DNA from: Escherichia coli | GTDB taxonomy: Bacteria > Pseudomonadota > Gammaproteobacteria > Enterobacterales > Enterobacteriaceae | Reading direction: 5' to 3' (one strand) | Length of the DNA stretch: 64,000 bases | Assembly: GCF_003019035.1 (NCBI RefSeq) | Contig: NZ_CP027447.1 | Part shown: positions 1 to 64,000 of the stretch, piece after piece | Layout of the letters: every line of letters starts with the position of its first letter | How positions within the stretch are numbered: the stretch's first letter is position 1 | Translations under genes and position numbers: made by a program | The notes under the pieces: generated by a model | What the model was told of the DNA's origin: nothing | What the model saw: the letters and a program-made list of their open reading frames with translations, nothing else | Databases searched by the model: none

Positions 1-1967
1 CGCCGCAGGCCCTGACGGCGTTAAGCAATGCCGGTTTTGTTAAGCGCAGTCTTAAGGAACTGGAAAATGGCAACGTCCCGGAAATCAGCCATGAGAACGG
101 CGCTTTAATCGCCACCTTCAGTGACGGTGTCCGTACCCAACTGGCGAGCGGTCAGGCACTGAAAGAGGCCCGGTGCAGTTGCGGGGCCAGCGGCATGTGC
201 CGCCATCGCGTGATGCTGGTGTTAAGTTATCAGCGACTTTGCGCCACCACTCAGCCCACGGAAAAAGAAGAAGAGTGGCAGCCTGCAATCTGGCTGGAAG
301 AACTGGCTACCCTGCCCGATGCCACCCGCAAACGTGCACAGGCGCTGGTCGCTAAAGGCATCACCATTGAGTTATTCTGTGCGCCGGGCGAAATTCCCTC
401 AGCCCGCTTACCGATGAGTGACGTGCGTTTTTATTCCCGCAGCAGCATTCGCTTCGCCCGCTGTGATTGCATTGAAGGAACGCTGTGTGAACATGTCGTA
501 CTGGCGGTACAGGCCTTTGTCCAGGCCAAAACTCAGCAGGCGGAATTTACTCATTTAATCTGGCAGATGCGCAGCGAACACGTCACATCATCTGACGATC
601 CGTTTGCCAGCGAAGAAGGCAACGCGTGTCGTCAATATGTTCAGCAATTAAGCCAGGCATTATGGCTTGGCGGCATCAGCCAGCCGCTTATTCACTACGA
701 GGCCGCTTTCAGCCGCGCGCAGCAAGCGGCAGAGGCCTGCAACTGGCGCTGGGTGAGTGAGTCACTACGACAGCTACGGGCAAGCGTTGATGCCTTCCAC
801 GCCCGCGCCAGTCACTATCATGCCGGAGAATGCTTACGTCAGCTTGCGGTATTAAACAGTCGATTAAATTGCGCACAAGAGATGGCGCGCCGCGACAGTA
901 TCAGTGAAGTTCCTCCCATGCCGTGGCGAACGGTGGTTGGCGCAGGCATTGCTGGCGAAGCAAAGCTTGATCATTTGCGGCTGGTGTCGCTAGGTATGCG
1001 TTGCTGGCAGGATATTGAGCAGTATGGTTTACGCATCTGGTTTACCGATCCCGACACCGGCAGTATTTTGCACCTTTCGCGCAGTTGGCCGCGAAGTGAA
1101 CAGGAAAACTCACCGGCAGCGACGCGTCGGCTGTTGAGTTTTCAGGCAGGCGCGCTGGCGGGTGGACAAATTGTTTCACAGGCAGCGCGTCGCAGTGCCG
1201 AAGGCGAACTGCTATTCGCGACCCGCAACCGCTTAAGTAGCGTTGTGCCGCTGTCGCCAGACGCCTGGAAAATGCTGAGTGCGCCGCTGCGCCAGCCAGG
1301 CATTGTGGCTTTACGTGAATATTTACGCCAGCGTCCCCCCGCCTGCATACGACCACTCAACCAGGTCGATAACTTATTTATTCTGCCAGTCGCTGAGTGT
1401 ATTTCACTCGGTTGGGATAGCAGCCGCCAGACACTGGATGCGCAGGTAATCAGCGGCGAAGGTGAAGATAACGTGCTGACATTATCCCTACCAGCCTCTG
1501 CCTGTTCGCCCTTTGCTGTTGAACGCATGGCGGCGCTTTTGCAACAAACAGACGACCCCGTGAGTCTGGTTTCTGGCTTTGTCAGCTTTGTAGAGGGGCA
1601 ATTGACACTGGAACCACGGGTGATGATGACAAAAACCCGCGCCTGGGCGCTGGACGCAGAAACTGCGCCTGTAGCACCGCTACCTTCTGCCAGCGTTTTG
1701 CCTGTGCCGTCTACCGCTCATCAGTTGCTGATGCGCTGCCAGGCGTTACTTATTCAACTGCTCCATAACGGCTGGCGCTATCAGGAACAGAGTGCTATTG
1801 GTCAGGCAGAGTTGCTGGCGAATGACCTCACCGCGGTGGGTTTTTATCGGCTGGCACATGTGTTGGGACAATTTCGTAATACAGAAAGCGAGGCACGGGT
1901 AGAAGCAATGAATAACGGTGTTTTGCTTTGCGAACAATTATTCCCCATGCTTCAGCAACAAGGATGA
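1..1967 (+). CDS. yehQ: SWIM zinc-finger domain protein YehQ, 5'-truncated by window edge (frame open from nt 3)
   Basis: Frame open from window start to stop at 1967; two CxC..CxH SWIM-like motifs (CSCGASGMCRH, CDCIEGTLCEH); position immediately upstream of yehR matches E. coli synteny. Confidence 0.75.
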   Translation, partial: PQALTALSNAGFVKRSLKELENGNVPEISHENGALIATFSDGVRTQLASGQALKEARCSCGASGMCRHRVMLVLSYQRLCATTQPTEKEEEWQPAIWLEELATLPDATRKRAQALVAKGITIELFCAPGEIPSARLPMSDVRFYSRSSIRFARCDCIEGTLCEHVVLAVQAFVQAKTQQAEFTHLIWQMRSEHVTSSDDPFASEEGNACRQYVQQLSQALWLGGISQPLIHYEAAFSRAQQAAEACNWRWVSESLRQLRASVDAFHARASHYHAGECLRQLAVLNSRLNCAQEMARRDSISEVPPMPWRTVVGAGIAGEAKLDHLRLVSLGMRCWQDIEQYGLRIWFTDPDTGSILHLSRSWPRSEQENSPAATRRLLSFQAGALAGGQIVSQAARRSAEGELLFATRNRLSSVVPLSPDAWKMLSAPLRQPGIVALREYLRQRPPACIRPLNQVDNLFILPVAECISLGWDSSRQTLDAQVISGEGEDNVLTLSLPASACSPFAVERMAALLQQTDDPVSLVSGFVSFVEGQLTLEPRVMMTKTRAWALDAETAPVAPLPSASVLPVPSTAHQLLMRCQALLIQLLHNGWRYQEQSAIGQAELLANDLTAVGFYRLAHVLGQFRNTESEARVEAMNNGVLLCEQLFPMLQQQG

Positions 1968-2091
1968 AATAGTGCTTTTTATTAAGAGTTCTACTCCTGT
2001 TCCGGACTGCTCACGCCACAGTATTAGGCATATCCTATATAGCCCCTGGTGAGAGTCACCAGTTCCTTGATTAAATAAAATGGAGTTTTAC

Positions 2092-2553
2092 ATGAAGGCT
2101 TTCAATAAGCTGTTTTCCCTTGTTGTTGCATCTGTTCTGGTTTTCTCTCTTGCTGGCTGCGGTGACAAAGAAGAATCAAAGAAATTCAGCGCCAATCTGA
2201 ACGGCACTGAAATTGCCATTACCTATGTCTACAAAGGTGACAAGGTGCTTAAGCAATCTTCTGAAACCAAAATTCAATTTGCCTCCATTGGTGCAACCAC
2301 CAAAGAAGATGCCGCCAGGACACTTGAGCCGTTAAGCGCCAAATACAAAAACATCGCGGGTGTTGAAGAAAAATTAACCTATACCGATACCTACGCGCAG
2401 GAAAACGTGACTATTGATATGGAAAAAGTGGATTTTAAAGCCCTGCAGGGTATTTCAGGAATCAACGTTTCTGCTGAAGATGCCAAAAAAGGTATCACTA
2501 TGGCGCAAATGGAACTGGTGATGAAAGCCGCTGGTTTTAAAGAAGTGAAATAA
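2092..2553 (+). CDS. yehR: Lipoprotein YehR (DUF1307), 153 aa
   Basis: ORF 2080..2553; start at internal ATG gives MKAFNKLF..LAGC lipobox signal peptide; synteny. Confidence 0.85.
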   Translation: MKAFNKLFSLVVASVLVFSLAGCGDKEESKKFSANLNGTEIAITYVYKGDKVLKQSSETKIQFASIGATTKEDAARTLEPLSAKYKNIAGVEEKLTYTDTYAQENVTIDMEKVDFKALQGISGINVSAEDAKKGITMAQMELVMKAAGFKEVK

Positions 2554-2593
2554 TCTGTCGGCGGCCATGTTTCGCATGGCCGCCATACCCGTC

Positions 2594-3064
2594 TTAGCTT
2601 TTCTTCACATGCTGGCGCGCTGCCAGTCCACGCAGAAAATAACGTAAAAATTGATCGCCGCATTCGCGGAAGTTTTTATGATCCGGTGCACGCATCATCG
2701 CCGTAATTTCCGGCATCGAAACGCGGAACTGCTGTTCGGTGAGGATCGCCAGAATGTCATCGGTTTTAAGCGAAAACGCGATGCGTAATTTTTTCAGCAC
2801 GATGTTGTTATTAATGCGACGTTCCGGCTCCAGTGCCGGAGCAGACTCATCCTTGCCGCGTTTTTCATAAATCAGGCCATTGAGGAATGAAGACAAAACA
2901 ATGTCCGGACAACGCTGAAAACCCTCTTCGTCTTCTTTACGTAGCCAGACGGCGATCTGTTCCGCGGTGGCTTCGACATTACCCAGCGCCAGAATACGCA
3001 CCAGGTCATTATTATTGGCTTTCAAAATGTAGCGCACGCTGCGCAGAATATCGTTACTTAGCAT
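2594..3064 (-). CDS. yehS: DUF1456 protein YehS, 156 aa
   Basis: ORF 2594..3121 trimmed to internal ATG (MLSNDILRSV...); synteny. Confidence 0.8.
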   Translation of the reverse strand: MLSNDILRSVRYILKANNNDLVRILALGNVEATAEQIAVWLRKEDEEGFQRCPDIVLSSFLNGLIYEKRGKDESAPALEPERRINNNIVLKKLRIAFSLKTDDILAILTEQQFRVSMPEITAMMRAPDHKNFRECGDQFLRYFLRGLAARQHVKKS

Positions 3065-3110
3065 GAGGCCTTCAGGTGTTGATGAGGCAAAAAGCCATTT
3101 TAGCAGTCTT

Positions 3111-3830
3111 TTACAGGCCAATCGCCTCTTTTAAGCTTTTCAGATAACGGCGGCTGACCGGCACGGTTAAGCCATTACGCAAAATCAACTCGGCCTGACC
3201 GTTATCTTCCAGACGAATCTCCTGTAAATGCGCGAGGTTAACCAGATACTGACGATGGCAGCGCAGTAGTGGTGTACGACTCTCCAGGGTACGTAATGTC
3301 AGTTCGGTAAAGCCCTCTTTCCCTTCGTGACTGGTAACGTAGACACCGCTCATCCGACTGCTGACAAATGCCACATCTTTCATTTGCAGCAAATAAATCC
3401 GACTATGCCCCGTACAAGGGATAAATTTCAGCGCCTGTTGATTTTCCGGTAACAACGAAACATCCTGCTTGCTGCGCTCCAGACGCAATCGCGCCAGCGT
3501 TTTCTCCAGTCGCGCTTCATCAATTGGCTTCAGCAGATAATCAAAGGCATGTTCTTCAAAGGCTTTAATGGCGTATTCATCAAACGCGGTGAGAAAAACA
3601 ATATACGGACGATGTTCCGGGTCGAGCATCCCCACCATTTCCAGACCACTGATGCGCGGCATCTGGATATCGAGGAACAGCACATCCGGGCGCAGTTTAT
3701 GCACCGCGCCGATCCCTTCCACGGCGTTTGAACACTCACCAACGATTTCAATATCGCTCTGCTCCTGCAAAAATACGCGCAGGTTCTCCCGTGCTAACGG
3801 TTCATCATCGACAATTAAGACTTTAATCAT
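3111..3830 (-). CDS. btsR: LytTR-family response regulator BtsR (YehT), 239 aa
   Basis: Receiver domain [17 protein letters not shown]-terminal LytTR domain; ATGA overlap with upstream kinase gene. Confidence 0.9.
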
Positions 3831-5512
3831 GCCTCGTCCCTCCATGGTAGTCGTAACGTTATTCGGGTGTAACTATCAGGCTCACAGGCGACGCTTATCC
3901 CATAGTCATCGCCAAACCGTTCACGTAAACGCTTATCCACCAGATTCATCCCCAGCCCACTGGCATTGGTTACCGGTTGATACAAACCGGCATTGTCTTC
4001 GATCTCCAGCATCAAATGTTGCCCCTCACGTCGGGCGCTGATTGCCACTCGCCCTGTATCCAGCAGTTGTGATGTCCCATGTTTAATGGCGTTTTCCACT
4101 ATCGGTTGCAGGGTAAACGCGGGCAATTGCTGCTGGGATAATTCTTGCGGAATAGCAATGTTGACCTGCAACCGCGACTGGAAGCGCGCCTTTTCAATTT
4201 GCAGATAAGCGTTCACATGTTCAATTTCGTCGGCGAGAGTAACAAACTCCGAAGGCCGCTTTAAGTTTTTGCGGAAAAAAGTGGAAAGATACTGCACCAG
4301 CTGGCTGGCCTGTTCGCTGTCGCGGCGGATCACCGCTTTAATGGTGTTAAGCGCATTAAACAAAAAATGGGGATTCACCTGGGCGTGAAGCAGTTTGATC
4401 TCTGACTGGGTGAGCATCGCTTTTTGCCGCTCATATTGCCCGGCGAGGATCTGCGCCGAAAGCAGTTGCGCAATCCCCTCACCCAGCGTGCGATTGATTG
4501 AACTGAATAAACGGTTTTTGGCTTCATACAATTTGATGGTACCCATCACTCGCTGATTTTCACCACGCAACGGAATGACCAGCGTCGACCCCAGTTTGCA
4601 TTGCGGATGCAAAGAGCAACGGTAAGGCACTTCGTTGCCATCAGCGTAGACCACTTCACCGGTTTCAATCGCTTTTAAGGTGTAAGTCGAAGAAATCGGT
4701 TTGCCGGGTAAATGGTGGTCGTCACCAATTCCGGTAAAGGCCAGCAATTTCTCTCGATCGGTAATCGCGACTGCACCAATATCCAGCTCCTGATACAGCA
4801 CCTGTGCCACTTTCATGCTGTTCACTTCGTTAAACCCCTGACGCAAAATGCCTTCCGTCGAGGCCGCCACTTTCAGCGCAGTGGCAGAAAAAGCTGAAGT
4901 GTATTTTTCAAACATCGCGCGTTTATCGAGCAATATACGCATAAACAGTGCCGCGCCGACGGTATTGGTGACCATCATTGGCGCAGCAATATTACTCACC
5001 AGACGCACCGCATCTTCATAAGGTCGGGCGATCGCCAGGATGATCAACATTTGCACCATTTCAGCGACGAACGTAACGGCACCGGCGGTAATGGGGTTAA
5101 AGACTTTATCAGTGCGCCCGCGACGGATCAGGATGCTGTGTACCAGGCCGCCGAGCAATCCTTCAACGATGGTCGAGATCATGCAACTTAGCGCGGTCAT
5201 GCCCCCCATCGAATATCGATGTAACCCGCCGGTCAGACCAACCAGCCCACCGACGACCGGACCGCCGAGTAAGCCGCCCATTACCGCGCCTATCGCACGG
5301 GTATTGGCAATAGAATCGTCAATGTGCAACCCAAACCAGGTGCCCATGATGCAGAAGATGGAAAAGACGATGTAGCAGAGAAATTTATGCGGCAGACGAA
5401 CCGTGACCTGCATTAACGGTATGAATAATGGCGTTTTACTCATTAACCACGCAATGACTAAAAAAACGCACATCTGCTGAAGCAGCAGCAACACCAGATT
5501 AAAATCGTACAT
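3827..5512 (-). CDS. btsS: Sensor histidine kinase BtsS (YehU), LytS family, 561 aa
   Basis: Multi-TM N-terminus, GAF and HisKA_3/HATPase regions; ORF 3827..5527 trimmed to [10 protein letters not shown] start. Confidence 0.9.
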
Positions 5513-5733
5513 ACCCGCAAACCACACTTCCCTTTAAAACGCGTAACATACATTGCCTGCGTTTAACTTTCTTTGAACTCTTGCAGAAAAATGAGAATTC
5601 GTGAGTATGATCACTCAAAATCGCCTGGCAAAAATAAAATCACCCTATAGATGCACAAAAAACGGGCAAAACTACCTGGTTCGCAAAACTGCGTCTAAAG
5701 TTAAACCGGGACCTCGCGAGCAAGGGTGAGACG

Positions 5734-6465
5734 ATGGCGCTTTACACAATTGGTGAAGTGGCGTTGCTTTGTGATATTAACCCTGTCACGTTACGCGCGT
5801 GGCAGAGGCGTTACGGATTGCTGAAACCGCAACGGACAGACGGCGGTCATCGGCTGTTCAACGATGCCGATATTGACCGGATCCGCGAGATCAAACGCTG
5901 GATCGACAACGGCGTGCAGGTCAGCAAAGTTAAAATGCTGCTCAGTAATGAAAATGTTGATGTGCAGAACGGCTGGCGCGATCAGCAAGAAACATTACTG
6001 ACTTACCTGCAAAGCGGCAATCTGCATAGCCTGCGAACGTGGATCAAAGAGCGCGGTCAGGATTACCCCGCCCAGACACTCACCACGCACCTGTTTATTC
6101 CACTGCGCCGACGGCTTCAGTGCCAACAACCGACTCTCCAGGCGCTGCTGGCGATCCTCGACGGCGTACTGATCAACTACATCGCCATCTGTCTGGCTTC
6201 GGCGCGCAAAAAACAGGGTAAAGATGCACTGGTGGTTGGCTGGAATATTCAGGATACCACTCGTCTGTGGCTGGAGGGCTGGATTGCCAGTCAACAAGGA
6301 TGGCGCATTGATGTCCTCGCCCACTCGCTCAATCAACTACGCCCTGAACTGTTCGAAGGTCGTACATTGCTGGTGTGGTGCGGTGATAATCGAACCTCCG
6401 CCCAACAGCAGCAACTCACCAGTTGGCAGGAACAAGGCCATGATATTTTCCCACTCGGCATTTAA
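5734..6465 (+). CDS. mlrA: MerR-family transcriptional regulator MlrA (YehV), 243 aa
   Basis: N-terminal MerR HTH (YTIGEVALLCDINPVTLRAWQRRYGL); length and synteny. Confidence 0.9.
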   Translation: MALYTIGEVALLCDINPVTLRAWQRRYGLLKPQRTDGGHRLFNDADIDRIREIKRWIDNGVQVSKVKMLLSNENVDVQNGWRDQQETLLTYLQSGNLHSLRTWIKERGQDYPAQTLTTHLFIPLRRRLQCQQPTLQALLAILDGVLINYIAICLASARKKQGKDALVVGWNIQDTTRLWLEGWIASQQGWRIDVLAHSLNQLRPELFEGRTLLVWCGDNRTSAQQQQLTSWQEQGHDIFPLGI

Positions 6466-6524
6466 TGATTCGTTAACAAATGCGCTTTACTGTACAATCC
6501 TTTCGTTAACATAAGGAGTGCATT

Positions 6525-6632
6525 ATGCGCATAGCTAAAATTGGGGTCATCGCCCTGTTCCTGTTTATGGCGTTAGGCGGAATTGGTGGCGTCATGCTCG
6601 CAGGTTATACCTTTATTTTGCGTGCTGGCTGA
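6525..6632 (+). CDS. yohO: Small membrane protein YohO, 35 aa ([35 protein letters not shown])
   Basis: Read directly from sequence; below the ORF-track size cutoff; AGGAG Shine-Dalgarno 6-8 nt upstream; single hydrophobic helix. Confidence 0.7.
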
Positions 6633-7344
6633 ACGCCTGCACCAGCCTTTCAAACAGGCGGTCTGCGATGATCGCCGCCAGTGCCACCAGTAATGCCCCC
6701 TGGATCACATACGCGGTATTAAATCCGCTAAGCCCGATGATGATCGGCGTACCCAGCGTGCTGGCCCCTACCGTTGAGGCGATCGTCGCCGTACCAATGT
6801 TGATAATCACCGAAGTTCGCACGCCCGCCAGAATCACCGGAGCCGCCAGCGGTAGCTCGACCTTACGCAGTCGCTGACCACGACTCATTCCCATACCTTT
6901 CGCAACTTCTGTCACGCTGGCATCAATCGCTCCCAGCCCGGCAAGTGTCGCCTGCAGGACGGGTAGCACACCGTAAAGGATCAAGGCGATAATCGCCGGT
7001 TGCAGGCCAAAGCCGATCACCGGAACGGCAATCGCCAGCACTGCAACGGGCGGAAAAGTCTGCCCAACGGCAGCAATAGTTTCCACCAGTGGGCGAAATT
7101 CCGCGCCCCACGGGCGAGTAACAATAATTCCTGCACCAGTGCCAATGATCACCGCAAACAAACTCGAAATTCCCACCAGCCAGAAATGAGCCAGTGCCAG
7201 AGCTGCAAAACTTTCTTGCTGATAAACGGGGCGTGGCAGTTGTGGGAACAAGGCAGCAAACAGCGGCTGGCTGTAAGGCAGCCAGAAAATCAGTGCCACA
7301 AACAAAGCAATGAGCCAGAACAGCGGATCGCGCAACATCTTCAT
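6613..7344 (-). CDS. yehW: ABC transporter permease YehW (osmoprotectant uptake system), 243 aa
   Basis: Polytopic permease ORF; first gene of 4-gene ABC operon; synteny. Confidence 0.9.
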
Positions 7345-7348
7345 ACGC

Positions 7349-8275
7349 TTACGCCTCCACCAGCAGATCCTGAAAATGCAGCGTGCCGCAAGGCTGGCCC
7401 TGCGTGTTCATCACCGGCAGCACCTCGCATCCCCGCGCGACAAACAGGGAGAGCGCATCGCGTAGCGTCATCTCTTCTGCCAGTGCCTCACCTTCTGCAC
7501 GTTCTTCGCGACGCACGTAATCCGCCACACTACGTAACGAAAGCAGGCGCACACCCAGTTCACTACGTCCAAAAAACTGGCGAACAAAATCATTCGCCGG
7601 ACGAGTCAGCATCGTCAGCGGATTGCCCTGCTGCACCACTTCACCGTGATCCATCAATACCAGATGTTCTGCCAGCCGTAGCGCCTCATCAATATCATGA
7701 GTGACCAGCACAATAGTGCGCCCCAGCAAACGGTGAATGCGCGTCATCTCTTGTTGCAACGCGCCGCGCGTTACCGGGTCCAGTGCGCCAAAAGGTTCAT
7801 CCATCAGTAAGACTTGCGGATCGGCAGCCAGTGCGCGCGCCACTCCCACACGTTGCTGCTGACCACCGGAAAGCTGATGCGGATAACGCTCACGTAAATT
7901 TGACTCCAGCCCCAGTAGCGCCATTAATTCGTCGATACGATCGTCAATCCTCGCCCGCGACCATTTTTGTAATTGCGGCACGGTAGCGATGTTTTGCGCC
8001 ACGCTCCAGTGGGGAAACAGGCCAATAGATTGAATGGCATAGCCCATCCGGCGGCGCAACTCCAGCACTGGCAGCGAGCGAATTTCTTCTCCGGCAAAGC
8101 GGATCACGCCACTGTCATGCTCCACCAGGCGGTTAATCATTTTCAGAGTGGTGGATTTACCGGAGCCTGATGTACCAATCAGCACTGAAAAACTCCCCTC
8201 CTGAAAATTGAGATTGAGATCGTTAACGGCTTTTTGTGCGCCGAACAGTTTGCTGACATGGCTAAATTCAATCAT
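7349..8275 (-). CDS. yehX: ABC transporter ATP-binding protein YehX, 308 aa
   Basis: Walker [13 protein letters not shown] signature LSGGQQQR, C-terminal CBS-like region. Confidence 0.9.
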
Positions 8276-9425
8276 TACGTTTCACCTTCAGCAGTGCGAT
8301 AAGCAAATCGAACAGCGCGTCGGTAAGCACCGCCAGAACAATTACCGGGATCACCCCCAGCAACACTAAATCAATGGCACTGCTTAGCAGCCCCTGGAAA
8401 ACCAGCGCACCAAAACCGCCTGCGCCGATTAACGCTGCAATCACCGCCATACCTACAGTTTGCACCATCACCACCCGCAGGCTGCGCAGAAATACCGGTA
8501 ACGCCAGCGGTAACTGAACATGCAGGAATCGCTGCGCCCCGCTCATCCCCATCGCTCTGGCGCTCTCCAGCACATCGCGCGGGATCTGGTTCAAGCCGAC
8601 TACCACGCCGCGCACCAGCGGCAGCAAGGCATAGAGCACCAGCGCAATCAGTGCGGGTGTCATTCCGGTTCCTGCTATGCCCAGCTTACCCAGCCACGGA
8701 AAGGCCGTCACCAGCGCGGCAAGCGGCGCAATCAACAGGCCAAAGAGCGCCACCGAAGGCACGGTCTGAATGACATTGAGTAGCGAAAAAATCGCCCCCT
8801 GCCGCGCGGTGGAAAAGTAGCACCAGACGCCCAACGGCACACCAATCACTAACGCAGGCAGCACCGCACCAAACAGCAACGTCAGATGTTGCGCCAGCGC
8901 GTCATCAAACACATCCTGACGGTTGGCGTATTCTTTCATTAGCGAGAGATCGTTAAGCACGCCGGAATACAGCAACCACAGCGGAATGATGGCAATCTGC
9001 ATATGCAACAACCAGCGCCACAGCGGATGCGTGGAGATTCGTCGGATGGCATCGCTACAGGCAAGCAATGCCAGCGCCGCAGCCAGCCAGAAACCACTGC
9101 CGAGGCTGGTACGCGCCAGCGCACTGCCATTTTGCGCCAGTTGTGTCGCCGCCTTTCCAGCTCCCCACACCAGCAATACGAAGACGAATTGCGCCAGAAT
9201 GAGTGCAAAAATGCTGCCTTTTTTAGCGGGAATAACACAGGCTGTCAGCCAGGCGCAACCAACGCCCACCAGCATCCAGATCGTTTGCGGCCACAGCTGC
9301 CAGAGATGGCGCCCCTCACCCGAAACTAAACGATTAGGCGCGTAACTGATAAACGGCAGCGCCGCTGCGATTGCCGTCAGCAACAGCAGCAGCGCCAGAA
9401 CAGGATTAATACGTAGATAAGTCAC
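8268..9425 (-). CDS. yehY: ABC transporter permease YehY, 385 aa
   Basis: Polytopic permease; 8-nt overlap with yehX; synteny. Confidence 0.9.
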
Positions 9426-9431
9426 GGGAAA

Positions 9432-10349
9432 TTACTTCGTCCACCCTTTTTGTTTCAGGTAGTCGGCAGCCACTTTTTTGGCATCCAGTCCTTCAACTGC
9501 AATGCTGGCATTCAGTTGCTGCAATGTTTTTGCATCGAGGCTGGCGAAGACTGGCTGTAGCCACTGTGCCATTTGCGGATACTCCTTCAGCACCGACTCA
9601 CGCACCACTGGTGCAGGCGCGTAGATAGGCTGCACGCCTTGCGGATCGCTTAAGGTTTGCAACCCCAGTGCCGCGACCGGACCGTCAGTGCCGTAAGCCA
9701 TTGCGGCATTAACGCCAGAAGTTTGCTGGGCAGCGGCCTTGATCGTTACCGCCGTGTCGCCACCAGCCAGTGACAGCAACTGATCCTGACCGAGCTTAAA
9801 GCCATAGGCTTTTTCAAAGGCGGGTAACGCATCGGCGCGTTCGATAAACTCTGCTGAGGCAGCCAGTTTGAAGGTGCCACCCTCTTTCAGATAACGACTC
9901 AGGTCAGCAAGCGAAGTGAGTTTGTTTTTCTCTGCCACATCCTGACGCACGGCGATGGTCCAGGTGTTATTTGCAGGCGCGGGCGTCAGCCAGATTAACT
10001 TGTTTTGCTCTGCATCGAGTTTTTTGACTTTCTCATAGCCTTGCTGCGCGTTTTTCCATGCCGTATCGTTTTCATCTTTAAAGAAAAACGCGCCATTGCC
10101 AGTATATTCCGGATAGATATCCAGCTCACCAGAAGTGATCGCCCCGCGCACTACGGGAGTCGTTCCCAATTGCACTTTATTTACCGTAGGAACGCCGTGA
10201 CTTTCCAGCACCTGCAAAATGATATTGCCGAGCAGCGCGCCTTCGGTATCGATTTTTGAACCGACTTTAACGGGGGAAGCCGCGTGCAGCGGCAGGCTCA
10301 CGGCTGCCAACAAAACCAGTGAACCTGCCCAGACCTTTGAGAGTGGCAT
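9432..10349 (-). CDS. osmF: Periplasmic substrate-binding protein OsmF (YehZ), 305 aa
   Basis: Signal peptide then glycine-betaine-binding-like fold; operon with yehYXW. Confidence 0.9.
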   Translation of the reverse strand: MPLSKVWAGSLVLLAAVSLPLHAASPVKVGSKIDTEGALLGNIILQVLESHGVPTVNKVQLGTTPVVRGAITSGELDIYPEYTGNGAFFFKDENDTAWKNAQQGYEKVKKLDAEQNKLIWLTPAPANNTWTIAVRQDVAEKNKLTSLADLSRYLKEGGTFKLAASAEFIERADALPAFEKAYGFKLGQDQLLSLAGGDTAVTIKAAAQQTSGVNAAMAYGTDGPVAALGLQTLSDPQGVQPIYAPAPVVRESVLKEYPQMAQWLQPVFASLDAKTLQQLNASIAVEGLDAKKVAADYLKQKGWTK

Positions 10350-10497
10350 GATGCTTTCCTCAATCTTTTACTGTTGTTTTCAGCGAATTAAGAGAAAAGC
10401 ATAGTTGATAATGGCGGGGTTAGCCTGAGCGGAAGGAATCAGTTGCAGAATCAGATAAATACTTAAAGGGCGCAAACGTCGCGCCCTTGCTAAAGCA

Positions 10498-12795
10498 TTA
10501 CAGCAACTCAAACTCGCCTTTCTTAACGCGTGCGGAATCAGTGCCGATAAAGACATTGAACTTGCCAGACTCGGCGTCATATTTCATCTGTTGATTCCAG
10601 AACTTCAGCGCCTCGATATCAATCGGGAAGCTGACGGTCTGGGTTTCGCCCGGTTTCAGGGTGATTTTCTCAAAGCCTTTCAGCTGTTTTACCGGGCGAC
10701 TCATGGAAGCCGTCACATCCTGCAGGTACATCTGAACTACCGTCGCCCCTTCGCGCTTACCGGTGTTCGTCACCTGCACGCTGGCGGTCACTTTGCCGTC
10801 ACGCTTCATGGTCGGCGCAGAAAGTTTCACATCAGAGACGGTGAAAGTGGTATAGCTCAGACCATAGCCGAACGGATAAAGCGCCCCGTTAGCTTCATCA
10901 AAATAACGCGAAGTGTATTTGTTCGGCTTGTCGGCATTATACGGGCGACCGGTATTCAGATGACTGTAGTACACCGGGATCTGCCCGACAGAACGCGGGA
11001 AGGACATCGGCAGCTTGCCGGACGGGTTGTAATCGCCAAACAATACATCGGCAATTGCATTACCGCCTTCAGTCCCCGCAAACCAGGTTTCCAGAATCGC
11101 ATCCGCCTGCTGATCTTCTTTCACCAGCGCCAGCGGACGCCCGTTCATCAGCACCAGCGCCAGCGGTTTACCGGTGGCTTTCAGCGCCGCAATCAAGTCA
11201 CGTTGGCTTTGCGGAATAGTGATATCGGTACGGCTGGAGGCCTCGTGCGCCATCCCCTGAGCTTCACCGACCACAGCCACCACCACATCAGATTGCTTCG
11301 CGGTTTGCACCGCTTCATCAATCATCTCTTGCGGCGAGCGCGGATCAACTTTGACCGCCTCTTCATACTGATTCAGGAAATCGATAATGCCTTTGTCACT
11401 GGTAACGTTCGCCCCTTTGGCATACAGCACTTTACCGTTTTCGCCGACGGCGTTTTTAATCCCGGTCAGTACGGTCACAGATTGATCGGCAACACCGGCT
11501 GCTGACCAGCTGCCCATCACGTCACGTTTGCTGTCCGCCAGTGGCCCTACCACCGCAATGGTTGCCGTTTTTTTCAGCGGCAGCGTTTCAAGACGGTTTT
11601 TCAGCAACACCAGGCTTTCGCGCGCCACTTCACGCGCTTCTTTGCGGTGCAGGCGGCTTTCGGCATTGGTATCCACCGGGTCAGACTCTTTCGGACCGAG
11701 ATGGCTGTACGGGTCGTTAAACAACCCCATATCATATTTAACGTTCAGTACATGACGGGCAGCGTCATCCAGCTCTTCCATCGTCACTTTGCCGGATTTG
11801 ATCAACCCAGGCAGATACTTCGAGTAATACTCGTCGCTCATACTCATGTTGATGCCGGATTTCAGCGCCACGCGCACCGCATCTTCCGGGTCTGCCGCCG
11901 TGCCATGTTTAATCAGCTCTTTGATTGCGCCGTGATCGGAAACGGTGATGCCTTTAAAGCCCCACTGGTCGCGCAGAACATCTTTCAGCAGCCAGGAGTC
12001 GGAGGTGGCTGGCGTGCCGTTCAGCGAGTTCAGCGCCACCATCACCGCGCCGCTGCCTGCGTCCAGCCCCGCTTTGTACGGCGGCATATAATCATTAAAC
12101 AGGCGCTGCGGACTCATATCGACGGTGTTGTACTCTTTACCGCCTTCTACCGCGCCGTATGCGGCAAAGTGTTTGACGCTGGTCATCACCGAGTAGCGAT
12201 CTGCCGGGCTTTTACCCTGCATCGCTTCCACCATGGTTTTGCCCATTATTGAGGTGAGATACGTATCTTCGCCAAAACCTTCGGAAGCACGTCCCCAGCG
12301 CGGATCGCGCGAGACATCGACCATCGGTGCCCAGGTCATGTTCAGGCCATCATCTGCCGCTTCATAAGCAGAGACACGCCCGACTGTTTTCACTGCATCG
12401 AGGTTAAAAGACGAGGCCAGACCGAGGCTAATCGGGAACACCGTGCGCTGACCGTGCAGCACGTCGTAAGCAAAGAAAAGAGGAATTTTCAGGCGGCTTA
12501 ATTCCATCACCTGATCCTGCATGGCGCGGATATCCTGACGGGTTACGGTGTTGAAAATCGCCCCAACCTGACCGTCTTTGATCATCTCGCGGATCGCCTC
12601 TTTCGGGTTATCCGGGCCGACGCTGATTAAGCGCAGCTGACCAATTTTCTCATCAACTGTCATTTTCTTAAGCAGTTCGGTGACGAACGCATCCCGCGCT
12701 TCGGGCGTTAATGGATGGTTGCCGAATAAATCATCCGCCAGTGCTGGCTGCAGGGCCAGACTCACCGCGATTCCTACTGAACATAGCCATTTCAT
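10498..12795 (-). CDS. bglX: Periplasmic beta-glucosidase BglX (GH3), 765 aa
   Basis: ORF 10498..12867 trimmed to MKWLCSVGIAVSLALQPALA signal-peptide start; GH3 domains. Confidence 0.9.
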   Translation of the reverse strand: MKWLCSVGIAVSLALQPALADDLFGNHPLTPEARDAFVTELLKKMTVDEKIGQLRLISVGPDNPKEAIREMIKDGQVGAIFNTVTRQDIRAMQDQVMELSRLKIPLFFAYDVLHGQRTVFPISLGLASSFNLDAVKTVGRVSAYEAADDGLNMTWAPMVDVSRDPRWGRASEGFGEDTYLTSIMGKTMVEAMQGKSPADRYSVMTSVKHFAAYGAVEGGKEYNTVDMSPQRLFNDYMPPYKAGLDAGSGAVMVALNSLNGTPATSDSWLLKDVLRDQWGFKGITVSDHGAIKELIKHGTAADPEDAVRVALKSGINMSMSDEYYSKYLPGLIKSGKVTMEELDDAARHVLNVKYDMGLFNDPYSHLGPKESDPVDTNAESRLHRKEAREVARESLVLLKNRLETLPLKKTATIAVVGPLADSKRDVMGSWSAAGVADQSVTVLTGIKNAVGENGKVLYAKGANVTSDKGIIDFLNQYEEAVKVDPRSPQEMIDEAVQTAKQSDVVVAVVGEAQGMAHEASSRTDITIPQSQRDLIAALKATGKPLALVLMNGRPLALVKEDQQADAILETWFAGTEGGNAIADVLFGDYNPSGKLPMSFPRSVGQIPVYYSHLNTGRPYNADKPNKYTSRYFDEANGALYPFGYGLSYTTFTVSDVKLSAPTMKRDGKVTASVQVTNTGKREGATVVQMYLQDVTASMSRPVKQLKGFEKITLKPGETQTVSFPIDIEALKFWNQQMKYDAESGKFNVFIGTDSARVKKGEFELL

Positions 12796-12990
12796 ATGGA
12801 TTTTTCTTCCTCTGTTGCCCGACGTGGCAGCGAAAATGGTGCAAAAACCGTAGTTTGCCATAAGCATGATGGAGAGAGAAAAAGAATGCTCAGTTTATTG
12901 TCTGAATTTTCAAAATATTCACTCGCTGAATTGTCATACAAGGCGCTATTCTAGTTTGTGATATTTTTTCGCCACCACAAGGAGTGGAAA

Positions 12991-14706
12991 ATGTCTTCCA
13001 TGACAACAACTGATAATAAAGCCTTTTTGAATGAACTTGCCCGTCTGGTCGGTCATTCACACCTGCTCACCGATCCCGCAAAAACGGCCCGCTATCGCAA
13101 GGGCTTCCGTTCTGGTCAGGGCGACGCGCTGGCTGTCGTTTTCCCTGGCTCACTACTGGAATTGTGGCGGGTGCTGAAAGCCTGCGTCACCGCCGACAAA
13201 ATTATTCTGATGCAGGCCGCTAATACAGGTCTGACCGAAGGATCGACGCCAAACGGTAACGACTATGATCGCGATATCGTGATCATCAGCACCCTGCGTC
13301 TCGACAAGCTGCACGTACTCGGTAAGGGCGAACAGGTGCTGGCCTATCCGGGCACCACGCTCTATTCACTGGAAAAAGCCCTCAAACCGCTGGGACGCGA
13401 ACCGCACTCGGTGATTGGATCATCGTGTATAGGCGCATCGGTCATCGGCGGTATTTGTAACAACTCCGGCGGCTCGCTGGTGCAGCGTGGCCCGGCGTAT
13501 ACCGAAATGTCGTTATTCGCGCGTATAAATGAAGATGGCAAACTGACGCTGGTGAACCATCTCGGGATTGATCTGGGCGAAACGCCGGAGCAGATCCTTA
13601 GCAAGCTGGATGACGATCGCATCAAAGATGACGATGTGCGTCACGATGGTCGTCACGCCCACGATTATGACTATGTCCACCGCGTTCGTGATATTGAAGC
13701 CGACACGCCCGCACGTTATAACGCCGATCCGGATCGGTTATTTGAATCTTCTGGTTGCGCCGGGAAGCTGGCCGTCTTTGCGGTACGTCTTGATACCTTC
13801 GAAGCGGAAAAAAATCAGCAGGTGTTTTATATCGGCACCAACCAGCCGGAAGTGCTGACCGAAATCCGCCGTCATATTCTGGCTAATTTCGAAAATTTGC
13901 CGGTTGCCGGGGAATATATGCACCGGGATATCTACGATATTGCGGAAAAATACGGCAAAGACACCTTCCTGATGATTGATAAGTTAGGCACCGACAAGAT
14001 GCCGTTCTTCTTTAATCTCAAGGGACGCACCGATGCGATGCTGGAGAAAGTGAAATTCTTCCGTCCGCATTTTACCGACCGTGCAATGCAAAAATTCGGT
14101 CACCTGTTCCCCAGCCATTTACCGCCACGCATGAAAAACTGGCGCGATAAATACGAGCATCATCTGCTGTTAAAAATGGCGGGCGATGGCGTCGGTGAAG
14201 CCAAATCGTGGCTGGTGGATTATTTCAAACAGGCCGAGGGCGATTTCTTTGTCTGTACGCCGGAGGAAGGCAGCAAAGCGTTTTTACACCGTTTCGCCGC
14301 TGCGGGCGCAGCAATTCGTTATCAGGCGGTGCATTCCGATGAAGTCGAAGACATTCTGGCGCTGGATATCGCTCTGCGGCGTAACGACACCGAATGGTAT
14401 GAGCATTTACCGCCGGAGATCGACAGCCAGCTGGTGCACAAGCTCTATTACGGCCATTTTATGTGCTATGTCTTCCATCAGGATTACATCGTGAAAAAAG
14501 GCGTGGATGTGCACGCGCTGAAAGAACAGATGCTGGAACTGCTGCAGCAGCGTGGCGCGCAATACCCTGCCGAACATAACGTCGGTCATTTGTATAAAGC
14601 ACCGGAGACGTTGCAGAAGTTTTATCGCGAGAACGATCCGACCAACAGTATGAATCCGGGGATCGGTAAAACCAGTAAGCGGAAAAACTGGCAGGAAGTG
14701 GAGTAA
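12991..14706 (+). CDS. dld: FAD-dependent D-lactate dehydrogenase Dld, 571 aa
   Basis: N-terminus MSSMTTTDNKAFLNELARLVG recognised; AAGGAG Shine-Dalgarno upstream of the ATG at 12991. Confidence 0.92.
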   Translation: MSSMTTTDNKAFLNELARLVGHSHLLTDPAKTARYRKGFRSGQGDALAVVFPGSLLELWRVLKACVTADKIILMQAANTGLTEGSTPNGNDYDRDIVIISTLRLDKLHVLGKGEQVLAYPGTTLYSLEKALKPLGREPHSVIGSSCIGASVIGGICNNSGGSLVQRGPAYTEMSLFARINEDGKLTLVNHLGIDLGETPEQILSKLDDDRIKDDDVRHDGRHAHDYDYVHRVRDIEADTPARYNADPDRLFESSGCAGKLAVFAVRLDTFEAEKNQQVFYIGTNQPEVLTEIRRHILANFENLPVAGEYMHRDIYDIAEKYGKDTFLMIDKLGTDKMPFFFNLKGRTDAMLEKVKFFRPHFTDRAMQKFGHLFPSHLPPRMKNWRDKYEHHLLLKMAGDGVGEAKSWLVDYFKQAEGDFFVCTPEEGSKAFLHRFAAAGAAIRYQAVHSDEVEDILALDIALRRNDTEWYEHLPPEIDSQLVHKLYYGHFMCYVFHQDYIVKKGVDVHALKEQMLELLQQRGAQYPAEHNVGHLYKAPETLQKFYRENDPTNSMNPGIGKTSKRKNWQEVE

Positions 14707-14711
14707 TAATT

Positions 14712-14737
14712 ACGGATGGCAGAGTATCGCCATCCGT
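14712..14737. terminator. Hairpin between convergent dld and pbpG (9-bp stem ACGGATGGC/GCCATCCGT), likely bidirectional terminator
   Basis: Perfect inverted repeat seen in sequence, flanked by T/A-rich runs. Confidence 0.5.
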
Positions 14738-14744
14738 CATTCAT

Positions 14745-15677
14745 TTAATCGTTCTGTGCCGTCTGCCCCGCCGCCGCCATTTGGGCGGCTTTTTGTTTTT
14801 TATAGCTCAACGCTGCTGCCGGAACAGGCATCACTTTACCGGTTTCAATCCAGGTACGCAGGCGGCTGGCATCGGCAAAATGGGTATATTTGCCAAACGC
14901 GTCCATTACTACCAGCGCCACCGGTTTATTATTGATAACCGTACGCATCACCAGACAATGGCCCGCCGCATTGGTAAAGCCGGTTTTGGTTAACTGAATA
15001 TTCCAGTTATCGCGATACACCAGATGGTTAGTATTGCGGAACGGCAGCGTATACGTCGGGTTAGAGAAGGTTGCCATATCTTCCCGGGTGGTACTTAACT
15101 GCCCGATCAACGGATATTGTTTGCTGGCAATGAGCAGTTTGGTTAAGTCACGGGCAGTTGAAACGTTATGCACCGACAATCCGGTAGGTTCAACAAAGCG
15201 CGTGTTGTTCATTCCGAGCGATTTCGCTTTCGCATTCATTGCCTTAATAAAGGCTTTGTAACCACCGGGATAATGGTGCGCAAGGCTTGCCGCCGCGCGG
15301 TTTTCTGAAGACATCAGCGCCAGCAACAGCATATCTTTACGGCTGATTTCGCTGTTCAGTCGTACGCGCGAATAGACCCCTTTCATCTCCGGCGTCTGGC
15401 TGATATCCACTTTTAGTTTTTCATCCAGCGGCAGTCGTGCATCCAGCACAACCATCGCGGTCATTAATTTGCTGATAGACGCAATCGGACGCACCAGATC
15501 CGGGTGGTTCGAATAGATCACTTTGTTAGTATTCAGATCAACAATCATCGCGCTACCGGAAGCAATTTCCGGTTGTGACGCGGTGGTAGCGGCTGCCGTT
15601 TTCGCAACGGCCTGCGGTGCAAAAGGCACAGCCAGCATCAGGGCCAGGCTAAATAAAGAAACTCGAAATTTCGGCAT
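14745..15677 (-). CDS. pbpG: D-alanyl-D-alanine endopeptidase PBP7 (PbpG), 310 aa
   Basis: Signal peptide, SxxK motif (SISKLMT), class C PBP; ORF trimmed to MPKFRVSL start. Confidence 0.9.
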
Positions 15678-15850
15678 GATGAGCATTCAGATAGTGGTTC
15701 ACGCGCACGGGTTGCGCACCGCCGGAGTAAGGATTTACTGAGGCTAGCGACGCCATCATAACGAGCAAAAAGTGCGATCGTCAAAGAAGAATCGTGAGGA
15801 AATGCTGCATTGCTGACATTTACGCCAGCAATGCAGCGCAAAAGAACTTT

Positions 15851-16438
15851 CTAGAACAAACGATAACCGTAGCCCCATAGTATAACGGTAAGGGCGAGCA
15901 GCACTTCCAGCACCAGCACGCCTATCGCCAGTGTCGAACTGGAGAAGCTAAGTCCTTCCTCTTTGTTGATATTCAGGAAGCTCGGAATACCGAGATACAG
16001 CAGGTAGCCGGTGTAAAACAGCGCCACCGTGCCGACCAGCGCACACAACCAGACCAGCGGGTAAAGCGCCACCAGACCGCTTAAAAACAGCGGAGTTGCA
16101 ACGTAGCCCGCGAAGACCATGCAGTGCGCAAGTGACGGACGCTGCGGATAATTGCGCGCCATCCACCAGATGACCCGCCCCATCACCGCGACCCCAGCCA
16201 GCATAACGCCATAAAACAAGACAGCCAGCGCCAGTCCGGTAAACCAGGATAACTTCAGGATAGTGCCATCGCCAAAATTCCAGCCAATCTGTGTAGTGCC
16301 AATGAAGGCGCAAATCACCGGAATCGCCGCCATCAGCAAAACGTGGTGGGTGTAGTGATGAGAAATCGTTTCGTTTTCGCGATTAATCACCTGCATTTCA
16401 CGATCGGGATGGGAAAACAGTCCCCAGACATGGCTCAT
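15851..16438 (-). CDS. yohC: Inner membrane protein YohC (Yip1 family), 195 aa
   Basis: Polytopic membrane ORF; start trimmed to MSHVWGLF; synteny. Note: my manual base count disagrees with the ORF-track frame by 1 nt in this region; track frame used. Confidence 0.8.
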   Translation of the reverse strand: MSHVWGLFSHPDREMQVINRENETISHHYTHHVLLMAAIPVICAFIGTTQIGWNFGDGTILKLSWFTGLALAVLFYGVMLAGVAVMGRVIWWMARNYPQRPSLAHCMVFAGYVATPLFLSGLVALYPLVWLCALVGTVALFYTGYLLYLGIPSFLNINKEEGLSFSSSTLAIGVLVLEVLLALTVILWGYGYRLF

Positions 16439-16607
16439 ACCGCCCCCTTGTTGTGAGTTCATGAACCTGACAGTTCAAGTATAAGTCAGCTTGTGATTAT
16501 TTTTTGTTCGCTCATGTAATTTGCACCGTCTGATGTACGTCCTTTTTCAGCGTGAATGATTCACAGGGTGTATGCTTACAGGCAAGCAAAGGGAGACAGA
16601 CTGTCCT

Positions 16608-17186
16608 ATGGATCTCAATACACTCATCTCACAATATGGTTATGCCGCGCTGGTTATCGGTAGCCTGGCGGAAGGTGAAACCGTGACTTTGCTGGGAGGC
16701 GTTGCGGCACATCAGGGGCTATTAAAGTTCCCGCTGGTGGTACTTTCTGTGGCGCTTGGCGGCATGATTGGCGACCAGGTGCTTTATCTGTGCGGGCGGC
16801 GGTTTGGCGGCAAGCTGTTACGCCGTTTCTCGAAACATCAGGATAAAATTGAGCGGGCGCAGAAACTTATCCAACGCCATCCGTATCTGTTTGTCATTGG
16901 TACGCGTTTTATGTATGGCTTTCGGGTCATTGGCCCGACGCTGATTGGTGCCAGCCAGCTGCCGCCGAAAATCTTTCTGCCGCTGAATATTCTCGGCGCA
17001 TTTGCCTGGTCGCTGATTTTTACCACTATCGGTTACGCTGGTGGGCAGGTGATTGCGCCGTGGTTGCACAATCTCGACCAGCATTTGAAGCACTGGGTCT
17101 GGTTGATTCTGGTCGTGGTTCTGGTGGTAGGCGTGCGCTGGTGGCTGAAACGGCGCGGGAAGAAAAAGCCGGATCATCAGGCGTAA
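16608..17186 (+). CDS. yohD: DedA-family inner membrane protein YohD, 192 aa
   Basis: DedA/SNARE-associated membrane ORF; start trimmed to MDLNTLISQYGY. Confidence 0.85.
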   Translation: MDLNTLISQYGYAALVIGSLAEGETVTLLGGVAAHQGLLKFPLVVLSVALGGMIGDQVLYLCGRRFGGKLLRRFSKHQDKIERAQKLIQRHPYLFVIGTRFMYGFRVIGPTLIGASQLPPKIFLPLNILGAFAWSLIFTTIGYAGGQVIAPWLHNLDQHLKHWVWLILVVVLVVGVRWWLKRRGKKKPDHQA

Positions 17187-17204
17187 AACCATTGCCCTGG
17201 ATAA

Positions 17205-17277
17205 GGTGTTCGCGCCGCATCCGACATCCGGTGCACCATGCCTGATGCGACGCTGGCGTGTCTTATCTGGCCTAACC
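17205..17277. repeat. REP/BIME-like palindromic units between convergent yohD and yohF
   Basis: Sequence ...GCGCCGCATCCGACATCCGGTG... and TGCCTGATGCGACGCTGGCGTGTCTTATCTGGCCTA resemble E. coli REP consensus (GCCGGATGCGGCG / GCCTGATGCGACGCT type). Confidence 0.5.
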
Positions 17278-17305
17278 CATTGAAATAACCACGCACCTCA
17301 CTGCG

Positions 17306-18067
17306 CTATTCTGGGTTGAACTGCGGATTCGCCAACATAAAGCCGCCATCCACTATCAACGACTGCCCGGTGGTGTAATTTGCGCCCTCCGAACAAAGCC
17401 ATACCACCAGGCTGGCAATCTCATGCGTTGTGCCAAAACGTCGCAAGGGAATCGAAGGCTCCGCGTCAGGCTTCACGTCGCCGCCATCCATGCCGTTCAT
17501 TGGCGTGGCGATCGCCCCAGGTGCGACTGCGTTCACCAAAATTTTATGCCTGACCAGCTCCAGCGCCATTGCTTTGGTTAACCCGCCGAGCGCATGTTTA
17601 GCGGCTGTGTAGGCGCTGGCATCCGGCAGCGGCGTATGTTCATGTACCGATGTAATGTTGATGATGCGACCGCCCTGCCCTTGTTTCACCATCTGACGAG
17701 CCGCAATTTGCGAGCATAAAAATGCGCCATCGACATCAACGGTAAAAATCTTGCGCCACTCATCGAAAGCCATATCAAGAAACGGCGCTTTGGTCATTGC
17801 GCCCGCATTATTCACCAGCACATCAATACGCCCCAGCCGTTGAATAAGTTTCTCCAGCGCCAGTGCCCCTTCTGGTAGATTGCCGAGATCCAGTTGCACG
17901 ATCTCCGCACGTACGCCGTAGCTAACTACCTCACGCGCGGTATCTTTTGCCCCTTCTTCATCTGAGTGCCAGGTAATGCCAATATCAAACCCCTGCTGCG
18001 CCAGTAATAACGCGCACTCTTTGCCGATCCCCGAATCGGAGGCGGTAATTATCGCGACCTGTGCCAT
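17306..18067 (-). CDS. yohF: Short-chain dehydrogenase/reductase YohF, 253 aa
   Basis: TASDSGIG NAD(P)-binding motif, SDR catalytic region. Confidence 0.85.
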   Translation of the reverse strand: MAQVAIITASDSGIGKECALLLAQQGFDIGITWHSDEEGAKDTAREVVSYGVRAEIVQLDLGNLPEGALALEKLIQRLGRIDVLVNNAGAMTKAPFLDMAFDEWRKIFTVDVDGAFLCSQIAARQMVKQGQGGRIINITSVHEHTPLPDASAYTAAKHALGGLTKAMALELVRHKILVNAVAPGAIATPMNGMDGGDVKPDAEPSIPLRRFGTTHEIASLVVWLCSEGANYTTGQSLIVDGGFMLANPQFNPE

Positions 18068-18119
18068 CGAATTCTCCACTTAACGCTCAACAAACGTTAA
18101 GTATAGAAGGCGCATATCA

Positions 18120-19556
18120 TCAGCGTTTGTAACCCCCGCCCAGCGCACCGGTGAGTTGAATGGAAGCATCCAGCCACTGTCCCTGCAAGAGCAGACCATT
18201 GGCCCGCTCACGCAGCGCGGGGATTCTGGCTTCGCTGACGCGGGAACCAGCAATGATGCCCGCGTTAAAGCGCGCCTGCGCAAGACCTACCACACGCAAG
18301 GCATCGTGCTCAATTTGCGCCTGATGCTGGTTTTTCTCCGCCAGTGTCTGAACCTGGCTGGCCGCCCGCGCCACGTCATTTACCGCTTCAACCACCGCTT
18401 TGTTGTAGCTGGCGATAGACAAGTTGCTTTCGGCTTTTGCAATATCGAGGTTGGCGTTAAGACGACCACTATCGAAAATGGGTAGCGTCAGGCCTGCCGT
18501 AACGCCCATTTGCTGCGCGGAATGACGGAACAGATCGCTTAAGTGCAACGCATCCTGTTGCAGGAAGGCCATCAGGTTGATGTCAGGATAAAATGCCGCT
18601 TTTGCCGCATCAATAGTGCTTAACGATGACTCAACGTACCAGTGCGCCGCCTGCAAATCTGCCCGCCGGGCCAGTAAGGAGTACCCCAGTTCATCAGGAA
18701 GCTGGCTTGCCACTTTCGGCAACGCGACCGGATTAAGCTTCAATGCCTTTGTCTGGTGATTTGTAAGTGCGCTTAACCGTGCCTCAATAATTTTCATTTT
18801 CCCCGCGACATCGTTGAGCTGCTGCCGGGTTTTGCTGGCATTAATATCGGTTTCCACACCTTCAACTGCAGAAGTAATCCCGTTCTGATATAGCTGGCGA
18901 TCGGTGGCGATAATGGTGTTCTGCTCTTTTTCGATTTGCTGTAAGACCGTGTTTAACGCCGCCTGGGTTTGCCACTCCCAGTACAGGCGGGCTACGCTGC
19001 CAGCCAGCAATTGGCGGGTTTGCTCGCGTTCCGCCGCCCGTGCTTTAACCGTACCGAGGCGAGCAGTAACCTCCGCCCGATTCTTTCCCCAGATATCGAG
19101 ATGCCAGCCCGCCGTTAAGCCAAAAGTACCGTTGGTGTACCACGGACCGGTCGTACCTGCGGCAGGATCGTTCAGAGCAAACGGCCCCATTAACCCTTCT
19201 GCAGACATTTTTTGCCGCTCCATATCCGCAGAAAAGTCGATCTGCGGACCATCCTGAGTGGCAACTGCCTTCGCCTGGGCTTCAGCCAGCTGAATGCGCT
19301 GTTCAGCCACCTGCATATCCGGTGCGTTCTGTAGTGCGTTATTAATTAATGAGGTGAGTTGATTATCGTGATACTCCAGCCACCATTGGCTGTCTGGCCA
19401 ACCATTTTTCAGCGCCGTGGGTAATGCGGTGTCAACTTGTGTCGCGGGTGTTTGCTGGCTTAACGCCTGGCGGGTTTCATGCATAGGCGCACACCCGGCC
19501 AGCATCAGTAACAGCGGAAAACAGGCGATGGCTGGATAAAAAGAATCACGATTCAT
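18120..19556 (-). CDS. mdtQ: Outer membrane efflux factor (OMF/TolC-like lipoprotein) MdtQ, apparently intact, 478 aa
   Basis: Uninterrupted ORF; start at MNRDSFYPAIACFPLLLMLAGC (lipoprotein signal, lipobox LAGC); OMF family. Confidence 0.8.
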   Translation of the reverse strand: MNRDSFYPAIACFPLLLMLAGCAPMHETRQALSQQTPATQVDTALPTALKNGWPDSQWWLEYHDNQLTSLINNALQNAPDMQVAEQRIQLAEAQAKAVATQDGPQIDFSADMERQKMSAEGLMGPFALNDPAAGTTGPWYTNGTFGLTAGWHLDIWGKNRAEVTARLGTVKARAAEREQTRQLLAGSVARLYWEWQTQAALNTVLQQIEKEQNTIIATDRQLYQNGITSAVEGVETDINASKTRQQLNDVAGKMKIIEARLSALTNHQTKALKLNPVALPKVASQLPDELGYSLLARRADLQAAHWYVESSLSTIDAAKAAFYPDINLMAFLQQDALHLSDLFRHSAQQMGVTAGLTLPIFDSGRLNANLDIAKAESNLSIASYNKAVVEAVNDVARAASQVQTLAEKNQHQAQIEHDALRVVGLAQARFNAGIIAGSRVSEARIPALRERANGLLLQGQWLDASIQLTGALGGGYKR

Positions 19557-19779
19557 GGGGGAATAATCAGGTAAGAAAAGGTGCGCGGAGATTACCGTGT
19601 GTTGCGATATATTTTTTAGTTTCGCGTGGCAATACATCAGTGGCAATAAAACGACATATCCAGAAAAATATACACTAAGCGAATGATATCTTCCGATTTA
19701 TCTTAATCGTTTATGAATAGCGGCAAAGGGCTTCGTTTTTTCCTATACTTATTCAGCACTCACAAATAAAGGAACGCCA

Positions 19780-19863
19780 ATGAAAATTATACTCTGGGCT
19801 GTATTGATTATTTTCCTGATTGGGCTACTGGTGGTGACTGGCGTATTTAAGATGATATTTTAA
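19780..19863 (+). CDS. yohP: Small membrane protein YohP, 27 aa (MKIILWAVLIIFLIGLLVVTGVFKMIF)
   Basis: Read directly from sequence; below the ORF-track cutoff; Shine-Dalgarno-like AAAGGAA upstream; single TM helix. Confidence 0.65.
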   Translation: MKIILWAVLIIFLIGLLVVTGVFKMIF

Positions 19864-19967
19864 AAATCAGATATGGCATATAAGTTGTCAGGTCAGTAAC
19901 TCGATATTTTGTGTACTTGATTTACAAACAGCTCCGGTGTTGGTGGCGTCAAAATCGCTGAAGCGTT

Positions 19968-20140
19968 CCCCGAAGGCCGGGGCAGCCCACATGGATGTGG
20001 GCTGAGGGCGCGTCTTACAAGGACGTTACCTCGCGCCCGACCCGGTAGCCGAAGGGGATAAGCTGAAGGTACCGCGCAGCGGCGATTTTGTTCGCCAGAG
20101 CCCGGGGGTGCAGGGGGAGGAGGCGATTGTCCTCCCCCTG
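19968..20140. other. GC-rich, hairpin-dense intergenic element between yohP and dusC (at least four strong inverted repeats)
   Basis: Hairpins read directly: CCCCG-5nt-CGGGG (19968-19982); CAGCCCACAT-GG-ATGTGGGCTG (19983-20004); GGGCGCG-19nt-CGCGCCC (20006-20038); CAGGGGGAGGA-8nt-TCCTCCCCCTG (20111-20140). Confidence 0.4.
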
Positions 20141-20230
20141 CGCGCTCCTTGCGCCAGTGGCAATATGTGGCTTAGCTCATGAAAGGAGCGCAACAAGATG
20201 ATGAAGCTAAATAAGCGATTCATTGTCTCA

Positions 20231-20265
20231 GATAAGCTGCGATTCCACTATTATCGCAGCTTATC
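20231..20265. other. 13-bp perfect inverted repeat (GATAAGCTGCGAT-9nt-ATCGCAGCTTATC) spanning the dusC stop codon
   Basis: Seen in sequence; right arm encodes the last codons of dusC, left arm lies just 3' of the stop; no U-run on either strand so not a classical intrinsic terminator. Confidence 0.4.
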
Positions 20266-21201
20266 GATATCAATTGCCTGAATAGCCCTTGCAATATCAG
20301 GGGAATTATTCAACACCCGAACATGCTGAAATAATTCTGTTGCTTCATCGTATTCTTTACGCAAATAACTCAACCACTGTTTAATCCGCGCTACGTGATA
20401 TAACCCGGTATCGCCCTGCTTTTCCAGACGGGTATATTTTTGCAGCAAAGCAACCACCTCCGGCCACGGCATTCGCGGTTCGTTATATTTCACCACACGG
20501 CTCAGGTTGGGAATATTGAGCGCCCCGCGACCAATCATCACCGCGTCACAGCCGCTGATCGCCATACACTGTTGCGCGCTCTGCCAGTCCCAGATTTCAC
20601 CGTTGGCAATCACCGGAATATTCAGCCGTTGGCGAATCTCACCAATCGCCTGCCAATCAATATGCTCCGCGCGGTAACCCTGCTCTTTTGTCCGCCCATG
20701 CACCACCAGCTCCGTAGCGCCAGCCTGTTGAACCGCATCGGCGATTTCAAATTTCTTCTCACCGCTGTCCCAGCCCAGACGCACTTTCACACTGACGGGC
20801 AAATGCGCCGGTACAGCTTCGCGCATCGCTTTTGCACCCTGATAGATGAGTTCAGGATCTTTGAGTAACGTCGCCCCACCGCCGCTACCGTTAACCGTTT
20901 TCGACGGGCAGCCGCAATTGAGATCCACGCCCCAGGAACCTAACTCGACTGCACGGGCGGCGTTCTCTGCCAGCCATTGTGGGAACTGGCCTAACAACTG
21001 CACGCGCACCAGCGTACCGGATGGTGTCCGGCTGGCGTTTTGTAGCTCAGGGCAAATGCGATGAAAGACTTTTACCGGCAGCAGTTGATCCACCACGCGG
21101 ACAAACTCGGTGATGCACAGATCGTAGTCGTTAACTTCGGTCAGTAATTCCCGCACCAGAGAGTCAAGCACACCCTCCATCGGAGCCAGTAACACACGCA
21201 T
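20251..21201 (-). CDS. dusC: tRNA-dihydrouridine synthase C (DusC), 315 aa
   Basis: ORF trimmed to [11 protein letters not shown] start; Dus family TIM barrel. Confidence 0.9.
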
Positions 21202-21403
21202 ATCATCACCCGCCAAAAAATGAGGCGCTATGTTAGCGCCTATGGTCAGCGGATTAAAGGTCTGCAAAGAGGGATTGCTGCAAACTGCAATCCCTCTCTA
21301 TGCTTGATGTATGCCTGAGTTCGCTGCGCATTGTGTAATACCGGGGAGCGAAAAAATAAGCGCTGATTTCTTAATGTGATCGGTAGCACGTTTTACGAAT
21401 TAA

Positions 21404-22530
<1,127 letters not shown>

Positions 22531-22584
22531 AATTTGCGATGCGTCGCGCATTTTTGATGTAAGTTTCACGCGTTGCATAATTAA

Positions 22585-22600
22585 TGAGATTCAGATCACA
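22585..22600. promoter_or_regulatory. CRP-like site TGAGATTCAGATCACA in the cdd promoter
   Basis: 15/16 match to TGTGA-N6-TCACA, about 60 bp upstream of cdd ATG; cdd is a known CRP/CytR-regulated gene. Confidence 0.4.
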
Positions 22601-22659
22601 TATAAAGCCATAACGGGTTCGTAAACTGTTATCCCATTACATGATTATGAGGCAACGCC

Positions 22660-24655
<1,996 letters not shown>

Positions 24656-24706
24656 TATTTTCCCTTTTCTGTTAATTATTGAGAATAATTATTACTTCAC
24701 TTAATA

Positions 24707-24737
24707 AGCTGCGGATATAACATTCTGAACCGCAGCT
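24707..24737 (+). terminator. Stem-loop downstream of yeiS (AGCTGCGG-15nt-CCGCAGCT), putative terminator/attenuator before preT
   Basis: 8-bp perfect inverted repeat followed by ATTTGTG. Confidence 0.35.
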
Positions 24738-24848
24738 ATTTGTGAATCCTTTCACAGTTTAAATTTCCCCACGCGCATAGCCTTAATATCAGCACGCAAT
24801 ATTTATTTAGCGTTCGCCTTAATTACTCATAGCATTAAGGAAGATCAC

Positions 24849-26087
24849 ATGCCGCAACAAAATTATCTGGATGAACTCACTCCGGCTTTTACGCCTTTAC
24901 TGGCGATTAAAGAAGCCTCTCGCTGTTTATTATGTCATGACGCTCCCTGTAGTCAGGCTTGCCCGGCGCAAACTGACCCAGGGAAATTTATCCGCTCAAT
25001 TTATTTTCGTAATTTTAAAGGTGCTGCCGAGACAATTCGCGAAAATAATGCCCTCGGTGCCGTTTGTGCCAGAGTGTGCCCGACGGAGAAATTATGCCAA
25101 AGCGGTTGTACACGTGCCGGTGTTGATACTCCCATTGATATCGGTCGCTTACAGCGTTTTGTTACTGATTTTGAACAACAAACCGGGATGGAAATTTATC
25201 AGCCCGGTACTAAAACGCTCGGCAAAGTCGCGATTATTGGCGCGGGTCCTGCCGGATTGCAGGCCAGTGTGACACTGACAAACCAGGGTTATGACGTCAC
25301 GATCTATGAGAAAGAAGCACAACCCGGTGGCTGGTTGCGTAACGGCATTCCGCAATTCCGGTTACCGCAATCGGTGCTGGATGCAGAAATCGCCCGTATA
25401 GAAAAAATGGGCGTGACCATTAAATGCAATAACGAAATCGGTAACACACTCACCCTGGAGCAGCTGAAAGCGGAAAACCGCGCGGTACTGGTCACCGTGG
25501 GGTTATCGAGCGGTTCGGGGCTACCACTGTTTGAGCATAGCGACGTTGAGATTGCCGTCGACTTCCTGCAACGTGCACGACAGGCGCAAGGCGATATCAG
25601 CATTCCACAAAGCGCATTAATTATCGGCGGCGGTGATGTCGCGATGGACGTAGCCAGCACGCTGAAAGTTCTCGGCTGTCAGGCGGTAACCTGCGTAGCG
25701 CGTGAAGAGTTAGATGAGTTTCCGGCAAGCGAAAAAGAGTTTGCCAGCGCCCGGGAGTTGGGCGTTTCGATCATCGATGGATTTACACCTGTAGCCGTGG
25801 AAGGCAATAAAGTCACCTTTAAGCATGTTCGTTTACCAGGTGAACTAACGATAGCGGCGGACAAAATTATTCTCGCCGTCGGTCAGCATGCCAGACTGGA
25901 TGCCTTTGCGGAGTTAGAGCCGCAGCGTAACACCATCAATACACAAAATTACCAGACCCGCGATCCGCAAGTCTTTGCTGCTGGCGATATTGTTGAGGGT
26001 GACAAAACCGTGGTCTATGCCGTGAAAACCGGGAAAGAAGCCGCCGAGGCGATTCATCACTATTTAGAGGGAGCTTGCTCATGTTAA
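24849..26087 (+). CDS. preT: NAD-dependent dihydropyrimidine dehydrogenase subunit PreT (YeiT), 412 aa
   Basis: Fe-S Cys clusters at N-terminus, FAD/NAD Rossmann GAGPAG motif. Confidence 0.9.
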
Positions 26088-27316
26088 CGAAAGATCTTTC
26101 GATTACTTTTTGCGGCGTGAAGTTTCCCAACCCGTTCTGCCTCTCTTCTTCGCCTGTAGGCAACTGCTATGAGATGTGTGCCAAAGCCTACGACACAGGC
26201 TGGGGCGGCGTGGTGTTTAAAACGATCGGCTTTTTTATCGCCAACGAAGTCTCGCCGCGTTTTGATCATCTGGTGAAAGAAGATACCGGTTTTATCGGCT
26301 TCAAAAATATGGAGCAGATTGCTGAACATCCGTTGGAAGAGAATCTGGCCGCCCTGCGTCGGCTGAAAGAAGATTACCCGGACAAAGTATTGATCGCTTC
26401 AATCATGGGCGAAAATGAGCAGCAATGGGAAGAGCTGGCGCGTCTGGTGCAAGAAGCTGGCGCGGATATGATCGAGTGTAACTTCTCCTGTCCGCAAATG
26501 ACTTCTCATGCGATGGGTAGCGATGTCGGGCAAAGCCCGGAGCTGGTAGAAAAATATTGTCGGGCAGTAAAACGTGGTTCCACGCTGCCAATGCTGGCGA
26601 AGATGACGCCGAATATCGGTGATATGTGCGAAGTGGCGCTGGCGGCGAAGCGCGGCGGCGCAGATGGCATTGCGGCGATTAACACCGTTAAATCCATCAC
26701 CAATATCGATCTTAATCAGAAAATCGGTATGCCGATCGTTAACGGTAAATCGAGTATTTCCGGATATTCCGGTAAAGCGGTAAAACCGATCGCCCTGCGC
26801 TTCATTCAGCAAATGCGTACCCATCCAGAACTGCGCGATTTCCCGATCAGCGGTATCGGCGGCATTGAAACCTGGGAAGATGCGGCGGAGTTTTTATTGC
26901 TCGGTGCAGCGACGTTGCAGGTGACCACCGGCATTATGCAGTACGGGTATCGGATAGTGGAAGATATGGCAAGCGGGTTGTCGCATTATCTCGCCGATCA
27001 AGGGTTTGATTCGTTGCAGGAGATGGTAGGTCTGGCGAATCACAATATTGTCCCGGCGGAAGATTTAGACCGCAGTTATATTGTCTATCCCCATATCAAT
27101 CTTGATAAATGTGTTGGCTGTGGACGCTGTTATATTTCCTGTTACGACGGCGGTCACCAGGCGATGGAATGGAGCGAGAAAACCCGCACACCGCATTGTA
27201 ATACCGAGAAATGCGTGGGTTGTCTGCTTTGTGGTCACGTCTGCCCGGTGGGTTGTATTGATCTCGGAGAAGTGAAGTTTAAGAAAGGCGAGAAAGAACA
27301 CCCGGTAACGTTGTAG
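26081..27316 (+). CDS. preA: NAD-dependent dihydropyrimidine dehydrogenase subunit PreA (YeiA), 411 aa
   Basis: DHOD-like TIM barrel plus C-terminal 2x[4Fe-4S] ferredoxin motifs (CVGCGRC, CVGCLLC); overlaps preT. Confidence 0.9.
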
Positions 27317-27327
27317 AACCCGCGTCA

Positions 27328-27375
27328 CATCCGGCATTTGGCACCGAATGCCGGATGCAGCGCATCCGGCAATAC
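27328..27375. repeat. REP-like hairpin between convergent preA and mglC (CATCCGGCATT-8nt-AATGCCGGATG plus GCAGCGCATCCGGCAA)
   Basis: 11-bp inverted repeat with REP-like GCCGGATG core. Confidence 0.5.
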
Positions 27376-27386
27376 CCATATTCACA

Positions 27387-28397
27387 TCATTTCTTACGCG
27401 CGTATTTCAGTGAATCCAGCGCTACGGCGAAGATAATAATCGCCCCTTTGATGATGTACTGCCAGTATGGGTTTACGCCGATATACGTCAGGCCATAGTT
27501 GATGACGGTAAAAATAATTACCCCGGTCACCACGCCAATCACCGTCCCCACACCGCCGCTGAACGATACGCCGCCCACCACGCACGCTGCGATAGCATCC
27601 AGTTCATACATAAAGCCGAGGTTGTTGGTGGCAGAGCCGATACGTCCGGCTTCTAACATCCCGCCGAAGGCATAGAACACACCAGACAACGCGTAGATCA
27701 TCAGCAGGTTCAGGCCGACGTTGACACCAGATACTTTCGCCGCTTCCGGGTTACCGCCAATGGCAAAAATGTTCTTACCGAAGCGGGTTTTGTTCCACAA
27801 CACCCAGACGAACGCCACCGCAATCAACGCGTAGAAGGTGATGTAAGAGAGACGGAAACTCCCCAGTGCGACAAAGCCCTGAGCAAAGGTAGAGAAGCCA
27901 CTGTCAAAACCAGAAATTGGCGACGCCCCGACAAAGTCGTAATAGAGCGAGTTGATGCCATAGACGATGATCATCGTGCCGAGCGTGGTAATGAACGGCG
28001 TCACGTTGAGATAGGCGATAATCAGACCGTTGATCAAACCGATCACCGCACCAATGGCACAGACAATCAGAATAACCAGCACAATCGGCATCGTCGCCAT
28101 TTCCGGGAATACTTTGTTAGCGTTATCCATGGACTGCAATAACGTCGCTGCCACCACGGCTGCCAGCCCTACCTGACGTCCCGCAGAAAGGTCGGTCCCC
28201 TGGGTGACAATTAACCCTGCCACACCAAGCGCGATAATAATACGCACCGATGACTGGGTGAGAATATTACTTAAGTTCAACAGACTTAAAAATGTTGGGT
28301 CCTGGAAAATAATAATTGCCAGCAAAACTAAAAGAACGACGTAAATACCGCCTTCTTTCAGGTAAGTAAGAAAACTTTTCTTATTTAACGCACTCAT
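27387..28397 (-). CDS. mglC: Galactose/methyl-galactoside ABC transporter permease MglC, 336 aa
   Basis: Polytopic permease; operon mglBAC. Confidence 0.93.
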   Translation of the reverse strand: MSALNKKSFLTYLKEGGIYVVLLVLLAIIIFQDPTFLSLLNLSNILTQSSVRIIIALGVAGLIVTQGTDLSAGRQVGLAAVVAATLLQSMDNANKVFPEMATMPIVLVILIVCAIGAVIGLINGLIIAYLNVTPFITTLGTMIIVYGINSLYYDFVGASPISGFDSGFSTFAQGFVALGSFRLSYITFYALIAVAFVWVLWNKTRFGKNIFAIGGNPEAAKVSGVNVGLNLLMIYALSGVFYAFGGMLEAGRIGSATNNLGFMYELDAIAACVVGGVSFSGGVGTVIGVVTGVIIFTVINYGLTYIGVNPYWQYIIKGAIIIFAVALDSLKYARKK

Positions 28398-28412
28398 GGG
28401 AAGCCCCTAATC

Positions 28413-29933
28413 TTAAAGGTGCAAAGACGCAAGACGCAGAATTTCGCTTTGCGTTGTTGTTTTTGTATCGACAATTCCGGAAACGAGACCATTGCTCATG
28501 ACCAGAATACGGTCTGTTATCCCTAACAACTCTGGCATTTCGGAGGAGATAATAATAATCCCCTTGCCTTTCTTCGCCAGTTCGGCAATTAACTGATAAA
28601 TCTCAAACTTAGCCCCAACGTCAATACCGCGCGTCGGTTCATCGAGCATTAATATTTCTGGTTGCGTTAACAGCCAGCGACCAATAATCACTTTTTGCTG
28701 ATTACCACCGGAGAGCGAACCTATTTGCGTCCGATGACCTGGCGTTTTTACCCGCATCGAATCAATGACCCACTGGGTATCGCTTTTCATCCGCGAATTA
28801 TCCAGCAAGCCAACTTTATTTTTGTAGTTGCGAATATTGGAAATTAACGAGTTAAAACCGATATCCAAATAGGCATAAATTCCCGTTGAGCGGCGCTCCT
28901 CAGTTACCAGAGCAAATCCGTGGTTTATGGCTTCATTGGCATTATGGTTATTGATCTTTTTGCCGTGCAACGTAATGGTGCCAGCCGATTTCTCGCGAAT
29001 ACCAAATAACGTCTCAACAATATCGGTACGTTTCGCCCCCACCAGCCCGGCAATACCGAGGATCTCCCCTTTATGCAGATCAAACGAGACATCACGGATC
29101 GACGGCTGGCGCAGTGACGTCAGGTTACGCACCTCGAGGATGACTTCGCCCGGCTTGTTTTCTTTGTCAGGGAAACGCTGGTTAAGAGAACGCCCAACCA
29201 TCATGGCGATGATCTTGTCCATCGTCAGCCCTGCCAGCGGTTCGGTGGCGATCCACTGACCGTCGCGCAATACGGTAACTTCATCACATAACTGGAAGAT
29301 TTCTTCCATTTTATGCGAGATATAAACAATACCGCAGCCGCGCTCTTTTAATTTACGAATAATAGTGAACAGATGATTGACCTCTTTTTCGGTCAACGAA
29401 GAAGTCGGTTCATCCATAATCACAATTTTCGCGTTATAGGAAAACGCTTTGGCGATTTCGATCATCTGCATTTGCGAAACGGATAATGTGCCGACGCGCG
29501 CACGCGGATCGATATCAATATCCAGTTCATCAAAAATCGCTTTGGTTTCGCGGTACATTTTGTCCTGATCGACAAACATGCCTTTGGTGGGATATCGCCC
29601 CAGCCACATGTTATCCATCACCGAACGTTGTAATACCAGATTTAACTCCTGGTGTACCATCGAAATACCATTTTCCAGCGCTTCTTTGGCAGAATGGAAA
29701 TCGATCTCTTTACCCTGGAATAAAATGGTGCCGGAGTCTTTTTGATAAATACCAAACAGGCATTTTAATAATGTTGATTTTCCTGCGCCGTTTTCCCCCA
29801 TTAATGCATGGATAGAATGTGGCCGGACTTTTAAATTAACGTTATCAAGTGCCTTAACACCGGGAAAAGACTTGTTGATACCGCTCATTTCCAACAAGTA
29901 TTCCCCGGAAGACGGAGTCGTTGAGCTGACCAT
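28413..29933 (-). CDS. mglA: Galactose/methyl-galactoside ABC transporter ATP-binding protein MglA, 506 aa
   Basis: Duplicated ABC ATPase with two Walker A motifs ([18 protein letters not shown]). Confidence 0.93.
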
Positions 29934-29993
29934 ATAATTTTACCTTGTTGGCCATACAATAAGGGCGCAGTAAACGACTGCGCCCAATCAGTC

Positions 29994-30992
29994 TTATTTC
30001 TTGCTGAATTCAGCCAGGTTGTCTTTATCTACGCCAACATAAGGTACGCGGACCACTTTGTTGTCGATTTTCCAGTTGGTGCCATCAGCCGCACCTTTGC
30101 CATCGGCCAGGTTTTTCGCCAAATCAAAGGTCGCTTTCGCCTGGTTGTTAGCATCGTTCAGTACGGTGCCCGCCAGTGCACCGGATTTCACCAGCGCCAG
30201 CGCTTCTGGCAGCGCATCGACGCCAAACACCGGAATGCTGGACTTGTTGTGTGCTTTCAGTGCTTCTACCGCGCCCATTGCCATCGCATCGTTGTTGGCG
30301 ATAACCACTTCGATTTTGTTGGCGTTCGGGCCAGACAGCCAGGCGTCCATCTTATCTTTCGCCTGAGCGGTGTCCCACATAGCGGTATCTAACTGTAACT
30401 GTTCAGTTTTGATGCCTTTGTCGTTCAATTCTTTAATCACGTAAGTGGTACGTGCTTCTGCATCCGGATGGCCCGGCTCACCTTTCAGCAGTACGAACTG
30501 AATCTGACCGTCTTTGTTCAGATCCCAACCCTGATTCGCCGCCCAGTGTTTAGCAATCAAATCGCCCTGAATAATGCCGGACTCTTTGGAGTCAGTGCCA
30601 ACGTAGTAGGCTTTGTCGTAGCTATCCAGCGCCTTACGAGACGGTTCTTTGTTGAAGAAAACCACCGGCACGTTTTGCCCACGCGCTTTCTCAATCACCG
30701 TACCCGCAGCTGCCGGGTCAACCAGGTTGATTGCCAGTGCCTTCACCCCTTTCGCCAGCAATACGTCGATCTGATCGTTCTGCTTGGACTGGTCATTCTG
30801 AGAATCATTCATCAGCAGCTGAACATCTGGCGCGGCTTTCGCATCTTGCTCAATAGCCTTGCGCACCACAGACATAAAGTTATCGTCGTACTTGTAGATT
30901 GTTACACCAATGCGAGTATCAGCAGCGTGTGCAGCGGCACCGAATAACATGCTGGCCATCACAGCAGACAGGGTTAACACCTTCTTATTCAT
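29994..30992 (-). CDS. mglB: D-galactose/D-glucose-binding periplasmic protein MglB, 332 aa
   Basis: Signal peptide [23 protein letters not shown] recognised; length. Confidence 0.93.
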
Positions 30993-31243
30993 GGTATCTC
31001 CGGTTTTTCTTATGCAGGGTAGTGCTTGAGATAAATGCTCGGCGGGGCAGTAGAGTTAATGAAGTGTTACTGAACGCCGAAGCTCACTTTTTAAAATTCG
31101 TTCTTCCATGCCCGGTAACGCTCCAGAAAACGGCTTTAATTGTTGTTATGACGCTATTACCTCGGTGAAAGTGATTATTCACTGTTACATACGGGTTACA
31201 ACGTTAAAACGGTGCAATCATAGCTATCACATTGTTAAGATAC

Positions 31244-31259
31244 TGTGAAATCACTCACA
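31244..31259 (-). promoter_or_regulatory. Consensus CRP site TGTGAAATCACTCACA upstream of mglB
   Basis: Perfect TGTGA-N6-TCACA; mglBAC is known to be CRP-activated. Confidence 0.5.
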
Positions 31260-31260
31260 G

Positions 31261-31277
31261 ATTGAAAGCGGTTACAT
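31261..31277 (-). promoter_or_regulatory. GalR/GalS-type operator (ATGTAACCGCTTTCAAT on the minus strand) overlapping the galS stop codon
   Basis: 14/16 match to gal operator consensus GTGnAAnCGnTTnCAC, adjacent to the CRP site. Confidence 0.45.
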
Positions 31278-32312
31278 CGCCTGATTTGTTGAGTTAGTGA
31301 TCGCCGCCGCATTCTGGCGTGTTGCGACAGAATGGCGACGCACTAACGTCGGCATAAAACAGTGGCTGGCACGAGGATCAATATTGCCTGCTGCCCCCAG
31401 CAAGGCCAGTTCGGTGGCTAATTTCGCCATTGAAGCAATGGGATAACGCACGGTCGTTAATTGCGGGTCGGTGTAACGGGCGATGGGAATATCATCGAAA
31501 CCGATGATGGAGAGATGTAACGGAATCGCAATGCCATTATCTTTTAATGCTGTCAGTGCGCCAGCGGCCATATTGTCGTTATAAGCAAATACAGCGGTAA
31601 GTTGTAGATTGCGCCCCAGCAGTTCAACCATCGCCGCCTCACCGCCCGGCATGTCAGGCGTGCCAGTGCCAATCCAACTTTCCGGCGGAATAATATCCTG
31701 CTCTTTCAACGCACTCATCCAGCCTGCTTTACGCATGGCGTCATCTTCAATGCCGTGGCTGGAAGAAAGATAACCAATACGTTGATGGCCGTTATTCAGC
31801 AACATGCGCGTCGCCATTCGGGCACCACTGAGATTATCCAGGCAAACGCAACGATGGGCGTACCCCGGCACAACGCGGTTGATTAACACCATACCGGGAA
31901 TGTTATCCATAAATTGTGCCAGTTCATCATCACTCAATGCTTTTGAGTGAACAATCAACGCATTACAACGCTGGCGAATTAACACCTCAATGGCATGACG
32001 CTCTTTTTCCGCTTCATGATAGCTATTACCTATTAGCACATATTTCTGGTGCTGCTGGGCGACCAGATCCACCGCTTTTACCAGCGCGCCGAAAAACGCA
32101 TCAGAAACGTCCATCACCACCACGCCAATGGTGTCGCTAACCTGAGTTGCCAGCGCCTGGGCATTGGCATTTGGTCGATAATCCAGCTCACTAACGGCTT
32201 TCATTACTGCTTCACGCGTGTCGGCACTGACCAGCGTGCTGTTATTGAGCACTCGGGAAACCGTTGCCACAGAGACGCCAGCCTGACGCGCTACATCACG
32301 AATGGTGATCAT
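31272..32312 (-). CDS. galS: LacI/GalR-family repressor GalS, 346 aa
   Basis: N-terminal [26 protein letters not shown]; periplasmic-binding-like effector domain. Confidence 0.9.
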
Positions 32313-32453
32313 ATTCACTACCTGTTATGAGATTGCAGTAAATGACTGCTTGCTGGCGGCTATTTTGTCAGCACTGAATACAGGACTTCGTGAATCGAGT
32401 CACAGCAATGGAAACGGTTACAGCCGTTTTGTTAACGAATGTGATCCAGATCG

Positions 32454-33611
32454 TTATCTTGATGTTTTAGATCTTGCCGGCCCAGCTGCACGCAAAGTTA
32501 ACTGACGCCAGAGCCATTCCACCGGCCCCTGGCGGAAGTAACGCAGCCAGATAACAGAGAAGAGAATATTCGCCAGCCATACCGGAATAACAAACGCCAG
32601 CAATTCCAGACGGTCAAACAGCATAAACAAACCGAGGTGGTAAAAAAGCGTGGTACAAATCAGCGTTTGCAATAGATAGTTGGTCAGTGCCATCCGTCCG
32701 ACGCAGGCGATTGCCAGAACCAGCTTAAAGCGGCTTAATTGCGGCCAGAAGCCATAAAATAGCGACGCATAGCCAATCGCCTGAAACGGCGCACTCAGTT
32801 CCCGCGGCATCTGAAGTAAAAAGGCGCACCAGCGATAGGCCCAGTCCAGCTGCCATTGCAGGGCGATGGCAGGAAGGTTAATGGTCACCCCAATCGCCAC
32901 CAGCACAAAACCAGTACGACGATAGTGACGTAAGCTGAACTGCCCTTTCAGCCAGCCGCTGCGCATCAGCGCCGCACCAATGAGCATCATCCCTGCCAGT
33001 TGCCAGCCATACTGTGCGCCCAGTGCCAGTAAACTGTTGCCAACACCATCGGCACGATTACTGATCGCTTCAACGCCGCCGTGAAGCTTCCAGTATTTTT
33101 CATACAAAATAGCCGATGCATCCGGCGTCCAGGCGCGGCTGGTCTGGCTGTCGGAAATCAGCCCCAATAACAGCAAAACGCCAAGCCCCACCAGATAAAG
33201 CATGACGCCTGTATTAAACAGGCTTTTTACCGATGGCGCATCGCGCACCAGCCGCCAGCAGATTAAGCCCACCAGCCCGTAAGCCAGCAGAATATCGCCG
33301 TCCCAGAACAATAAACCGTGAATAAAGCCCAGCAAGACTAACAGCGTTAACCGCGACTGGATCCAGCGTCTGCCACGGGGCAACAACATTTGTAGGCCAG
33401 CACCAAACAGCAGCGCAAAAAGCGTGAGGAATTTCACCTGGCCGATGAGATCGAGAAATGCCCAGGTCCATGCATCCTGCGGCGTAATAGCGCCGTACCA
33501 GGCGGGATTGAGATAAGCCGCCTTTGGTAGCCCAAAGGCGCTGATGTTTAATAGCAGGATCCCCAGAATGGCGACGCCGCGAACAAAATCGAGCGTGACG
33601 TTGCGCTCCAT
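32454..33611 (-). CDS. yeiB: DUF418 family inner membrane protein YeiB, 385 aa
   Basis: Polytopic membrane ORF; synteny upstream of folE. Confidence 0.85.
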   Translation of the reverse strand: MERNVTLDFVRGVAILGILLLNISAFGLPKAAYLNPAWYGAITPQDAWTWAFLDLIGQVKFLTLFALLFGAGLQMLLPRGRRWIQSRLTLLVLLGFIHGLLFWDGDILLAYGLVGLICWRLVRDAPSVKSLFNTGVMLYLVGLGVLLLLGLISDSQTSRAWTPDASAILYEKYWKLHGGVEAISNRADGVGNSLLALGAQYGWQLAGMMLIGAALMRSGWLKGQFSLRHYRRTGFVLVAIGVTINLPAIALQWQLDWAYRWCAFLLQMPRELSAPFQAIGYASLFYGFWPQLSRFKLVLAIACVGRMALTNYLLQTLICTTLFYHLGLFMLFDRLELLAFVIPVWLANILFSVIWLRYFRQGPVEWLWRQLTLRAAGPARSKTSR

Positions 33612-33627
33612 GGTTCCTGCCTTTTAA

Positions 33628-34296
33628 TCAGTTGTGATGACGCACAGCGCGCAGAAATTCGTGGCGCGTATTCTGACTGGATTTGAACAATCCACCAAGA
33701 GAGGTCGTTGTTGTGGCACTGGTTGCGTCGCGGATGCCACGCGCTTTCACGCAGTAATGCACCGCGTCGATAGAGACAGCCACGTTATTGGTGCCCAGCA
33801 GCGTTTGTAGCGCAATGAGAATTTGCTGGGTCAGACGTTCCTGTACCTGTGGGCGCTGGGCAAAGAACTGCACGATGCGGTTAATTTTTGACAGACCGAT
33901 CACCGAATCTTTCGGGATATAAGCCACCGTCGCTTTGCCATCGATGGTAACAAAATGGTGTTCACAGGTGCTGGTCAGGGTGATATCGCGCACGGTGACC
34001 ATTTCATCGACCTTCATTTTGTTTTCAATGAGGGTGATTTTCGGGAAATTGGCGTAATCCAGACCGGAGAAAATTTCATCGACATACATTTTAGCGATGC
34101 GATGCGGCGTTTCCATCAAACTGTCATCAGCCAGGTCGAGATTCAGCAGCTGCATGATTTCGGTCATATGACCAGCAATAAGGCTTTTGCGCGTTTCGTT
34201 ATCCATTTCATGCACGGGCGGGCGCAGCGGTGTTTCCAGTCCTCGCGCAACTAACGCTTCATGAACCAGGGCCGCTTCTTTACTGAGTGATGGCAT
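33628..34296 (-). CDS. folE: GTP cyclohydrolase I FolE, 222 aa
   Basis: Conserved catalytic region (TSTCEHHFV); length. Confidence 0.93.
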
Positions 34297-34519
34297 TTAT
34301 GATTTCTCCTGCAGGTGTGACGCCTCCGCCCTGCGTGGGGGCAAAGTTATTAAGCTGATTTACAGCCGATTATTGTGCGTGAGGCGGCGCACATAATCCA
34401 GTATTCACAGCGATAATTATTGTAATTGCCGCTGCCTTTCATCAGCAGATGTTAAAACATCGTTATGCAAATACGGAAGTGAAAGTTACTCACAGCACAT
34501 TGAATAAACGGTATGATGA

Positions 34520-35389
<870 letters not shown>

Positions 35390-35788
35390 TCACCAGCAAA
35401 GGGTATTTTCCAGCGCCGTACTAAAATCACGGTCATCTGCGTGCGGGGCTGGAGACTTCTGGTTTAAATCTGTCAGTTGCTGGCGCACCTGAAGTCGCCC
35501 TGCCCCTTCGCCGCTGGAAGAATTTTCGTTGAAATTACGCATTTCAGCTTCGAACAATATGGCATCGAGATTTTGCAATTTATTCAGCGCGCGCAGAAGA
35601 GAAATGAGGGTATCAAGATTTAAACTTCCTCCCTTTTCAATCCGCTTGACCGTTGCAATGCCCACCAATGCACGATCGGCTAACTGCTGTTGGGTCAATG
35701 ATAATGAGATCCGCGTTTCTTTAATGCGTGCACATAGAGATAAAATAATTTCGTTGTTATTCATCGTATTATATTTCATCTTACGCAT
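35390..35788 (-). CDS. XRE-family helix-turn-helix transcriptional regulator (accessory island gene); start codon uncertain among three in-frame ATGs (35788, 35779, 35764)
   Basis: HTH_XRE signature LTQQQLADRALVGIATVKRIEKG; stop abuts yeiG stop with no intergenic gap; overlaps the 3' end of the upstream dehydratase gene. Confidence 0.7.
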   Translation of the reverse strand: MRKMKYNTMNNNEIILSLCARIKETRISLSLTQQQLADRALVGIATVKRIEKGGSLNLDTLISLLRALNKLQNLDAILFEAEMRNFNENSSSGEGAGRLQVRQQLTDLNQKSPAPHADDRDFSTALENTLCW

Positions 35789-37133
35789 CCTTTTTTCTTG
35801 GCTGCAATTTGCTCAGACAGCCATGATAAGTTTCACGGTATTTAGCGCTCATATCCTTTCCGGTTTCATACATCGCGGAAATTATCTCATCCAGCGTAAT
35901 GCACGGCTCGCTTATGCGACTCAACGCCATCGTCGTTGCGTTGATAGCTTTCACAGCTGAAATAGCATTTCGTTCAATACAAGGAATTTGTACCTGCCCG
36001 CCAACTGGATCACAGGTCAAACCTAAATGGTGTTCCATTGCAATTTCTGCCGCGCTGAGTACCTGAGTCACTGACCCGCCCATAAGTTCTGCTAATCCTG
36101 CTGCCGCCATTGAACTGGCAACGCCTATTTCTCCCTGACATCCAACTTCAGACCCCAGAATAGAGGCATTTTTTTTGAACAGAATGGCGATGGCACCGGC
36201 GGTCAGAAAAAAGCGAGTAACGGAGTAAGTATCAAGTTCATGAATGAATTTATCATACCAACACAGTACGGCCGGGATAATACCGCTCGCGCCGTTGGTG
36301 GGTGCTGTCACGACGCGTCCACCAGCAGCATTTTCTTCGCTCACCGCAATGGCAAAAGTATTAACCCAATTGATCGCAGTCAGGAAGTCATTAGTAAACC
36401 CCTTTGCCTGCAACGATTTATATAAAGCACAGGCACGACGGTTAACCTGATACGGACCTGGAAGTAATCCTTCTGTATGCATCCCGCGATAGACCGCATC
36501 CTTCATTACTTCCCATTTTTTATTGAAATCGTCATGCAAAAAACCAGATGTCTGGCAGTGCAGTTCGTTTTTCATCATTAATGCCGCGACAGATAATCCG
36601 TTTTGCTGACAAAGTTTTAATAATTCGTTTGCGTTCTGGAATTCAAAAGGATGTGGAGTGACTGATGGAGGAATAATCGCCTCTCCTGCTTTTAGCACTT
36701 GACCGTCGCCGATAGAAAACCAGGTTTCTTCATAAAGTGTAAACCAGTCATCTCTGGCACGAAATGTCATCGCATAAGGGTGCCCCGGATGCGCCTGTGG
36801 ATTAGAAAGAATGGATACACTGACGTTGACACCAGGCATAACTTCCAGCGTCGCCTCAGTTTCTGCACGCCTGATGGCGGACATTTCCATGCGGATATCA
36901 ACACTGTCAGGTAAGTGGCCTTGCAAACCGAGATAAATCGCCACATCAACATTATGGCACTTGCGGCTTAATGACAGTGCACCATAAAGTTCGACATCAA
37001 TTTTCCGCAACAAAGGTAACATTTCTCGCTGTTTCAATTGTGAGACAAAATTATAAGCCGCACGCATTGGCCCGACAGTGCGGGAACTGGATGGACCTAT
37101 AACGATTTTGAATATATCTACGCAGCTTTCCAT
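35781..37133 (-). CDS. Fe-S L-serine dehydratase paralogue (SdaA/SdaB/TdcG family), about 450 aa (accessory island gene)
   Basis: Aligns by eye along its length with E. coli SdaA ([62 protein letters not shown]); start set to ATG at 37133 ([17 protein letters not shown]) rather than the upstream TTG. Confidence 0.85.
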
Positions 37134-37188
37134 TTTTGTAAATAATTCCTTCAACGTTGAAAACTCGTTATTCGTTATATCCTAGCAA

Positions 37189-37260
37189 AGATATCAAAAA
37201 TGGTACTTTTAGTATCTTATTATTTCAAGGTATCAAAAAAAGTACTTTTTTATCTTTTAT
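37189..37260. promoter_or_regulatory. Two direct-repeat copies of an approximately 27-bp palindrome-containing motif (TATCAAAAA..GTACTTTT..TATCTT) in the divergent island promoter; putative operator
   Basis: Copy 1 around 37191-37219, copy 2 around 37230-37258; copy 2 contains the perfect 16-bp palindrome AAAAAAGTACTTTTTT. Confidence 0.4.
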
Positions 37261-37343
37261 TTAACATTCACAACTGTGATTGTCAGATACATCAGCCTCT
37301 ACGAAATCTTATTATAATCATCGCAGATAAAAAGGAGCGGTAA

Positions 37344-38231
37344 ATGACGATTATTTATTTCTTGTCGCCAACAGGCATCGACATCACCCAAAAATGTCTG
37401 AAAGATTATCTGCAACATTTAAAGATTTCCCCCTCGGTGTTTTCGTTAACAACGAATTACAGTAGGCAAATAAATAGAGAGTATCTAAAGCTAGTATTAC
37501 CAAATGATGTTACCAACCCTGCTTTTTATGCTGGTTTACGTCACCGTGCTGATCATCATCATTTTGATTTTTTCCGCAAACCTACGGACTTACCGGCTGA
37601 GGGAATTATTGCCTTTGATATGGATTCCACCTTTGTTGAAGAGGAAGGTGTTGATGAAATAGCCCGTAGACTCGGCATCTCTGAAAAAATCACCGCACTG
37701 ACCCGTGAAGCGATGGAAGGGAAAATCGATTTTGATACCAGTTTTACCCGGCGAATTGCCATGCTTAAAGGAACGCATAAAGATATATTGCATCAAGTTT
37801 GTGAACAGATGACTCTTTCACCAGGTCTTGAAACTATTCTTCCCATACTAAAAGAAAAAGGATTCAAGACGGCAATTATATCTGGAGGTTTGGATATTTT
37901 TACTGAGCGATTGAAGGAAAAATATCAACTTGATTTTGCATTTTCTAACTCTGTGCGCATTAAGGAAGATCTGTTAACTGATACAATTACCTTACCTATT
38001 ATGAATGCAGAAAAGAAAAAGCAAACCCTGATAAATTTAGCGACAGAGTTAGCTATCTGCCGTGAAAACATCATTGCCTGCGGAGATGGCGCTAATGATA
38101 TTCCTATGCTTCTGCATGCCGGGAATGGCGTGGCATGGAAAGCAAAACCTAAAACCCGGGAAAAAGTTGCTAACCAGATTAATTTTAATGGTTTCGAGTC
38201 GCTTCTCTTTTTTATAGAAGAAAAATTATAG
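37344..38231 (+). CDS. HAD-superfamily phosphoserine-phosphatase-like protein (SerB paralogue), 295 aa (accessory island gene)
   Basis: HAD motifs DMDSTF (I), SGG (II), GDGANDIPML (III); collinear with SerB catalytic domain; AAGGAG Shine-Dalgarno 8 nt upstream of ATG. Confidence 0.8.
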   Translation: MTIIYFLSPTGIDITQKCLKDYLQHLKISPSVFSLTTNYSRQINREYLKLVLPNDVTNPAFYAGLRHRADHHHFDFFRKPTDLPAEGIIAFDMDSTFVEEEGVDEIARRLGISEKITALTREAMEGKIDFDTSFTRRIAMLKGTHKDILHQVCEQMTLSPGLETILPILKEKGFKTAIISGGLDIFTERLKEKYQLDFAFSNSVRIKEDLLTDTITLPIMNAEKKKQTLINLATELAICRENIIACGDGANDIPMLLHAGNGVAWKAKPKTREKVANQINFNGFESLLFFIEEKL

Positions 38232-38263
38232 CGCCATAAAGTTTACAGAAAAGGAAACTCACG

Positions 38264-39586
38264 ATGAGCTTGAAAAAATTTATTTTCAGCCAGGCCGACC
38301 AACCGGTGGTCAAACGGCAAGAAGAAGTTGATCATACTTATAAAAAATTTCGCATTGAAATCATCACCTCTGTATTTATCTCTTATGCCGTATTTTATTT
38401 AACCCGCAAGAATTTCTCTGCGGCCATGCCGGCGATGTTAACGGATACGTCATTAACTGCACAAGATTTCGCTATCATGTCGTCGGTCTTTTACATTCTT
38501 TATGGCTCCATGAAGTTTGTAGGTGGCATGTTAGTTGATAAAATTAATCCACGCGCGATGACCGGCCCCGTACTTATTGGCGTCGGTATTGTTAATATTC
38601 TTTTCGGTTTTTCAGACAGCGTTGCTGCGTTCTATATCCTGTACAGCCTTAATGCTATTCTTCAGGGTACCAGTTTTCCGCCGATGGCAAAAATTATGGC
38701 CTCGTGGTTCTCTAAAAATGAACGCGGGCGCTGGTGGGCAGTTGTTGAAGCGGCGCATAATATTGGCGGTAGTCTTGCGCCTCTCCTGACAAGCTTTGCT
38801 ATTGCTTTTAGTGGCAGCTGGAAGATGGGCTTTTATGTTCCGGGTGTAATCTCACTGATTATGGGGATTGTTGCCTTGTTTACGATAAAAGATCGTCCCG
38901 GCACGCTCGGTTTGCCTAACGTCGGTAAGTGGCGCAACGACCCGACAGAACTTGCACAAGTTAAAGCAAGTCCGGTTGATCTCAGTTTTTGGCAAATATT
39001 CGTTAAATATATTCTTACCAACCCATTAGTTTGGCTCATTATCCTCGGGGATATGTCGGTCTATATTGCACGCACCATCCTCAATGACTGGCCACAAATT
39101 TATTATTCTCAGGTTCATAACTGGAGCCTGATTAAAGCGAACTCCATTATATCCTGGTTTGAAGCAGGTGGACTTGCTGGGGGATTACTGGCGGGATACT
39201 TGTCCGATTTCATGTTTAAAAGTAACCGCTGGATGACCGGATTAATCTTTGCCATCGCTTTATGTATTTGCATCGTTCTCGTACCGCTGGTGCAGGACGT
39301 CTCCTATACATTAACGGCTATTCTGTTTACAATCATGGGGTTTGCATTGTATGGACCGCATATGTTATTCGCTGTCGGGTGTCTTGATGTTACGCATAAA
39401 GATGCGGCAGGTTCCATTACTGGATTCAGGGGCTTGTTTAGTTATTTAGGCGCGGCAATGGCAGGGCTTCCAGTTATTATGGTGAAAAACAGTTGGGAAT
39501 GGTCAGGAGTGTATATTTACGCCGTCATTACCATTTTGCTGACAACATTTTCACTGGCCTTACTGGCAAAATTTCATCGGTTATAA
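38264..39586 (+). CDS. MFS transporter of the organophosphate:phosphate antiporter (OPA) family, GlpT/UhpT/PgtP-like, 440 aa (accessory island gene)
   Basis: 12-TM MFS; OPA-family signatures (YLTRKNFSAAMP, WFSKNERGRWW, LYGPHMLFAVG, AAGSITGFRGLFSYLGA) resembling GlpT; Shine-Dalgarno AAGGA upstream. Confidence 0.8.
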   Translation: MSLKKFIFSQADQPVVKRQEEVDHTYKKFRIEIITSVFISYAVFYLTRKNFSAAMPAMLTDTSLTAQDFAIMSSVFYILYGSMKFVGGMLVDKINPRAMTGPVLIGVGIVNILFGFSDSVAAFYILYSLNAILQGTSFPPMAKIMASWFSKNERGRWWAVVEAAHNIGGSLAPLLTSFAIAFSGSWKMGFYVPGVISLIMGIVALFTIKDRPGTLGLPNVGKWRNDPTELAQVKASPVDLSFWQIFVKYILTNPLVWLIILGDMSVYIARTILNDWPQIYYSQVHNWSLIKANSIISWFEAGGLAGGLLAGYLSDFMFKSNRWMTGLIFAIALCICIVLVPLVQDVSYTLTAILFTIMGFALYGPHMLFAVGCLDVTHKDAAGSITGFRGLFSYLGAAMAGLPVIMVKNSWEWSGVYIYAVITILLTTFSLALLAKFHRL

Positions 39587-39610
39587 ATCCAGAAACGAAT
39601 TTCTGGCATT

Positions 39611-39637
39611 ATGCCCGGCGGGATCCGCGCCGGGCAT
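39611..39637. terminator. Hairpin ATGCCCGGCG-7nt-CGCCGGGCAT between island transporter gene and cirA (convergent), likely bidirectional terminator
   Basis: 10-bp GC-rich perfect inverted repeat; a second weaker hairpin CCAGAAA-CGAA-TTTCTGG lies at 39589-39606. Confidence 0.5.
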
Positions 39638-39644
39638 CTTCTCA

Positions 39645-41636
39645 TCAGAAGCGATAATCCACTGCCATAAAGTAACGACGTCCGTCTTCGTTATAGCTGT
39701 AGTCGTCACGACTGAGATCCTTGTCGCCAAGGTTCAGCACGCCTGCGCGCAGTTTGACGTCTTTAGTTACCTGCCAGGCCGCACCGGTATTCCAGATGGT
39801 ATAACCGCCCGGTGTTTTAGCCGTCGCGCTGTCGGCGCGTTTCTGCCCGGTATAGTGACCAGAAACATAGAATGACCAGTCTTCCAGCGCCAGCGGTTTC
39901 CAGTCCAGCGTACCGTTAGCAGTATGGAACGGCAGATCGGATAGCGGTTTGTTTTCGCCGTTGCTGACATCACGACCATCGTTGTAGGTGTAGTTGAGTG
40001 ACAGTTTCCATTCATCGTTGAACGGAATTTTCAGCTCGGTTTCCACGCCCTGAATACGTGCTTTGTTAACGTTGTAGTAGCTGAATACCGGTATGCGCCG
40101 TCCGTTAGCGCCCGTCTCAAAACCGACAAAGTTTTGGTAGCCCGGTGCAGCATTGACATCAGACGTACGGCTGATGCTGATGCGATCTTTCACATCGTTA
40201 CGGAAAACGGTAACGCTGGACTCCACCCCTTCCAGCCAGCCGTCTTCACCCATGTAGTAAAGCCCCAGCTCCCAACTTTCGCTGGTTTCTGGTTTCAGAT
40301 CCGGGCTACCCACAATCTTACATGCGCCACGGCAGGAATTGCTCGTCCAGTCAGGGCTAAGTTGCAACAGAGAAGGTGCTTTAAATGCCGTCGCCCAGCC
40401 CCCTTTCACCGTTACGGTGTCGGTGGCGTTATAAACCAGGTAGGCACGCGGACTCCAGTGTTCACCGTAGGTTTCGTGATCGTCCATACGCACGCCGGTC
40501 GTCAGCGCCAGCGGCTCGAAGATCCGCCATTCATCTTCCACAAACAGCGCGTACTGGCTGGCAGACGTTTTGGAGCTGGTTCCCCCGGTCAGGTTCACCG
40601 CATCGCTAAGTTTGTCGTGACGCCATTCACCGCCAACCGTGAGAAACTGATTAATCGCCGTCAGCGGCAACGTGTATTTGCCGTCGACCGTATTGCTTTC
40701 GGAAGTTATCGGGCTGCTGTTGCCAGGGTTTTTGTTCTCGACTTTCTCACCGTAGTATTTCAGTTCGCTGGTGCCGTAATCCCAACGCCCATTATGGCTG
40801 ACGGAGTAGTTCTGGCGTTCCAGGCGGTTTTTGTCCAGCGAGTCGGAATCACGATCCTGACGGTCGAAACCGTATCCGGCAGTAAAATCGTGATTTTGAT
40901 TCGGTGTCCAGGCAAATTCGACATTGCCGTCGCGGCTGGAGAATCCTTCAATACGCGGCGTTTCTCCGGTATCGGTGGTCGTTGAGTTTTGCGGGTCATC
41001 CTTTTCACGTTTTGCCAGGCTGCCGTAAGCTTTCATTCCCAGCACACCATCAATTAATGGTCCACTGGTAAAGAACTGACCGTTATAGGTATCACCGCGA
41101 TCGCGATGTTCCTGAATGGTGGTATCGACGGTAACGGTACCCGACCATTTCTGACCGATTTTTTTGGTGATGATATTCACTACACCGCCGAGTGCATCGG
41201 AACCGTACAGCGACGACATCGGGCCACGGACCACTTCAATACGTTCGATGGAATCGACCGGGATCCAGTTCAGATCGAAATCATTGTGGCGGAAGACGGC
41301 ATTGCGGGAGTTAACGCGTTTACCGTCGACAAGAATCAGGGTGTAGCTGCTGTCCAGACCACGAATACTAACGCCCTTACGGTTATCCCCTTCGTTCGTC
41401 AGTTGTACGCCAGGCACTTCTTTGAGCACATCCTTCAGATTCTGTACCGGTTTTCGCTGCAGGTCTTCCTGGGTAATGACGCTGATACTGGCGGGTGCAT
41501 CTTTAAGGTTTTGCTCAACGGAAGATGCAGTGACAACCATCGTTTCGCCATCATCATCGACCGCTAACACAGGCCATGCACAAGAAATAGCGGACAAACA
41601 CAGCCCGACCCGTACGAAAGGGTTCAACCTAAACAT
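39645..41636 (-). CDS. cirA: TonB-dependent catecholate siderophore / colicin I receptor CirA, 663 aa
   Basis: Signal peptide [25 protein letters not shown], TonB box, C-terminal aromatic residue; length. Confidence 0.93.
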
Positions 41637-41814
41637 TCCATATCTCCATGAGGTAACTACGAAAATAAAATGGGTTATCGCTCACATCTTCTTCATGTCC
41701 CCTTGCGTACGGCAGCATCGCGGTGGACTTATTTGTATGCAGGTGATCATCCCAGAAAGCCGGAAGAGCCTCTGATTTGTCAGCCTTTTTTGATTGCGGC
41801 GTAACGATAATGCA

Positions 41815-41850
41815 AACGATAACAATTATCAATCCAAATGATAAATTTTA
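41815..41850 (-). promoter_or_regulatory. Fur-box-like region in the cirA promoter (GATAATGCAAACGATAACAATTATCAATCC)
   Basis: GATAAT/ATTATC hexamer arrays resembling the Fur consensus GATAATGATAATCATTATC; cirA is known to be Fur-regulated. Confidence 0.45.
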
Positions 41851-41879
41851 TATCCGCATGATTTGTCAGGGAAATGGAA

Positions 41880-41909
41880 TTGAAAAAGCCCTCTCGGTTG
41901 AGAGGGCTT
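41880..41909 (-). terminator. Rho-independent terminator of lysP
   Basis: Hairpin AAGCCCTCTC-GGTT-GAGAGGGCTT followed on the minus strand by a U-run (plus-strand GAAAAA). Confidence 0.6.
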
Positions 41910-41928
41910 AGCAAGGAAGGGAGGAAAC

Positions 41929-43398
41929 TTATTTCTTATCGTTCTGCGGGAACTTCATTTCGCTGTAACGTACGAAGTGTGTTCCTTTAATCAGCTTGTA
42001 GCCGAACCAAATAATCAGGAACAGCGGGATACCAATATACGTTGCCGCTACGCCGCCCCAGTCAATGGTATCTTTCAGGAACGCTTCGTAGTTCTGGCCC
42101 AAAGTGATAATCAGACACAGAATGAATGCGAAGATCGGCCCCAGTGGGAAGAAACCTGAACGGTACGGCAGATCGTTAATGTCGTGTCCCTGCAATACGT
42201 AACCGCGACGGAAGCGGTAGTGGCTAATGGCAATCCCCAGCCAGGCGATAAAACCCGTCATCCCGGAGGTGTTCAGCAGCCACAGGTATACCGTCTGGTT
42301 GCCAAACATGGAGGTCAGGAAGCACAGACCGGCAATCACCGTCGTCGCATACAGCGCATTACGCGGCACGCCACCACGCGACAGTTTAGCGAAAATGCGC
42401 GGCGCTTTACCGTCACACGCCAGAGTGTACAGCATACGAGTAGACGCATACATACCGGAGTTACCCGCTGACAGCACCGCCGTCAGAATAACTGCGTTCA
42501 TCACCGCCGCCGCAGAGAGCAGACCCGCGTGCTGGAACACCAGGGTGAACGGACTAACGCTGATGTCTTTAACATCGTTACGCAGCAGGCTCGGATCGGT
42601 GTACGGAATAATCAGGCTGATAATCAGGATCGCGAACACATAGAACAACAGGATTCGCCAGAACACCTGACGTACCGCGCGTGGAATGTTTTTCGCCGGA
42701 TCTTCGGACTCGCCTGCAGCAATACCGATCAGTTCGGTTCCCTGGAAAGAGAAGCCGACAATCATAGCTACGCCGATCATCGCCGCAAAACCACCAGCAA
42801 ACGGCGCTTCGCCGATTGTCCAGTTGCTCCAGCCTGCAGGCTGCGCGCCTTTGAAGATACCGATAATCATCAGCACGCCAACGATGATAAAGACAATAAC
42901 TGTCGTGACTTTGATCAGTGAGAACCAGTATTCCGCTTCACCAAAGCCGCGAACAGAGATGTAGTTCAACAGGAAGATAACGCCGAGGAACAGCGCACTC
43001 CAGATCCAGCCCGGTGTATCCGGGAACCACCAGCTCATGACTAGCTGAGCTGCAACCAGGTCAACGGCGATAGTCACCGCCCAGTTGTACCAGTAGTTCC
43101 AGCCCAGCGCGAAGCCAAAGCCTTCTTCAACATAGTTCTGACCGTAAGTGGCAAACGAACCGGAAACCGGCATATATGCAGCCAGTTCACCGAGACTGGT
43201 CATCAGGAAGTAAACCATCAGGCCAATCAGCATATACGAGAGCAATGCCCCGCCCGGACCTGCCTGAGAAATCGTTGCGCCAGAGGCAACAAAAAGACCT
43301 GTACCGATGGAACCGCCAATGGCAATCATCGTCAGGTGACGCGCCTTTAATTCACGGCGTAAGCCCGGCGCTTCTGTAGTTTTAGTTTCGGAACCCAT
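41929..43398 (-). CDS. lysP: Lysine-specific permease LysP (APC family), 489 aa
   Basis: 12-TM amino-acid permease; length and synteny. Confidence 0.93.
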   Translation of the reverse strand: MGSETKTTEAPGLRRELKARHLTMIAIGGSIGTGLFVASGATISQAGPGGALLSYMLIGLMVYFLMTSLGELAAYMPVSGSFATYGQNYVEEGFGFALGWNYWYNWAVTIAVDLVAAQLVMSWWFPDTPGWIWSALFLGVIFLLNYISVRGFGEAEYWFSLIKVTTVIVFIIVGVLMIIGIFKGAQPAGWSNWTIGEAPFAGGFAAMIGVAMIVGFSFQGTELIGIAAGESEDPAKNIPRAVRQVFWRILLFYVFAILIISLIIPYTDPSLLRNDVKDISVSPFTLVFQHAGLLSAAAVMNAVILTAVLSAGNSGMYASTRMLYTLACDGKAPRIFAKLSRGGVPRNALYATTVIAGLCFLTSMFGNQTVYLWLLNTSGMTGFIAWLGIAISHYRFRRGYVLQGHDINDLPYRSGFFPLGPIFAFILCLIITLGQNYEAFLKDTIDWGGVAATYIGIPLFLIIWFGYKLIKGTHFVRYSEMKFPQNDKK

Positions 43399-43602
43399 AC
43401 AAAAATGCTATCCATCTTAAAAATGAGGCGCGATTGTAGCAGACGATTGGCAATCCTTCCGGCAGAAATACACGGTTATAAGACACCTTCATGATCGCCC
43501 AGGGATTATAAGTAAAGCAGCCAATCTCTTTTCTGGCGAATGCATGCTGAGGGCGCTGCGTCACGAAATCGACACAGCACCAGCATGTTCTTGTACAGCA
43601 AC

Positions 43603-44484
43603 TTAACGCGGTACATTCGCGGGATCGCAATAGTCCAGAAAGCGCCGTAGCGCGTTGGAAAGGTGTTTTTGCCGATGATGTATACGCCACAACGTACGCA
43701 TCAGGCGCGGCAGAGGGACCGCAACTTCACTTAATGTGCCTGCCTGCAATTGATCTTCAATCACCCGTCGCGACAGGCAACTAATTCCCAACCCATGACG
43801 CACCGCATGTTTGATTGCCTCGGAGTTACCTAATTCCATCGCCATCTCAAACTTCGGTAAATGTGACAGCAACAGATAATCGACAATCTCCCGCGTGCCG
43901 GAACCGCGTTCACGCAGGATCCACGGCGCAGCGGCCAGCTGCTCTAAGGTGACCGGACCACGGGCCAACGGCGAAGTCGGGGCGGCGAAAACCACCAGCT
44001 CGTCTTCCAGCCACGGTTCAGAGATGATTTCAGTGCTGTGGCACGGTCCTTCAATAAAGCCAATATCAACGCGGAAATCCAGCACCGCTTGCATCACGTC
44101 CTGGCTGTTCCCAACGCTAAGTTCAATCGGCAACTGCGGATAATCATGGCGATAACGGGCGATAACTGCAGGCAGAATGTAGTTACCGATAGTACTACTG
44201 GCATAGATACGAATCGCGCCGTTGTCTTCGCGAAACAGTTGTTCGATTTCAACCGCCTGTTCAAGCAGTGCCAACGCTCGCGGATAGAGCAGCCGCCCGT
44301 GTTCATTAACTACCAGTCTTTTCCCCACGCGATCAAACAGTTGAACGCCAAGCTGCCCTTCCAGGTCGGTCAAGGCTGCGCTCACTGCTGATTGCGACAA
44401 CGCCAGCATCACCGACGCCTGGGTGGTTGATCCACTTTTCAATACTTCTGCAAAAACTTCCAACTGCCGGAGGGTGATGTGCAT
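43603..44484 (-). CDS. yeiE: LysR-family transcriptional regulator YeiE, 293 aa
   Basis: N-terminal LysR HTH ([24 protein letters not shown]); divergent from yeiH. Confidence 0.88.
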
Positions 44485-44582
44485 AGTCGCTTACCACTTA
44501 TAAAGATTAATTATAAATATATAATCAATTTTATTTTTAAACCAGTTAGTCGTAACCTTATGCCCGGTTAAAGGAGAGGGTT

Positions 44583-45632
44583 ATGACGAATATCACCTTA
44601 CAGAAACAACATCGTACACTGTGGCATTTTATTCCGGGGTTAGCCCTGAGTGCAGTTATCACCGGGGTCGCCCTGTGGGGTGGTTCCATTCCCGCGGTTG
44701 CGGGTGCCGGGTTTAGTGCCCTCACCCTCGCAATCTTGTTGGGGATGGTTTTAGGCAACACCATCTATCCGCACATCTGGAAAAGCTGTGACGGTGGTGT
44801 GCTGTTTGCCAAGCAATATTTATTACGTCTGGGTATCATTCTTTATGGCTTCCGTCTGACGTTCTCGCAAATTGCCGATGTCGGTATCAGTGGGATCATC
44901 ATTGACGTGCTGACGCTGTCCAGTACCTTCCTGCTGGCTTGCTTCCTGGGGCAGAAAGTGTTTGGTCTGGATAAGCACACCAGCTGGTTGATCGGTGCCG
45001 GTAGCAGTATCTGTGGTGCTGCCGCGGTACTGGCGACTGAGCCGGTAGTGAAAGCGGAAGCCAGTAAAGTAACCGTGGCTGTTGCAACCGTTGTTATCTT
45101 CGGGACCGTCGCGATTTTCCTCTACCCGGCGATATATCCGCTGATGTCTCAATGGTTTAGTCCGGAAACTTTCGGTATCTACATTGGTTCTACTGTGCAC
45201 GAAGTGGCGCAGGTGGTGGCGGCAGGTCATGCCATCAGCCCGGATGCAGAAAACGCAGCAGTTATTTCCAAAATGCTGCGCGTGATGATGCTGGCTCCGT
45301 TCCTCATCCTGCTGGCGGCGCGTGTTAAACAGCTGTCTGGGGCGAACAGCGGCGAGAAAAGCAAAATCACTATTCCGTGGTTTGCCATCTTGTTCATCGT
45401 AGTTGCCATCTTTAACTCGTTCCACCTGTTACCGCAGAGCGTAGTGAACATGCTGGTAACGCTGGATACCTTCCTGCTGGCAATGGCGATGGCGGCGCTG
45501 GGTCTGACTACTCACGTCAGCGCGCTGAAAAAAGCCGGGGCGAAACCTCTGCTGATGGCTCTGGTACTGTTTGCCTGGCTGATTGTTGGTGGTGGTGCGA
45601 TTAACTATGTGATTCAAAGCGTCATCGCATAA
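44583..45632 (+). CDS. yeiH: UPF0324 family inner membrane protein YeiH, 349 aa
   Basis: Polytopic membrane ORF divergent from yeiE. Confidence 0.88.
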
Positions 45633-45648
45633 ACCACTACATCTTGCT

Positions 45649-45696
45649 CCTGTTAACCCGCTATCATTACCGTTTTCCTCCAGCGGGTTTAACAGG
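45649..45696 (+). promoter_or_regulatory. Long stem-loop between yeiH and nfo whose 3' arm contains the nfo Shine-Dalgarno sequence
   Basis: CCTGTTAACCCGCT-19nt-AGCGGGTTTAACAGG (14 bp with a 1-nt bulge); AGGAG of the right arm lies 9 nt upstream of the nfo ATG. Confidence 0.4.
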
Positions 45697-45705
45697 AGTC
45701 CTCGC

Positions 45706-46563
45706 ATGAAATACATTGGAGCGCACGTTAGTGCTGCTGGCGGTCTGGCAAATGCCGCAATTCGCGCCGCCGAAATCGACGCAACCGCGTTTGCCTTGTT
45801 CACCAAAAACCAACGTCAGTGGCGTGCCGCACCGCTCACGACGCAAACCATCGATGAATTCAAAGCCGCCTGTGAAAAATATCACTACACATCGGCGCAA
45901 ATTCTTCCCCACGACAGTTATCTGATTAACCTCGGACATCCGGTCACTGAAGCTCTGGAAAAATCGCGCGATGCCTTTATAGATGAAATGCAGCGTTGCG
46001 AACAGCTGGGGCTTTCTTTGCTCAACTTCCACCCTGGCAGCCATCTGATGCAGATTTCAGAAGAGGATTGCCTTGCGCGTATTGCCGAATCCATCAACAT
46101 TGCGCTGGATAAAACTCATGGTGTGACAGCGGTGATTGAAAACACCGCCGGTCAGGGCAGTAACTTAGGGTTTAAATTCGAACATCTCGCGGCGATTATC
46201 GACGGCGTGGAAGATAAATCCCGCGTCGGCGTCTGCATTGATACCTGCCATGCTTTCGCTGCCGGGTATGATTTGCGTACTTCTGCCGAATGCGAGAAAA
46301 CGTTCGCGGATTTTGCCCGTATTGTCGGCTTTAAGTATCTGCGCGGGATGCACCTTAACGATGCGAAAAGCACCTTTGGCAGCCGCGTTGACCGCCATCA
46401 TAGCCTCGGTGAAGGCAATATCGGTCATGATGCGTTCCGCTGGATCATGCAGGACGACCGTTTCGACGGCATTCCGCTGATCCTTGAAACCATCAACCCG
46501 GATATCTGGGCAGAAGAGATCGCCTGGCTGAAAGCGCAACAAACTGAAAAAGCGGTAGCCTGA
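45706..46563 (+). CDS. nfo: Endonuclease IV (Nfo), 285 aa
   Basis: AP endonuclease family 2 TIM barrel; N-terminus [14 protein letters not shown]. Confidence 0.93.
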
Positions 46564-46565
46564 AG

Positions 46566-47654
46566 ATGAACAACCGGGAGAAGGAGATCCTTGCAATATT
46601 AAGGCGTAACCCGCTGATTCAGCAGAACGAAATTGCGGATATGCTGCAAATCAGCCGTTCGCGTGTTGCAGCGCATATTATGGATTTAATGCGCAAAGGT
46701 CGGATTAAAGGCAAAGGTTACATTCTCACCGAGCAGGAATACTGCGTAGTGGTGGGGACAATCAATATGGATATTCGCGGGATGGCGGATATCCGTTACC
46801 CGCAAGCGGCTTCTCATCCCGGTACCATTCATTGCTCGGCAGGCGGCGTTGGACGCAATATCGCCCACAATCTGGCGCTGTTAGGCCGCGACGTCCATTT
46901 GCTTTCAGTGATTGGCGATGACTTTTATGGCGAAATGCTCCTGGAAGAAACGCGCCGCGCCGGCGTGAATGTCTCCGGCTGCGTTCGTTTACATGGTCAA
47001 AGCACATCGACGTATCTGGCAATTGCCAATCGAGACGATCAAACCGTGCTGGCGATTAACGATACCCATCTGCTGGATCAGTTGACACCGCAACTACTGA
47101 ACGGGTCGCGCGATTTACTTCGTCATGCGGGCGTGGTACTGGCTGATTGCAACCTGACAGCCGAGGCGCTGGAGTGGGTCTTTACCCTCGCTGATGAAAT
47201 CCCGGTGTTTGTCGATACCGTTTCAGAATTCAAAGCGGGCAAAATCAAACACTGGCTGGCGCATATTCACACTCTGAAACCCACTTTGCCGGAGCTGGAA
47301 ATTTTATGGGGCCAGCCGATAACCCGCGATGCTGATCGTAATGCCGCAGTGAATGCGTTGCATCAGCAAGGCGTTCAGCAACTGTTTGTTTATTTGCCCG
47401 ATGAGTCTGTTTATTGCAGCCAAAAGGATGGCGAACAATTTTTGCTGACTGCGCCAGCGCATACGACGGTAGACAGTTTTGGTGCTGACGATGGTTTTAT
47501 GGCGGGCCTGGTGTATAGCTTTCTGGAAGGAAGCAGTTTCCGTGATAGTGCCCGTTTTGCGATGGCCTGCGCGGCAATTTCACGCGCCAGCGGCAGCTTA
47601 AACAACCCTACCCTGTCTGCCGATAACGCGCTTTCATTAGTGCCGATGGTGTAA
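46566..47654 (+). CDS. yeiI: PfkB-family sugar kinase with N-terminal HTH, YeiI, 362 aa
   Basis: N-terminal winged-helix then ribokinase-like fold; parallels psuK. Confidence 0.88.
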   Translation: MNNREKEILAILRRNPLIQQNEIADMLQISRSRVAAHIMDLMRKGRIKGKGYILTEQEYCVVVGTINMDIRGMADIRYPQAASHPGTIHCSAGGVGRNIAHNLALLGRDVHLLSVIGDDFYGEMLLEETRRAGVNVSGCVRLHGQSTSTYLAIANRDDQTVLAINDTHLLDQLTPQLLNGSRDLLRHAGVVLADCNLTAEALEWVFTLADEIPVFVDTVSEFKAGKIKHWLAHIHTLKPTLPELEILWGQPITRDADRNAAVNALHQQGVQQLFVYLPDESVYCSQKDGEQFLLTAPAHTTVDSFGADDGFMAGLVYSFLEGSSFRDSARFAMACAAISRASGSLNNPTLSADNALSLVPMV

Positions 47655-47662
47655 CAATCTTG

Positions 47663-47696
47663 CCGGATTCGACGCTTGACCGCGTCTTATCCGGCT
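47663..47696. repeat. REP-like palindrome between convergent yeiI and nupX
   Basis: GCCGGATTCGACGCTTGACCGCGTCTTATCCGGC, REP-like. Confidence 0.45.
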
Positions 47697-47709
47697 CATA
47701 ACTCGCGCA

Positions 47710-48960
47710 CTACGCTAAGCCAATAAAGAACCCGGCAATGGTGGCACTCATCAGGTTAGAAAGTGTCGCCGCCGCCAGCGCGCGTAAACCAAGCTGGGCG
47801 ATTTCCGGCGCGCGGTGTGGCGCAACCGCAGAAAATGCCCCCACCACCACCCCGATAGAACCAAAGTTAGCGAAACCGCACAACGCGAAGGAAATAATCG
47901 CCACGGTTTTAGCATCCAGAGTGCCAGCTGTTTGCAGATAAGGTGAGAAATTGAGGTAAGCGACAAATTCATTAATCGCCAGTTTCTGTCCAATCAAACT
48001 CCCGGCAAGATTCGCATCACTCCAGTCAACCCCCATCACCCACGCCAGTGGAGCCAACAGGTAACCTAAAATGGACTCCAGCGAGGCATGTTCAAAACCA
48101 AACCAGCCGCCAACGCCGCCGATAATACCGTTAATCAACGCAATTATTGCAACAAATGCCATCACCACTGTCGCTACACCGGCGGCGATTTTCAGCCCGG
48201 TCATTGCCCCTGTCGCAGCGGCTTCAATAATGCTTTTTGGCGGTGTTTCGGTGAAAGAGAGGTTATTAAAGGAAACCTGCGAAGATTCCGTAGCCGGACT
48301 TAACAGGCGGGCAAACAAGATCCCACCAGGGATAGCCATTAACGATGCCGCCAGCAGATATTCCACAGGCACGCCCAGTGCGGCGTAACCAATCATTGTC
48401 GAACCAGCAATCGAGGCCATCCCGCTACAAATCGCTGTAAATAATTCATTGCGATTCAGACGATCGATAAAGGGTTTGACGATTGCCGGAATTTCGTTTT
48501 GCCCGAGGAAAATGGTAGTGACCGCGACGAACGACTCGATCTTGCTGATATTTAACGCTTTCTGGAAGATACCGCCGAGAATGCGAATTAAGATCCCCAT
48601 CACACCGATGTAGTAGAGAATACTCACCAGTGCTGTAACGAAGATAATTGCCGGTAATACCCTGAAACCAAAGATAAATCCTGCACCATCAAATAAGGTG
48701 TCCATTTTCGGTCCGACCAGAGAACCGAAGATAAATGCGCTACCTGCATCGCTGTACGCCATCACTTTATGCACGCCAAAAGCGACTTTTTCTGCGACCC
48801 AACGCCCTGGCGGTAACCAAAGCATAATGCCGCCAATCACGACCTGTAACACTAACGCCGCGCCAACGGTACGCAGGCTGATCTTCTTCTTGTTTACTGA
48901 CAGCAAAAACGCAATTGCCAGCAGTACCACCATTCCCAGAACACTTCTCATGACATCCAT
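47710..48960 (-). CDS. nupX: NupC-family (CNT) nucleoside transporter NupX, 416 aa
   Basis: CNT family; close paralogue of the psuT ORF in this window. Confidence 0.88.
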   Translation of the reverse strand: MDVMRSVLGMVVLLAIAFLLSVNKKKISLRTVGAALVLQVVIGGIMLWLPPGRWVAEKVAFGVHKVMAYSDAGSAFIFGSLVGPKMDTLFDGAGFIFGFRVLPAIIFVTALVSILYYIGVMGILIRILGGIFQKALNISKIESFVAVTTIFLGQNEIPAIVKPFIDRLNRNELFTAICSGMASIAGSTMIGYAALGVPVEYLLAASLMAIPGGILFARLLSPATESSQVSFNNLSFTETPPKSIIEAAATGAMTGLKIAAGVATVVMAFVAIIALINGIIGGVGGWFGFEHASLESILGYLLAPLAWVMGVDWSDANLAGSLIGQKLAINEFVAYLNFSPYLQTAGTLDAKTVAIISFALCGFANFGSIGVVVGAFSAVAPHRAPEIAQLGLRALAAATLSNLMSATIAGFFIGLA

Positions 48961-49059
48961 AGTTATTATCTCTTCATGTCATTTTGGGCGACGGCTTTCT
49001 GCCCATCAGAAATAGCCAGGCTTGCATCTTGCGATACCGGCCCGGCTTGATATCACCAC

Positions 49060-50001
49060 TTAGTGGGTTTTGATGTAGCCGCGCACGCACTCTTCGACTA
49101 ATCCCCAGAACCAGTCGGTATCAATAGTGATGCCGACTTTGGTATTGGCGGGCTTGCCAAGAACGCCCAGCTCGTCGCAGACGGTACGCCCGTAACAAGG
49201 GCCACTGTTGACGTCCACTTCGACGTACATCTCCTGGGTTTTAATGCCATCGGGGTTAATCAGATAACCGATACAGGTGGCGTCATGTACCGGGCCGCCA
49301 GCCAGACCGTAGTTTTCGAACTGCGTTTTGAGAGTGAAGTTCATGATGTCGCTGAACAGCTCTCCGGCGGGGCCGCCTGCTCTTTCCATCCGTGCAATCA
49401 CGTCCGGAGTGCAAACGGTCTGGTTGGTGAGATCGAGGCCCATCATCACTAATGGAACGCCGGAGGTGAACACCACGCGTGCGGCTTCCGGGTCAGCAAA
49501 AATGTTGAACTCGGCAGATGGGGTGAAGTTGCCAGTACCGTAAGCGCCGCCCATCAGTACAATTTCACGGATTTTTGGCAAGATTGCGGGTTGCATACGC
49601 ATTGCCACCGCGATATTTGAAAGCGGACCAACCGGCACCAGAGTGATATCGCCATCGCTTGCCATCAGGGTATCGATGATATATTTCACCGCATGGGTGT
49701 TTTCTGCCTGACGAGTCAGCGGTTCGAATACCGGACCATCCAGCCCGGTTTCACCGTGAATATTATCGGCAACGATTTGTTGACGCATAATGGGTTGCGG
49801 CATCCCCGCATAAACCGGAACATTAATCTCCAGTTTCTGGCAAACATTCAGGCCATTAATTAATGTTTTATCGAGGGTTTGATTCCCCGCCACAATAGTG
49901 ATACCTAATAAATCAATCGCCGGATGTTTCGCTGCCATCATCATTGCAATAGCATCATCATGACCCGGATCACAATCCAGAATAATTTTTCTCTTTTCCA
50001 T
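49060..50001 (-). CDS. rihB: Pyrimidine-specific ribonucleoside hydrolase RihB, 313 aa
   Basis: Nucleoside hydrolase DxDxxxDD N-terminal motif ([15 protein letters not shown]). Confidence 0.9.
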
Positions 50002-50169
50002 TGTTTATTTCCTCTGTTTCCAGTTGCGTTATTTTTTCTACAGCAAAGAAAATTCGACCGGGCCGATGATTGAATCTTAACAACAGCGTACGTATGCTAA
50101 ATATGAGAAATCTCATAGCGGATAAATATCGTGAAAGAAATCCACAATAATGATCTTAAGCAGCAATTG

Positions 50170-50829
50170 ATGAGTGAATCCGCGTTTAAGGATTGCTTTT
50201 CAACGGATGTTTCAGCCGATACGCGGCTGTTTCATTTTTTAGCGCGTGACTACATAGTGCAGGAAGGGCAACAGCCGTCCTGGCTGTTTTACCTGACGCG
50301 AGGCCGCGCCAGGCTTTACGCCACGCTTGCTAATGGTCGCGTGTCGCTGATCGATTTCTTTGCCGCCCCCTGTTTTATTGGTGAGATTGAGTTAATCGAT
50401 AAAGACCATGAACCGCGTGCGGTACAGGCTATTGAAGAGTGTTGGTGCCTTGCGCTCCCTATGAAACATTACCGCCCGCTGTTATTAAACGACACGCTAT
50501 TTTTACGAAAACTCTGCGTTACTTTAAGCCATAAAAATTATCGCAATATTGTTTCTTTAACTCAGAATCAATCATTTCCGTTAGTGAATCGCCTGGCAGC
50601 ATTTATATTACTCTCACAAGAAGGTGATCTTTATCACGAAAAGCATACGCAAGCGGCAGAGTATTTAGGCGTTTCTTATCGACATCTTTTATATGTTCTC
50701 GCGCAATTCATTCACGACGGTTTATTAATTAAAAGCAAGAAAGGATATCTAATTAAAAACAGAAAGCAGTTGTCAGGACTGGCGCTGGAGATGGACCCGG
50801 AGAATAAATTCTCCGGGATGATGCAGTAA
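50170..50829 (+). CDS. yeiL: CRP/FNR-family regulator YeiL, 219 aa
   Basis: cNMP-binding-like domain and C-terminal HTH; ORF-track start 50131 is a GTG, trimmed to ATG ([10 protein letters not shown]). Confidence 0.8.
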
Positions 50830-50852
50830 AAAATAATCTGCAATAGCGCGAT

Positions 50853-50888
50853 TGCCGGATGCAACGCTTAATAAGGCGTACATCCGGC
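50853..50888. repeat. REP-like palindrome between convergent yeiL and psuT
   Basis: GCCGGATGCAACGCTTAATAAGGCGTACATCCGGC, REP-like. Confidence 0.45.
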
Positions 50889-50896
50889 AATGAAAC

Positions 50897-52147
50897 TCAA
50901 GCTAAACCAATAAAGAACCCGGCAATGGTCGCGCTCATCAGGTTGGAAAGCGTTGCTGCTGCCAGCGCCCGTAAACCAAGCTGAGCGATTTCCGGTGCGC
51001 GTTTTGGCGAAATAGCCGAAAATGCCCCAACGACAACACCGATAGAACCAAAGTTAGCAAAACCACAAAGCGCAAAGGAGATAATCGCAATGGTTTTCAC
51101 TTCCAGTGTACCACCCGTTTGCAGATACGGAGAGAAACTCAGGTAAGCGACAAATTCGTTTATCGCCAGTTTCTGCCCAATCAGGCTACCGGCAAGGTTA
51201 GCATCGCTCCAGTCTACTCCCATGATCCACGCCAGTGGCGCCAGCACATAGCCAAAAATACTTTCCAGAGAAGCATTGGCGAAACCAAACCAGCCGCCAA
51301 TTCCGCCGATAATGCCGTTGATCAGCGCAATAATTGCAACAAACGCCATTACCACCGTCGCTACACCAGCGGCGATTTTCAGCCCGGTCATTGCACCGCT
51401 CGCCGCCGCTTCGATAAAGCTTTTTGGCGGCGTTTCGCTGAACGACAGGTTTTCAAATGTCACCTGTGAAGGCTCGGTTGCTGGGCTAAGAATACGCGCA
51501 AACAAAATACCGCCGGGGATAGCCATCAGCGATGCCGCTAACAGGTAGTCAATCGGCACGCCCATTCCGGCATAACCAATCATCATCGAACCGGCAATGG
51601 ACGCCATCCCGCTACAAATTGCGGTAAACAACTCGTTGCGATTCATGCGATCGATAAACGGTTTTACGATCGCCGGGATCTCGTTTTGCCCGAGGAAAAT
51701 AGTAGTGACTGCAACAAAAGACTCGATTTTGCTGATGTTAAGGGCTTTCTGAAAAATGCTGCCAAGAATACGAATCAGCAGCCCCATCACGCCAATGTAG
51801 TACAGCAGACTGATGAGCGCAGTAACGAAGATAATCGCCGGAAGTACGCGAAAGGCGAAGATAAAACCCGCACCGTCAAACAAGACATCCATTTTCGGCC
51901 CAACCAGCGAACCAAAAATGAAGGCGCTACCGGCATCACTGTAAGACATCACTTTATGAACGCCTAATGCCGCCTGTTCTACTGCCCATTTTCCCGGTGG
52001 GAAGTAGAGCATGATGCCACCAATAGCAATTTGCAGCAGCAGCGCGGCTCCAACCGTGCGCAAACTGATGCTCTTTTTATTCACTGACAACAGAAATGCT
52101 ATTGCCAGTAACACCACCATCCCCACAACACTTCTCATTATATCCAT
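50897..52147 (-). CDS. psuT: NupC-family nucleoside (putative pseudouridine) transporter PsuT (YeiM), 416 aa
   Basis: CNT family, paralogue of nupX; operon with psuG and psuK. Confidence 0.88.
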   Translation of the reverse strand: MDIMRSVVGMVVLLAIAFLLSVNKKSISLRTVGAALLLQIAIGGIMLYFPPGKWAVEQAALGVHKVMSYSDAGSAFIFGSLVGPKMDVLFDGAGFIFAFRVLPAIIFVTALISLLYYIGVMGLLIRILGSIFQKALNISKIESFVAVTTIFLGQNEIPAIVKPFIDRMNRNELFTAICSGMASIAGSMMIGYAGMGVPIDYLLAASLMAIPGGILFARILSPATEPSQVTFENLSFSETPPKSFIEAAASGAMTGLKIAAGVATVVMAFVAIIALINGIIGGIGGWFGFANASLESIFGYVLAPLAWIMGVDWSDANLAGSLIGQKLAINEFVAYLSFSPYLQTGGTLEVKTIAIISFALCGFANFGSIGVVVGAFSAISPKRAPEIAQLGLRALAAATLSNLMSATIAGFFIGLA

Positions 52148-52240
52148 AATGATTTTCCCTTCATGCCAGTAAACCCGGCGTCAGCGCCAGGTTTTGGTAT
52201 GTATGATCAGTACGGGCGACGGCTTTCTGCCCGCCAGAAA

Positions 52241-53179
52241 TTAACCCGCGAGACGCTGGTATTCTTTGGCAATTTCGCTCGCCAGAATGGCGTTGTTGAA
52301 CACCAGTTGGATGTTGGATTTCAGGCTGTCACCGCCAGTCAGTTCAGCAACACGAGCCAGCAGGAACGGTGTGCTTTCTTTACCAATAACGCCCTGCTCT
52401 TCGGCTTCGGCGACGGCTTGATCTATGGCTGCATTGATAGATTCCTCCGGCATCGCAAACTGCTCCGGGATCGGATTCGCCACTACCAGGCCGCCGTTCA
52501 AACCGGTTTGCCATTTCACTGCCATTGCACGAGCGATTTCCGTGGCACTATCAAGGCGAATGCTGACGTCAAACGGGCTGGTACGGCAGAAAAACGCAGG
52601 CAGCGCTTTTGTCTGATAGCCAATTAACGGCACACCGAAGGTTTCTAAATATTCTGTTGTTAATCCTAAATCGAGAATAGATTTTGCACCGGCACAAACA
52701 ACGGTGACATTAGTATTTGCCAGTTCTTGCAAATCGGCAGAAATATCGAAGGTATGTTCCGCCCCGCGATGCACACCACCAATTCCCCCGGTGGCAAATA
52801 CTTTAATTCCGGCAAGCGCCGCAATAATCATCGTTGAAGCCACAGTGGTTGCGCCATTTTTTCCGGCGGCAACGACAAAAGGTAAATCGCGACGACTAAC
52901 TTTGGTCACGTTATGCCCTTCGCGACCCAGCAATTCAATTTCTTCTTTGCTTAAACCCACTTTCATCACGCCGCCAATAATGGCGATAGTGGCAGGTACA
53001 GCGCCCTGTTTACGAATAGTTCCTTCAACTTCAATTGCGGTCTGGGCATTTTGTGGGAACGGCATCCCGTGAGAAATAATGGTCGATTCCAGCGCCACAA
53101 CCGGTTTTTTGTTTTTTAAAGCGTCCTGCACTTCCGGGGAAATTTGTAATAATTCAGGGGAAATTTTTAATTCAGACAT
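52241..53179 (-). CDS. psuG: Pseudouridine-5'-phosphate glycosidase PsuG (YeiN), 312 aa
   Basis: Indigoidine synthase A-like family; overlaps psuK by 13 nt. Confidence 0.9.
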   Translation of the reverse strand: MSELKISPELLQISPEVQDALKNKKPVVALESTIISHGMPFPQNAQTAIEVEGTIRKQGAVPATIAIIGGVMKVGLSKEEIELLGREGHNVTKVSRRDLPFVVAAGKNGATTVASTMIIAALAGIKVFATGGIGGVHRGAEHTFDISADLQELANTNVTVVCAGAKSILDLGLTTEYLETFGVPLIGYQTKALPAFFCRTSPFDVSIRLDSATEIARAMAVKWQTGLNGGLVVANPIPEQFAMPEESINAAIDQAVAEAEEQGVIGKESTPFLLARVAELTGGDSLKSNIQLVFNNAILASEIAKEYQRLAG

Positions 53180-54108
53180 TCTGCGTTCTCCACTAACGAT
53201 ATAACGTTGGCAATCGATAAATCGGGGTTATTGGTGTATTCACAGGAGAGCGCCATTGACGAACATCCCTGTGCGAAACGAACAGATTCGGCAAACGGCA
53301 TTCCGTCTACCCAACACGAAGCAAGTCCCGCCATCATGGCATCACCCGCTCCGGTAACATTAATGACATTGGTTTTGATCGGCGCAGACCAGCCACTTTC
53401 ACCGCTGATATCGCTGTAATAAACGCCATCGCCGCCCATGCTCAATACCAGTCGGTTCAGGCCATGTTGATGGAACCAGGCAGCAACTTTTGCCACATCT
53501 TCACGCCCTGACAGCGCAATCCCACTCAGGGTTTCCGCTTCAAGGCGGTTTGGCTTGAGAGTGTGGATTTGATTTAGACGGTCGCGCACTTTGACACATT
53601 TCCACGCAGAAACCGGATCGACAAATACGGGTACGTTGGCGGCATTATCCAGAATCCATGCCAGTGCCTCTTCACTGATATTACAGTCCGCGACAATGAC
53701 CTTTGCCCTCTGAATAAATTCACGATGCTGTGCGAGATATTCAGCTGTAATAGCGTTGCTAATATTCATGTCATTTATAGCAACCAGCATTTCACCGGTA
53801 TTATCGAGTAATGATAAATAGCTCGACGTATTTTCTCCCGGCACAATCAGGCATTTATCGACATAAACACCAGATTGATTGGTTTGCGTTAGCAACGATT
53901 GACCATAAAAATCACTGCCTACTGCGCTCAGTAGCCAGGCTTTATTCCCCAGCAACGCCAGGTTTTGTGCAATATTGCGCCCTACTCCACCAGGCGTAAA
54001 CTTTATTTTACCTGGATTTGAATCCGCATAATTTAATGATTCATGTGAATATCCGGCGACATCAATATTCGCCGAACCTATAATTACGACATAATCCTTT
54101 TCGCGCAT
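53167..54108 (-). CDS. psuK: Pseudouridine kinase PsuK (YeiC), PfkB family, 313 aa
   Basis: Ribokinase-like fold with GAGD motif (VTGAGDAMMAG). Confidence 0.9.
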   Translation of the reverse strand: MREKDYVVIIGSANIDVAGYSHESLNYADSNPGKIKFTPGGVGRNIAQNLALLGNKAWLLSAVGSDFYGQSLLTQTNQSGVYVDKCLIVPGENTSSYLSLLDNTGEMLVAINDMNISNAITAEYLAQHREFIQRAKVIVADCNISEEALAWILDNAANVPVFVDPVSAWKCVKVRDRLNQIHTLKPNRLEAETLSGIALSGREDVAKVAAWFHQHGLNRLVLSMGGDGVYYSDISGESGWSAPIKTNVINVTGAGDAMMAGLASCWVDGMPFAESVRFAQGCSSMALSCEYTNNPDLSIANVISLVENAECLN

Positions 54109-54175
54109 AGCACGTCCTCTGGTAAAAAATTACCAACCCTGTCAATCCACAAGAATATAGATACTGCAAAGACGG

Positions 54176-54211
54176 TTTAAACATGTGTTCATATTTAAAC
54201 ATGTGCTCATA
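54176..54211. repeat. Perfectly abutting tandem direct repeat, 2 x 18 bp (TTTAAACATGTG[T/C]TCATA), in the psuK promoter region
   Basis: Seen in sequence about 68-103 bp upstream of the psuK start codon; each unit contains an ACATGT palindrome. Confidence 0.45.
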
Positions 54212-54344
54212 GTATGCATGTTTTACGTAAAGTAAATTACCGCCAGAGAGGCAAAATGGGCAGATTTGAGCAGGCTCACAAAACGCGATTAAATGCCTGA
54301 ATTATAAAAACGGGGAATTTGTGACGGGAGGCACAGAACAGGAA

Positions 54345-54378
54345 CAATAAAAAAGGGCAGAAAATAATCTGCCCTTGA
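54345..54378 (-). terminator. Rho-independent terminator downstream of fruA (end of fruBKA operon)
   Basis: Hairpin AAGGGCAG-8nt-CTGCCCTT followed on the minus strand by UUUUUUAUU. Confidence 0.6.
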
Positions 54379-54531
54379 GGAAATAACCTTAGTGTTTGAT
54401 GAACATTTCAGGTTTCTACTGAAAGATAAAACCATTTAAATTCATAAAATTACATTCACAAACTGGTCATTCCCTTTGCGCGCATCAAATGTTACAGGGC
54501 AGGAAATTTCTGCCCTGGAACACACCTTTTA

Positions 54532-56223
54532 TTACGCTGCTTTTGCTACTGCGTCCACTTCCGGACGTTTCAGGAAGGCATAGGCCAGACCCGCCACCAG
54601 CGTACCGGCAATAATGGCTACCAGGTAACCCAATACCGGCGTAATCGCGCCAGGGATCAGCAGAACAAACAGACCACCGTGCGGTGCCATCAGTTTCGCA
54701 CCAATCGCCATTGAGATTGCGCCAGTCAGCGCCCCACCCACGATACAGCACGGCAGCACACGCATCGGATCACGGGCAGCAAACGGAATTGCACCTTCCG
54801 AAATAAAGCACAGTCCCAGTACCAGAGCAGCTTTGCCCCCTTCCTGCTGCGCCTTGTCGAATTTGCGACGCGCTACCATTGTTGCCAGCCCCATTGCCAG
54901 CGGTGGCACCATACCTGCCGCCATAATCGCCGCCATCGGGCCATAGGTTTGAGTACTCAGCAGACCCACACCGAACGCGTACGCTGCTTTGTTTACCGGA
55001 CCGCCCATGTCAGTACACATCATGCCACCGAGGATCGCCCCCAGCAGAACCGCATTCGCAGTCCCCATGGTCTGCAGCCAGTGAGTCAACCCTTCGAGAA
55101 TGCCAGCAACCGGTTTACCGATCAGGTAGATCATCGCCAGACCGACCACCAGACTGGAAATTAGCGGAATGATCAGAATCGGTTTCAGCGCCTCCATACT
55201 CTGTGGCAGTTTCAATTGCGTACTGATTAACTTCGCAATGTAACCAGCCAGGAAGCCCGCAATAATACCGCCAATGAAGCCAGAACCGGTGCTGACCGCC
55301 AGCATACCGCCAATCAGACCCGGCGTGAGACCCGGACGATCGGCAATGGAAAAGGCAATATAACCTGCCAGTACCGGCACCATCAACGCAAAGGCTGAAC
55401 CACCACCAATCTGCATCAGCGCCGCAGCCAACGTACCCGGCTCTTTAAACGCTTCGATACCAAAAGCAAAAGAAAGCGCGATACACAGACCACCTGCAAC
55501 GACCATCGGCAGCATGTAAGAGACGCCCGTCAGCAAGTGACGGTAAGCGCCTGCACTCTCTTTCTTACCTTCAGTGGTCGCTGTTTGAGCTTTGCCCGCT
55601 GGTTCATACGGCGTTGCTTCAGCAACCGCTTTATCCAGTTCCTGCGCAGTTTTCTTCAGCGCCAGACCGGTAGAGGTGCGATACATCGGTTTACCAGCAA
55701 ATTTCGCCAGATCCACTTCGATATCTGCCGCCACAATCACCAGATCCGCTGCGGCGACTTCTTCAGGGGTGATTGCATTACCCGCGCCAACAGAACCACG
55801 GGTTTCAACTTTCACCCACCAGCCACGTTTTTTCGCTTCGGTTTCAATGGCTTCAGCCGCCATAAAGGTGTGTGCTACGCCAGTCGGGCAAGCAGTCACC
55901 GCAACTACGCGTTTCGGACCGCTGGCGGCAACCGGTGCTGTCGCAGCGACCGGCGCAGTGTAAGGTTTCGCATGGCCTTTGGCTTCACTCAGGAACAGCT
56001 CAGGGTGCGCAACTGCCCGGGAAATATCGCCCAGCCAGACATTTTTACCGTTCAGCGCGCTGTCATTCGGGATGGAATCACCGAGAACAATCGCCATTTC
56101 TGCGTCGTTCGGATTGTCGATGATTTCCAGTTTTGCTTTTCGCGCCGCCGCGCCCAGCAGGGTCTTCGCCATATAGGCGCGTGCCTGACCGAGATTAGCG
56201 TCAATAATCAGCAGCGTTTTCAT
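54532..56223 (-). CDS. fruA: PTS fructose-specific EIIB'BC component FruA, 563 aa
   Basis: Duplicated IIB domains and IIC membrane domain; operon fruBKA. Confidence 0.93.
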   Translation of the reverse strand: MKTLLIIDANLGQARAYMAKTLLGAAARKAKLEIIDNPNDAEMAIVLGDSIPNDSALNGKNVWLGDISRAVAHPELFLSEAKGHAKPYTAPVAATAPVAASGPKRVVAVTACPTGVAHTFMAAEAIETEAKKRGWWVKVETRGSVGAGNAITPEEVAAADLVIVAADIEVDLAKFAGKPMYRTSTGLALKKTAQELDKAVAEATPYEPAGKAQTATTEGKKESAGAYRHLLTGVSYMLPMVVAGGLCIALSFAFGIEAFKEPGTLAAALMQIGGGSAFALMVPVLAGYIAFSIADRPGLTPGLIGGMLAVSTGSGFIGGIIAGFLAGYIAKLISTQLKLPQSMEALKPILIIPLISSLVVGLAMIYLIGKPVAGILEGLTHWLQTMGTANAVLLGAILGGMMCTDMGGPVNKAAYAFGVGLLSTQTYGPMAAIMAAGMVPPLAMGLATMVARRKFDKAQQEGGKAALVLGLCFISEGAIPFAARDPMRVLPCCIVGGALTGAISMAIGAKLMAPHGGLFVLLIPGAITPVLGYLVAIIAGTLVAGLAYAFLKRPEVDAVAKAA

Positions 56224-56239
56224 TATGCCTCTCCTGCTG

Positions 56240-57178
56240 TCAGTTAAAAGGTTGTAAGTCGACGCGCGCCATCATTGCGGCCAACTGCGGACGATCGGTA
56301 ATACCCACATTGCTTTGACTTACCGCCAGGGCTGCAACAGCTGTCGCCAGACGCAGTGTGTGTTCACTGGATTCACGCATCAGCAAGCCATAAATCAGGC
56401 CACCAACCATAGAATCCCCTGCGCCAACGGTGCTTACGACATCGACTGACGGTGGTTTGGCGATCCATTCGCCGGAGGCATTAACCCAAAGCGCGCCTTC
56501 GGCACCCAGTGAAATAACGACATGCGCGATACCCTGTTCACGCAGCGCATGCGCAGCTTCAATAACATCTTTCATTTCAGGCAGTTTACGGCCCGCCCAG
56601 ATTTCCAGCTCGCGGCGGTTAGGTTTCACCAGCCACGGTGCCGCTTTCAAACCTGCTACTAACGCTTCACGGCTACTATCAAAGATAATGCAAGGACACT
56701 GACTACGCAGGCGAGTCATCCAGTCGGTGAACGCTTCCGGGCTGACGCCTGACGGTAAGCTTCCGCTGACACAGACCATATCGAACTGACCGAGCCAGCT
56801 CAGAGAATCAGTCACAAAGCGTTCCCAGTCGGCGGGGGTGACTTCAAAACCCGAGAAGTTGAAGTCGGTCACTTCGCCGTCTTTTTCCGTCAGCTTAACG
56901 TTAATTCGGGTGCGCCCCTGTACAACCTGGAAACGGTTGGCAATGCCCAGCTCGCTGAACAGTTGCTGAAAACCATCCTGATTGTCTTTACCCAGGAAGC
57001 CGCCAACGGTGACATCAATTCCCAGGTCTTTTAATACTTTGGCCACGTTGATGCCTTTACCCGCCGCATGCAGACCGGTGGTTTTCACCAGGTTCACTTC
57101 GCCGCGTTCAATTTCCGGGCAGAAACCAACAAGGTCATAAGCCGGATTAAGGGTGATCGTAGCAACACGTCTGCTCAT
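56240..57178 (-). CDS. fruK: 1-phosphofructokinase FruK, 312 aa
   Basis: PfkB family; between fruB and fruA. Confidence 0.93.
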   Translation of the reverse strand: MSRRVATITLNPAYDLVGFCPEIERGEVNLVKTTGLHAAGKGINVAKVLKDLGIDVTVGGFLGKDNQDGFQQLFSELGIANRFQVVQGRTRINVKLTEKDGEVTDFNFSGFEVTPADWERFVTDSLSWLGQFDMVCVSGSLPSGVSPEAFTDWMTRLRSQCPCIIFDSSREALVAGLKAAPWLVKPNRRELEIWAGRKLPEMKDVIEAAHALREQGIAHVVISLGAEGALWVNASGEWIAKPPSVDVVSTVGAGDSMVGGLIYGLLMRESSEHTLRLATAVAALAVSQSNVGITDRPQLAAMMARVDLQPFN

Positions 57179-58308
57179 TATGCGCCCTCCCCAAGACCAG
57201 CAGCGATAGCGTCGCCAATGGCTTTCAGCGCCTGTTCAGCATCTGCACCCTGGGCGGTAAAGCGTAGGCGATGACCTTTCTTAACGCCAAGTGCCACAAC
57301 TTTCATCAGACTACGTCCGTTTGCCGGTTTGCCGGTGCCATCAAGGTTTGTCACGGTAATATCACTGTTAAATTGTTTAATGGTATTGACCAGCATGGTA
57401 CCTGGACGAGCATGCAGGCCGTGTTCATTGCGCACCACAAACTCCGCGCTTAACACGTCGTCGGTCGGCGCATCATCGCTGGTCAGCAGCGCCAGCAACG
57501 TTGCAGCATCCGCTTTCAGCAAGCGGTCAGCTTTATTATCGAGCAACAAATCAGCGAGACGCTTAAGAACCGCGATGGGCTGATCGTCATTCATCGCCAC
57601 ACTCACCAGCATGGCTGCCGTTTCGCCGTCCACATCAAAAGCATTTGCCGCACGGCTTACCGCAATCGCGCTACGCAAATTGCCTTCAGCGCTATCGCTC
57701 AGCCAGATGCCCTGTCCGAGGTTCAGCGGTTGTTCATTGATGGCTTTAGTGACGAAGGTGGCGTCAACTGCCCCTGCTTCTTTCAGACGCGCAGCGTTAA
57801 TCGCCTGAAGCGTCAGCAGATCGCTGGCGACAATATCCAGCGTCAGCATTTCGTTATCGAGCTTCAGCTGCTCACTCTGCTTTTCGCCCATCAGCAATGC
57901 GCGAAGTTCTTCTGCTGTCGTTGCTGACTTCAGCTGTTCAGCAACGGAATCATCGCTTAGTACGTGGGTCAGCTGGCGTAACAGACCCAGATGTTCATCC
58001 GAGCTGGCAGCAATACCGATCGCCACGTACGCTACCTGGCCGTCACCCCAGGTGACGCCTTCCGGGAACTGAAATACCTGAACGCCGGTTTTCAGCACCT
58101 GATCGCGGGTGTCGGTAGTGCCGTGTGGAATAGCAATACCATTGCCGAGGAACGTAGAGGTTTGCTGTTCGCGCGCCAGCATGCCATTGACGTAGCCTTC
58201 AGCTACATTACCGGCCTGCACCAGCGCCGCAGCGACCTGGCGAATCGCCTCTTCTTTGTCTCCGGCCTTTTCGCCCGGATGGATGTCCTGTACGGATAAC
58301 TGGAACAT
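57178..58308 (-). CDS. fruB: PTS fructose-specific EIIA-M-FPr fusion protein FruB, 376 aa
   Basis: N-terminal EIIA(Fru), C-terminal HPr-like domain; 1-nt overlap with fruK. Confidence 0.93.
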
Positions 58309-58322
58309 AGTTCTCCTCTCTT

Positions 58323-58343
58323 GCTGAATTGAAACGATTCAGC
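58323..58343. promoter_or_regulatory. Cra (FruR) operator-like site GCTGAATTGAAACGATTCAGC just upstream of the fruB start codon
   Basis: Matches Cra consensus core TGAAWCGnTTCA; fruBKA is the classical Cra-repressed operon. Confidence 0.55.
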
Positions 58344-58394
58344 TTCTATGAGAAAAAAAGCGCCAACCTGGCTTAGGGTTAAAGACAAGATCGC

Positions 58395-58410
58395 GCTGAA
58401 ACGTTTCAAG
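58395..58410. promoter_or_regulatory. Cra (FruR) operator GCTGAAACGTTTCAAG in the fruB promoter
   Basis: Near-perfect match to the Cra consensus. Confidence 0.6.
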
Positions 58411-58675
58411 AAAGCATAATACTTCTGTTTCAGCACGCAAGGAAAGCCGTAAAGTAATGAGCAAAAGTTTGATGTGCTGCACAATTTTTTGTCATTTTTC
58501 CTAATTGCTGATGGGAAAATCCGTTATCAGCAATTTCATTTCAGCAGCGTCAGCAGCCAATCAGCAACAGTGAAATGGCATTTTGATTATTCGTGGCGCT
58601 TTTGATTTCGCTGTCTGTTTATTTTCTAACAAGCAGCGTAAACTCCGCGTCTTCCTCTTCCAGTGATCGACCAGC

Positions 58676-59857
58676 ATGCATAACTCCCCCGCAGTCTCCA
58701 GCGCGAAATCGTTTGACCTGACCTCGACGGCGTTTTTAATCGTTGCCTTTCTCACCGGTATTGCGGGCGCTCTGCAAACCCCGACACTCAGTATTTTCCT
58801 TACCGATGAAGTACATGCCCGTCCGGCGATGGTGGGATTCTTCTTTACCGGCAGCGCTGTCATTGGGATTATGGTCAGTCAGTTTCTCGCCGGGCGCTCT
58901 GATAAGCGCGGCGATCGCAAATCGCTGATTGTCTTTTGCTGCCTGTTAGGCGTGCTGGCCTGCACCCTTTTTGCCTGGAATCGCAACTACTTTGTTTTGC
59001 TATTCGTTGGCGTCTTTCTTAGCAGCTTTGGCTCGACCGCTAACCCGCAAATGTTTGCCCTTGCACGTGAACATGCCGACAAAACCGGACGTGAGGCGGT
59101 GATGTTCAGCTCTTTTTTACGCGCTCAGGTTTCACTGGCATGGGTCATTGGCCCGCCGCTGGCTTATGCCTTAGCGATGGGTTTCAGCTTTACGGTAATG
59201 TATCTGAGCGCAGCGGTAGCGTTTATTGTTTGCGGCGTGATGGTGTGGCTGTTTTTACCGTCGATGCAAAAAGAGCTTCCGCTGGCGACCGGCACGGTTG
59301 AAGCGCCGCGCCGTAACCGTCGCGATACGCTGCTGCTGTTTGTCATTTGTACATTGATGTGGGGCTCGAACAGCCTGTACATCATCAACATGCCGCTATT
59401 TATTATCAACGAACTGCATCTTCCCGAGAAACTGGCAGGCGTGATGATGGGGACCGCCGCCGGGCTGGAAATCCCGACCATGTTGATTGCCGGATATTTT
59501 GCCAAACGTCTGGGTAAGCGTTTCTTAATGCGCGTTGCTGCCGTGGGTGGCGTCTGTTTTTACGCAGGAATGCTGATGGCGCATTCACCTGCCATTCTGT
59601 TGGGCTTGCAGCTGCTAAATGCTATTTTTATTGGCATTCTGGGCGGCATCGGGATGCTCTATTTTCAGGATTTGATGCCCGGTCAGGCAGGTTCAGCCAC
59701 CACGCTCTATACCAACACGTCGCGCGTGGGCTGGATCATCGCAGGATCTGTGGCGGGCATCGTCGCCGAGATCTGGAATTATCACGCTGTGTTCTGGTTT
59801 GCGATGGTGATGATTATCGCCACTCTGTTTTGCTTACTGCGGATTAAAGATGTTTAA
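58676..59857 (+). CDS. setB: MFS sugar efflux transporter SetB, 393 aa
   Basis: 12-TM MFS ORF; length and synteny. Confidence 0.88.
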
Positions 59858-60108
59858 GGCGCGGTCAGCATTTCCAGATCGATAAGCCAGGTCATTGCCT
59901 GCTGACGCGAGTTACCGCACATTTCAGCGCTGGCTTGTAAGCCTGCACAGACTTTCGGCCGCAGTGGCGAGGTGAAAATTTTACAGCGTTGCTGTTCATC
60001 AAGCTGAATGCAGGGCGTATTGGCGGGCTTGCCATCTGGCATACCGGGAATAGGGCTGGAAATTGAAGGGGCAGTGCAACACGCCCCGCAACCCGGACGG
60101 CATTCCAT
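59854..60108 (-). CDS. yeiW: Small cysteine-rich protein YeiW, 84 aa
   Basis: ORF 59854..60240 trimmed to internal start [14 protein letters not shown]...; 8 Cys; 4-nt convergent overlap with setB stop. Confidence 0.65.
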
Positions 60109-60262
60109 ACGTTGTTCTCTTAAGGTTAACCACCGGATTGATGAGCGCGCACAGTACCACCTTTTTTGCACCAGCAAAAGTGCGAATACCACTTGCCCGA
60201 AAGGCCCGTCGCGAGTACTTTGTCGCGATATTTTTGACATTTTCGACTACAGGAATTTTTCG

Positions 60263-60835
60263 ATGCCAAGAGCGAACGAAATTAAAAAAGGTATGGTACT
60301 GAATTACAACGGCAAACTGCTGCTGGTTAAGGATATTGATATTCAGTCGCCCACTGCCCGCGGTGCCGCTACGCTGTACAAAATGCGTTTTTCTGATGTC
60401 CGTACCGGGCTGAAAGTAGAAGAGCGTTTCAAAGGTGATGATATCGTTGACACCGTGACGCTGACCCGCCGTTACGTTGACTTCTCCTATGTCGATGGCA
60501 ACGAATATGTCTTTATGGATAAAGAAGACTATACCCCGTATACCTTCACCAAAGATCAGATTGAAGAAGAGTTGCTGTTTATGCCTGAGGGCGGCATGCC
60601 GGACATGCAGGTGCTGACCTGGGACGGTCAACTGCTGGCGCTTGAGCTGCCGCAGACCGTTGATCTGGAAATCGTTGAAACCGCACCTGGCATCAAAGGG
60701 GCATCTGCCAGCGCCCGTAACAAACCGGCGACATTGAGCACTGGTCTGGTGATTCAGGTACCAGAATACTTAAGCCCGGGCGAAAAAATTCGTATCCATA
60801 TCGAAGAACGCCGTTATATGGGTCGTGCTGACTAA
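60263..60835 (+). CDS. efpL: Elongation factor P-like protein EfpL (YeiP), 190 aa
   Basis: N-terminus [25 protein letters not shown] (EF-P KOW-like fold); ORF-track entry 60008..60835 has a spurious N-terminal extension. Confidence 0.88.
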
Positions 60836-60853
60836 CTTCAGCCGCATGCAGAA

Positions 60854-60881
60854 AAGGGATAGCTCAGGCTGTCCCTTTTTT
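60854..60881 (+). terminator. Rho-independent terminator of efpL
   Basis: Hairpin AGGGATAG-6nt-CTGTCCCT followed by TTTTTT. Confidence 0.65.
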
Positions 60882-61057
60882 AATTTATTATACCAATCTT
60901 CTATTTTGCGCTTCCTGAACACCTTACGCCCGCAATTTTCACTCGTTGATTGATCGCCCTCACACTTCATCGCATTAACAATCCAGACCAATTTCAATTG
61001 CTGTCATATAACTTTACACTGTCATTGTTAATTAATCGTTACTAAGACGTGACTCCT

Positions 61058-62524
61058 ATGAATACAATCGCCTCCGTTACGCTCCCGCATCATGTACACG
61101 CTCCACGCTACGATCGCCAGCAGTTGCAATCACGTATCGTTCATTTTGGCTTTGGAGCCTTTCACCGCGCTCATCAGGCGTTACTGACCGATCGTGTGCT
61201 GAATGCCCAGGGCGGCGACTGGGGGATCTGTGAGATCAGCTTGTTCAGCGGCGATCAACTGATGAGCCAGCTCCGCGCACAGAACCATTTATATACCGTG
61301 CTGGAGAAAGGTGCGGACGGCAATCAGGCGATAATTGTCGGTGCCGTTCACGACTGCCTGAATGCAAAACTGGATTCCTTAGCGGCAATTATTGAGAAAT
61401 TTTGCGAGCCACAGGTGGCAATTGTTTCCCTGACGATTACCGAAAAAGGCTATTGTATTGACCCGGCCACCGGTGCACTCGACACCAGCAATCCGCGGAT
61501 TATTCACGATCTTCAAAATCCTGAAGAACCTCACTCCGCGCCGGGTATTCTCGTCGAAGCACTGAAACGACGCCGTGAACGCGGCCTTGCACCGTTTACC
61601 GTACTCTCCTGCGACAATATTCCCGACAATGGCCATGTGGTGAAAAACGCGGTGCTGGGGATGGCGGAAAAACGTTCACCAGAACTCGCCGGGTGGATAA
61701 AAGAACACGTCAGTTTTCCGGGAACCATGGTCGACCGTATTGTTCCGGCAGCAACCGACGAATCACTGGCGGAAATCAGCCAGCATCTGGGGGTGAATGA
61801 TCCCTGTGCGATTAGCTGCGAACCGTTTATCCAGTGGGTGGTGGAAGATAACTTCGTCGCTGGGCGTCCTGCCTGGGAAGTCGCAGGTGTACAAATGGTG
61901 AATGATGTCCTGCCATGGGAAGAGATGAAACTGCGTATGCTTAATGGCAGCCACTCTTTTCTCGCTTATCTGGGTTACCTCTCAGGATTCGCCCATATCA
62001 GTGATTGCATGCAGGATCGCGCATTTCGCCATGCCGCCAGAACATTAATGCTGGATGAGCAAGCGCCGACACTGCGGATTAAAGATGTCGATTTAACACA
62101 ATATGCGGATAAGTTAATTGCACGTTTTGCTAACCCGGCGCTGAAACATAAGACCTGGCAAATCGCGATGGATGGCAGCCAGAAATTACCGCAACGTATG
62201 CTGGCAGGTATTCGCATACATCTGGCGCGCGAAACGGACTGGTCGTTGCTGGCATTAGGCGTTGCAGGCTGGATGCGTTACGTCAGCGGCGTTGATGATG
62301 CCGGAAATGCCATTGATGTTCGCGATCCGCTTAGCGATAAAATTTGCGAACTTGTTGCGGGCAGTAACAGTGAACAACGCGTAACCGCCCTGCTTTCTCT
62401 GCGTGAAGTTTTCGGTGATGATCTGCCAGATAACCCGCATTTTGTGCAGGCAATCGAACAAGCCTGGCAACAAATCGCACAATTCGGCGCGCATCAAGCG
62501 CTATTAAACACCCTCAAAATTTAA
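61058..62524 (+). CDS. yeiQ: Mannitol-dehydrogenase-family oxidoreductase YeiQ, 488 aa
   Basis: Long-chain mannitol dehydrogenase family Rossmann N-terminus (HFGFGAFHRAHQ); start trimmed from GTG to ATG MNTIASV. Confidence 0.85.
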   Translation: MNTIASVTLPHHVHAPRYDRQQLQSRIVHFGFGAFHRAHQALLTDRVLNAQGGDWGICEISLFSGDQLMSQLRAQNHLYTVLEKGADGNQAIIVGAVHDCLNAKLDSLAAIIEKFCEPQVAIVSLTITEKGYCIDPATGALDTSNPRIIHDLQNPEEPHSAPGILVEALKRRRERGLAPFTVLSCDNIPDNGHVVKNAVLGMAEKRSPELAGWIKEHVSFPGTMVDRIVPAATDESLAEISQHLGVNDPCAISCEPFIQWVVEDNFVAGRPAWEVAGVQMVNDVLPWEEMKLRMLNGSHSFLAYLGYLSGFAHISDCMQDRAFRHAARTLMLDEQAPTLRIKDVDLTQYADKLIARFANPALKHKTWQIAMDGSQKLPQRMLAGIRIHLARETDWSLLALGVAGWMRYVSGVDDAGNAIDVRDPLSDKICELVAGSNSEQRVTALLSLREVFGDDLPDNPHFVQAIEQAWQQIAQFGAHQALLNTLKI

Positions 62525-62541
62525 CGATTTCTGCGGTTAAA

Positions 62542-62585
62542 GCGGATGAAGCTCGCCTTCGTCCGCTCTCCCCTTCTCTTTTCTG
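62542..62585 (+). terminator. Putative terminator downstream of yeiQ
   Basis: Hairpin GCGGATGAAG-5nt-CTTCGTCCGC followed by a T/C-rich tract. Confidence 0.45.
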
Positions 62586-62641
62586 CCTTTTTTAGCCAGG
62601 ATTAACGCTCAGTTAACTTTTAAGAGTATTGCGGAGCCGTT

Positions 62642-63628
62642 GTGACCAGAACCAACCTCATCACCGGTTTTCTCGGCAGCGGGAAAACTACGTCGATTCT
62701 TCATCTGTTAGCCCATAAAGATCCCAACGAAAAATGGGCGGTACTGGTTAATGAATTTGGGGAAGTCGGAATTGATGGTGCTTTGCTCGCCGATAGCGGC
62801 GCATTGCTGAAAGAGATCCCCGGCGGCTGCATGTGCTGCGTTAATGGTTTACCTATGCAGGTAGGGTTGAATACCTTACTGCGTCAGGGAAAACCAGACC
62901 GCTTGTTGATAGAGCCGACCGGGCTGGGCCATCCGAAACAAATCCTCGATCTCTTAACCGCACCAGTCTATGAACCGTGGATAGATCTGCGCGCCACGTT
63001 GTGCATTCTCGATCCACGCCTGCTGCTGGACGAAAAAAGCGCCAGCAATGAAAACTTCCGTGACCAGCTGGCTGCCGCAGACATTATTGTCGCCAATAAA
63101 TCCGACCGTGCGACGCCCGAAAGTGAGCAAGCGCTACAGCGCTGGTGGCAGCAAAATGGTGGCGATCGGCAATTAATTCACAGTGAGCATGGGAAAGTTG
63201 ACGGTCATCTTCTGGATTTGCCGCGTCGCAATTTAGCCGAGTTGCCCGCCAGCGCCGCGCATTCTCATCAGCATGTCGTGAAAAAAGGGTTAGCAGCGTT
63301 AAGCCTGCCAGAGCATCAACGCTGGCGTCGCAGTCTGAACAGTGGACAAGGACATCAGGCCTGCGGCTGGATATTCGACGCTGATACGGTATTCGACACC
63401 ATTGGCATTCTGGAATGGGCGCGACTTGCACCGGTAGAACGCGTCAAAGGCGTGCTGCGTATTCCCGAAGGGCTGGTGCGAATCAACCGTCAGGGCGATG
63501 ACCTGCACATTGAAACGCAAAACGTTGCGCCACCGGACAGTCGTATTGAGCTGATTTCCAGCAGCGAAGCTGACTGGAATGCTTTGCAGAGCGCGCTGTT
63601 GAAGCTTCGTTTAGCGACTACCGCGTAA
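62642..63628 (+). CDS. yeiR: COG0523 zinc-associated GTPase YeiR, 328 aa
   Basis: Walker A GFLGSGKTT, CxCC motif (GGCMCCV); GTG start. Confidence 0.85.
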   Translation: MTRTNLITGFLGSGKTTSILHLLAHKDPNEKWAVLVNEFGEVGIDGALLADSGALLKEIPGGCMCCVNGLPMQVGLNTLLRQGKPDRLLIEPTGLGHPKQILDLLTAPVYEPWIDLRATLCILDPRLLLDEKSASNENFRDQLAAADIIVANKSDRATPESEQALQRWWQQNGGDRQLIHSEHGKVDGHLLDLPRRNLAELPASAAHSHQHVVKKGLAALSLPEHQRWRRSLNSGQGHQACGWIFDADTVFDTIGILEWARLAPVERVKGVLRIPEGLVRINRQGDDLHIETQNVAPPDSRIELISSSEADWNALQSALLKLRLATTA

Positions 63629-63666
63629 GGTTGCCTGCGTTTTTCAGTAAGATAATTAGAGAAAAT

Positions 63667-64000
63667 ATGATTAAAAATTTGCCGCAAATAGTGTTGTTGA
63701 ATATTGTCGGCCTCGCGCTGTTTCTTTCCTGGTATATTCCCGTTAATCATGGATTCTGGTTGCCGATTGATGCGGATATTTTTTATTTCTTTAATCAGAA
63801 ACTGGTCGAAAGTAAGGCCTTTTTATGGCTGGTTGCATTGACCAACAATCGCGCCTTCGACGGTTGTTCACTGCTGGCGATGGGTATGTTGATGCTGAGT
63901 TTCTGGCTGAAAGAAAACGCCCCTGGCAGACGACGTATCGTGATTATTGGTCTGGTCATGCTATTAACTGCAGTGGTATTAAACCAGCTGGGTCAGGCAT
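63667..64000 (+). CDS. lpxT: Lipid A 1-diphosphate synthase LpxT (YeiU), 3'-truncated by window edge
   Basis: ATG at 63667 opens a frame running to the window end (MIKNLPQIVLLNIVGLALFLSWYIP...), PAP2-family membrane protein by synteny. Confidence 0.75.
   Translation, partial: MIKNLPQIVLLNIVGLALFLSWYIPVNHGFWLPIDADIFYFFNQKLVESKAFLWLVALTNNRAFDGCSLLAMGMLMLSFWLKENAPGRRRIVIIGLVMLLTAVVLNQLGQA

Follow-up and report, generated by a model that had tools for sequence, protein, structure and literature searches.

The gene at positions 3-1967 of the window (the whole 64,000-nucleotide stretch of Escherichia coli DNA that was analysed) is E. coli yehQ, which had been annotated previously, and the conserved neighbourhood of its homologues places YehQ in a module of five genes that stands on its own. 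Our preferred reading of its role, put forward tentatively and with somewhat less than even confidence, is that these five genes encode an ATP-driven machine in which YehQ serves for recognition or as an adaptor, and that YehQ probably binds nucleic acid.

The identity of the gene is clear. Frame 3 of the plus strand is open from nucleotide 3, extends past the start of the window and closes with a TGA at 1965-1967, and its DNA is 100% identical to that of E. coli SCU-301 (NZ_CP051751.1). The SCU-301 gene, yehQ, carries the annotation 'SWIM zinc finger family protein', has 666 codons (L001 11967-13967) and is flanked by yehP, yehM and yehL upstream and yehR downstream. The K-12 gene shares 93% DNA identity with the window copy, with identical gene spacing. 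The match to the annotated SCU-301 gene, together with synteny, bears out the name given in the first-pass annotation, which had also placed yehQ last in yehLMPQ, behind a MoxR-type AAA+ ATPase and a vWA protein; the upstream extension that it proposed recovers yehL, yehM and yehP in SCU-301 and confirms that placement. It was mistaken in regarding the feature as the 3' tail of the gene. As the window begins 34 nt inside yehQ, it holds codons 13-666 of 666 (98%), with the N-terminal SWIM region complete, and codons 1-12 are located just upstream. Its description of the function as unknown agrees with our literature searches, which gave no experimental work on what YehQ does; the relevant-looking yehQ papers were dismissed, one being a strain table and the other an entrapment false positive in cross-linking mass spectrometry, and the remaining titles were off the subject, most of them medical or virological. 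A search of positions 1-2700 of the window gave no Rfam match. The features of the gene are collected in Table 1.

Table 1. Features of yehQ in the window; amino acid (aa) numbering is that of the 666-codon gene.
Feature	Position	Strand	Basis
yehQ coding sequence, codons 13-666 and TGA stop	3..1967	+	Open frame; match to SCU-301 yehQ
N-terminal helices and first SWIM module, aa 13-95	3..251	+	Conservation, AF2, hhalign
SWIM motif 1, CSCGASGMCRH (C70, C72, C78, H80)	174..206	+	Translation; Pfam SWIM above gathering score
Second SWIM module, aa 100-192	264..542	+	AF2; Pfam SWIM at lenient threshold
SWIM motif 2, CDCIEGTLCEH (C166, C168, C174, H176)	462..494	+	Translation; ligand conservation
First four-helix bundle (predicted), aa 210-325	594..941	+	
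First OB-like beta-barrel (predicted), aa 328-430	948..1256	+	
Second OB-like beta-barrel (predicted), aa 469-562	1371..1652	+	AF2, fold matches
C-terminal four-helix bundle (predicted), aa 580-666	1704..1964	+	AF2
Codon 615 (Glu here), site of the K-12 nonsense mutation	1809..1811	+	

Two SWIM-like CxC...CxH motifs had been reported, and both were found. Pfam SWIM (PF04434), the sole Pfam match of YehQ, scores 29.7-33.8 bits, where the cut-off is 19.6 (E 4e-7 at 29.8 bits), and detects both motifs once the threshold is made lenient; no NCBIfam model matches the protein. Conservation was counted over 101 YehQ homologues of 24-63% identity, among which the four ligands of the first motif are invariant (101/101) and those of the second are retained in 88-91, the per-column counts suggesting that the latter were substituted jointly in about ten homologues. 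The N-terminal helices and the first SWIM module form the best-conserved region of the family, with the top 8-mers at aa 19-30 and 74-87 (alignment A2). In a SWIM finger a helix is expected to start at the CxH pair after the strands, and the AlphaFold2 (AF2) secondary-structure listing contains such a helix for both fingers of YehQ (strands 39-59 then helix 79-92 in the first; strands 133-166 then helix 175-190 in the second). Both motifs are genuine and not chance occurrences. SWIM fingers are able to mediate protein contacts instead of DNA contacts, which counts against our preferred reading.

The first-pass view that nothing further could be concluded does not hold, since the AF2 model of YehQ is of high confidence (pLDDT 94.5, pTM 0.92) and both an architecture and a set of conserved partners can be defined. 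In the model the N-terminal helices and first SWIM finger are followed by the second finger, then by a four-helix bundle, a pair of OB-like barrels and another four-helix bundle. The second barrel comprises strands over 470-509, a helix at 517-526 between strands 3 and 4, and strands over 534-561, and the C-terminal bundle has helices at 583-601, 607-623, 627-637 and 641-665; this bundle is absent from the Bacillus mycoides homologue, which aligns with YehQ over aa 11-556 only. The description of the two barrels as OB-like comes from the model: residues 325-580 match no Pfam model with the E limit raised to 10, nor any PDB sequence, and sequence does not place either barrel in an OB family. 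By structure, the best PDB matches are RPA70, Teb1, Stn1 and HIN, at modest scores and with the same fold matches for both barrels. The first barrel is basic (family median pI about 10), the second is acidic (about 5.4) and the whole protein is acidic. The model-based comparison of aa 328-562 is with tandem OB proteins that bind ssDNA and dsDNA (RPA70 DBD-A/B, Teb1, Stn1 and HIN-200), from which YehQ differs in having no sequence similarity to them and an acidic second barrel. The fold matches and the basic first barrel are hints that YehQ may bind nucleic acid; the acidity of the second barrel and of the whole protein speaks against it.

The linkage of yehL, yehM, yehP and yehQ that had been proposed stands, but the conserved unit is larger. 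Genes for a DUF4132 protein, YehL, YehM, YehP and YehQ lie on one strand in 71 of the 72 YehQ loci that had at least 9 kb of upstream flank in a locus search with a 21-sequence alignment, the addition being a WGR-DUF4132 protein of the MolR/YehI type, in which WGR and DUF4132 share one ORF in 62 of 68 loci. The functional unit, as judged from gene neighbourhoods, has five genes, not four. Five-gene loci occur in Gamma-, Beta- and Deltaproteobacteria and in Actinobacteria, and the same five genes are annotated in single loci of Streptomyces, Allorhizobium (with the order shuffled) and Bacillus. A LigA-BRCT-WGR fusion adjoins the module in one locus (L007); this fusion and the WGR domain are hints of a tie to nucleic acid or DNA damage. 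That YehQ may form a complex with its partners is indirectly supported by the co-occurrence of the five genes, by the 4-nt overlap (ATGA) of yehP and yehQ, and by a fusion of DUF5682, the domain of YehM, to vWA in two metagenome contigs. An apparent vWA-SWIM fusion (P0180) was rejected as an assembly artefact because its contig is full of fragmented genes.

The composition of the module offers an outline of how such a machine might work. YehL is a MoxR AAA+ ATPase that matches AAA_5 (E 3.9e-34), with the Walker A motif GxPGTAKS in 81/81 homologues and RFEE(I/L)TR in 78/81, and YehP is a CoxE-type vWA protein with the MIDAS motif DxSxS in all 84 homologues. YehM (DUF5682) has an N-terminal domain with a TraB/ChaN/erythromycin-esterase-like fold and invariant His/Glu residues, and this hydrolase-type domain is fused to a helical protein of about 430 aa; no Pfam model of the TraB/ChaN/erythromycin esterase/TIKI/RRSP superfamily matched it, YehM, YehP and YehQ have no sequence relatives in the PDB (profile searches included), and a literature search on DUF5682 found no papers. 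According to our preferred reading, the conserved N-terminal SWIM module would dock YehQ on a YehL/YehM/YehP core, while the second SWIM finger, the basic OB barrel and the helical bundles would bind the target. The likeliest targets are single-stranded or damaged DNA, or a protein bound to DNA, which the ATPase and vWA proteins might then remodel or pass to YehM.

Pairs of a MoxR AAA+ ATPase and a vWA protein occur in known systems (E. coli RavA-ViaA; CoxD-CoxE, NorQ-NorD, CbbQ-CbbO), in which an AAA_5/MoxR ATPase stands beside a MIDAS-bearing vWA protein as it does here. The yeh module differs from them in its additional YehM, SWIM-OB (YehQ) and WGR-DUF4132 components and in having no client gene nearby. 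To our knowledge no study has dealt with any member of the YehL subfamily. YehL represents one of seven recognised MoxR subfamilies (PMC3893208). The nearest solved sequence relatives of YehL are the AAA modules of midasin (E 2e-9), and Midasin/Rea1 likewise joins AAA_5 modules with a substrate-gripping MIDAS domain. In midasin, however, the parts make up one giant protein, which is eukaryotic and works on pre-ribosomes, whereas the yeh parts are separate genes and include a SWIM-OB subunit.

A further parallel is the SWIM-DUF5691-MoxR-DUF5682-vWA operon of Deinococcus, which has AAA_5, DUF5682 and VWA_CoxE in common with the yeh module and whose SWIM protein begins with the same N-terminal helix and SWIM module as YehQ. 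The Deinococcus protein (466 aa in D. taeanensis) aligns with YehQ by hhalign over aa 10-89 only, and the sister operon has DUF5691 in place of WGR-DUF4132, two families between which we detected no relation. An operon given this description in D. deserti is radiation-induced (PMC4007540). DR_A0165 had been suspected of supplying the SWIM component for DRA0166, a damage-induced DUF4132 protein of D. radiodurans, but it is a small Deinococcus-specific peptide. In E. coli, molR is a listed SOS gene with a LexA-like box at -25 of molR/yehF in K-12. A LexA box was found upstream of the module in only 2 of 57 loci, those of K-12 and Intestinirhabdus, and yehL has no LexA box of its own upstream. 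The scan being negative outside Escherichia and Intestinirhabdus, a general SOS link was dropped. The link of the module to DNA damage is weak, and we suggest with corresponding caution that YehQ may play a part in the DNA-damage response.

It is possible, if unlikely, that the module is instead a chaperone for metal-cofactor insertion or enzyme maturation of the CoxD/CoxE, NorQ/NorD, CbbQ/CbbO or CobS/CobT type, in which YehQ would be a zinc-bearing adaptor holding the client enzyme and YehM would bind the cofactor through its ChaN-like domain. Such a role is consistent with the match of YehP to VWA_CoxE over the full model (E 7.7e-72), with the AAA_5 assignment of YehL and its weak matches to GvpN, and with the old name of molR, 'molybdate metabolism regulator'. 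However, the known maturation pairs adjoin their client genes, in the cox, nor and cbb operons, and no client gene, nor any other further gene family, recurs beside the module in about 80 loci. The WGR, SWIM and OB modules are moreover not known from those systems, and YehM retains the His/Glu residues found in those members of its fold class that are hydrolases.

We give a similarly low probability to the module being an anti-phage or conflict system, with YehQ and MolR as would-be sensors of nucleic acid that is foreign or damaged, YehL-YehP as an ATP-dependent switch and YehM as a protease effector of the TIKI/RRSP kind. MoxR-vWA ternary conflict systems were reportedly described in 2020 by Kaur, Burroughs, Iyer and Aravind, in which the pair is coupled to sensor and effector proteins. 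The yeh module resembles these in combining a MoxR-vWA pair with extra proteins, but none of their accessory domains was found in it. In favour of a conflict system, the module is self-contained and turns up in varied genomic surroundings, including the occasional plasmid or chromid, its YehM domain is related to the toxin effectors HopBA1 and RRSP, and dS across yehL-yehQ is 0.14-0.27 against 0.04-0.08 in the flanking genes, that is, 2-6 times higher. Inactivating alleles also recur in E. coli. In K-12, molR is a pseudogene and yehQ carries E615*, so that YehQ ends at 614 aa with a shortened C-terminal bundle; the shorter K-12 protein is due to this nonsense codon and not to another gene structure. 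In addition, in-frame deletions of about 40 aa remove part of the first four-helix bundle in some E. coli and Shigella alleles. Against this reading, YehI, YehK, YehL, YehM, YehP and YehQ have no match in PADLOC-DB 2.0, and the score of YehL with Pfam bpMoxR (18.4 bits) is below the cut-off of 27. Furthermore, nearly all complete E. coli genomes (5424 of 5426) have yehQ, always at the same locus, and the gene is under purifying selection (dN/dS 0.083 relative to K-12, over 666 codons). Phage collections held no phage-borne yehQ: the only two matches, both E. coli-identical DNA, were a full-length gene in host DNA that flanks the phage in the VT1-Sakai record and, in a second record, a terminal fragment of 79 aa.

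The same alleles could be taken to mean that E. coli yehQ is decaying and no longer has a function, given the K-12 nonsense codon, the molR pseudogene and the deletions in several lineages. We regard this as very unlikely in view of the low dN/dS, of the full length of the proteins in the largest YehQ clusters, and of the 5315 of 5426 genomes in which the match covers at least 80% of a 2600-base query spanning yehQ, yehR and the 3' end of yehS. Least credible of all is that YehQ is a stand-alone DNA-binding regulator or a domesticated transposase-type SWIM protein to which its neighbours are irrelevant: SWIM fingers are known in MuDR-type transposases and FAR1 regulators and are all that Pfam recognises in YehQ, but no transposase or helix-turn-helix domain was found in the Pfam search, and the overlap with yehP and a five-gene linkage that persists across phyla, even where the order is shuffled, argue against it.

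A more ambitious extension of our preferred reading, that YehQ is the recognition or adaptor subunit, would make molR/yehI and yehLMPQ together an unrecognised, phylum-spanning five-component machine that answers damaged or foreign DNA by sensing, ATP-driven remodelling and cleavage by YehM. We think this improbable as it stands. In such a machine, detection of DNA ends or single strands would fall to the WGR protein and to YehQ with its SWIM and OB domains, the MoxR-vWA pair would respond by remodelling at the expense of ATP, and cleavage of a target would be the task of the TraB/TIKI-like domain in YehM.

As one of the 'y-genes' of E. coli, yehQ is listed in every genome annotation of the past thirty years, always with no function assigned. 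Our analysis leaves the identity of the feature unchanged and sharpens the question of its role, with a unit of five genes, a predicted SWIM-SWIM-bundle-OB-OB-bundle architecture and a hydrolase-type fold in the DUF5682 protein YehM. The pseudogene molR and the yehQ nonsense codon make K-12 a poor host in which to test the yeh system. If the DNA-sensing reading is true, the SOS and DNA-damage field would gain a new accessory system, and MoxR-vWA ATPases a new use. Should the module prove to be a machine acting on damaged or foreign DNA, the core genome of E. coli would contain a DNA-damage or immune system of a class new to bacteria.

The open reading frame with which the window begins is yehQ, as the first-pass annotation had proposed: window 1-2600 matches the E. 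coli SCU-301 chromosome (NZ_CP051751.1) at 100% identity, and there the frame is annotated as yehQ, 'SWIM zinc finger family protein', with 666 codons, and is followed by yehR, yehS, btsR and btsS. The accompanying statement that only the tail of the gene is present has to be corrected, since the window starts 34 nt past the annotated start and contains codons 13-666. The source of the error was probably the length of the K-12 MG1655 protein (19101-20945 of the K-12 locus, L002), which has 614 amino acids because of a nonsense codon at position 615 (E615*; window codon 1809-1811). The 52 codons beyond it remain readable, and in SCU-301 and K-12 alike 2125 nt separate the start of yehQ from that of yehR. 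The molR gene of K-12 is likewise disrupted, being divided into yehF and the pseudogene yehH, so the module is damaged in the reference strain. In the yehQ-yehR gap (window 2044-2063) lies a perfect 7-bp inverted repeat, CTGGTGA-GAG-TCACCAG; no clear T run comes after it, and it is not among the calls of the terminator scan.

The two SWIM-like motifs noted at first pass are real and not a chance pattern. YehQ matches Pfam SWIM above the gathering score, and a lenient threshold registers both motifs. Aligning 101 full-length homologues (24-63% identity) shows no substitution at the four ligands of motif 1; 88-91 of the sequences retain those of motif 2, which, to judge by per-column counts, appear to be replaced together in about ten. 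The antisense frames of the region fall within yehQ, a gene under purifying selection (dN/dS = 0.083, window allele against K-12), and nothing further turned up in the yehQ region, which gave no Rfam match.

Features of yehQ in the window and predicted architecture of its product
Feature	Position	Strand	Basis
yehQ reading frame, frame 3, continuing past the window start	nt 3 to TGA 1965-1967	+	open frame
SWIM motif 1, CSCGASGMCRH	nt 174-206	+	translation
SWIM motif 2, CDCIEGTLCEH	nt 462-494	+	translation
N-terminal helices and three-stranded sheet leading into first CxH helix	aa 1-92		AlphaFold2
Second sheet and CxH-helix unit	aa about 100-190		AlphaFold2
First four-helix bundle	aa 216-311		AlphaFold2
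First beta-barrel	aa about 331-428		AlphaFold2
Second beta-barrel, helix between strands 3 and 4	aa about 470-561		AlphaFold2
Second four-helix bundle	aa 583-665		AlphaFold2

An exhaustive profile-free search at E <= 1e-3 recovered YehQ relatives in 877 clusters (50% identity), none with a solved structure by sequence, and residues 200-666 match no Pfam family. The AlphaFold2 model built from the 101-sequence alignment has a pLDDT of 94.5 and a pTM of 0.92. In this model the two barrels are likely to be of the OB fold class. The first is basic family-wide (median pI about 10), and the second is acidic, as is YehQ as a whole; the N-terminal helix with SWIM1 is the best-conserved part. We infer only that YehQ may bind DNA. 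Some E. coli and Shigella sonnei alleles (protein handles P0035, P0040 and P0047; 40-84 contigs per allele) carry in-frame deletions of 40-43 aa within the first four-helix bundle (window about 726-974, aa 254-336), whose ends coincide with short AGE/HY(E/H)A repeats.

As the first-pass annotation held, yehQ lies downstream of a MoxR-like ATPase gene and a vWA gene. The SCU-301 order is a molR-like DUF4132 gene cut at the fetched edge, yehI (DUF4132), yehK, a 577-nt gap, yehL (AAA_5/MoxR), yehM (DUF5682), yehP (VWA_CoxE) and yehQ, the last two overlapping by ATGA. Distant YehQ homologues (27-39% identity) were looked up, and a scan with one genome per species then gave 80 loci in Enterobacterales, Lysobacterales, Burkholderiales, Neisseriales, Desulfuromonadales, Mycobacteriaceae and Propionibacteriaceae. 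By tblastn with the E. coli proteins, a DUF4132 protein, YehL, YehM, YehP and YehQ are encoded on one strand in 71 of the 72 loci whose upstream flank reaches 9 kb or more; 62 of the 68 cases have WGR and DUF4132 in one frame. The WGR-DUF4132 gene of Burkholderia follows yehQ instead of preceding yehL. The five genes are also annotated in Streptomyces, Allorhizobium (order AAA, DUF5682, DUF4132, vWA, SWIM) and Bacillus mycoides records, and an alignment of the YehQ profile with the 545-aa Bacillus SWIM protein spans aa 11-556 (probability 98.7%). When the frames of the module loci were clustered all against all, no sixth family proved to be conserved; it is thus five genes, and not yehLMPQ alone, that make up the conserved unit, and this unit is self-contained. 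DUF5682 and vWA form a single protein in two metagenome contigs (L007 and L008). Both contigs also encode a DUF4132 protein with ankyrin repeats and, directly upstream of the module (L007 1-1401, L008 3-389), an NAD-dependent DNA ligase with BRCT and a C-terminal WGR.

The partner proteins keep their own signatures: YehL GxPGTAKS in 81 of 81 homologues and RFEE(I/L)TR in 78 of 81, and the YehP MIDAS DxSxS in 84 of 84. The nearest solved relative of YehL by sequence is midasin (E 2e-9). For the N-terminal 330 aa of YehM (8562-9551 of the SCU-301 stretch, L001) the predicted fold is TraB/ChaN/HopBA1/erythromycin-esterase-like, and His and Glu residues in it are invariant; Pfam lists DUF5682 as a family of unknown function. 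A +1 ribosomal frameshift at codon 291 of yehP (L001 10834-11970) is reported to yield a 303-aa product (PMC2790909).

Nucleotide identity between SCU-301 and K-12 is 92.6-96.3% over yehI-yehQ against 98.1-98.9% from yehR through mlrA (L001 2813-13967 versus L002), dN/dS over yehL-yehQ is 0.04-0.10, and only 4 of 5426 genomes have at least 99% identity to the window allele. The divergence points to old haplotypes or to import from a different lineage of Escherichia. The yehK-yehL spacer (L001 6887-7462) is longer in SCU-301 (577 nt) than in K-12 (306 nt) and contains the near-repeat GTTGGA(C/A)CACGATGTTGCAC at about L001 7103 and 7270, a pattern resembling the insertion of a short element. The gene mlrA/yehV (window 5734-6465) is a known integration site of Stx prophages, and in the window this site is unoccupied.

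A sister of the module exists on a Deinococcus taeanensis plasmid (L092 5759-13805), in the order SWIM (466 aa), DUF5691, AAA_5, a small frame, DUF5682 and VWA_CoxE. It is not an orthologue; in hhalign only aa 10-89 of YehQ match its SWIM protein. By description it fits the D. deserti operon Deide_18730 to about Deide_18690, a five-gene operon headed by a radiation-induced SWIM gene and containing a MoxR ATPase (PMC4007540). D. radiodurans responds to mitomycin C by inducing a DUF4132 protein and a WGR protein, both controlled by DdrO (PMC8533742), and molR figures among listed SOS genes (PMC6590174). The K-12 sequence at L002 6449-6468, 25 nt before the yehF/molR start, is a LexA-like box, AACTGGATAAAATTACAGGG, with an equivalent in Intestinirhabdus alba. 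Together these observations hint at a link between the module and DNA damage. No LexA box was found upstream of yehL, nor at the module in 55 of 57 loci scanned, many of them betaproteobacterial, and Betaproteobacteria share the same LexA box. A general link is disfavoured by these absences and by the lack of orthology of the Deinococcus operon.

That the five genes strictly co-occur, that reading frames overlap and that one natural fusion exists all speak for joint action of the five proteins. The N-terminus of YehQ is both its best-conserved part and the only part held in common with the sister-operon SWIM protein, and on these grounds we propose two roles within YehQ. We tentatively favour, at somewhat less than even confidence, a mechanism in which the N-terminal module would anchor YehQ on a common YehL/YehM/YehP core while SWIM2, the bundles and the OB barrels would recognise a target. 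That this target is a nucleic acid is suggested by the WGR domain of the large DUF4132 partner, the ligase-WGR gene beside the module in L007, the barrels' matches to OB folds and the basic character of the first barrel.

A CoxE-type vWA protein, a fold resembling ChaN and the former 'molybdate' name would suit a chaperone for metal-cofactor or enzyme maturation, but this reading is improbable, there being no conserved client gene nearby. Equally doubtful is a defence or conflict system. Cassette-like behaviour, occasional plasmid copies, recurrent inactivating alleles, the toxin-related YehM fold and raised synonymous divergence (dS 0.14-0.27 for yehL-yehQ versus 0.04-0.08 for yehR-mlrA) speak for it; however, PADLOC gives no match, the locus is fixed in 5424 of 5426 complete E. 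coli genomes, dN/dS is low and phage-borne copies were not found. The only two matches in the phage collection are both E. coli-identical DNA: one is a full-length yehQ within host flank included in the VT1-Sakai record, and the other is a fragment of 79 aa that lies at the end of a different record; the presence of yehP, yehQ and yehV in the record of this Stx1 phage is explained by that flank. That YehQ is a stand-alone regulator is unlikely given the linkage of the five genes, and that yehQ is a dead gene is unlikely given its low dN/dS.

As a finding, yehQ is an annotated E. coli gene already known, and its SWIM family is in databases and reviews, as are the MoxR ATPase of the YehL subfamily and its vWA neighbour (PMC3893208). 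To this our analysis adds predictions: a complete domain architecture for YehQ, a module that comprises five genes and is widely distributed, a sister variant of it, and a fold assignment for DUF5682. In practical terms, K-12 has damaged copies of module genes. The result is no surprise, and it makes a long-standing gene of unknown function more testable.

Follow-up and report, generated by a model that had tools for sequence, protein, structure and literature searches.

Within the window, the whole stretch of 64,000 nucleotides of Escherichia coli DNA that was analysed, a small-protein gene and a transporter gene converge and share the ends of their coding sequences. The gene yohO (6525..6632, + strand) runs from an ATG start to a TGA stop and encodes a protein of 35 amino acids with a GGIGG motif and one predicted transmembrane helix, as supported by the open reading frame (ORF) listing and RefSeq. 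The opposing gene yehW (6613..7344, − strand; ORF listing, Pfam and RefSeq) encodes an ABC transporter permease of 243 amino acids and is the last gene of osmF-yehY-yehX-yehW. Their antisense coding overlap (6613..6632, both strands) comprises 20 nt including both stop codons. The yehW stop, TAA on the − strand at 6613-6615, is the reverse complement of parts of the YohO Phe-Ile codons, and the yohO stop on the + strand at 6630-6632 lies within YehW codons 238/239. The ORF listing and RefSeq further place mlrA (5734..6465, + strand) upstream of yohO on the same strand, and yehX (7349-8275), yehY (8268-9425) and osmF (9432-10349) on the − strand as the other genes of the transporter operon. The assignment of YehW as an ABC transporter permease is based on its match to Pfam BPD_transp_1 (PF00528, 1.3e-27) and on its operon context of an ATPase, a second permease and an OpuAC-type binding protein. 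Junctions inside the transporter operon are also tight, with a gap of 4 nt between yehX and yehW (7341-7349) and an overlap of 8 nt between yehY and yehX (8268-8275).

Positions 6300-7400 of the window are 100% identical to E. coli SCU-301 (NZ_CP051751.1), for which RefSeq annotates the gene order mlrA and yohO in one orientation, followed by yehW, yehX, yehY and osmF in the other, with the same overlap; RefSeq locus positions were converted to the window by adding 3299. The locus was found in 5423 of 5426 complete E. coli genomes, and in K-12 MG1655 RefSeq lists yohO at 2215657-2215764 and yehW at 2215745-2216476, again sharing 20 nt. The preliminary description, made from the sequence of the window, had a 35-codon yohO ending 20 nt inside the convergent yehW, and this layout is borne out by the ORF listing and by RefSeq for both SCU-301 and K-12. 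The overlap is already known as an annotated and published feature of E. coli, and public annotation or papers already contain the genes, the overlap, the translation of yohO, its 3′ end and the overlap of the transcripts. What is newly added here is modest and consists of the comparative points, namely the conservation of the overlap, its independence of the upstream neighbour and the codon phase of its variation. Elsewhere in the window, four genes lie between cirA and yeiG (~35391-39587) according to the annotation of the identical reference genome, encoding an MFS transporter, a serB-like phosphoserine phosphatase, an L-serine ammonia-lyase and an HTH protein. K-12 is not known to carry these four genes at the same position, and the four-gene stretch may be a strain-variable islet.

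The protein encoded by yohO matches the NCBIfam equivalog model NF010225 ('protein YohO') over residues 1-35 of 35 with 80.1 bits against a cut-off of 57, and PF27791 (YohO / UPF0387 small membrane protein) is recorded for its homologues among precomputed matches. The identical K-12 protein was seen by top-down mass spectrometry (PMC12529367), and Ribo-seq coverage of K-12 yohO is given in the literature by a source citing Hemm 2008. An absence of yohO translation, which the preliminary description had named as an observation that would speak against its view, is excluded by these two lines of evidence, and yohO encodes a genuine, translated membrane protein of 35 amino acids. The same description had pointed to a second small membrane protein gene, yohP, and this ORF is indeed present (19780..19863, + strand; sequence, profile matches and RefSeq). 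Its product of 27 amino acids passes both YohP models (NCBIfam NF011345, 67.3 bits against a cut-off of 58; Pfam PF25659, 50.6 bits against a cut-off of 27), and the gene stands alone with no overlap. Both yohO and yohP are hidden by short-ORF filters.

We compared the locus among relatives collected by a YehW scan with one genome per species, in which 80 loci were examined of the 432 relatives detected. An intact yohO homologue overlaps the yehW 3′ end by 14-26 nt in 78 of these 80 species loci. The overlap measures 20 nt at 33 loci (Escherichia, Citrobacter, Salmonella, Cedecea, Buttiauxella and others), 26 nt at 42 loci (Enterobacter, Klebsiella, Kosakonia, Leclercia and others), 17 nt at two loci and 14 nt at one, from a Pantoea. 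A 6-nt indel within the shared stretch separates the 20-nt form from the 26-nt form; it gives both proteins two more residues and leaves the overlap in place. Of the two remaining loci, one has a disrupted 5′ part of yohO and the other has no yohO. In the former, from Citrobacter amalonaticus AUH_CA_2023_1 (locus L007, ~3213-3320), the 5′ part is out of frame and the 3′ part with the overlap is intact, so that either a genuine pseudogene or an error of the long-read assembly could account for it. The latter, from Enterobacterales bacterium CwR94 (L076), is the sole fetched locus without a yohO homologue, and its YehW ends slightly earlier (…LQRLQTA), which would fit a longer YehW tail being tied to the presence of yohO.

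The upstream neighbourhood is less uniform. At 75 of the 80 loci, the 2.5-kb flank next to yohO contains mlrA, mostly directly upstream of yohO. Eight further loci reached via divergent YohO proteins also show the overlap with a yehW-type gene. Two of the divergent proteins were traced to contigs in which the upstream neighbour is either metG with small regulators or a TonB-dependent receptor; in both, yohO overlaps a yehW-type permease gene by 20 nt, followed by an ATPase, a second permease and an OpuAC-type binding protein. The gene is hence found beside yehW-type permeases in three different upstream neighbourhoods. A phmmer search of 1.84 billion representatives returned only 17 YohO clusters, mostly frameshifted or chimeric variants of one narrow family. 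Judged by this distribution, the overlap is old, extending across Enterobacteriaceae and staying with the transporter operon whatever the upstream gene, and it is not a chance feature of the source strain.

Since the shared nucleotides are read in two frames, their variation can be assigned to codon positions of either gene. Outside the overlap both genes show the same codon-phase pattern, with mean column entropies at positions 1, 2 and 3 of ~0.45, 0.1-0.2 and 1.1 in yohO and of 0.44, 0.21-0.22 and 1.09-1.20 in yehW. Inside the overlap, column entropy averages 0.73-0.80 at position 3 of yohO, equivalent to position 2 of yehW, and 0.08-0.46 at the other two yohO positions, with 0.09-0.46 at yohO position 2, which is yehW position 3. 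The pattern of yohO is retained within the overlap and that of yehW is inverted. Immediately outside the overlap, YehW codons are variable at every one of their positions (entropy 0.9-1.95), and within each class the last 9 residues of YohO occur in 3-8 variants against 28-35 for the last 12 residues of YehW. Without exception, T-T-Y-A in the conserved Phe-Ile codons of YohO supplies the yehW stop as its reverse complement (TTY-A gives TRA). By this pattern, YohO is the constrained partner, the DNA of the overlap evolves as yohO coding sequence, and the ~12 C-terminal residues of YehW are poorly constrained.

These data also bear on the reading that the overlap is an annotation artefact, in which yohO is no real gene or yehW truly ends upstream of yohO. 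Spurious calls are common among short ORFs, and conservation of the YehW tail is poor, both of which would agree with such an artefact. However, YohO is kept across genera with clear third-position periodicity, a strong and conserved Shine-Dalgarno sequence precedes its gene, the protein passes a curated equivalog model and was detected by mass spectrometry and Ribo-seq, and the frame of yehW stays open as far as 6613 in the window and, in every species, as far as the homologous stop. An artefact is thus scarcely credible and is essentially excluded.

The leader of yohO carries elements of its own. A promoter-like −10 hexamer is inferred at 6493..6498 (+ strand), reading TACAAT in the window and TATAAT or TATACT in other genera, and it is kept in a 27-species alignment as well as in lineages with a different upstream gene. 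A strict sigma-70 scan made no call at this hexamer because the −35 element is weak. The Shine-Dalgarno sequence TAAGGAG lies at 6512..6518 (+ strand), with a conserved GTTAACA before it. Since the leader (TATAAT/TACAAT, GTTAACA and TAAGGAG 5-8 nt before the ATG) is kept in all upstream contexts, yohO seems to form a transcription unit of its own, which accompanies the transporter operon and not mlrA. A consensus scan found no terminator-like site in the gap between mlrA and yohO. Just upstream of the −10 hexamer, a near-palindrome TTAATGATTCGTTAAC (consensus TTAATGgTTCATTAAC) at 6462-6477 spans the mlrA stop; it is kept across genera, and partly so (TTAATGTTTTATTAAC) where the upstream gene encodes a TonB-dependent receptor and not mlrA, and it may be a candidate regulator site for yohO. 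A MlrA-box in the −10 region of yohO was considered on the basis of TGTACAAT, which we took to resemble a MlrA half-site, and was dropped, as the second half-site is absent and the sequence corresponds to TATAAT in other genera.

We then turned to the ends of the transcripts. Term-seq data of Adams et al. 2021 (PMC7815308) place a primary yohO 3′ end at K-12 position 2215813 (+), which is also classed as antisense to yehW and appears three times in a file that spans three growth conditions. A bicyclomycin-sensitive Rho region is listed at K-12 2215995 (+) with a Rho score of 5.64 and p 9.4e-16 (PMC7815308, Supplementary file 2). Since K-12 and the window are collinear without indels and the 61-nt context given in the table matches, both positions can be transferred. 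On window coordinates, the yohO mRNA ends at 6681, having run 49 nt beyond its stop and 69 nt into yehW, giving a 3′ UTR (6633..6681, + strand) that is antisense to yehW codons. The Rho-dependent termination region peaks at ~6863 (+ strand), likewise antisense to yehW and ~180 nt downstream of the mapped 3′ end; this position is approximate because the published method scores 800-nt windows. No yehW transcript 3′ end is listed in the Term-seq tables of the same study, and the SMRT-Cappable-seq supplements do not mention yohO or yehW. A genomic SELEX study of minor sigma factors records a holoenzyme peak of type D (within genes) at the old K-12 coordinate 2214150, between yohO and yehX (PMC5493296); it stems from the section on promoters of extracytoplasmic-stress sigma factors, and its position in the window, ~6796 inside yehW, is an estimate.

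It had been proposed from the sequence that transcription of either gene must run into the other. This holds by logic, because each mRNA must hold its own stop codon, and for yohO it is also shown by the K-12 3′ end at window position 6681 (PMC7815308). Transcript overlap of the pair is further documented by RNA-seq, in which it counts as a convergent excludon in 50% or more of 58 samples (PMC12288877). The interpretation that accompanied the preliminary description is in this way supported in part, namely for the overlap of the transcripts.

An intrinsic or bidirectional terminator shared by the convergent genes was rejected on the consensus scan and on folds of both strands. The scan for consensus terminators gave a single weak site, which lies inside the yohO coding sequence and is about what shuffled sequences lead one to expect. 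Neither the − strand RNA downstream of the yehW stop (z = −0.71) nor the yohO 3′ UTR (z = −0.46) folds better than shuffles, and a G+C-rich hairpin with an A tract and a U tract is absent between or within the 3′ ends in folds of both strands. The + strand of 6600-6800 does fold with z = −2.63, but the pairing responsible is long-range, lies inside the yehW coding sequence and has no relation to the mapped 3′ end. Rfam gave no match at E <= 1 across 6200-7000. A 7-bp hairpin (GGCGGUC-UGCGAU-GAUCGCC, 6657..6676, + strand) ends 5 nt before the mapped yohO 3′ end and has no U tract. Its cells are paired in 78.6% of cases over 42 species with some covariation, a value to be read with its location inside conserved yehW coding sequence, where slid controls are partly high as well. 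Possibly, this hairpin serves as the stop point for trimming by a 3′ exonuclease.

If the tight packing leaves no room for an intrinsic terminator in either gene, each transcript would necessarily enter the other gene, and the 3′ ends would then have to be made in another way. We infer that they may be produced by Rho acting on untranslated antisense RNA followed by exonuclease trimming. Going by the published Rho score, read-through of yohO deeper into yehW is cut off by Rho in K-12.

Taking the comparative and the transcript data together, we favor, at a probability of about 70%, that the overlap is a passive by-product of tight gene packing and was not selected for regulation. According to this explanation, a dispensable cytoplasmic tail of YehW would read on to the first in-frame stop, and this stop would be hard-wired by the reverse complement of the YohO Phe-Ile codons. 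The overlap would persist because its removal brings no advantage and because the C-terminus of YohO cannot change. An RNA duplex and polymerase collision would have to occur whenever both promoters fire, and we expect their effect on the output of YehW or YohO to be small. The evolutionary pattern seen in the alignments is what a passive overlap predicts, and selection for regulation is not needed to explain it. A premature stop in the loose YehW tail would easily remove the overlap and was seen in none of the 78 species; the persistence of the overlap throughout the family could therefore also reflect selection for it.

Retention for a reason other than packing, either because the transcript or the promoter of yohO tunes how much is made from the last permease gene of the betaine transporter OsmF-YehYXW or because YohO is a dedicated small subunit or regulator of this transporter, is in our estimate unlikely. 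If either form were true, the overlap would lock yohO and the transporter gene into one heritable module.

The regulatory form would make the pair a functional convergent excludon, in which yohO and the transporter were selected to antagonize each other, with transcription running from the yohO promoter into yehW and from the osmF operon through yohO, via collision of RNA polymerases and cleavage of the duplex by RNase III. ExcludonFinder lists yohO-yehW among the 165 convergent excludons of MG1655, where the term covers pairs that recur in 50% or more of 58 RNA-seq samples (PMC12288877). The pair also shows the transcript overlap that characterizes this class, with opposite strands, a coding overlap of 20 nt and a yohO 3′ end 69 nt inside yehW. 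This listing is uninformative with regard to regulation, because any expressed pair with overlapping coding sequences enters the class automatically. The presence of the pair in the E. coli excludome and the transcript overlap in most K-12 RNA-seq samples (PMC12288877) agree with the regulatory reading. The reach of the yohO mRNA 69 nt into yehW, with some transcripts extending to the Rho region ~250 nt in, would likewise suit an antisense function. Yet only the extreme 3′ end (the last 69 to ~250 nt) of a four-gene operon of ~3.7 kb is covered, and Rho limits the antisense transcription. The conservation of the overlap in all 78 species with an intact yohO, even through an indel, and the retention by yohO of its own conserved promoter-like and Shine-Dalgarno elements can be read in favor of selection, but the constraint on the YohO protein fully explains the pattern of variation in the overlap. 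The preliminary description had raised antisense interference between the small membrane protein and the transporter operon. The literature search yielded no experiment on the yohO-yehW pair, no report of expression of one gene with the other silenced and none of antisense interference between yohO and the transporter. Taken together, we regard a selected antagonism as quite unlikely.

The arrangement also matters in practice, since any deletion or recoding of yohO or yehW touches the partner gene. As the overlap is conserved in Enterobacteriaceae, the constraint on YohO is dominant and the YehW stop arises from the Phe-Ile codons, the comparative result may serve as a tidy example of antisense coding overlaps that persist without regulatory selection.

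A further possibility concerns the protein and not the overlap itself. YohO might be functionally tied to OsmF-YehYXW, for instance by serving as a small membrane subunit with an accessory or regulatory role, with the overlap reflecting or enforcing their co-inheritance; such a tie would be compatible with a passive as well as with an excludon account of the overlap. It would agree with the occurrence of yohO only beside yehW-type permease genes, in 78 of 80 species and at the eight loci with other upstream neighbours, and with the narrowness of its family (17 clusters in 1.84 billion representatives, most of them artefactual variants). However, strict linkage is expected even without a functional tie, because any rearrangement that parted two genes with 20 nt in common would damage both. 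Moreover, convergent genes are not co-transcribed, and a literature search for YohO interactions or phenotypes gave only one overexpression screen and an anaerobic down-regulation in Shigella. We consider this tie very doubtful, and the strict linkage of yohO to the transporter nevertheless provides a cheap hypothesis for the function of YohO.

When compared to the characterized locus of K-12, the window carries the same genes in the same order (yohO, b4542; yehW, b2128) with the same 20-nt overlap and an identical YohO protein. From mlrA to yehW the two sequences differ by 33 substitutions over 1611 nt and by zero indels. One difference falls on the overlap: the yohO stop is TGA in the window and TAA in K-12, and this switch together with one adjacent change is responsible for residue 238 of YehW being Phe in the window and Leu in K-12.

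On the transcript level, the yohO 3′ end resembles mRNA 3′ ends that are terminated by Rho and subsequently trimmed (PMC7815308, PMC6061677) in that it has no U tract and lies a few nt past a modest hairpin. As for such ends, a bicyclomycin-sensitive region lies downstream, but it is ~180 nt away and placed at the resolution of 800-nt windows. The yohO 3′ end would fit Rho termination followed by trimming. Typical excludons (PMC12288877) are opposite-strand neighbours with overlapping transcripts, and yohO-yehW is alike in this respect. In contrast to typical excludons, which overlap via long UTRs and show reciprocal expression, it is the coding sequences of yohO and yehW that overlap, and the antisense extension is short (69 nt).

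Several small membrane proteins of E. coli, among them KdpF, AcrZ, MgtS and SgrT, bind transporters, which would lend some plausibility to a role of YohO at the adjacent transporter. Like KdpF, AcrZ and MgtS, YohO is a single-helix protein of less than 50 amino acids that is encoded beside transporter genes, a likeness that amounts to resemblance only, and it differs from them in that yohO is convergent to the operon and does not lie inside it.

Follow-up and report, generated by a model that had tools for sequence, protein, structure and literature searches.

The gene mdtQ (yohG) lies on the minus strand of the window analyzed here, a 64-kb stretch of Escherichia coli DNA, between the divergently oriented gene for the small membrane protein YohP and the oxidoreductase gene yohF (Table 1). 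Its reading frame runs from an ATG at position 19556 to a stop codon at 18120 to 18122. It comprises 1437 nt without a single internal stop, as stated by the original prediction, which had described an intact frame of 478 codons. The RefSeq annotation of strain SCU-301 likewise contains an intact 1437-nt mdtQ coding sequence (WP_096986566.1). According to the list of open reading frames and the raw sequence, the open frame itself extends from 18120 to 19646 and would yield a protein of 508 aa if read from an upstream TTG. This longer reading, starting at TTG 19646, was rejected, as the orthologues and RefSeq use the ATG at 19556 and the extension is not conserved at the protein level. Indeed, the orthologues all begin at this ATG, with M-N/K-R followed by the signal peptide. 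Two antisense open reading frames on the plus strand inside mdtQ (18156 to 18485 and 18904 to 19257) were regarded as frames that arise by chance in conserved coding sequence.

Table 1. Positions of mdtQ, of features within it, and of adjacent elements in the window
Feature	Position	Strand	Basis or remark
yohF (SDR oxidoreductase)	17306..18067	-	Annotation; 52 nt downstream of mdtQ, same strand
mdtQ (yohG) CDS, intact, 478 codons plus stop	18120..19556	-	List of open reading frames, raw sequence, NF008524
First OEP repeat, residues 69-266	18759..19352	-	Pfam PF02321; second repeat in the C-terminal half
A5 run (T5 on the plus strand), gene nt 144-148, codons 49-50	19405..19409	-	Alignment; A4 in K-12, the pseudogene lesion
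Lipoprotein signal peptide (residues 1-21) and lipobox Cys22 (codon 19491-19493)	19491..19556	-	MNRDSFYPAIACFPLLLMLAGC, then AP
Conserved upstream block GATGTATTGCCACGCGAAACTAAAAAA	19612..19638	-	Cross-genus comparison; ends 55 nt before the mdtQ ATG
yohP (small membrane protein gene), divergent from mdtQ	19780..19863	+	SCU-301 and K-12 annotation; translated

A GC-rich repeat of ~270 bp (19940 to 20213) is located between yohP and dusC and, judged from its position, was taken to be the TRIP1c element (PMC10888264). The repeat is inverted relative to K-12 MG1655 at ~89% identity, and both of its flanks are collinear with K-12 at ~97%. Among other Escherichia loci, the orientation of the window was found at L009, L011, and L012, and that of K-12 at L008 and L027. 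The copy at L011 (Escherichia sp. E1V33) is 98.5% identical to that in the window, while mdtQ of the same genome is only 86.6% identical. The dusC gene (20251 to 21201, minus strand) has 951 nt in the window and in strain IMT16316 versus 948 nt in K-12 and is thus one codon longer. No RNA family was detected at the mdtQ locus in an Rfam scan. The sole Rfam match in the whole window was the Peptidase-S11 RNA motif (RF03039; 72.8 bits; 15682 to 15762, minus strand), which adjoins the upstream side of pbpG, i.e., the pbpG leader. Elsewhere in the window, the NupC family genes nupX and psuT (47660 to 48978 and 50881 to 52165, respectively) cross-match at ~79%, as an old pair of paralogues.

The MdtQ protein

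In the NCBIfam profile search, the translated protein matched the MdtQ equivalog NF008524 over its full length (residues 1 to 478 of 478) with 1020.1 bits, well above the cut-off of 650. It also belongs to the NodT subfamily TIGR01845 (274.1 bits; cut-off, 210.05) and contains two stretches of the Pfam domain PF02321 (OEP; 104.9 bits; cut-off, 22), corresponding to two tandem repeats. The full-length match to NF008524 and the two OEP repeats place this open reading frame far beyond what is expected by chance. The protein is the same as the MdtQ/YohG known from E. coli (UniProt Q8X659 from O157:H7; NF008524), and its gene has the same neighbors; compared with it, the window copy is a rare allele without a visible functional distinction. 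The closest paralogous family is MdtP (YjcP) of the mdtNOP operon. MdtP and MdtQ are both described as acylated NodT-type channels; however, mdtP is encoded together with an adaptor and an inner membrane partner, whereas mdtQ stands alone, and MdtQ falls outside the MdtP equivalog (352.8 bits on NF007390, below the cut-off of 597).

The N terminus (MNRDSFYPAIACFPLLLMLAGC followed by AP) consists of a signal peptide with a hydrophobic core and the lipobox L-A-G-C (LLMLAGC), with Cys22 as the cysteine of the lipobox. The lipoprotein signal named in the original prediction is thus present. Both Cys22 and Ala23 were invariant across 28 aligned MdtQ orthologues, ranging from Escherichia to one Burkholderiales genome, and the pattern L-[AS]-[GA]-C-A-P was present at nearly all mdtQ loci. 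Under the established +2 rule for lipoprotein sorting, MdtQ would be expected to reside in the outer membrane, as its residue +2 is Ala and not Asp. Acylation of MdtQ, as of MdtP and CusC, is described in a preprint (bioRxiv 10.1101/2025.03.19.644130).

The solved structure nearest to MdtQ by sequence is VceC of Vibrio cholerae (1yc9; 2.4e-39, residues 51 to 477), followed by OprM, SilC, and CusC. An AlphaFold model of the MdtQ monomer, built on the 28-sequence alignment, had a mean pLDDT of 70. The long helices were predicted with confidence, and the beta-barrel segments (residues 103 to 153 and 323 to 362) had a pLDDT of <50. As the model represents a monomer of a trimeric barrel, poor confidence in these segments is not surprising. 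All significant PDB fold matches to the model (44/44) were outer membrane factors, with TM scores of 0.55 to 0.62, indicating a TolC-like fold. VceC was among the relatives matching by fold as well as by sequence (~21% identity in the structural alignment); it is the channel of the VceAB MFS pump and is encoded with that pump. TolC, CusC, and OprM belong to the same fold class, and OEP repeats are common to all of them. However, TolC is not a lipoprotein and shares just 10 to 13% identity with MdtQ in the structural alignment, and CusC and OprM, unlike MdtQ, are encoded in RND operons.

The K-12 lesion and the distribution of intact mdtQ

The assumption of the original prediction that mdtQ is annotated as a pseudogene in K-12 MG1655 agrees with the records: b2139 is a pseudogene of 1436 nt in the NC_000913.3 annotation, and RefSeq flags mdtQ of an MG1655 derivative as "frameshifted." The two genes occupy the same locus with the same flanks and are 97.2% identical at the nucleotide level; the window copy is uninterrupted, whereas that of K-12 is frameshifted. 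The comparison with K-12 that the prediction had suggested for placing the lesion was carried out as a global alignment of the 1437-nt and 1436-nt genes, which revealed 40 substitutions and a single indel. This indel lies in a run of adenines (CTG AAA AAT GGT in the window), of which K-12 has four instead of five. Thus, neither identity of the window to K-12 nor an intact K-12 gene, which together would have spoken against the prediction, was found.

As a consequence of the missing nucleotide, the K-12 frame is shifted at codon 50, and frame 0 terminates after 69 residues. Beyond the lesion, the remaining protein is unbroken in the other frame, and restoring the A in K-12 mdtQ gives a full-length protein with 6 amino acid differences from that of the window (dN/dS, 0.061). 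The absence of further damage to the K-12 gene fits a recent loss. The deletion of one A from the run of five probably arose by replication slippage.

To count the alleles, exact matches to an 88-mer around the intact site and to the corresponding K-12 87-mer containing A4 were collected among 5,426 complete E. coli genomes. The intact word matched in 4,473/5,426 and the K-12 word in 355/5,426 of these genomes, and most genomes with neither exact word differ by a substitution. The first 60 listed of the 355 genomes with A4 were all laboratory strains, mostly named K-12 derivatives; the named strains include MG1655, C600, DH5alpha, DH1, J53, and NCM3722. Likewise, among 39 full-length mdtQ matches in an evenly spaced sample, a match shorter by 1 nt was observed only in the two K-12 derivatives. 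Intact mdtQ coding sequences of 1437 nt are also annotated in BL21(DE3), Nissle 1917, and IMT16316. Since the lesion sits in a short homopolymer, where indel errors arise easily, one might suspect that either the A5 or the A4 version stems from faulty sequencing or assembly. However, the exact A4 version recurs in 355 independently sequenced complete genomes and the A5 version in 4,473, and SCU-301 has the same run as the window, so that an artefact is effectively refuted.

Overall, an intact mdtQ is the norm for the species E. coli, and the pseudogene is a peculiarity of K-12. That mdtQ is intact outside K-12 is already known from print, as a 2025 review described the gene as core-conserved despite its K-12 annotation (PMC11762307). 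As intactness is the default state of the species, it tells only that the window does not stem from a K-12 derivative.

A non-K-12 origin, as inferred in the original prediction, was evident from the window as a whole, which shares 99.995% identity with the E. coli SCU-301 chromosome (NZ_CP051751.1) but only ~97.3% with that of MG1655 (96.6 to 98.5% per block). Strain SCU-301 originates from a healthy student, from whom a rectal swab had been taken. The window diverges from K-12 to a similar extent throughout, and the two are collinear except for an insertion of 4.2 kb between yeiG and cirA (35382 to 39627) that K-12 does not have. In the SCU-301 annotation, this insertion encodes an HTH protein, an L-serine ammonia-lyase, a second SerB-type phosphoserine phosphatase, and an MFS transporter. 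The prediction had regarded the intact mdtQ as consistent with this island; the island is indeed present here and missing from K-12, but it has no specific link with mdtQ.

Within the species, the mdtQ allele of the window is rare, as is the lineage itself. Among the 5,426 complete genomes, identity of at least 99% over 1.8 kb was found only in SCU-301, and the next genome reached 98.1%. Over a longer stretch of 16.8 kb (10500 to 27300), again only SCU-301 showed at least 99% identity in the same genome set, followed by LR-28 (98.8%) and then by a set of genomes at 98.5%, among them IMT16316, ECONIH1, and MS6198. We take these three strains to be ST648 members of phylogroup F. Import of the rare allele from a cryptic Escherichia clade was considered and rejected, as the window mdtQ is closer to that of K-12 (97.2%) than to those of Escherichia sp. 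MOD1-EC7003 (95.0%), E. whittamii (87.0%), and E. albertii (85.0%), and as the window shows no marked local change in its divergence from K-12. The intact gene confirms that the window derives from a natural, non-K-12 lineage of E. coli near SCU-301. We are highly confident that the stretch from 18120 to 19556 represents mdtQ (yohG), a core gene of the chromosome, in its intact wild-type form and that it encodes an outer membrane factor lipoprotein of the NodT family.

Conservation, selection, and the upstream region

A scan of a species-representative genome set recovered 79 distinct mdtQ loci. Complete open reading frames of 472 to 483 aa with a lipobox were present at ~70 of the 76 loci evaluated, and the few interrupted loci each came from an individual assembly. 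The position of mdtQ in the Enterobacteriaceae is fixed (dusC-yohP-mdtQ-yohF-yohD), and the gene is intact in ~70 species. It was found between dusC and yohD in Escherichia, Citrobacter, Salmonella arizonae and diarizonae, Klebsiella, Raoultella, Enterobacter, Kluyvera, and Lelliottia, and the window gene occupies the same orthologous position (dusC/yohP to yohF/yohD) as its counterparts in K-12 and SCU-301.

Comparisons of the window mdtQ with those of K-12, the cryptic Escherichia clades, E. albertii, and Salmonella arizonae gave dN/dS values of 0.03 to 0.06, at divergences reaching a dS of ~1 to 2. Such values correspond to strong purifying selection, and mdtQ is therefore very likely to be functional. 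Together with the family-wide conservation, they lend support to the original suggestion of a potentially functional outer membrane factor. Some isolates of Salmonella Typhi and Paratyphi A carry independent truncations of mdtQ (PMC9241588), and the gene is thus dispensable in some niches.

Upstream of mdtQ, the conserved block listed in Table 1 is invariant from Escherichia to Salmonella and Citrobacter, whereas the flanking DNA diverges. Its core, TTGCCACGCGnnACTAAAAAA, lies 51 to 58 nt upstream of the mdtQ start codon in 43/76 orthologous loci, and the block follows the pattern GATGTATTGCCACGCG[A/T][A/T]ACTAAAAAA on the minus strand. Across these 76 loci, it was present in Escherichia, Citrobacter, Salmonella, Enterobacter, Lelliottia, and others and was not found in Klebsiella, Raoultella, and Kluyvera. 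In E. coli, a second copy of TATTGCCAC is located 14 nt upstream of the block. From its conservation, the block is a candidate promoter or regulator site. When it was compared by eye with sigma-E, sigma-54, and sigma-70 promoter patterns, its spacing fitted none of them, and assignment to these promoter types was rejected.

A promoter scan yielded no consensus sigma-70 promoter before mdtQ, and no Shine-Dalgarno sequence was evident before its ATG. These observations would suit a frame that is intact but belongs to a silent relic, either not expressed or not giving rise to a working channel. The absence of a linked pump and the loss of mdtQ without evident cost in K-12 and in some Typhi and Paratyphi A isolates point in the same direction, and the 2025 review considers the function of MdtQ not elucidated and its promoter unconfirmed (PMC11762307). 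However, a dN/dS of 0.03 to 0.06 maintained up to a dS of ~1 to 2, full-length open reading frames, an invariant lipobox, a fixed position in ~70 species, and a conserved upstream block are unlike the upkeep of a silent gene. We therefore regard a silent relic as very improbable and favor a working channel.

Possible function and partners of MdtQ

No adaptor or pump gene was found beside mdtQ in the window or in any enterobacterial locus examined. Its neighbors are yohP, dusC, yohF, and yohD, which do not make up a tripartite operon, and with no adaptor or pump gene adjoining it, MdtQ is an orphan channel. This is consistent with the 2025 review, in which MdtQ is one of four outer membrane channels of E. 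coli and is encoded independently (PMC11762307). In Klebsiella, Kluyvera, and Enterobacter, an extra 5 to 6 kb separates dusC from mdtQ and was considered as the site of a partner pump. This was rejected by gene content: the region holds genes for an OprB porin, a BglG-type antiterminator, a PTS EIIBCA, a GH1 phospho-beta-glucosidase, and a methyltransferase, i.e., a beta-glucoside PTS operon forms part of these 5 to 6 kb upstream of mdtQ.

Family membership suggests the following route and mode of action. The MdtQ precursor would leave the cytoplasm via Sec and become acylated on Cys22, after which the Lol system would deliver it to the outer membrane, where the mature protein would trimerize into a TolC-like exit duct. 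This duct would then dock with a periplasmic adaptor and an inner membrane transporter encoded elsewhere in the genome. The likeliest partners may be pumps of the EmrAB/EmrKY type or of the MdtNO type, an assignment to which we give an about even chance of being correct. It is based on the relatives of MdtQ: VceC serves an MFS pump, MdtP is encoded together with MdtNO, and the one distant relative recovered (32% identity, from a Burkholderiales genome) is part of a MarR-OMF-HlyD/EmrA-like-MFS operon.

Alternatively, MdtQ could be a working channel that does not serve drug efflux but exports an endogenous metabolite or peptide, possibly in connection with the oxidoreductase YohF. The two genes share a strand and are separated by 52 nt in which no terminator-like site was predicted, and they are possibly cotranscribed. 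The resistance phenotypes described in the literature are slight, and the strong conservation of mdtQ without a linked drug pump could likewise be explained by such a role. However, around half of the enterobacterial genera lack yohF between mdtQ and yohD, as do E. albertii and E. whittamii, and the Nissle 1917 annotation shows yohF as a pseudogene with an internal stop beside an intact mdtQ; mdtQ thus does not need yohF. In addition, the closest relatives whose partners are known, namely, VceC, MdtP, and the relative in the Burkholderiales operon, belong to drug-type MFS or adaptor pumps. Export of an endogenous compound is therefore unlikely, and we return to MdtQ as the outer membrane duct of an unlinked pump.

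The role of this duct in resistance would be minor and would overlap with that of TolC. Null mutants of mdtQ were reported to be more susceptible to puromycin, acriflavine, and tetraphenylarsonium (PMC11762307). A phenotype has also been reported for a Keio yohG deletion in a ciprofloxacin tolerance screen. The published null mutant phenotypes presumably come from K-12, in which the gene is already frameshifted, and thus they are not face-value evidence of channel function. If this is the case, the K-12 deletion phenotypes would have to stem either from a low level of frame restoration at the run of adenines or from polarity on yohF.

MdtQ may be an orphan exit duct under strong constraint, with a conserved control element of its own (TTGCCACGCGnnACTAAAAAA), an unlinked partner, and a task in TolC-independent export; as a whole, we consider this rather improbable. 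If true, this task would have escaped laboratory work, since the mdtQ copy of the standard model K-12 is frameshifted. Studies of MdtQ in K-12 start from a broken gene, and its role should be tested with an intact allele or with the missing A restored.

Follow-up and report, generated by a model that had tools for sequence, protein, structure and literature searches.

Identity of the hairpin cluster between yohP and dusC

The DNA between yohP and dusC in the Escherichia coli sequence analyzed here (a stretch of 64,000 nucleotides, hereafter the window) carries a dense cluster of hairpins, and the question is whether this is a repeat or a structured RNA. The initial annotation had proposed a BIME/Box-C-type repetitive element, a structured non-coding RNA, or an array of protein-binding sites. 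The two readings, repeat and structured RNA, are both right and describe one object.

The inverted repeats were found where that annotation had placed them in a repeat listing of the window, including the 10-bp stem with a 2-nt spacer (CAGCCCACAT/ATGTGGGCTG, 19983-19992/19995-20004). The reported 11-bp stem is also present, with a length of 12 bp rather than 11 (GCAGGGGGAGGA/TCCTCCCCCTGC, 20110-20121/20130-20141). The contrast in composition held as well, with a G+C content of 0.63-0.67 over 19950-20199 versus 0.34-0.39 in the flanks, and the flanking genes are those assumed, according to the annotation of a 100%-identical record, from which the coordinates of dusC and yohP were mapped to the window. 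The features of the locus are as follows:

19780-19863, + strand: yohP, a 27-aa small membrane protein; TRIP1c lies downstream on the same strand
19912..20213, + strand: whole homology envelope of TRIP1c (nhmmer envelope; ~300 bp)
19942-20190, + strand: conserved structured core of TRIP1c (consensus structure mapped to the window)
20231..20265, no strand assigned: locus-specific 13-bp perfect hairpin, overlapping the dusC stop, just beyond the repeat
20251-21201, - strand: dusC, tRNA dihydrouridine(16) synthase, convergent with yohP and TRIP1c

The cluster is almost certainly TRIP1c, which belongs to TRIP1, a family of Escherichia repeats present in few copies per genome. Members of this family show ∼84 to 94% nucleotide identity to TRIP1a, TRIP1b, or TRIP1c of E. 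coli K-12 over ∼146 to 273 bp, and the window copy was ∼93% identical over ∼270 bp to TRIP1a of K-12 and, in reverse complement, to its TRIP1c. Its orientation is therefore opposite to that in K-12. The gene order, mdtQ-yohP-element-dusC, fits the TRIP1c locus, which has been placed between yohI (dusC) and yohG (mdtQ) (PMC10888264). The published family (TRIP1a to TRIP1e; Rudd 1999, Res Microbiol 150:653; Li et al. 2024, Genes 15:236, PMC10888264) is described as having 0 to 5 copies of ∼270 bp, with 62-65% G+C and two orientations at the TRIP1c locus, and it agrees with the window element in length, G+C content, copy number, a predicted "double-Y" RNA fold, and the occurrence of two orientations. 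TRIP1c itself is already known and catalogued, and the novelty does not lie in the object.

The feature is larger than the segment first delimited (19968-20200). The 13-bp hairpin at its dusC side does not belong to it, given that homology among the paralogues stops near 20205-20213, and is missing from the K-12 allele. A TCGATAT direct repeat is found on both sides of the window copy, at 19900-06 and 20262-68.

Distribution of TRIP1 and comparison with other repeats

Comparison with other E. coli genomes showed that the element is multi-copy. TRIP1 occurs in 5,425 of 5,426 complete genomes, at 17,479 places (1 to 8 per genome, with a median of 3); blastn and nhmmer revealed no second copy and no related short repeats within the 64-kb window. 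Besides Escherichia, homologues were found in Citrobacter, Enterobacter, Klebsiella, Leclercia, Kluyvera, Atlantibacter, and Silvania; they derive from Klebsiella and Citrobacter matches, from 110 loci detected by genome scan, and from 137 nhmmer matches. In the Enterobacteriaceae the homologues often form head-to-head pairs, the arrangement of many copies in the other genera, and the number of copies per genome ranges from 1 to 13 across genera. Pattern matches outside the enterics (Lachnospiraceae, Desulfovibrio, and other metagenome-assembled genomes) were discarded as chance or contamination, none of them containing TwoAYGGAY at gathering score.

REP units (∼35 bp) and Box C elements (∼56 bp) occur in tens to hundreds of copies. 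REP/BIME and Box C resemble TRIP1 in several respects: they are intergenic palindromes rich in G+C, they follow genes, and they differ from strain to strain; the alx/sstT site is held by TRIP1d or, alternatively, by Box-C/REP-like repeats. TRIP1, in contrast, measures ∼300 bp, is present in 1 to 8 copies, and shows a multi-helix fold with strand-specific conserved loops. Identity with REP, BIME, or Box C was rejected: the sequences are not similar, and the Rfam search of the region gave no match of the naRNA or REP type. Thus, the element is repetitive, as had been supposed, but of the TRIP1 kind. It had also been reasoned that the presence of many copies would reduce it to an ordinary repeat; the copies are there, but TRIP1c is no featureless repeat because it has a conserved fold and invariant loops.

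A conserved fold supported by covariation

The + strand of the element folds with a free energy of -135.3 kcal/mol (z = -5.47), and none of 200 dinucleotide shuffles was as stable. Both strands fold well (z = -5.5 and -5.2). The parts of the fold, all on the + strand, are the following:

19942..20102: 5' domain, a TwoAYGGAY-like multi-helix stack with two GGA hairpins (consensus structure, per-pair covariation)
19942-48/20094-102: P0 stem of the 5' domain
19950-57/20083-90: P1 stem of the 5' domain
19950-19965 with 20075-20090: long-range 16-nt pairing, observed in the window
19958-64/20062-68: third stem of the 5' domain (consensus structure)
19967-71/20054-58: fourth stem of the 5' domain (consensus structure)
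19975-81/20041-50: fifth stem of the 5' domain (consensus structure)
19960..19961: 5' half (GA) of an invariant tandem G.A/A.G internal loop (alignment columns G26 and A27)
20065..20066: 3' half (GA) of the tandem GA internal loop (alignment columns G131 and A132)
19983..20004: hairpin 1, stem CAGCCCACA/UGUGGGCUG, apical CAUGGAUG, GGA at 19993-19995
20006..20038: hairpin 2, stem GGGCGCG/CGCGCCC (20006-12/20032-38) plus AC/GU, apical CAAGGACG, GGA at 20021-20023
20072..20082: small hairpin CCGC-GCA-GCGG, a branch off P1 (helix 10, 99.4% paired)
20110..20141: long hairpin, 12 bp here, GCAGGGGGAGGA...UCCUCCCCCUGC (helices 11 and 12)
20142-20150/20183-20191: 9-bp stem GCGCTCCTT/AAGGAGCGC (inverted-repeat listing)
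20143..20190: 3' stem-loop CGCUCCU...AGGAGCG with a variable interior (helix 13, 99.4% paired)

Covariation was analyzed in an alignment of 77 non-redundant copies. The fold comprises 13 helices and 72 pairs; 93.0% of the alignment cells were paired, versus 36 to 42% with slid partners. Compensatory changes, with substitutions on both sides, were observed in 49 of the 72 pairs, and the covariation score reached 0.371, versus 0.03 to 0.08 for slid partners, a value attained by none of 500 shuffles. Such changes affected three of the four pairs of helix 10 and 9 of the 11 pairs of helices 11 and 12, where compensatory A>C/U>G changes were present even among the E. coli paralogues. The stem of hairpin 1 covaries for its part (CG/GC/AU).

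The terminal loops behave differently from the stems: their sequences are constant between genera, whereas the stems drift and compensate. The motif CA(N)GGA(N)G occurs at least twice per copy in 76 of the 77 copies on the strand corresponding to the window + strand (0.3 per sequence in shuffles), whereas CA(N)GGANG is absent from the opposite strand in 74 of 77. Of the 77 copies, 66 have the loop CAUGGAUG in hairpin 1 and 76 have CA(N)GGA(N)G there; in hairpin 2, little or no variation affects the GGA and the CA...G around it. Both loops, CAUGGAUG and CAAGGACG, are near-invariant across the family; they lie 28 nt apart in the window, and the spacing of the GGA hairpins is 27 to 29 nt in 74 of the 76 copies with at least two sites. 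Other invariant or near-invariant elements include the tandem GA, GGCCGGG/CCCG, GAUAAG, GAGGG, and the 3' stem with GGAAC.

A strand signal was also apparent, with 138 G-U cells and 47 A-C cells, an asymmetry of only ∼3:1. Covariation alone cannot tell RNA from single-stranded DNA.

Taken together, the element very probably has a selected RNA-type fold related to TwoAYGGAY, and the option of a structured non-coding RNA was borne out by the covariation and by the match of the 5' domain to that Rfam family. The covariation-supported fold, conserved across at least ten enterobacterial genera, appears to be new. Li et al. (2024, PMC10888264) dealt with E. coli only, with single-sequence RNAfold predictions and no function given, and the published TRIP1 work contains no homologues from other genera, no covariation, no GGA loops, and no relationship with TwoAYGGAY.

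Relationship with the TwoAYGGAY motif

The covariance-model search that had been suggested for the region yielded a match to TwoAYGGAY (RF01731, clan CL00106) at 19949-20088, where the window copy aligns to the whole 168-position model. The score (28.4 bits, E = 0.12) lies under the gathering score of 43 bits. Nothing in the region reached gathering score, and the miRNA and snoRNA matches were noise from G+C-rich hairpins. Close relatives, however, pass the threshold with 44.6 to 49.2 bits: a Kluyvera locus scored 44.6 bits over model positions 1 to 168 in an E. coli-like copy, and 49.2 bits, and a Pseudocitrobacter locus scored 49.2 bits. Judged by these model scores, the family reaches TwoAYGGAY membership, though the window copy does not.

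The architecture equals that described by Weinberg and that of the Psychromonas seed sequences, which include ACAGGGACGU. Loop 1 (AUGGAU) fits AYGGAY, while loop 2 (AAGGAC) has an A at the Y position; across the family, most copies read AGGGAY or AUGGAY at this loop. A long closing P1 stem is present around the hairpins, formed by stacked, covarying helices between 19942-19981 and 20041-20102; a very large P1 is common in TwoAYGGAY (Weinberg et al. 2010, PMC2864571). The invariant GA at 19960-61 faces the invariant GA at 20065-66, and tandem GAs have been reported for TwoAYGGAY (PMC4333381). Both have a pair of adjacent hairpins, with terminal loops of the AYGGAY type or close to it, and a long outer stem with tandem GA. 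Like TRIP1, TwoAYGGAY is multi-copy within a genome (Psychromonas) and is not bound to particular genes.

Unlike the TwoAYGGAY model, the enterobacterial elements have an extra 3' module of ∼100 nt, consisting of the 12-bp hairpin and the terminal stem-loop, and the original seeds came from Psychromonas, Clostridia, and gut metagenomes, none of them from Enterobacteriaceae. These data are best explained if TRIP1 comprises the enterobacterial members of a class of structured RNAs that share TwoAYGGAY as their 5' domain, a link that appears to be new.

Transcriptional context and orientation

No intrinsic-terminator-like site was found in 19700-20400, and no U-tract follows any stem, in agreement with the initial view that the hairpins are not intrinsic terminators. 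Similarly, no sigma-70-like promoter or terminator belonging to the element was detected in the E. coli, Citrobacter, and Atlantibacter loci scanned, the promoter scan being one for the sigma-70 consensus only. A sigma-54 promoter (TGGCGTCAAAATCGC) was considered and rejected: its GG-GC spacing is, by eye, not kept in other genera, and the sequence corresponds to the P0/P1 stem. An FNR-like palindrome seen by eye in Citrobacter spacers was likewise discarded, as it is not kept between loci.

TRIP1c is preceded on its strand by yohP, and no terminator-like site separates the two, so that in this strain the element would form the yohP 3' untranslated region (UTR). At all five E. coli loci, TRIP1 is located 38 to 96 bp downstream of stop codons (PMC10888264). 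The orientation relative to neighboring genes differs between loci and, at a single locus, between lineages, so read-through will not necessarily transcribe the sense strand. In K-12, TRIP1a lies antisense to both aqpZ and lysO, and no strong bias in neighbor orientation was found in statistics based on crude ORF calls.

A possible CsrA-binding RNA

Our best overall explanation, put forward tentatively, is that the cluster is TRIP1c, a TwoAYGGAY-type RNA and a candidate CsrA site. TRIP1 would act as an RNA, transcribed as the yohP 3' UTR in the strain of the window and as the dusC 3' UTR in K-12. A rigid helical stack would present both GGA hairpins together, so that one CsrA dimer could bind the pair with high affinity; this is the weakest step of the proposal. 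Acting as a small CsrB/CsrC/McaS-like decoy, the RNA might titrate CsrA; alternatively, it might put its host transcript under CsrA control.

Binding of a CsrA dimer by TRIP1 RNA, as predicted from loop sequence and spacing, is possible but rather doubtful. The CsrA SELEX consensus is RUACARGGAUGU, with the GGA in a hairpin loop (PMC4347634). The window loops CCACAUGGAUGU and UUACAAGGACGU fit the CsrA/Rsm consensus, two sites being kept in 76 of 77 relatives, and TwoAYGGAY, which Rfam assigns to clan CL00106, has been independently predicted to bind CsrA (PMC4333381). Against it, the ACA that is invariant (100%) in SELEX reads GCA in hairpin 1 of most genera. In the published E. coli CsrA CLIP-seq tables, dusC, ybjE, and efeU are flagged as not bound, and no entry for aqpZ or yohP was found in the supplements examined (Potts 2017); this is weak negative evidence because repeat-derived reads may have been discarded. 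Nor does CsrA binding account for the greater part of the conserved structure, namely the 3' stem-loop, the long hairpin, and the GAUAAG and GAGGG stretches.

Compared with the CsrA-sequestering RNAs CsrB, CsrC, McaS, and RsmX/Y/Z, TRIP1 shares GGA motifs that match the consensus in hairpin loops, as well as neighboring stem-loop pairs suited to one bridging CsrA dimer. CsrC and CsrB contain 9 to 22 GGA loops, whereas TRIP1 has only two. Furthermore, its scaffold is far more structured, it is dispersed as repeats of variable orientation, and no BarA/UvrY-type promoter or terminator was found. With no promoter or terminator of its own detected by the sigma-70 consensus and terminator scans, TRIP1 does not appear as an independent transcription unit of the CsrB/CsrC/McaS type.

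A more specific version of the CsrA proposal is quite unlikely: TRIP1a, TRIP1b, and TRIP1c of K-12 would be the E. coli TwoAYGGAY, a ∼260-nt 13-helix RNA clamping one CsrA dimer on two GGA hairpins at optimal spacing and expressed from lineage-specific host promoters. Decoy drive would then depend on orientation, coming from yohP (stationary phase) in B2-type strains and from dusC in K-12.

Alternative explanations

A functional RNA with a partner other than CsrA (a different protein, another RNA, or the 30S subunit through mimicry of a Shine-Dalgarno sequence), or with a catalytic or ligand-binding fold, is unlikely. The large number of positions beyond the two loops that are invariant or nearly so, a 13-helix architecture that exceeds any known CsrA decoy in elaboration, the lack of CLIP signal at TRIP1-adjacent genes, and the status of TwoAYGGAY as an orphan since 2010 all point this way. 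However, both loops closely match the CsrA/Rsm consensus and lie at a distance that would suit a dimer, the Rfam search returned no ribozyme or riboswitch, and no conserved gene association points to a ligand or partner.

Also improbable is a selfish or relic repeat without host function, whose fold serves its own spread or maintenance, for instance through a single-stranded DNA or RNA intermediate and a trans-acting enzyme. Presence, absence, and both orientations vary at the same intergenic sites (see also PMC10888264), which are hot spots otherwise holding Box-C/REP-like repeats; orientation to the neighbors is not consistent, copies range from 1 to 13 per genome across genera, and TwoAYGGAY is likewise multi-copy in Psychromonas. 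However, no associated transposase or integrase was found, and the loops are invariant across genera while the stems drift and compensate. An origin as a MITE or other transposon derivative was rejected, as the entire intergenic segment is exchanged between the alleles at alx/sstT and yohP/dusC, with no clean insertion, and no terminal inverted repeats or target-site duplications were visible. Nor was an association with phages or plasmids apparent. The phage collection yielded no matches; four IMG/VR contigs contain copies, and the one examined was host rpoD/mug DNA. Matches in the plasmid collection were mostly megabase-sized, apparently mislabelled chromosomes, together with some records of 30 to 320 kb, all typed as non-mobilizable. 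Copies at the dusC locus in both E. coli and Citrobacter suggest a long residence.

As to how the two orientations arose, a simple in-situ inversion between short inverted repeats was rejected, the intergenic sequences on either side of the repeat not being reverse complements in the two alleles. Differential loss from an ancestral head-to-head pair may have occurred; it is supported by the Citrobacter youngae dusC-mdtQ locus, which holds both copies, and would fit the TCGATAT direct repeat. Against it, both E. coli orientation alleles belong to one subfamily, and the predicted two-copy junction of such an ancestor was present in none of 5,426 E. coli genomes.

The element could instead matter through structure alone at RNA 3' ends, in the manner of REP/BIME, as a barrier to 3'-5' exonucleases, an insulator of transcription or translation, or a site of factor-dependent termination between convergent genes, which we regard as very unlikely. 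Its position just after stop codons at the five E. coli loci, its location here between the convergent yohP and dusC, and its extreme stability, with both strands folding well and thus suiting either orientation, would fit such a role. A barrier, however, needs no 13-helix architecture, no invariant loops, and no motif spacing of 27 to 29 nt on one strand; no U-tract follows the stems, and many copies in other genera form head-to-head pairs rather than single 3'-end elements.

Action at the DNA level, as a cruciform, a platform for nucleoid proteins, or a recombination site with chromosomal rearrangement as the main consequence, is highly improbable. The element is palindrome-dense and G+C-rich, and Li et al. 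(2024, PMC10888264) described 156 rearrangements involving pairs of TRIP1 copies, one of them a 1.3-Mb inversion, but any dispersed repeat of 270 bp can be expected to cause rearrangements as a side effect. The ∼3:1 excess of G-U over A-C, the strand-specific motifs, and the long-range pairings and multi-way junctions, which are not cruciform-like, also speak against it.

Finally, a small-protein leader is effectively refuted, including one of the type I toxin kind: the Shine-Dalgarno-like AAGGAG at 20183-20188, 9 nt upstream of the ATG at 20198, is one strand of the covarying 3' stem and reads GUGAACG in other genera, and is therefore no conserved Shine-Dalgarno sequence; and of the two reading frames in the ORF list, the 27-aa one downstream is wholly different among paralogues (MMKLNKRF... 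here, MMNQHITTS in TRIP1a, and MRD in K-12 TRIP1c), and the 65-aa one on the minus strand is broken by stops or frameshifts in close copies.

Implications

TRIP1, viewed for 25 years as a recombination substrate, has a covariation-supported fold as elaborate as those of many named non-coding RNAs. Annotators should be aware that the E. coli copies fall under the Rfam threshold. TwoAYGGAY, for its part, has been an orphan motif since 2010, known mostly from gut metagenomes, Clostridia, and Psychromonas; provided that the link with TRIP1 holds, its function, including the prediction of CsrA binding, could be examined in E. coli K-12, with three copies and full genetic tools. Should orientation-dependent decoy expression prove true, it would mean strain-specific rewiring of the Csr network through the flipping of a repeat.

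Identification of the hairpin cluster as TRIP1c

The GC-rich run of strong hairpins described between yohP and dusC in the initial annotation was borne out by an inverted-repeat search, its true extent being somewhat larger than the 19968-20200 proposed there. G+C content was 0.63-0.67 over 19950-20199 versus 0.34-0.39 in both flanks, and a terminator scan of the region found zero terminator-like sites, in agreement with the earlier view that the hairpins are not terminators.

Features of the yohP-dusC region (window coordinates; IR, found by inverted-repeat search)
19780-19863, + strand, yohP, flanking gene
19942-20102, + strand, 5' domain, a stack of five stems
19950-19965 with 20075-20090, long-range 16-nt pairing (IR)
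19960-61 opposite 20065-66, + strand, invariant tandem GA in the 5' domain
19983-20004, + strand, hairpin 1, tip of the 5' stack
19983-19992/19995-20004, perfect 10-bp stem (IR)
20006-20038, + strand, hairpin 2, tip of the 5' stack
20072-82, + strand, small side hairpin of the 5' domain
20110-20141, + strand, 12-bp hairpin, 3' of the 5' domain
20110-20121/20130-20141, perfect 12-bp stem (IR)
20142-20150/20183-20191, perfect 9-bp stem (IR)
20143-20190, + strand, terminal stem-loop
20251-21201, - strand, dusC, flanking gene

A further perfect hairpin at 20231-20265, with a 13-bp stem (GATAAGCTGCGAT/ATCGCAGCTTATC) and a 9-nt loop, extends across the dusC stop codon; it has a U-run on neither strand and is missing from the K-12 allele of the spacer. 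On the other side of yohP, the mdtQ reading frame (18120-19646, - strand) is intact in the window strain, and an identical record annotates it as a 1437-nt gene; in K-12 derivatives it is annotated as a frameshifted pseudogene.

When the 286-bp element was used as a megablast query, 17,479 places were found in 5,425 of 5,426 complete E. coli genomes, with a median of 3 and a maximum of 8 per genome; in the record that matches the window exactly, the element occurs twice in all. The best K-12 match lies between lysO (ybjE) and aqpZ, and the K-12 yohP-dusC spacer holds the same element in reverse orientation. The suggestion of a repetitive element held, though not as a BIME/Box-C type; the repeat is a known one, TRIP1, with K-12 copies at aqpZ/ybjE (TRIP1a), putP/ycdN (TRIP1b) and yohI (dusC)/yohG (mdtQ) (TRIP1c), and with TRIP1d at alx/sstT and TRIP1e at copA/ybaP in non-K-12 strains (PMC10888264). 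TRIP1c was reported in 5,741 of 6,725 genomes, its orientations being split 2,952 versus 2,789; rearrangements between copies were documented, a "double-Y" RNA fold was predicted on single sequences, and no function was assigned (Li et al. 2024, PMC10888264). The cluster is therefore a real object already in the literature: almost certainly it is TRIP1c itself and not a new kind of element. Since the K-12 spacer holds it reversed and two orientations have been published, the window copy is in the non-K-12 orientation.

Relatives beyond E. coli

TRIP1-family matches in Klebsiella and Citrobacter came from a plasmid collection searched by blastn at higher sensitivity; many of the matching records are apparently chromosomes, and one K. 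pneumoniae chromosome has 13 places. Zero matches were found in the phage collection. Scanning a one-genome-per-species collection with a pattern built from invariant positions yielded 110 loci, distributed among Escherichia, Citrobacter, Enterobacter, Klebsiella, Raoultella, Leclercia, Kluyvera, Silvania, Atlantibacter and Pseudocitrobacter, with none in Salmonella and a few being contaminant or chance matches in unrelated MAGs. In these loci nhmmer detected 137 copies, 108 of them full length.

Four contigs from MAGs or assemblies labelled Proteobacteria, Bacillus, Sporobacter and Desulfacinum (L018, L097, L045 and L012) carry near-identical E. coli-type or Klebsiella-type copies, probably through enterobacterial contamination of the assemblies. 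Another copy, on an IMG/VR contig (L119, 4077-8163), has rpoD and a mug-like uracil-DNA glycosylase gene on its two sides, a context that is host chromosome and not phage; it adjoins a reverse-transcriptase gene that may be part of a retron.

A conserved RNA fold

To 77 copies with mutual identity below 94% (alignment A5), RNAalifold with RIBOSUM scoring assigned a consensus of 72 pairs in 13 helices. Standard pairs occupied 93.0% of cells, against 36-42% when the 3' partners were slid by 1-3 columns, and the covariation score fell likewise from 0.371 to 0.03-0.08; none of 500 shuffles reached the observed values. Both sides had changed in 49 of the 72 pairs, and a 3-pair stem (columns 49-51 with 126-128) was the only helix without compensatory change. 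The structured-RNA reading of the initial annotation thus gained a covariation-supported fold.

Both strands of the region fold stably (-135.3 kcal/mol, z = -5.47, for the + strand; -120.8 kcal/mol, z = -5.20, for the - strand). On the window + strand, A5 contains 138 G-U pairs versus 47 A-C mismatches. Of the 77 copies, 76 have two or more instances of the conserved loop motif CA(N)GGA(N)G on the corresponding strand, and 74 have none on the opposite one; its frequency in shuffles is 0.3 per sequence. With moderate confidence, these sequence patterns point to the + strand as the functional one.

Protein coding was rejected for TRIP1c: downstream open reading frames differ among paralogues, and a minus-strand frame is broken in close copies. 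AAGGAG at 20183-88 was likewise rejected as a ribosome-binding site because it forms one strand of the terminal stem and is replaced by GUGAACG in other genera. A 27-amino-acid frame just after the repeat (20198-20281, + strand), behind this Shine-Dalgarno-like sequence, is not kept in paralogues.

Relationship to the TwoAYGGAY motif

The only notable Rfam match in the window was TwoAYGGAY (RF01731), at 19949-20088; it covered the whole model, yet its 28.4 bits fell below the gathering score of 43, as do the scores of E. coli TRIP1 copies in general. Relatives exceeded this threshold: an E. coli-like Kluyvera copy scored 44.6 bits (model positions 1-168), and partner copies in Kluyvera and Pseudocitrobacter 49.2 bits. 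TwoAYGGAY, from gut metagenomes, Clostridia and gamma-proteobacteria, consists of two hairpins with AYGGAY terminal loops and a closing P1 that is often very long (Weinberg et al. 2010, PMC2864571). Its gamma-proteobacterial seeds are multi-copy Psychromonas elements whose loops, among them ACAUGGAUGU and ACAGGGACGU, are the same as those of TRIP1, and tandem GAs reported within a stem of the motif (PMC4333381) have their counterpart in the invariant tandem GA of TRIP1. TRIP1 also carries a 3' module, about 100 nt long, for which the Rfam model has no counterpart. Given the relatives above threshold and the shared loops and tandem GA, we conclude that TRIP1 is very probably the enterobacterial branch of the TwoAYGGAY class, extended by this module. 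Among the papers found under either name, those on TRIP1 make no mention of TwoAYGGAY, and vice versa.

Paired copies and orientation alleles

Head-to-head pairs, whose members come from two diverged subfamilies and are separated by 43-124 bp of A+T-rich DNA, are common in Citrobacter, Atlantibacter, Pseudocitrobacter, Kluyvera, Leclercia and some Enterobacter (loci L005, L016, L057, L060, L080, L081, L101 and others); Klebsiella has tandem pairs too. The pair of Citrobacter youngae (L029, 606-1222) lies between dusC and mdtQ, at the orthologue of the window locus, with one copy toward dusC, as in the window, and the other toward mdtQ, as in K-12.

Escherichia lineages show both orientations at TRIP1c, TRIP1a and TRIP1d. 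Relative to the flanking genes, TRIP1a is reversed in E. coli E69 (L046, 3880-4172) compared with K-12, and TRIP1d in E. whittamii (L070, 5184-5479) compared with another retrieved locus, L006; hence, the polymorphism is wider than that published for TRIP1c and TRIP1a of E. coli. Each orientation allele has its own unrelated 50-90-bp flanks, and comparison of the alleles revealed no visible terminal inverted repeats or target duplications. Similarly, at alx/sstT the entire intergenic segment is replaced, not interrupted.

In the window, a TCGATAT direct repeat (19900-19906 and 20262-20268) brackets TRIP1c and the 13-bp hairpin, and deletion between its members would recreate the K-12 junction ...GAGTTTCTCGATATCAATTGCC. 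An ancestral head-to-head pair from which one copy was lost would be an attractive origin for the orientation alleles, but the two-copy intermediate that it predicts was found in 0 of 5426 E. coli genomes, and the fact that both E. coli alleles belong to one subfamily counts against it.

The alx/sstT spacers lacking TRIP1d (L117, ~500-700, K-12; L118, ~500-650, an O170 strain) contain Box-C/REP-like repeats, CCCTCTCCC...GGGAGAGGG...GGGGTGAGGG. Many copies in Enterobacter, Leclercia and Silvania (for example L023, L052, L063 and L114) are followed directly 3' by the same C-rich sequence, CCCCTCACCC(T/C)A(A/G)CCCTCTCCC, which resembles a single arm of a REP/Box-C-type palindrome.

A possible role through CsrA

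Loop 1 of TRIP1 reads CA(U/G/A)GGA(U/C/A)G and loop 2 CA(N)GGA(Y)G, at a spacing of 27-29 nt. The SELEX consensus for CsrA is RUACARGGAUGU, with GGA within a hairpin loop (PMC4347634), and TwoAYGGAY was predicted, on motif matches, to bind CsrA (Gardner and Eldai, PMC4333381). The corresponding TRIP1 sequences are CCACAUGGAUGU and UUACAAGGACGU in the window and UUACAGGGAUGU in the K-12 copies. One CsrA dimer bridges two RNA sites, as in CsrA and Rsm structures. By analogy, the helical stack would offer two adjacent GGA hairpins to both RNA-binding faces of a single dimer, which is the most economical model, although we regard it as tentative and rather doubtful.

In the window strain TRIP1c lies downstream of yohP on the same strand, with no terminator between, so it would be transcribed as the yohP 3' untranslated region; in K-12 it follows dusC likewise and hence would form the dusC 3' untranslated region. 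Starvation and stationary phase both induce yohP (PMC12719787).

Our caution about CsrA has four grounds. Scans of E. coli, Citrobacter and Atlantibacter loci found no sigma-70-type promoter or terminator belonging to the element, its orientation relative to neighbouring genes varies, the genes next to TRIP1 copies are not flagged in the CLIP tables published for CsrA (reads from repeats having possibly been discarded), and most of the architecture that is conserved has no explanation in the model. Against CsrA binding stands, first, an RNA element with another partner; TRIP1 could also be a selfish element, act by structure alone at 3' ends or, finally, have a role at the DNA level.

To the catalogued element the present analysis adds a 13-helix fold backed by covariation, a distribution that spans Enterobacteriaceae, the organization in pairs and the link to TwoAYGGAY. 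The CsrA hypothesis for this orphan motif is now open to test in E. coli K-12.

Follow-up and report, generated by a model that had tools for sequence, protein, structure and literature searches.

A 27-codon reading frame overlapping the end of dusC in Escherichia coli is very probably incidental to the orientation of a known TRIP1/RRS repeat

The closest described relatives of the locus analysed here are Rudd's TRIP1 repeats, with TRIP1a at aqpZ-lysO and TRIP1c at yohG-yohI/dusC, for which a survey of 6,725 genomes by Li et al. 2024 distinguished five types and found the repeat in either orientation at dusC and at lysO (PMC10888264). TRIP1 was renamed the Replication Risk Sequence (RRS) by Pham et al. 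2024, who described a pair of 222-bp elements, one to each side of dif at a distance of about 650 kb, flanking the Ter macrodomain in K-12, and within them a G-quadruplex-forming run, 5'-GGGGGTGCAGGGGGCGGCGG-3' (PMC11194060). In K-12, the G-quadruplex strand of the RRS serves as template for the lagging strand and gives rise to post-replication gaps (PMC11194060); no gaps formed with the RRS in leading-strand orientation in engineered strains (Pham et al., PMC11194060). The TRIP1c/RRS-dusC repeat and both of its orientations are already known from this literature. The same two papers (PMC11194060, PMC10888264) make no mention of a Shine-Dalgarno (SD)-like stem at the TRIP1 end which, together with an ATG, opens reading frames that depend on the flanking sequence.

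Such a frame lies between yohP and dusC in the window, by which we mean the whole 64-kb stretch of E. coli DNA analysed here, and the initial annotation had proposed it as a small protein, a leader peptide or a chance open reading frame (ORF). The sequence-level description given there holds throughout: translation confirmed the 27-codon ORF, the SD, spacer and tandem ATG lie as described, the 13-nt arms of the inverted repeat within it are 100% complementary, and the convergent overlap with dusC, put at about 30 nt, is 31 nt. No RefSeq record checked annotates the ORF, PGAP calling only yohP and dusC in the interval. The coordinates of the features are collected in Table 1.

Table 1. Features of the yohP-dusC interval and its flanks, in window coordinates.
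Feature	Position	Strand	Remarks
mdtQ	18120-19646	-	Flanking gene
yohP, 27-aa small membrane protein	19780-19863	+	NCBIfam NF011345, 67.3 bits; RefSeq annotation
Allele-specific left flank	19866-19902		Unlike K-12 allele; most variable segment, 32% variable sites
Extended TRIP1c / RRS-dusC repeat	19903-20205	+	Orientation opposite to K-12; ~91% identity to K-12 TRIP1a over 303 bp
Equivalent of Li/Rudd TRIP1	19929-20194		By alignment
Equivalent of 222-bp RRS core	19938-20159		By alignment
TwoAYGGAY-like domain	19949-20088	+	Long-range stem closing two hairpins, loops AUGGAU / AAGGAC; first hairpin arms 19983-19992 / 19995-20004; RF01731 28.4 bits, E=0.056
G-rich run GGGGGTGCAGGGGGAGGAGG and GC hairpin	20104-20141	+	Run 20104-20123; arms 20110-20121 / 20130-20141
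Terminal stem of TRIP1	20142-20191	+	GCGCTCCTT (20142-20150) pairs with AAGGAGCGC (20183-20191); 9 nt, 100% complementary
SD, AAGGAG	20183-20188	+	9-nt spacer, then ATGATG at 20198-20203
Hairpin in which both AUG codons pair with ORF sequence downstream	20196-20228	+	Predicted, -10.6 kcal/mol
27-codon ORF	20198-20281	+	Codons 1-3 repeat tail; 4-17 allele-specific spacer; 18-27 and stop overlap dusC
Inverted repeat across dusC stop codon	20231-20265		13 bp, -20.6 kcal/mol; arms 20231-20243 / 20253-20265, loop 9 nt; right arm = dusC codons D-K-L-R-stop
dusC, tRNA-dihydrouridine(16) synthase	20251-21201	-	RefSeq annotation of 100%-identical strain SCU-301

Within the window, an SD followed by an ATG is a fairly specific signal. 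The pattern AAGGAG-N4-10-ATG occurs 9 times, against 2.55 expected from shuffled sequence, and only six ATG-initiated ORFs of at least 27 aa have a strong SD; four of them are long (278-571 aa) and were presumed to be genes without individual look-up, and one is YohO. For the ORF at the dusC end, this signal can be traced to the adjacent repeat, and in our reading the ORF is very probably incidental, a consequence of the way a known repeat is oriented in this allele; it may be weakly translated, it shows no sign of function, and it is best left unannotated.

The repeat itself is readily identified. It aligns to K-12 TRIP1a with 91.4-91.8% identity over its 303 bp, the core alignment being free of gaps, and to K-12 TRIP1c as the reverse complement; in K-12, correspondingly, lysO and aqpZ enclose one copy, and yohP and dusC another, in reverse complement. 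Its position between yohG (mdtQ)/yohP on one side and yohI (dusC) on the other is that of TRIP1c. The repeat is matched in 5,425 of 5,426 complete E. coli genomes, at a median of 4 places per genome, and its predicted RNA folds have z=-8.4 for the + strand and -6.6 for the - strand. These comparisons show the window repeat to be the published TRIP1c, also called RRS-dusC, a GC-rich, highly structured, intergenic element of ~270-300 bp. It shares with the described TRIP1/RRS the sequence family, the locus, the hairpins, the G-rich run and the terminal stem, and differs in having the orientation opposite to K-12 and two C>A changes in the G-quadruplex (G4) motif. In a comparison of sequence alone, GGGGGTGCAGGGGGAGGAGG differs from GGGGGTGCAGGGGGCGGCGG by these 2 substitutions and keeps its G-tract pattern; set against the K-12 copies, the hairpin has matching changes that compensate them.

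To place the SD and ATG within the family, we compared 33 copies of the repeat. A scan of a genome collection gave 34 stretches from Escherichia species and Kluyvera (8-9 or more copies per genome); chance matches and contaminants were removed, copies fetched earlier were added, and TRIP1e was left out. Among the removed sequences, the matches in metagenome-assembled genomes (Clostridia, Lachnospiraceae, Kuenenia and an unclassified proteobacterium) were chance 19-mers with no TRIP1 tail, and those in Pseudobutyrivibrio and Bacillus assemblies were tiny contigs identical to E. coli TRIP1b, which we attribute to contamination. Of these copies, 30 carry the motif [A/G]GGAGCGCAA and 3 depart from it by one base; among the 33 are TRIP1b, TRIP1d and 17 Kluyvera copies, where no start codon follows. 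Since the copies were retrieved by a 19-mer that fixes the 5' strand of the stem, which would bias a covariation test, support for the stem comes from the conservation of its 3' strand in these start-less copies and from one compensatory C/G pair in TRIP1b, GCGCTCCCT pairing with AGGGAGCGC.

The SD is found at 20183 because AAGGAGCGC is the 3' strand of the stem that closes the repeat. An ATG at SD spacing occurs only in the Escherichia TRIP1a/c-type tail, CAACA[A/G]GATGA, where the bases following the stem are CAACAAGATGATGA and supply the ATG. Judged by the copies compared, the strong SD is a structural feature of the TRIP1/RRS repeat and the ATG is part of its tail. What is read after the tail is set by the flank, and the resulting frames, of 3, 5, 7, 9, 12 or 26-27 codons, are unrelated to one another: MRD in K-12 TRIP1c, MNQYI and MLSSQIE in other Escherichia copies, MMNQHITTS in TRIP1a and MLNTHIELKIPL in the inverted TRIP1a of O157:H7, each followed by a stop, with 26-27 codons at the yohP-dusC junction allele only. 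The window ORF has, beyond the tail, 45 nt of allele-specific spacer and then the antisense of the final nine dusC codons up to a TGA. In the window allele the repeat is oriented with its tail towards dusC, and it is the ATG of the tail that opens this frame.

The allele that makes this possible is widespread. The full yohP-dusC stretch was found in 1,998 genomes, and a tighter query of the junction recovered 2,001 of the 5,426; the K-12-type allele, from which the ORF is absent, is carried by 63% of E. coli genomes. Homology between K-12-type genomes and the window ends at 19865, and the C-terminus of DusC reads ...IDIDKLR in the window allele versus ...IDIEKL in K-12. A simple in-place inversion was considered as the origin of the window allele and rejected, because both flanks and the final dusC codons differ and because the tail resembles TRIP1a more than it does K-12 TRIP1c; reversed alleles with different flanks and altered gene ends are therefore not simple in-place flips. 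At the lysO locus, the copy of O157:H7 is reversed too, and that of the ST131-like strain AZ 189 has the K-12 orientation and has lost both AYGGAY hairpins.

The orientation also bears on the replication context of the repeat. GC skew on the + strand of the window is negative in each of 8 blocks, and the gene order is that of K-12; together with the G-rich run on the + strand, this places the run on the leading-strand template. The window is thus an orientation variant, distinct from the gap-forming arrangement of K-12, in which the G4 strand is the lagging-strand template. A G-run on the leading-strand template does not exclude the window repeat from the TRIP1/RRS sequence family.

Whether ribosomes ever meet the SD depends on a + strand transcript and on its fold. 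Scans returned nothing promoter-like on the + strand between 19600 and 20600, and nothing resembling a terminator in the yohP-dusC interval. The 13-bp hairpin at the dusC stop codon was rejected as an intrinsic terminator: the scan was negative, its outer pairs are not maintained, and because no T-run follows it, it is not a canonical terminator. If a + strand transcript reaches the ORF, yohP, the co-directional gene upstream, is its likely source, most plausibly by read-through. In such a transcript the SD and the AUG are predicted to be base-paired. The local hairpin of the terminal stem, which contains the SD, has a predicted stability of -22.5 kcal/mol, base-pair probabilities leave the AUG unpaired with a probability of 0.01 in three sequence contexts, and the ribosome-binding site, with a mean unpaired probability of 0.21-0.31, ranks last in accessibility among seven SD-ATG starts in two of these contexts and last but one in the third. 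The sequestered site and the empty promoter scan would both suit the view that the ORF is pure coincidence, never seen by ribosomes, either as the + strand is untranscribed past TRIP1 or as the ribosome-binding site is fully sequestered. We hold this to be very improbable, given that no terminator separates yohP from the ORF and that a paralogous start in identical context gives a ribosome signal despite neighbouring genes that lie on the opposite strand.

That paralogous start is the tail ORF of TRIP1a, the lysO copy, which has the same SD, spacer and ATGATG as the window ORF and whose two neighbouring genes both lie on the strand opposite to it. It corresponds to ATGATGAATCAACATATAACAACATCTTAA, encoding MMNQHITTS and a stop, for which Table S1 of Stringer et al. 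2021, a re-analysis of BL21 Ribo-RET data, gives an initiation-enriched footprint of 2.2 RPM. The list is permissive (7,936 starts, 11.7% FDR) and includes for comparison ybjD at 51 RPM and thrA at 394; most such ORFs were attributed by Stringer et al. 2021 to pervasive translation. A Ribo-RET peak in an identical context indicates that the site can engage ribosomes at a low level, so that low-level pervasive translation of the window ORF would be plausible. The window ORF resembles the pervasively translated small ORFs of E. coli (Stringer et al. 2021, Ribo-RET plus Ribo-Api) in being short, unconserved and unannotated with an SD-ATG start, and its 9-codon paralogue from TRIP1a is itself in their IERF list; it differs in that the 27-codon version does not exist in the profiled BL21 and K-12 strains. 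BW25113, the PIRT-seq strain, likewise has the K-12 allele and is thus without the 27-codon ORF. On the reading of the ORF as incidental, the tail may, if the + strand is transcribed, capture a few initiating ribosomes, much like the weak start at the lysO copy in BL21, and the 27-aa basic peptide would be a product of pervasive translation at most, without function.

The same Ribo-RET signal could be taken to favour a lineage-restricted small protein, born de novo at the junction of the repeat tail with the dusC end and kept by weak purifying selection. In a comparison of eleven alleles, SCU-301 and E69 stood beside six E. coli lineages, ST131 and O157:H7 among them, and beside E. sp. E1V33 and E. 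whittamii. Some 1,928 E. coli genomes, ~99% of carriers, keep the frame open, and so do E69, E. whittamii and E. sp. E1V33. Of the 14 substitutions in codons 2-27, 7 are synonymous, 6 are non-synonymous and 1 is nonsense; O157:H7 differs by 4 synonymous changes and 1 non-synonymous one. The synonymous excess is mild, and purifying selection on the peptide is not significant: when substitutions of the same types were re-placed at random, 7 or more were synonymous with P=0.08, a value that rests on only 14 substitutions. The comparison of synonymous with non-synonymous changes, which the initial annotation had named as a check, accordingly did not reach significance. A frame would also stay open after 14 random substitutions in 45% of cases by chance, so that openness is not evidence of selection.

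Other observations stand against a selected protein. The disruption of the frame in close relatives that had been named as speaking against a gene was found, in a small minority: 7 genomes carry a nonsense change at codon 6 (K6 to stop, AAG>TAG, as in strain ET450), and this allele persists in isolates from pigs, poultry, a migratory bird, a frog, sediment and a human. In two species, E. whittamii and E. sp. E1V33, ACG stands in place of the first ATG. Variable sites make up 21% of the part of the ORF outside dusC, twice the 10% of either neighbour, TRIP1 or the dusC overlap, and dusC on the other strand dictates 10 of the 27 codons. The SD and AUG are, moreover, predicted to be paired, as described above. 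No homologue came to light either: the peptide and three variants had no exact match in a collection of 15 billion proteins, the peptide matched no family in NCBIfam/Pfam, in which the controls YohP and YohO from the window do match, and a full-text literature search for the peptide string returned nothing. It is absent from the Ribo-seq small-gene supplements for EHEC Sakai (Hücker 2017), a screen that is uninformative on this ORF because its minimum of 30 aa exceeds 27 aa, and from the entries listed in an Enterobacteriaceae microproteome census, in which gene-overlapping ORFs were probably excluded. Taken with the mild synonymous excess and the Ribo-RET signal on the other side, these results make a selected de novo protein unlikely.

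Of the options in the initial annotation, a leader peptide or attenuator is not supported: the + strand downstream is antisense to dusC for 950 nt and the next + gene, yohJ, lies ~1.1 kb off (yohJ/yohK are also carried in the window, beyond dusC). A functional small protein is unlikely, and a chance or by-product ORF is the option that the results support.

The act of translation could matter even where the peptide does not, if ribosomes melted the 13-bp hairpin or the TRIP1 fold and so altered the stability of the yohP 3'-UTR or the expression of dusC. The ORF does pass exactly through the 13-bp hairpin, repeats close to stop codons, namely REP elements, reportedly affect translation and mRNA decay, and the paralogous TRIP1a site shows its weak initiation signal. 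Although the inner CTGCGA/TCGCAG of this hairpin is kept across the compared alleles, its outer pairs decay across strains: O157:H7, H15-type strains, E69 and E. whittamii have lost them with no compensating change. The whole arrangement is absent from 63% of E. coli genomes, and at other copies of the repeat the 3-12-codon ORFs stop before any structure. We consider such a role highly improbable.

Three further systems invite comparison. The LDR and QUAD repeat families, first catalogued in the same 1999 screen as TRIP1, contain type I toxin-antitoxin loci (Ldr/Rdl in LDR, Ibs/Sib in QUAD) which, like the window locus, combine a small ORF with an intergenic repeat family and an SD sequestered in mRNA structure. 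The window ORF differs in that the ORF body lies outside the repeat and is different at every copy, and in that the peptide is basic and hydrophilic, with 6 K/R and 1 D and no transmembrane segment, and no conserved antisense RNA is evident. The initial annotation had dismissed a type I toxin, and we agree, the peptide having neither a hydrophobic stretch nor a family match. The antisense overlapping genes of EHEC (such as laoB, ano, asa and pop) share with it an unannotated, partly antisense ORF in O157:H7-type genomes; here, however, the overlap is only 31 nt and the ORF is much shorter, below the 30-aa cut-off of the intergenic Sakai screen.

On the side of structured RNAs, an Rfam search of the repeat returned a sub-threshold match to TwoAYGGAY (RF01731) only. 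The likeness lies in the adjacent hairpins with a long-range closing stem, in the AUGGAU of loop 1 and in the taxa of the Rfam family, which include gamma-proteobacteria; the differences are a score of 28.4 bits, below the gathering threshold of 43, a second loop that reads AAGGAC and not AYGGAY, and the additional G4 hairpin and terminal stem of TRIP1. The Kluyvera neighbours score 41.9 and 39.4 bits against RF01731, also below the gathering threshold of 43.

As a gene candidate, the ORF matters little, because the structure of a published repeat explains its strong SD. The SD-ATG of the TRIP1/RRS tail is nevertheless a clean example of how repeats may seed pervasive translation, and a trap for predictors of small ORFs. 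It is conceivable, if quite unlikely, that the Escherichia TRIP1/RRS tail acts as a portable translation-initiation module and that its inversion at dusC gave a translated and retained 27-aa product; were this so, a structural DNA repeat would have given rise de novo to a gene that overlaps the end of dusC. For the replication biology of the species, the orientation has a broader bearing. The G-rich strand of RRS-dusC lies on the leading-strand template in 2,001 of 5,426 complete genomes, and since the RRS is naturally reversed in these lineages and reversed RRS in engineered strains gave no gaps, they would offer ready-made tests of the 'topological relief valve' hypothesis.

In the window, RRS-dusC, the copy of the Replication Risk Sequence (RRS, or TRIP1) between yohP and dusC, naturally lies in the 'reverse' orientation (see table for coordinates); among 5,426 complete E. 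coli genomes, 2,001 have the same allele. Judged from GC skew, which is negative in all eight 8-kb blocks of the window, its G4-like strand is on the leading-strand template. In engineered K-12 strains with a reverse-oriented RRS, gap formation is reported to be absent (PMC11194060). The alleles also differ at the C-terminus of DusC, which reads ...IDIDKLR-stop in the window (20251-20265) versus ...IDIEKL-stop in K-12 (L002, 2037-2050), and in the 13-bp hairpin that spans the stop codon, the left arm is the window allele's dusC end copied in inverted form; the polymorphic cassette thus extends into dusC. On the minus strand, mdtQ (yohG; 18120-19646) has an intact reading frame in the window and in SCU-301, and is a frameshifted pseudogene in K-12.

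At TRIP1a, the copy between lysO and aqpZ, a 9-codon ORF lies in the tail, and its start shows a weak initiation peak of 2.2 RPM in BL21 Ribo-RET data (Stringer et al. Table S1), where a second weak peak marks MINSPENMKTQSLQR-stop, antisense to the lysO start; together, these weak peaks imply that TRIP1a is transcribed across on the plus strand. Elsewhere in the window, AAGGAG-N4-10-ATG also occurs at 23905-23919 (+), 51075-51092 (+) and 9570-9587 (-), and none of these three sites opens an ATG-initiated frame that reaches 27 amino acids; the first of them, with its ATG at 23917, seems to fall inside sanA in a different frame.

TRIP1a itself varies between strains. In O157:H7 F6667 (lysO-aqpZ intergenic region, L050 939-1395) it is inverted relative to K-12, as RRS-dusC is, and therefore both RRS copies are reversed; here the flanks differ and the tail ORF has 12 codons. 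SCU-125 (L051) carries a full copy oriented as in K-12, and in the ST131-like AZ 189 (L047) a 79-bp deletion has removed both AYGGAY hairpins.

Coordinates, scores and sizes of TRIP1-related features
Feature	Location	Strand	Score or size
RRS-dusC	window 19903-20205		
G-rich run of RRS-dusC	window 20104-20123	+	
TRIP1a tail ORF, MMNQHITTS-stop	NC_000913.3 about 915285-915314 (L049)	+	9 codons
TwoAYGGAY match	window 19949-20088		28.4 bits (sub-threshold)
TwoAYGGAY match, Kluyvera	L015 6021-6084		41.9 bits (sub-threshold)
TwoAYGGAY match, Kluyvera	L029 933-995		39.4 bits (sub-threshold)
TRIP1b-identical contig, Pseudobutyrivibrio xylanivorans	L008		432 bp
TRIP1b-identical contig, Bacillus sp.	L040		583 bp

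TRIP1/RRS resembles the Rfam RNA motif TwoAYGGAY (RF01731) below threshold, with all scores under the gathering score of 43 bits; the Kluyvera matches lie on the opposite strand, adjoining TRIP1-like copies. Such a link was not found in PMC11194060 or PMC10888264.

E. coli TRIP1b (putP-efeU region) is identical to tiny low-coverage contigs in two non-enterobacterial assemblies, almost certainly through contamination. In Kluyvera, TRIP1-like elements are multi-copy, with at least nine copies in genomosp. 1 and at least eight in K. cryocrescens (L010-L018, L023-L030), frequently at contig ends; these copies carry an additional small 3' hairpin (GGCTGGAAAGCC) and lack a start codon. The pattern suggests that the TRIP1 family has proliferated in the manner of MITEs.

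Follow-up and report, generated by a model that had tools for sequence, protein, structure and literature searches.

The CRP site and gal-type operator at the galS-mglB junction of Escherichia coli: assignment to the mglBAC promoter and conservation across the Enterobacteriaceae

Introduction

Promoter P1 of the galETKM operon carries a gal operator (OE, at -60.5) upstream of a CRP site at -41.5 and is repressed from upstream of the promoter. The same operon has a second promoter, P2, and an internal operator, OI, at +53.5, and is subject to HU-dependent looping. At the lacI-lacZYA junction, the repressor gene lies upstream of the operon and in the same orientation, no terminator separates the two, and the end of the coding sequence overlaps an operator, with a CRP site just downstream of it. 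This overlapped operator, O3, is an auxiliary one, and CRP acts from -61.5 (class I). The promoter of mglBAC, mglBp, with its operator mglO and its CRP site, was reportedly described by Hogg et al. 1991 and by Weickert and Adhya 1993, and is said to be entered in RegulonDB/EcoCyc.

Here, we describe the galS-mglB junction in a 64-kb stretch of E. coli DNA (the window, to which all coordinates given without accession refer), where an earlier inspection of the letters alone (the original prediction) had pointed to a CRP site and a GalS/GalR-type operator at 31244-31277. The junction resembles galETKM P1 in the order of operator and CRP site and in the spacing of their centres (18 bp in mgl, 19 bp in gal), and differs from it by its single operator, its perfect CRP site and its strict CRP dependence. 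It shares the layout of the lac junction; however, the overlapped operator is the sole mgl operator, CRP is in a class II position, and the overlap is seen only in Escherichia and a single species of Cedecea. Every mglBAC element flagged by the original prediction is already mapped, bound and genetically validated, and the feature is already known. The conservation of operator, CRP site and -10 element, and of the leader length, across 80 species is newly added here.

Results

Gene content of the locus

The window was identified as E. coli chromosome, since the 501 bp around the site matched 5,425 of the 5,426 complete E. coli genomes, where galS and mglB are annotated. The genes concerned are the following.

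32312..31272, minus strand: galS, LacI-family galactose isorepressor (open reading frame and NCBIfam), with its TAA stop at 31274..31272
30992..29994, minus strand: mglB, periplasmic galactose/glucose-binding protein (open reading frame and NCBIfam)
29933..28413, minus strand: mglA (open reading frame)

The galS open reading frame scored 745.6 bits against the NCBIfam GalS equivalog (cutoff 555); the alignment began at residue 3 of the frame, and the ATG at 32312 was therefore taken as the galS start. The mglB frame scored 659.9 bits against the MglB equivalog (cutoff 420). These identities agreed with how RefSeq annotates E. coli DNA that is 100% identical. The K-12 record shows the same gene order, mglC-mglA-mglB-galS-yeiB-folE, with galS annotated at 2240628-2241668 (NC_000913.3 coordinates equal window coordinates + 2,209,356).

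CRP site and operators

The CRP site, mglO and the other operator-like sites found in the window are listed below.

31244..31259, no strand: cAMP-CRP site, a perfect TGTGA-N6-TCACA (TGTGAAATCACTCACA), centred at -41.5
31262..31277, no strand: mgl operator mglO, a GalS/GalR site of 16 bp (TTGAAAGCGGTTACAT), centred at -59.5, with the galS stop inside
32408..32423, no strand: operator upstream of galS itself, the window's second exact match to the core (at 32409)
32255-32270: weaker operator-like site within galS, from the operator search
30176-30191: weak operator-like site within mglB, with two core mismatches

The original prediction of a perfect CRP site and an adjoining gal-type operator overlapping the galS stop, about 250 bp before mglB, was accurate to the base, the distance from the CRP centre down to the mglB ATG (30992) being 259 bp. 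The gap between CRP palindrome and operator is 3 bp, and the full 22-bp CRP site (31241-31262) abuts the operator. On the minus strand, the operator reads ATGTAACCGCTTTCAA. Its inner 14 bp are identical to those of the gal operator consensus (TGNAANCGNTTNCA); compared with the full 16-mer GTGNAANCGNTTNCAC, 10 of the 12 specified positions agree, and the mismatches concern the two outermost positions only. Positions 3, 5, 9 and 15 of the gal operator have been reported as genetically critical (PMC5110547); in mglO they are G, A, G and A, whichever the orientation, and all are intact.

Short consensus matches do arise by chance, and both motifs might in principle be such matches, with no regulatory role. 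This is next to impossible here: perfect CRP palindromes were found twice in the 64-kb window (0.13 expected) and exact gal operator cores also twice (0.12 expected), while 0 of 100 shuffles contained two of either motif. Moreover, both motifs are conserved in 80 of 80 species, and ChIP, genetic and reporter data bear on them.

The second perfect CRP palindrome in the window, TGTGAATCCTTTCACA at 24741-24756, lies ~93 bp upstream of a preT-like open reading frame starting at 24849, and is probably the CRP site of the preTA promoter. We also noticed that GTAAC/GTTAC, which forms the core of a gal operator half-site, is present five times in the 285 bp of the galS-mglB intergenic region (31066-31275), with copies at 31271, 31195, 31184, 31115 and 31066, four of them in highly conserved columns; the expectation is ~0.54 per 285 bp (from 122 copies per 64 kb of window), for a cluster that was noticed post hoc.

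The original prediction had also raised further operator copies nearer the mglB start; the 16-mer operator search detected none in the leader. Allowing two mismatches, this search gave 4 matches in the window, which is not above chance (2.93 expected). Both galS operators (32408..32423 and 32255-32270) are given as GalR ChIP sites for galS (PMC5110547).

With three further operator-like sites within 1.2 kb, and 3C contacts reported among GalR operators, these included (PMC5110547), repression might proceed by DNA looping, as in the galE repressosome, from mglO either to galS OE/OI (~1.0-1.15 kb upstream) or to the mglB-internal site at 30176-30191. We regard such a loop as distinctly unlikely. 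The mglB-internal site, with its core mismatches, has no ChIP-chip peak (PMC5110547), the leader holds no second operator at a galE-like distance, and the number of matches at two mismatches is no higher than chance. In addition, single mglO mutations alone derepress strongly (PMC2763269, PMC7863352).

Transcription start and promoter geometry

The promoter elements are positioned as follows.

31210, minus strand: mglBp transcription start, a G (Kim et al. 2012, PMC3415461, supplementary file 2)
31217..31222, minus strand: -10 hexamer TATGAT, at -12..-7, preceded by a conserved C at -13
31233..31238, minus strand: TTAACA block, at -28..-23, downstream of the CRP site and upstream of the -10
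31245..31240, minus strand: -35 position, CAGTAT, with 1/6 matches to TTGACA

One genome-wide dataset places the mglB start at NC_000913.2 position 2238588, with a 5'UTR of 218 nt and 6 reads (Kim et al. 2012, PMC3415461), which converts to 31210 in the window. The upstream sequence given there is CTGTGAGTGATTTCACAGTATCTTAACAATGTGATAGCTATGATTGCACCG, and the flank ends in ...TATGATTGCACCG (PMC3415461). With the start at 31210, the CRP centre falls at -41.5, a class II position, the operator centre at -59.5, and TATGAT at -12..-7. The poor match at the -35 position fits CRP dependence, as CRP-dependent promoters are expected to have no good -35. Each column of the TTAACA block is 99-100% identical among the 80 species; this block is too near the -10 to be a -35 element. 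The CRP motif, its centre at -41.5 relative to a mapped start, and the -10 at -12..-7 place the promoter among the class II CRP-dependent sigma-70 promoters. Among gal regulon promoters, all except galR are reported to be under cAMP-CRP control, and only galR and galETKM were transcribed in vitro without regulators.

We conclude that 31244-31277 almost certainly makes up the upstream half of mglBp, a sigma-70 promoter from which the operon for the galactose/glucose ABC transporter, mglBAC, is transcribed. Nothing contradicting this identification was found.

Published occupancy, genetic and reporter data

A GalR ChIP-chip peak labelled mglB was reported in K-12 at 2240625, with a score of 9.5 and the inferred site TTGAAAGCGGTTACA (PMC5110547), which corresponds to the window operator at 31262-31277. 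K-12 mglBp is thus the same element, having the same operator as the GalR ChIP site and the same context around the start (PMC5110547, PMC3415461). Differences from K-12 are at strain level only and lie further into the leader (for example, CACTTTTGCCGAGGTAACAGCG in K-12 and CACTTTCACCGAGGTAATAGCG in the window).

Genetic data come from glucose-limited chemostats. A G-to-T change 3 bp beyond the galS end, which renders mglBAC semi-constitutive, recurs in independent experiments (PMC2763269), and a G-to-T at U00096.2 position 2,238,647 (31269, in the central CG of the operator) swept three further chemostats (PMC7863352). Derepressing operator mutations have in all been reported at 31269 and 31270, both in this central CG (PMC2763269, PMC7863352), while another chemostat mutation, at U00096.2 position 2,238,630 (31252), falls in the CRP site (PMC7863352). 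The operator and CRP-site mutations at 31269 and 31252 raise mglBAC expression and sweep the populations (PMC2763269, PMC7863352); both coordinates convert to a C on the plus strand of the window. When bound at mglO, GalS reportedly keeps the open complex from forming (PMC7863352).

Reg-Seq reporters and their re-analysis gave CRP and RNA polymerase footprints at mglBp, with CRP as activator. The Reg-Seq mass-spectrometry pull-down showed no enrichment of CRP on the mglBp bait, a result regarded by its authors as a technical negative. The proposal that the two motifs are mglBAC control elements is thus borne out by the start at 31210, the GalR ChIP-chip peak, the mutations at 31269 and 31252 and the Reg-Seq footprints: the mapped start does not lie elsewhere but puts CRP at -41.5, and the operator is covered by a GalR peak.

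The positions, the GalR occupancy, the mutant phenotypes, the start and the conservation are data, from which we infer a molecular mode of repression. By binding the palindrome at -41.5, cAMP-CRP would replace the absent -35 element and activate transcription as in class II promoters. Without galactose, GalS (mainly) or GalR would occupy the 16-bp operator at -59.5. In the standard class II model, the C-terminal domain of the RNA polymerase alpha subunit lies upstream of CRP; the repressor might cover this position, crowd CRP, or both. Galactose would then free the repressor from mglO, and the 218-nt leader would offer a place for post-transcriptional action by Hfq and Spot 42.

Conservation of the promoter module

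To describe the module in other species, species-representative genomes were scanned with an MglB query, which yielded 80 loci from about 30 genera of Enterobacteriaceae. The operator, as TGTAACCGNTTYCA, followed by the 3-bp gap, the perfect CRP palindrome and the -10, was present in all 80 species. Column identity across the module was mostly 100%, and the operator was 100% conserved outside its degenerate positions. The -10 was found as CTATGAT, save for one locus with TATTAT and one with TATCAT, so that TATGAT is 98-100% conserved.

Within E. coli, the 81-bp module (-75 to +6) was present in 5,425 of the 5,426 complete genomes, and it was 100% identical to that of the K-12 derivative BW25113.

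The inferred leader was 206-219 nt long in 77 of the 80 species. Together with the 218 nt given by the start site and the 5'UTR of about 250 nt described for mglB in E. coli and Yersinia (Csiszovszki et al. 2011), this agrees with the unusually long leader, of about 200 nt, of the original prediction. The exceptions were locus L024 (Citrobacter amalonaticus S646), with ~412 nt owing to an insertion of ~200 bp, and loci L061 and L067, with 188 nt; in L061, the deletion removes the +29..+43 block.

The mglB leader

Downstream of the start, the leader comprised the features below.

30993..31209, minus strand: rest of the 218-nt mglB leader, +2..+218 (start 31210 = +1)
31168..31190, minus strand: conserved leader block ATGTAAC-AGTGAATAATCAC-TTT, +21..+43, a near-palindrome and possible 5-bp hairpin
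31132..31142, minus strand: RNA ends within the leader, with a 3' end at 31142 (+69) and a 5' end at 31132 (+79), in the A-rich stretch CAUAACAACAAUUAAAG
31014..31041, minus strand: predicted Spot 42 pairing site, leader +170..+197, with the seed complement UACCCU at 31021..31016
30998..31001, minus strand: Shine-Dalgarno GGAG of mglB, 100% conserved in 80 species

Regulation of mglB by Hfq and Spot 42 has been shown in Salmonella, where the mglB 5'UTR carries an Hfq CLIP peak and base-pairs with Spot 42, to the effect of repression (PMC5207318). The best Spot 42 duplex predicted in the leader had an energy of -24.8 kcal/mol; among 150 shuffles, 1 attained this value. The seed complement TACCCT was found in 75 of the 80 species.

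Two RNA ends have been mapped close together. Term-seq gave a 3' end at K-12 2240498 (31142), with a score of about 92,000, classed as 'orphan', not called intrinsic, and with a Rho score of 1.47 (Adams et al. 2021); a second mglB 5' end, at 2238510 in.2 coordinates (31132), was supported by 9 reads (Kim et al. 2012, PMC3415461). As the 3' end lies 10 nt upstream of the 5' end, the pair suggests endonucleolytic processing of the leader, which possibly leaves a stable 5' fragment of 69 nt.

Since this second 5' end has more reads than the distal start (9 versus 6; PMC3415461), one might instead take a proximal promoter, with a 140-nt leader, as the functional mglB promoter, the CRP/operator pair then being distant from it or serving mainly galS. 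This seems very improbable. No credible -10/-35 pair precedes 31132, where the CRP site would be at about -120, a poor position for activation, and the strong Term-seq 3' end just upstream suggests cleavage in an A/U-rich stretch over initiation. At the distal promoter, by contrast, Reg-Seq detected both CRP and RNA polymerase footprints, and TATGAT is conserved to an extent that the region before 31132 is not. Retaining the start at 31210 for mglBp, the pair of ends at 31142 and 31132 probably marks RNA processing within the A-rich stretch and not a second promoter, although the 5' end at 31132 could be a minor one.

Across the 80 species, the +21..+43 block followed the pattern ATGTAAC-(A/G)GTGA(A/T)TAATCAC-TTT, mostly with 84-100% identity. 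The hairpin at +29..+40 was paired in 87.7% of cases versus 85.4% in shuffles (5 of 500 reached the observed value), within what relatedness alone can give; it showed 5 compensatory cells (24 of 500 shuffles), and relatedness alone could produce as much. A few genera carry other palindromes at this block (GGCCGTTCGGCC and GCAACGTTGC), which hints at a small hairpin and not at a protein site.

Two other conserved blocks were observed in the leader, CTGGAGCGTTACCG..CA.GGAAGA at 31101-31127 (+84..+110) and CTTCGGCG..CAGTAACAC at 31063-31083 (+128..+148). Together with the Shine-Dalgarno CCGGAGA, they make three conserved GGA motifs, reminiscent of CsrA-type leaders.

No consensus structure emerged for the leader: RNAalifold gave 0 pairs in +1..+80 and 2 trivial pairs in the last 145 nt, the z-score of the single-sequence fold was -0.35, and an Rfam search of the leader returned no match.

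Two further candidates in the leader were discarded. An upstream open reading frame of 17 codons (31057-31109, minus strand; ATG at 31109..31107; MEERILKSELRRSVTLH; GGAG 11 nt upstream) was not conserved outside Escherichia, and was rejected as a conserved feature because the T of its ATG is common to only 6% of species. A promoter-like match, TTGTAA-16-AATAAT at 31201..31174, belonged to a class of matches whose number is not above chance; in Reg-Seq, a single mutation makes a new -10 at this site.

The end of galS and transcription into the promoter

The galS stop, TAA at 31274..31272 on the minus strand, occupies positions 3-5 of the operator core and is the TAA of the half-site TGTAAC. In 79 of the 80 loci, a galS homologue was found to end next to the operator, no such open reading frame being detected in L009. 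In 73 loci, the stop begins 13-16 nt before the operator core; only Escherichia (L002-L005 and the window) and Cedecea sulfonylureivorans have it within the operator. The GalS C-terminus reads ...ITNS-TNQAM in Escherichia and ...ITN(S/L) in the others. Given these C-termini and the near restriction of the overlap to Escherichia, the overlap corresponds to a lineage-specific extension of 5 codons. In Escherichia, this extension carries the galS frame into the operator, where TGTAAC supplies the TAA stop. The overlap is thus a recent, lineage-specific accident, while the ancestral and conserved state is a galS gene ending within 16 nt of the operator.

Between the end of galS and mglB, no intrinsic terminator was detected on the minus strand, and the space ahead of the operator is too short to hold one. 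The only 3' end mapped downstream of galS in the Term-seq lists is that at 31142. As the stop lies in the operator and no terminator is detectable, polymerases transcribing galS must pass over operator, CRP site and promoter alike. As far as geometry is concerned, the read-through across the operator envisaged by the original prediction is therefore upheld; the coupling of galS and mgl regulation proposed with it would be a putative consequence.

In many other genera, an inverted repeat was observed around the mglB -10. It comprises 7-8 GC-rich base pairs enclosing the hexamer (CGCTGAC-TATGAT-GTCAGCG, then TTTT), lies ~14-35 nt past the CRP site, and occurs in a group formed by Enterobacter, Kosakonia, Lelliottia, Phytobacter and Cedecea (L017, L019, L025, L027, L029-L031 and others). 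In galS transcripts it would form a terminator-like hairpin; mgl transcripts, which start in its 3' arm, would be devoid of it. A galS terminator conserved at this place was rejected, as pairing in the 80 sequences (75.2%) equalled that in shuffles (75.1%) and covariation was below the shuffled mean. The repeat is degenerate in Escherichia, Citrobacter, Salmonella and Klebsiella, and absent in E. coli. It may act as a galS terminator in the Enterobacter/Kosakonia group.

A repressor bound at mglO might, in addition to repressing mglBAC, block the RNA polymerase that is completing galS. A non-stop galS mRNA, tmRNA-tagged GalS and a negative feedback relieved by galactose would result. We consider this additional reading possible, albeit unlikely. 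The geometry would suit it: in 79 of the 80 species, galS stops within the operator core or no more than 16 nt short of it, in the same orientation and unseparated from it by a terminator, although such tight spacing could also reflect mere compact gene packing. In a 2026 preprint, GalR bound in vitro to a gal operator within a coding sequence led to truncated transcripts and to tmRNA tagging, effects that were relieved by galactose; the block was, however, leaky. LacI at O3 is likewise reported to block its own transcription, with more trans-translation of LacI (2026 preprint; PMC3711431). The preprint cites lacI as a natural roadblock case and does not mention galS; it is for lacI that roadblocking with tmRNA tagging is documented. 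In the Term-seq lists, obtained in conditions in which galS was poorly expressed, no 3' end is entered close to the operator. Finally, GalS/GalR also repress the galS promoter, and few polymerases would arrive while the block is in place.

Discussion

The assignment of 31244-31277 to mglBp carries little weight as a discovery, mglBp being a classic catabolite-controlled promoter of E. coli. For adaptive mutations arising under glucose limitation, it is moreover the principal target. At the level of the family, the module formed by the operator, the CRP site and the -10 has been kept across about 30 enterobacterial genera, together with a leader of ~215 nt.

Should the repressor indeed block the completion of galS, this self-roadblock would constitute a post-initiation autoregulatory loop and a second natural example after lacI-O3. 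Polymerases passing the roadblock would then add long-leader galS-mglBAC transcripts. The geometry of the galS end makes a self-roadblock of the lacI-O3 type directly testable.
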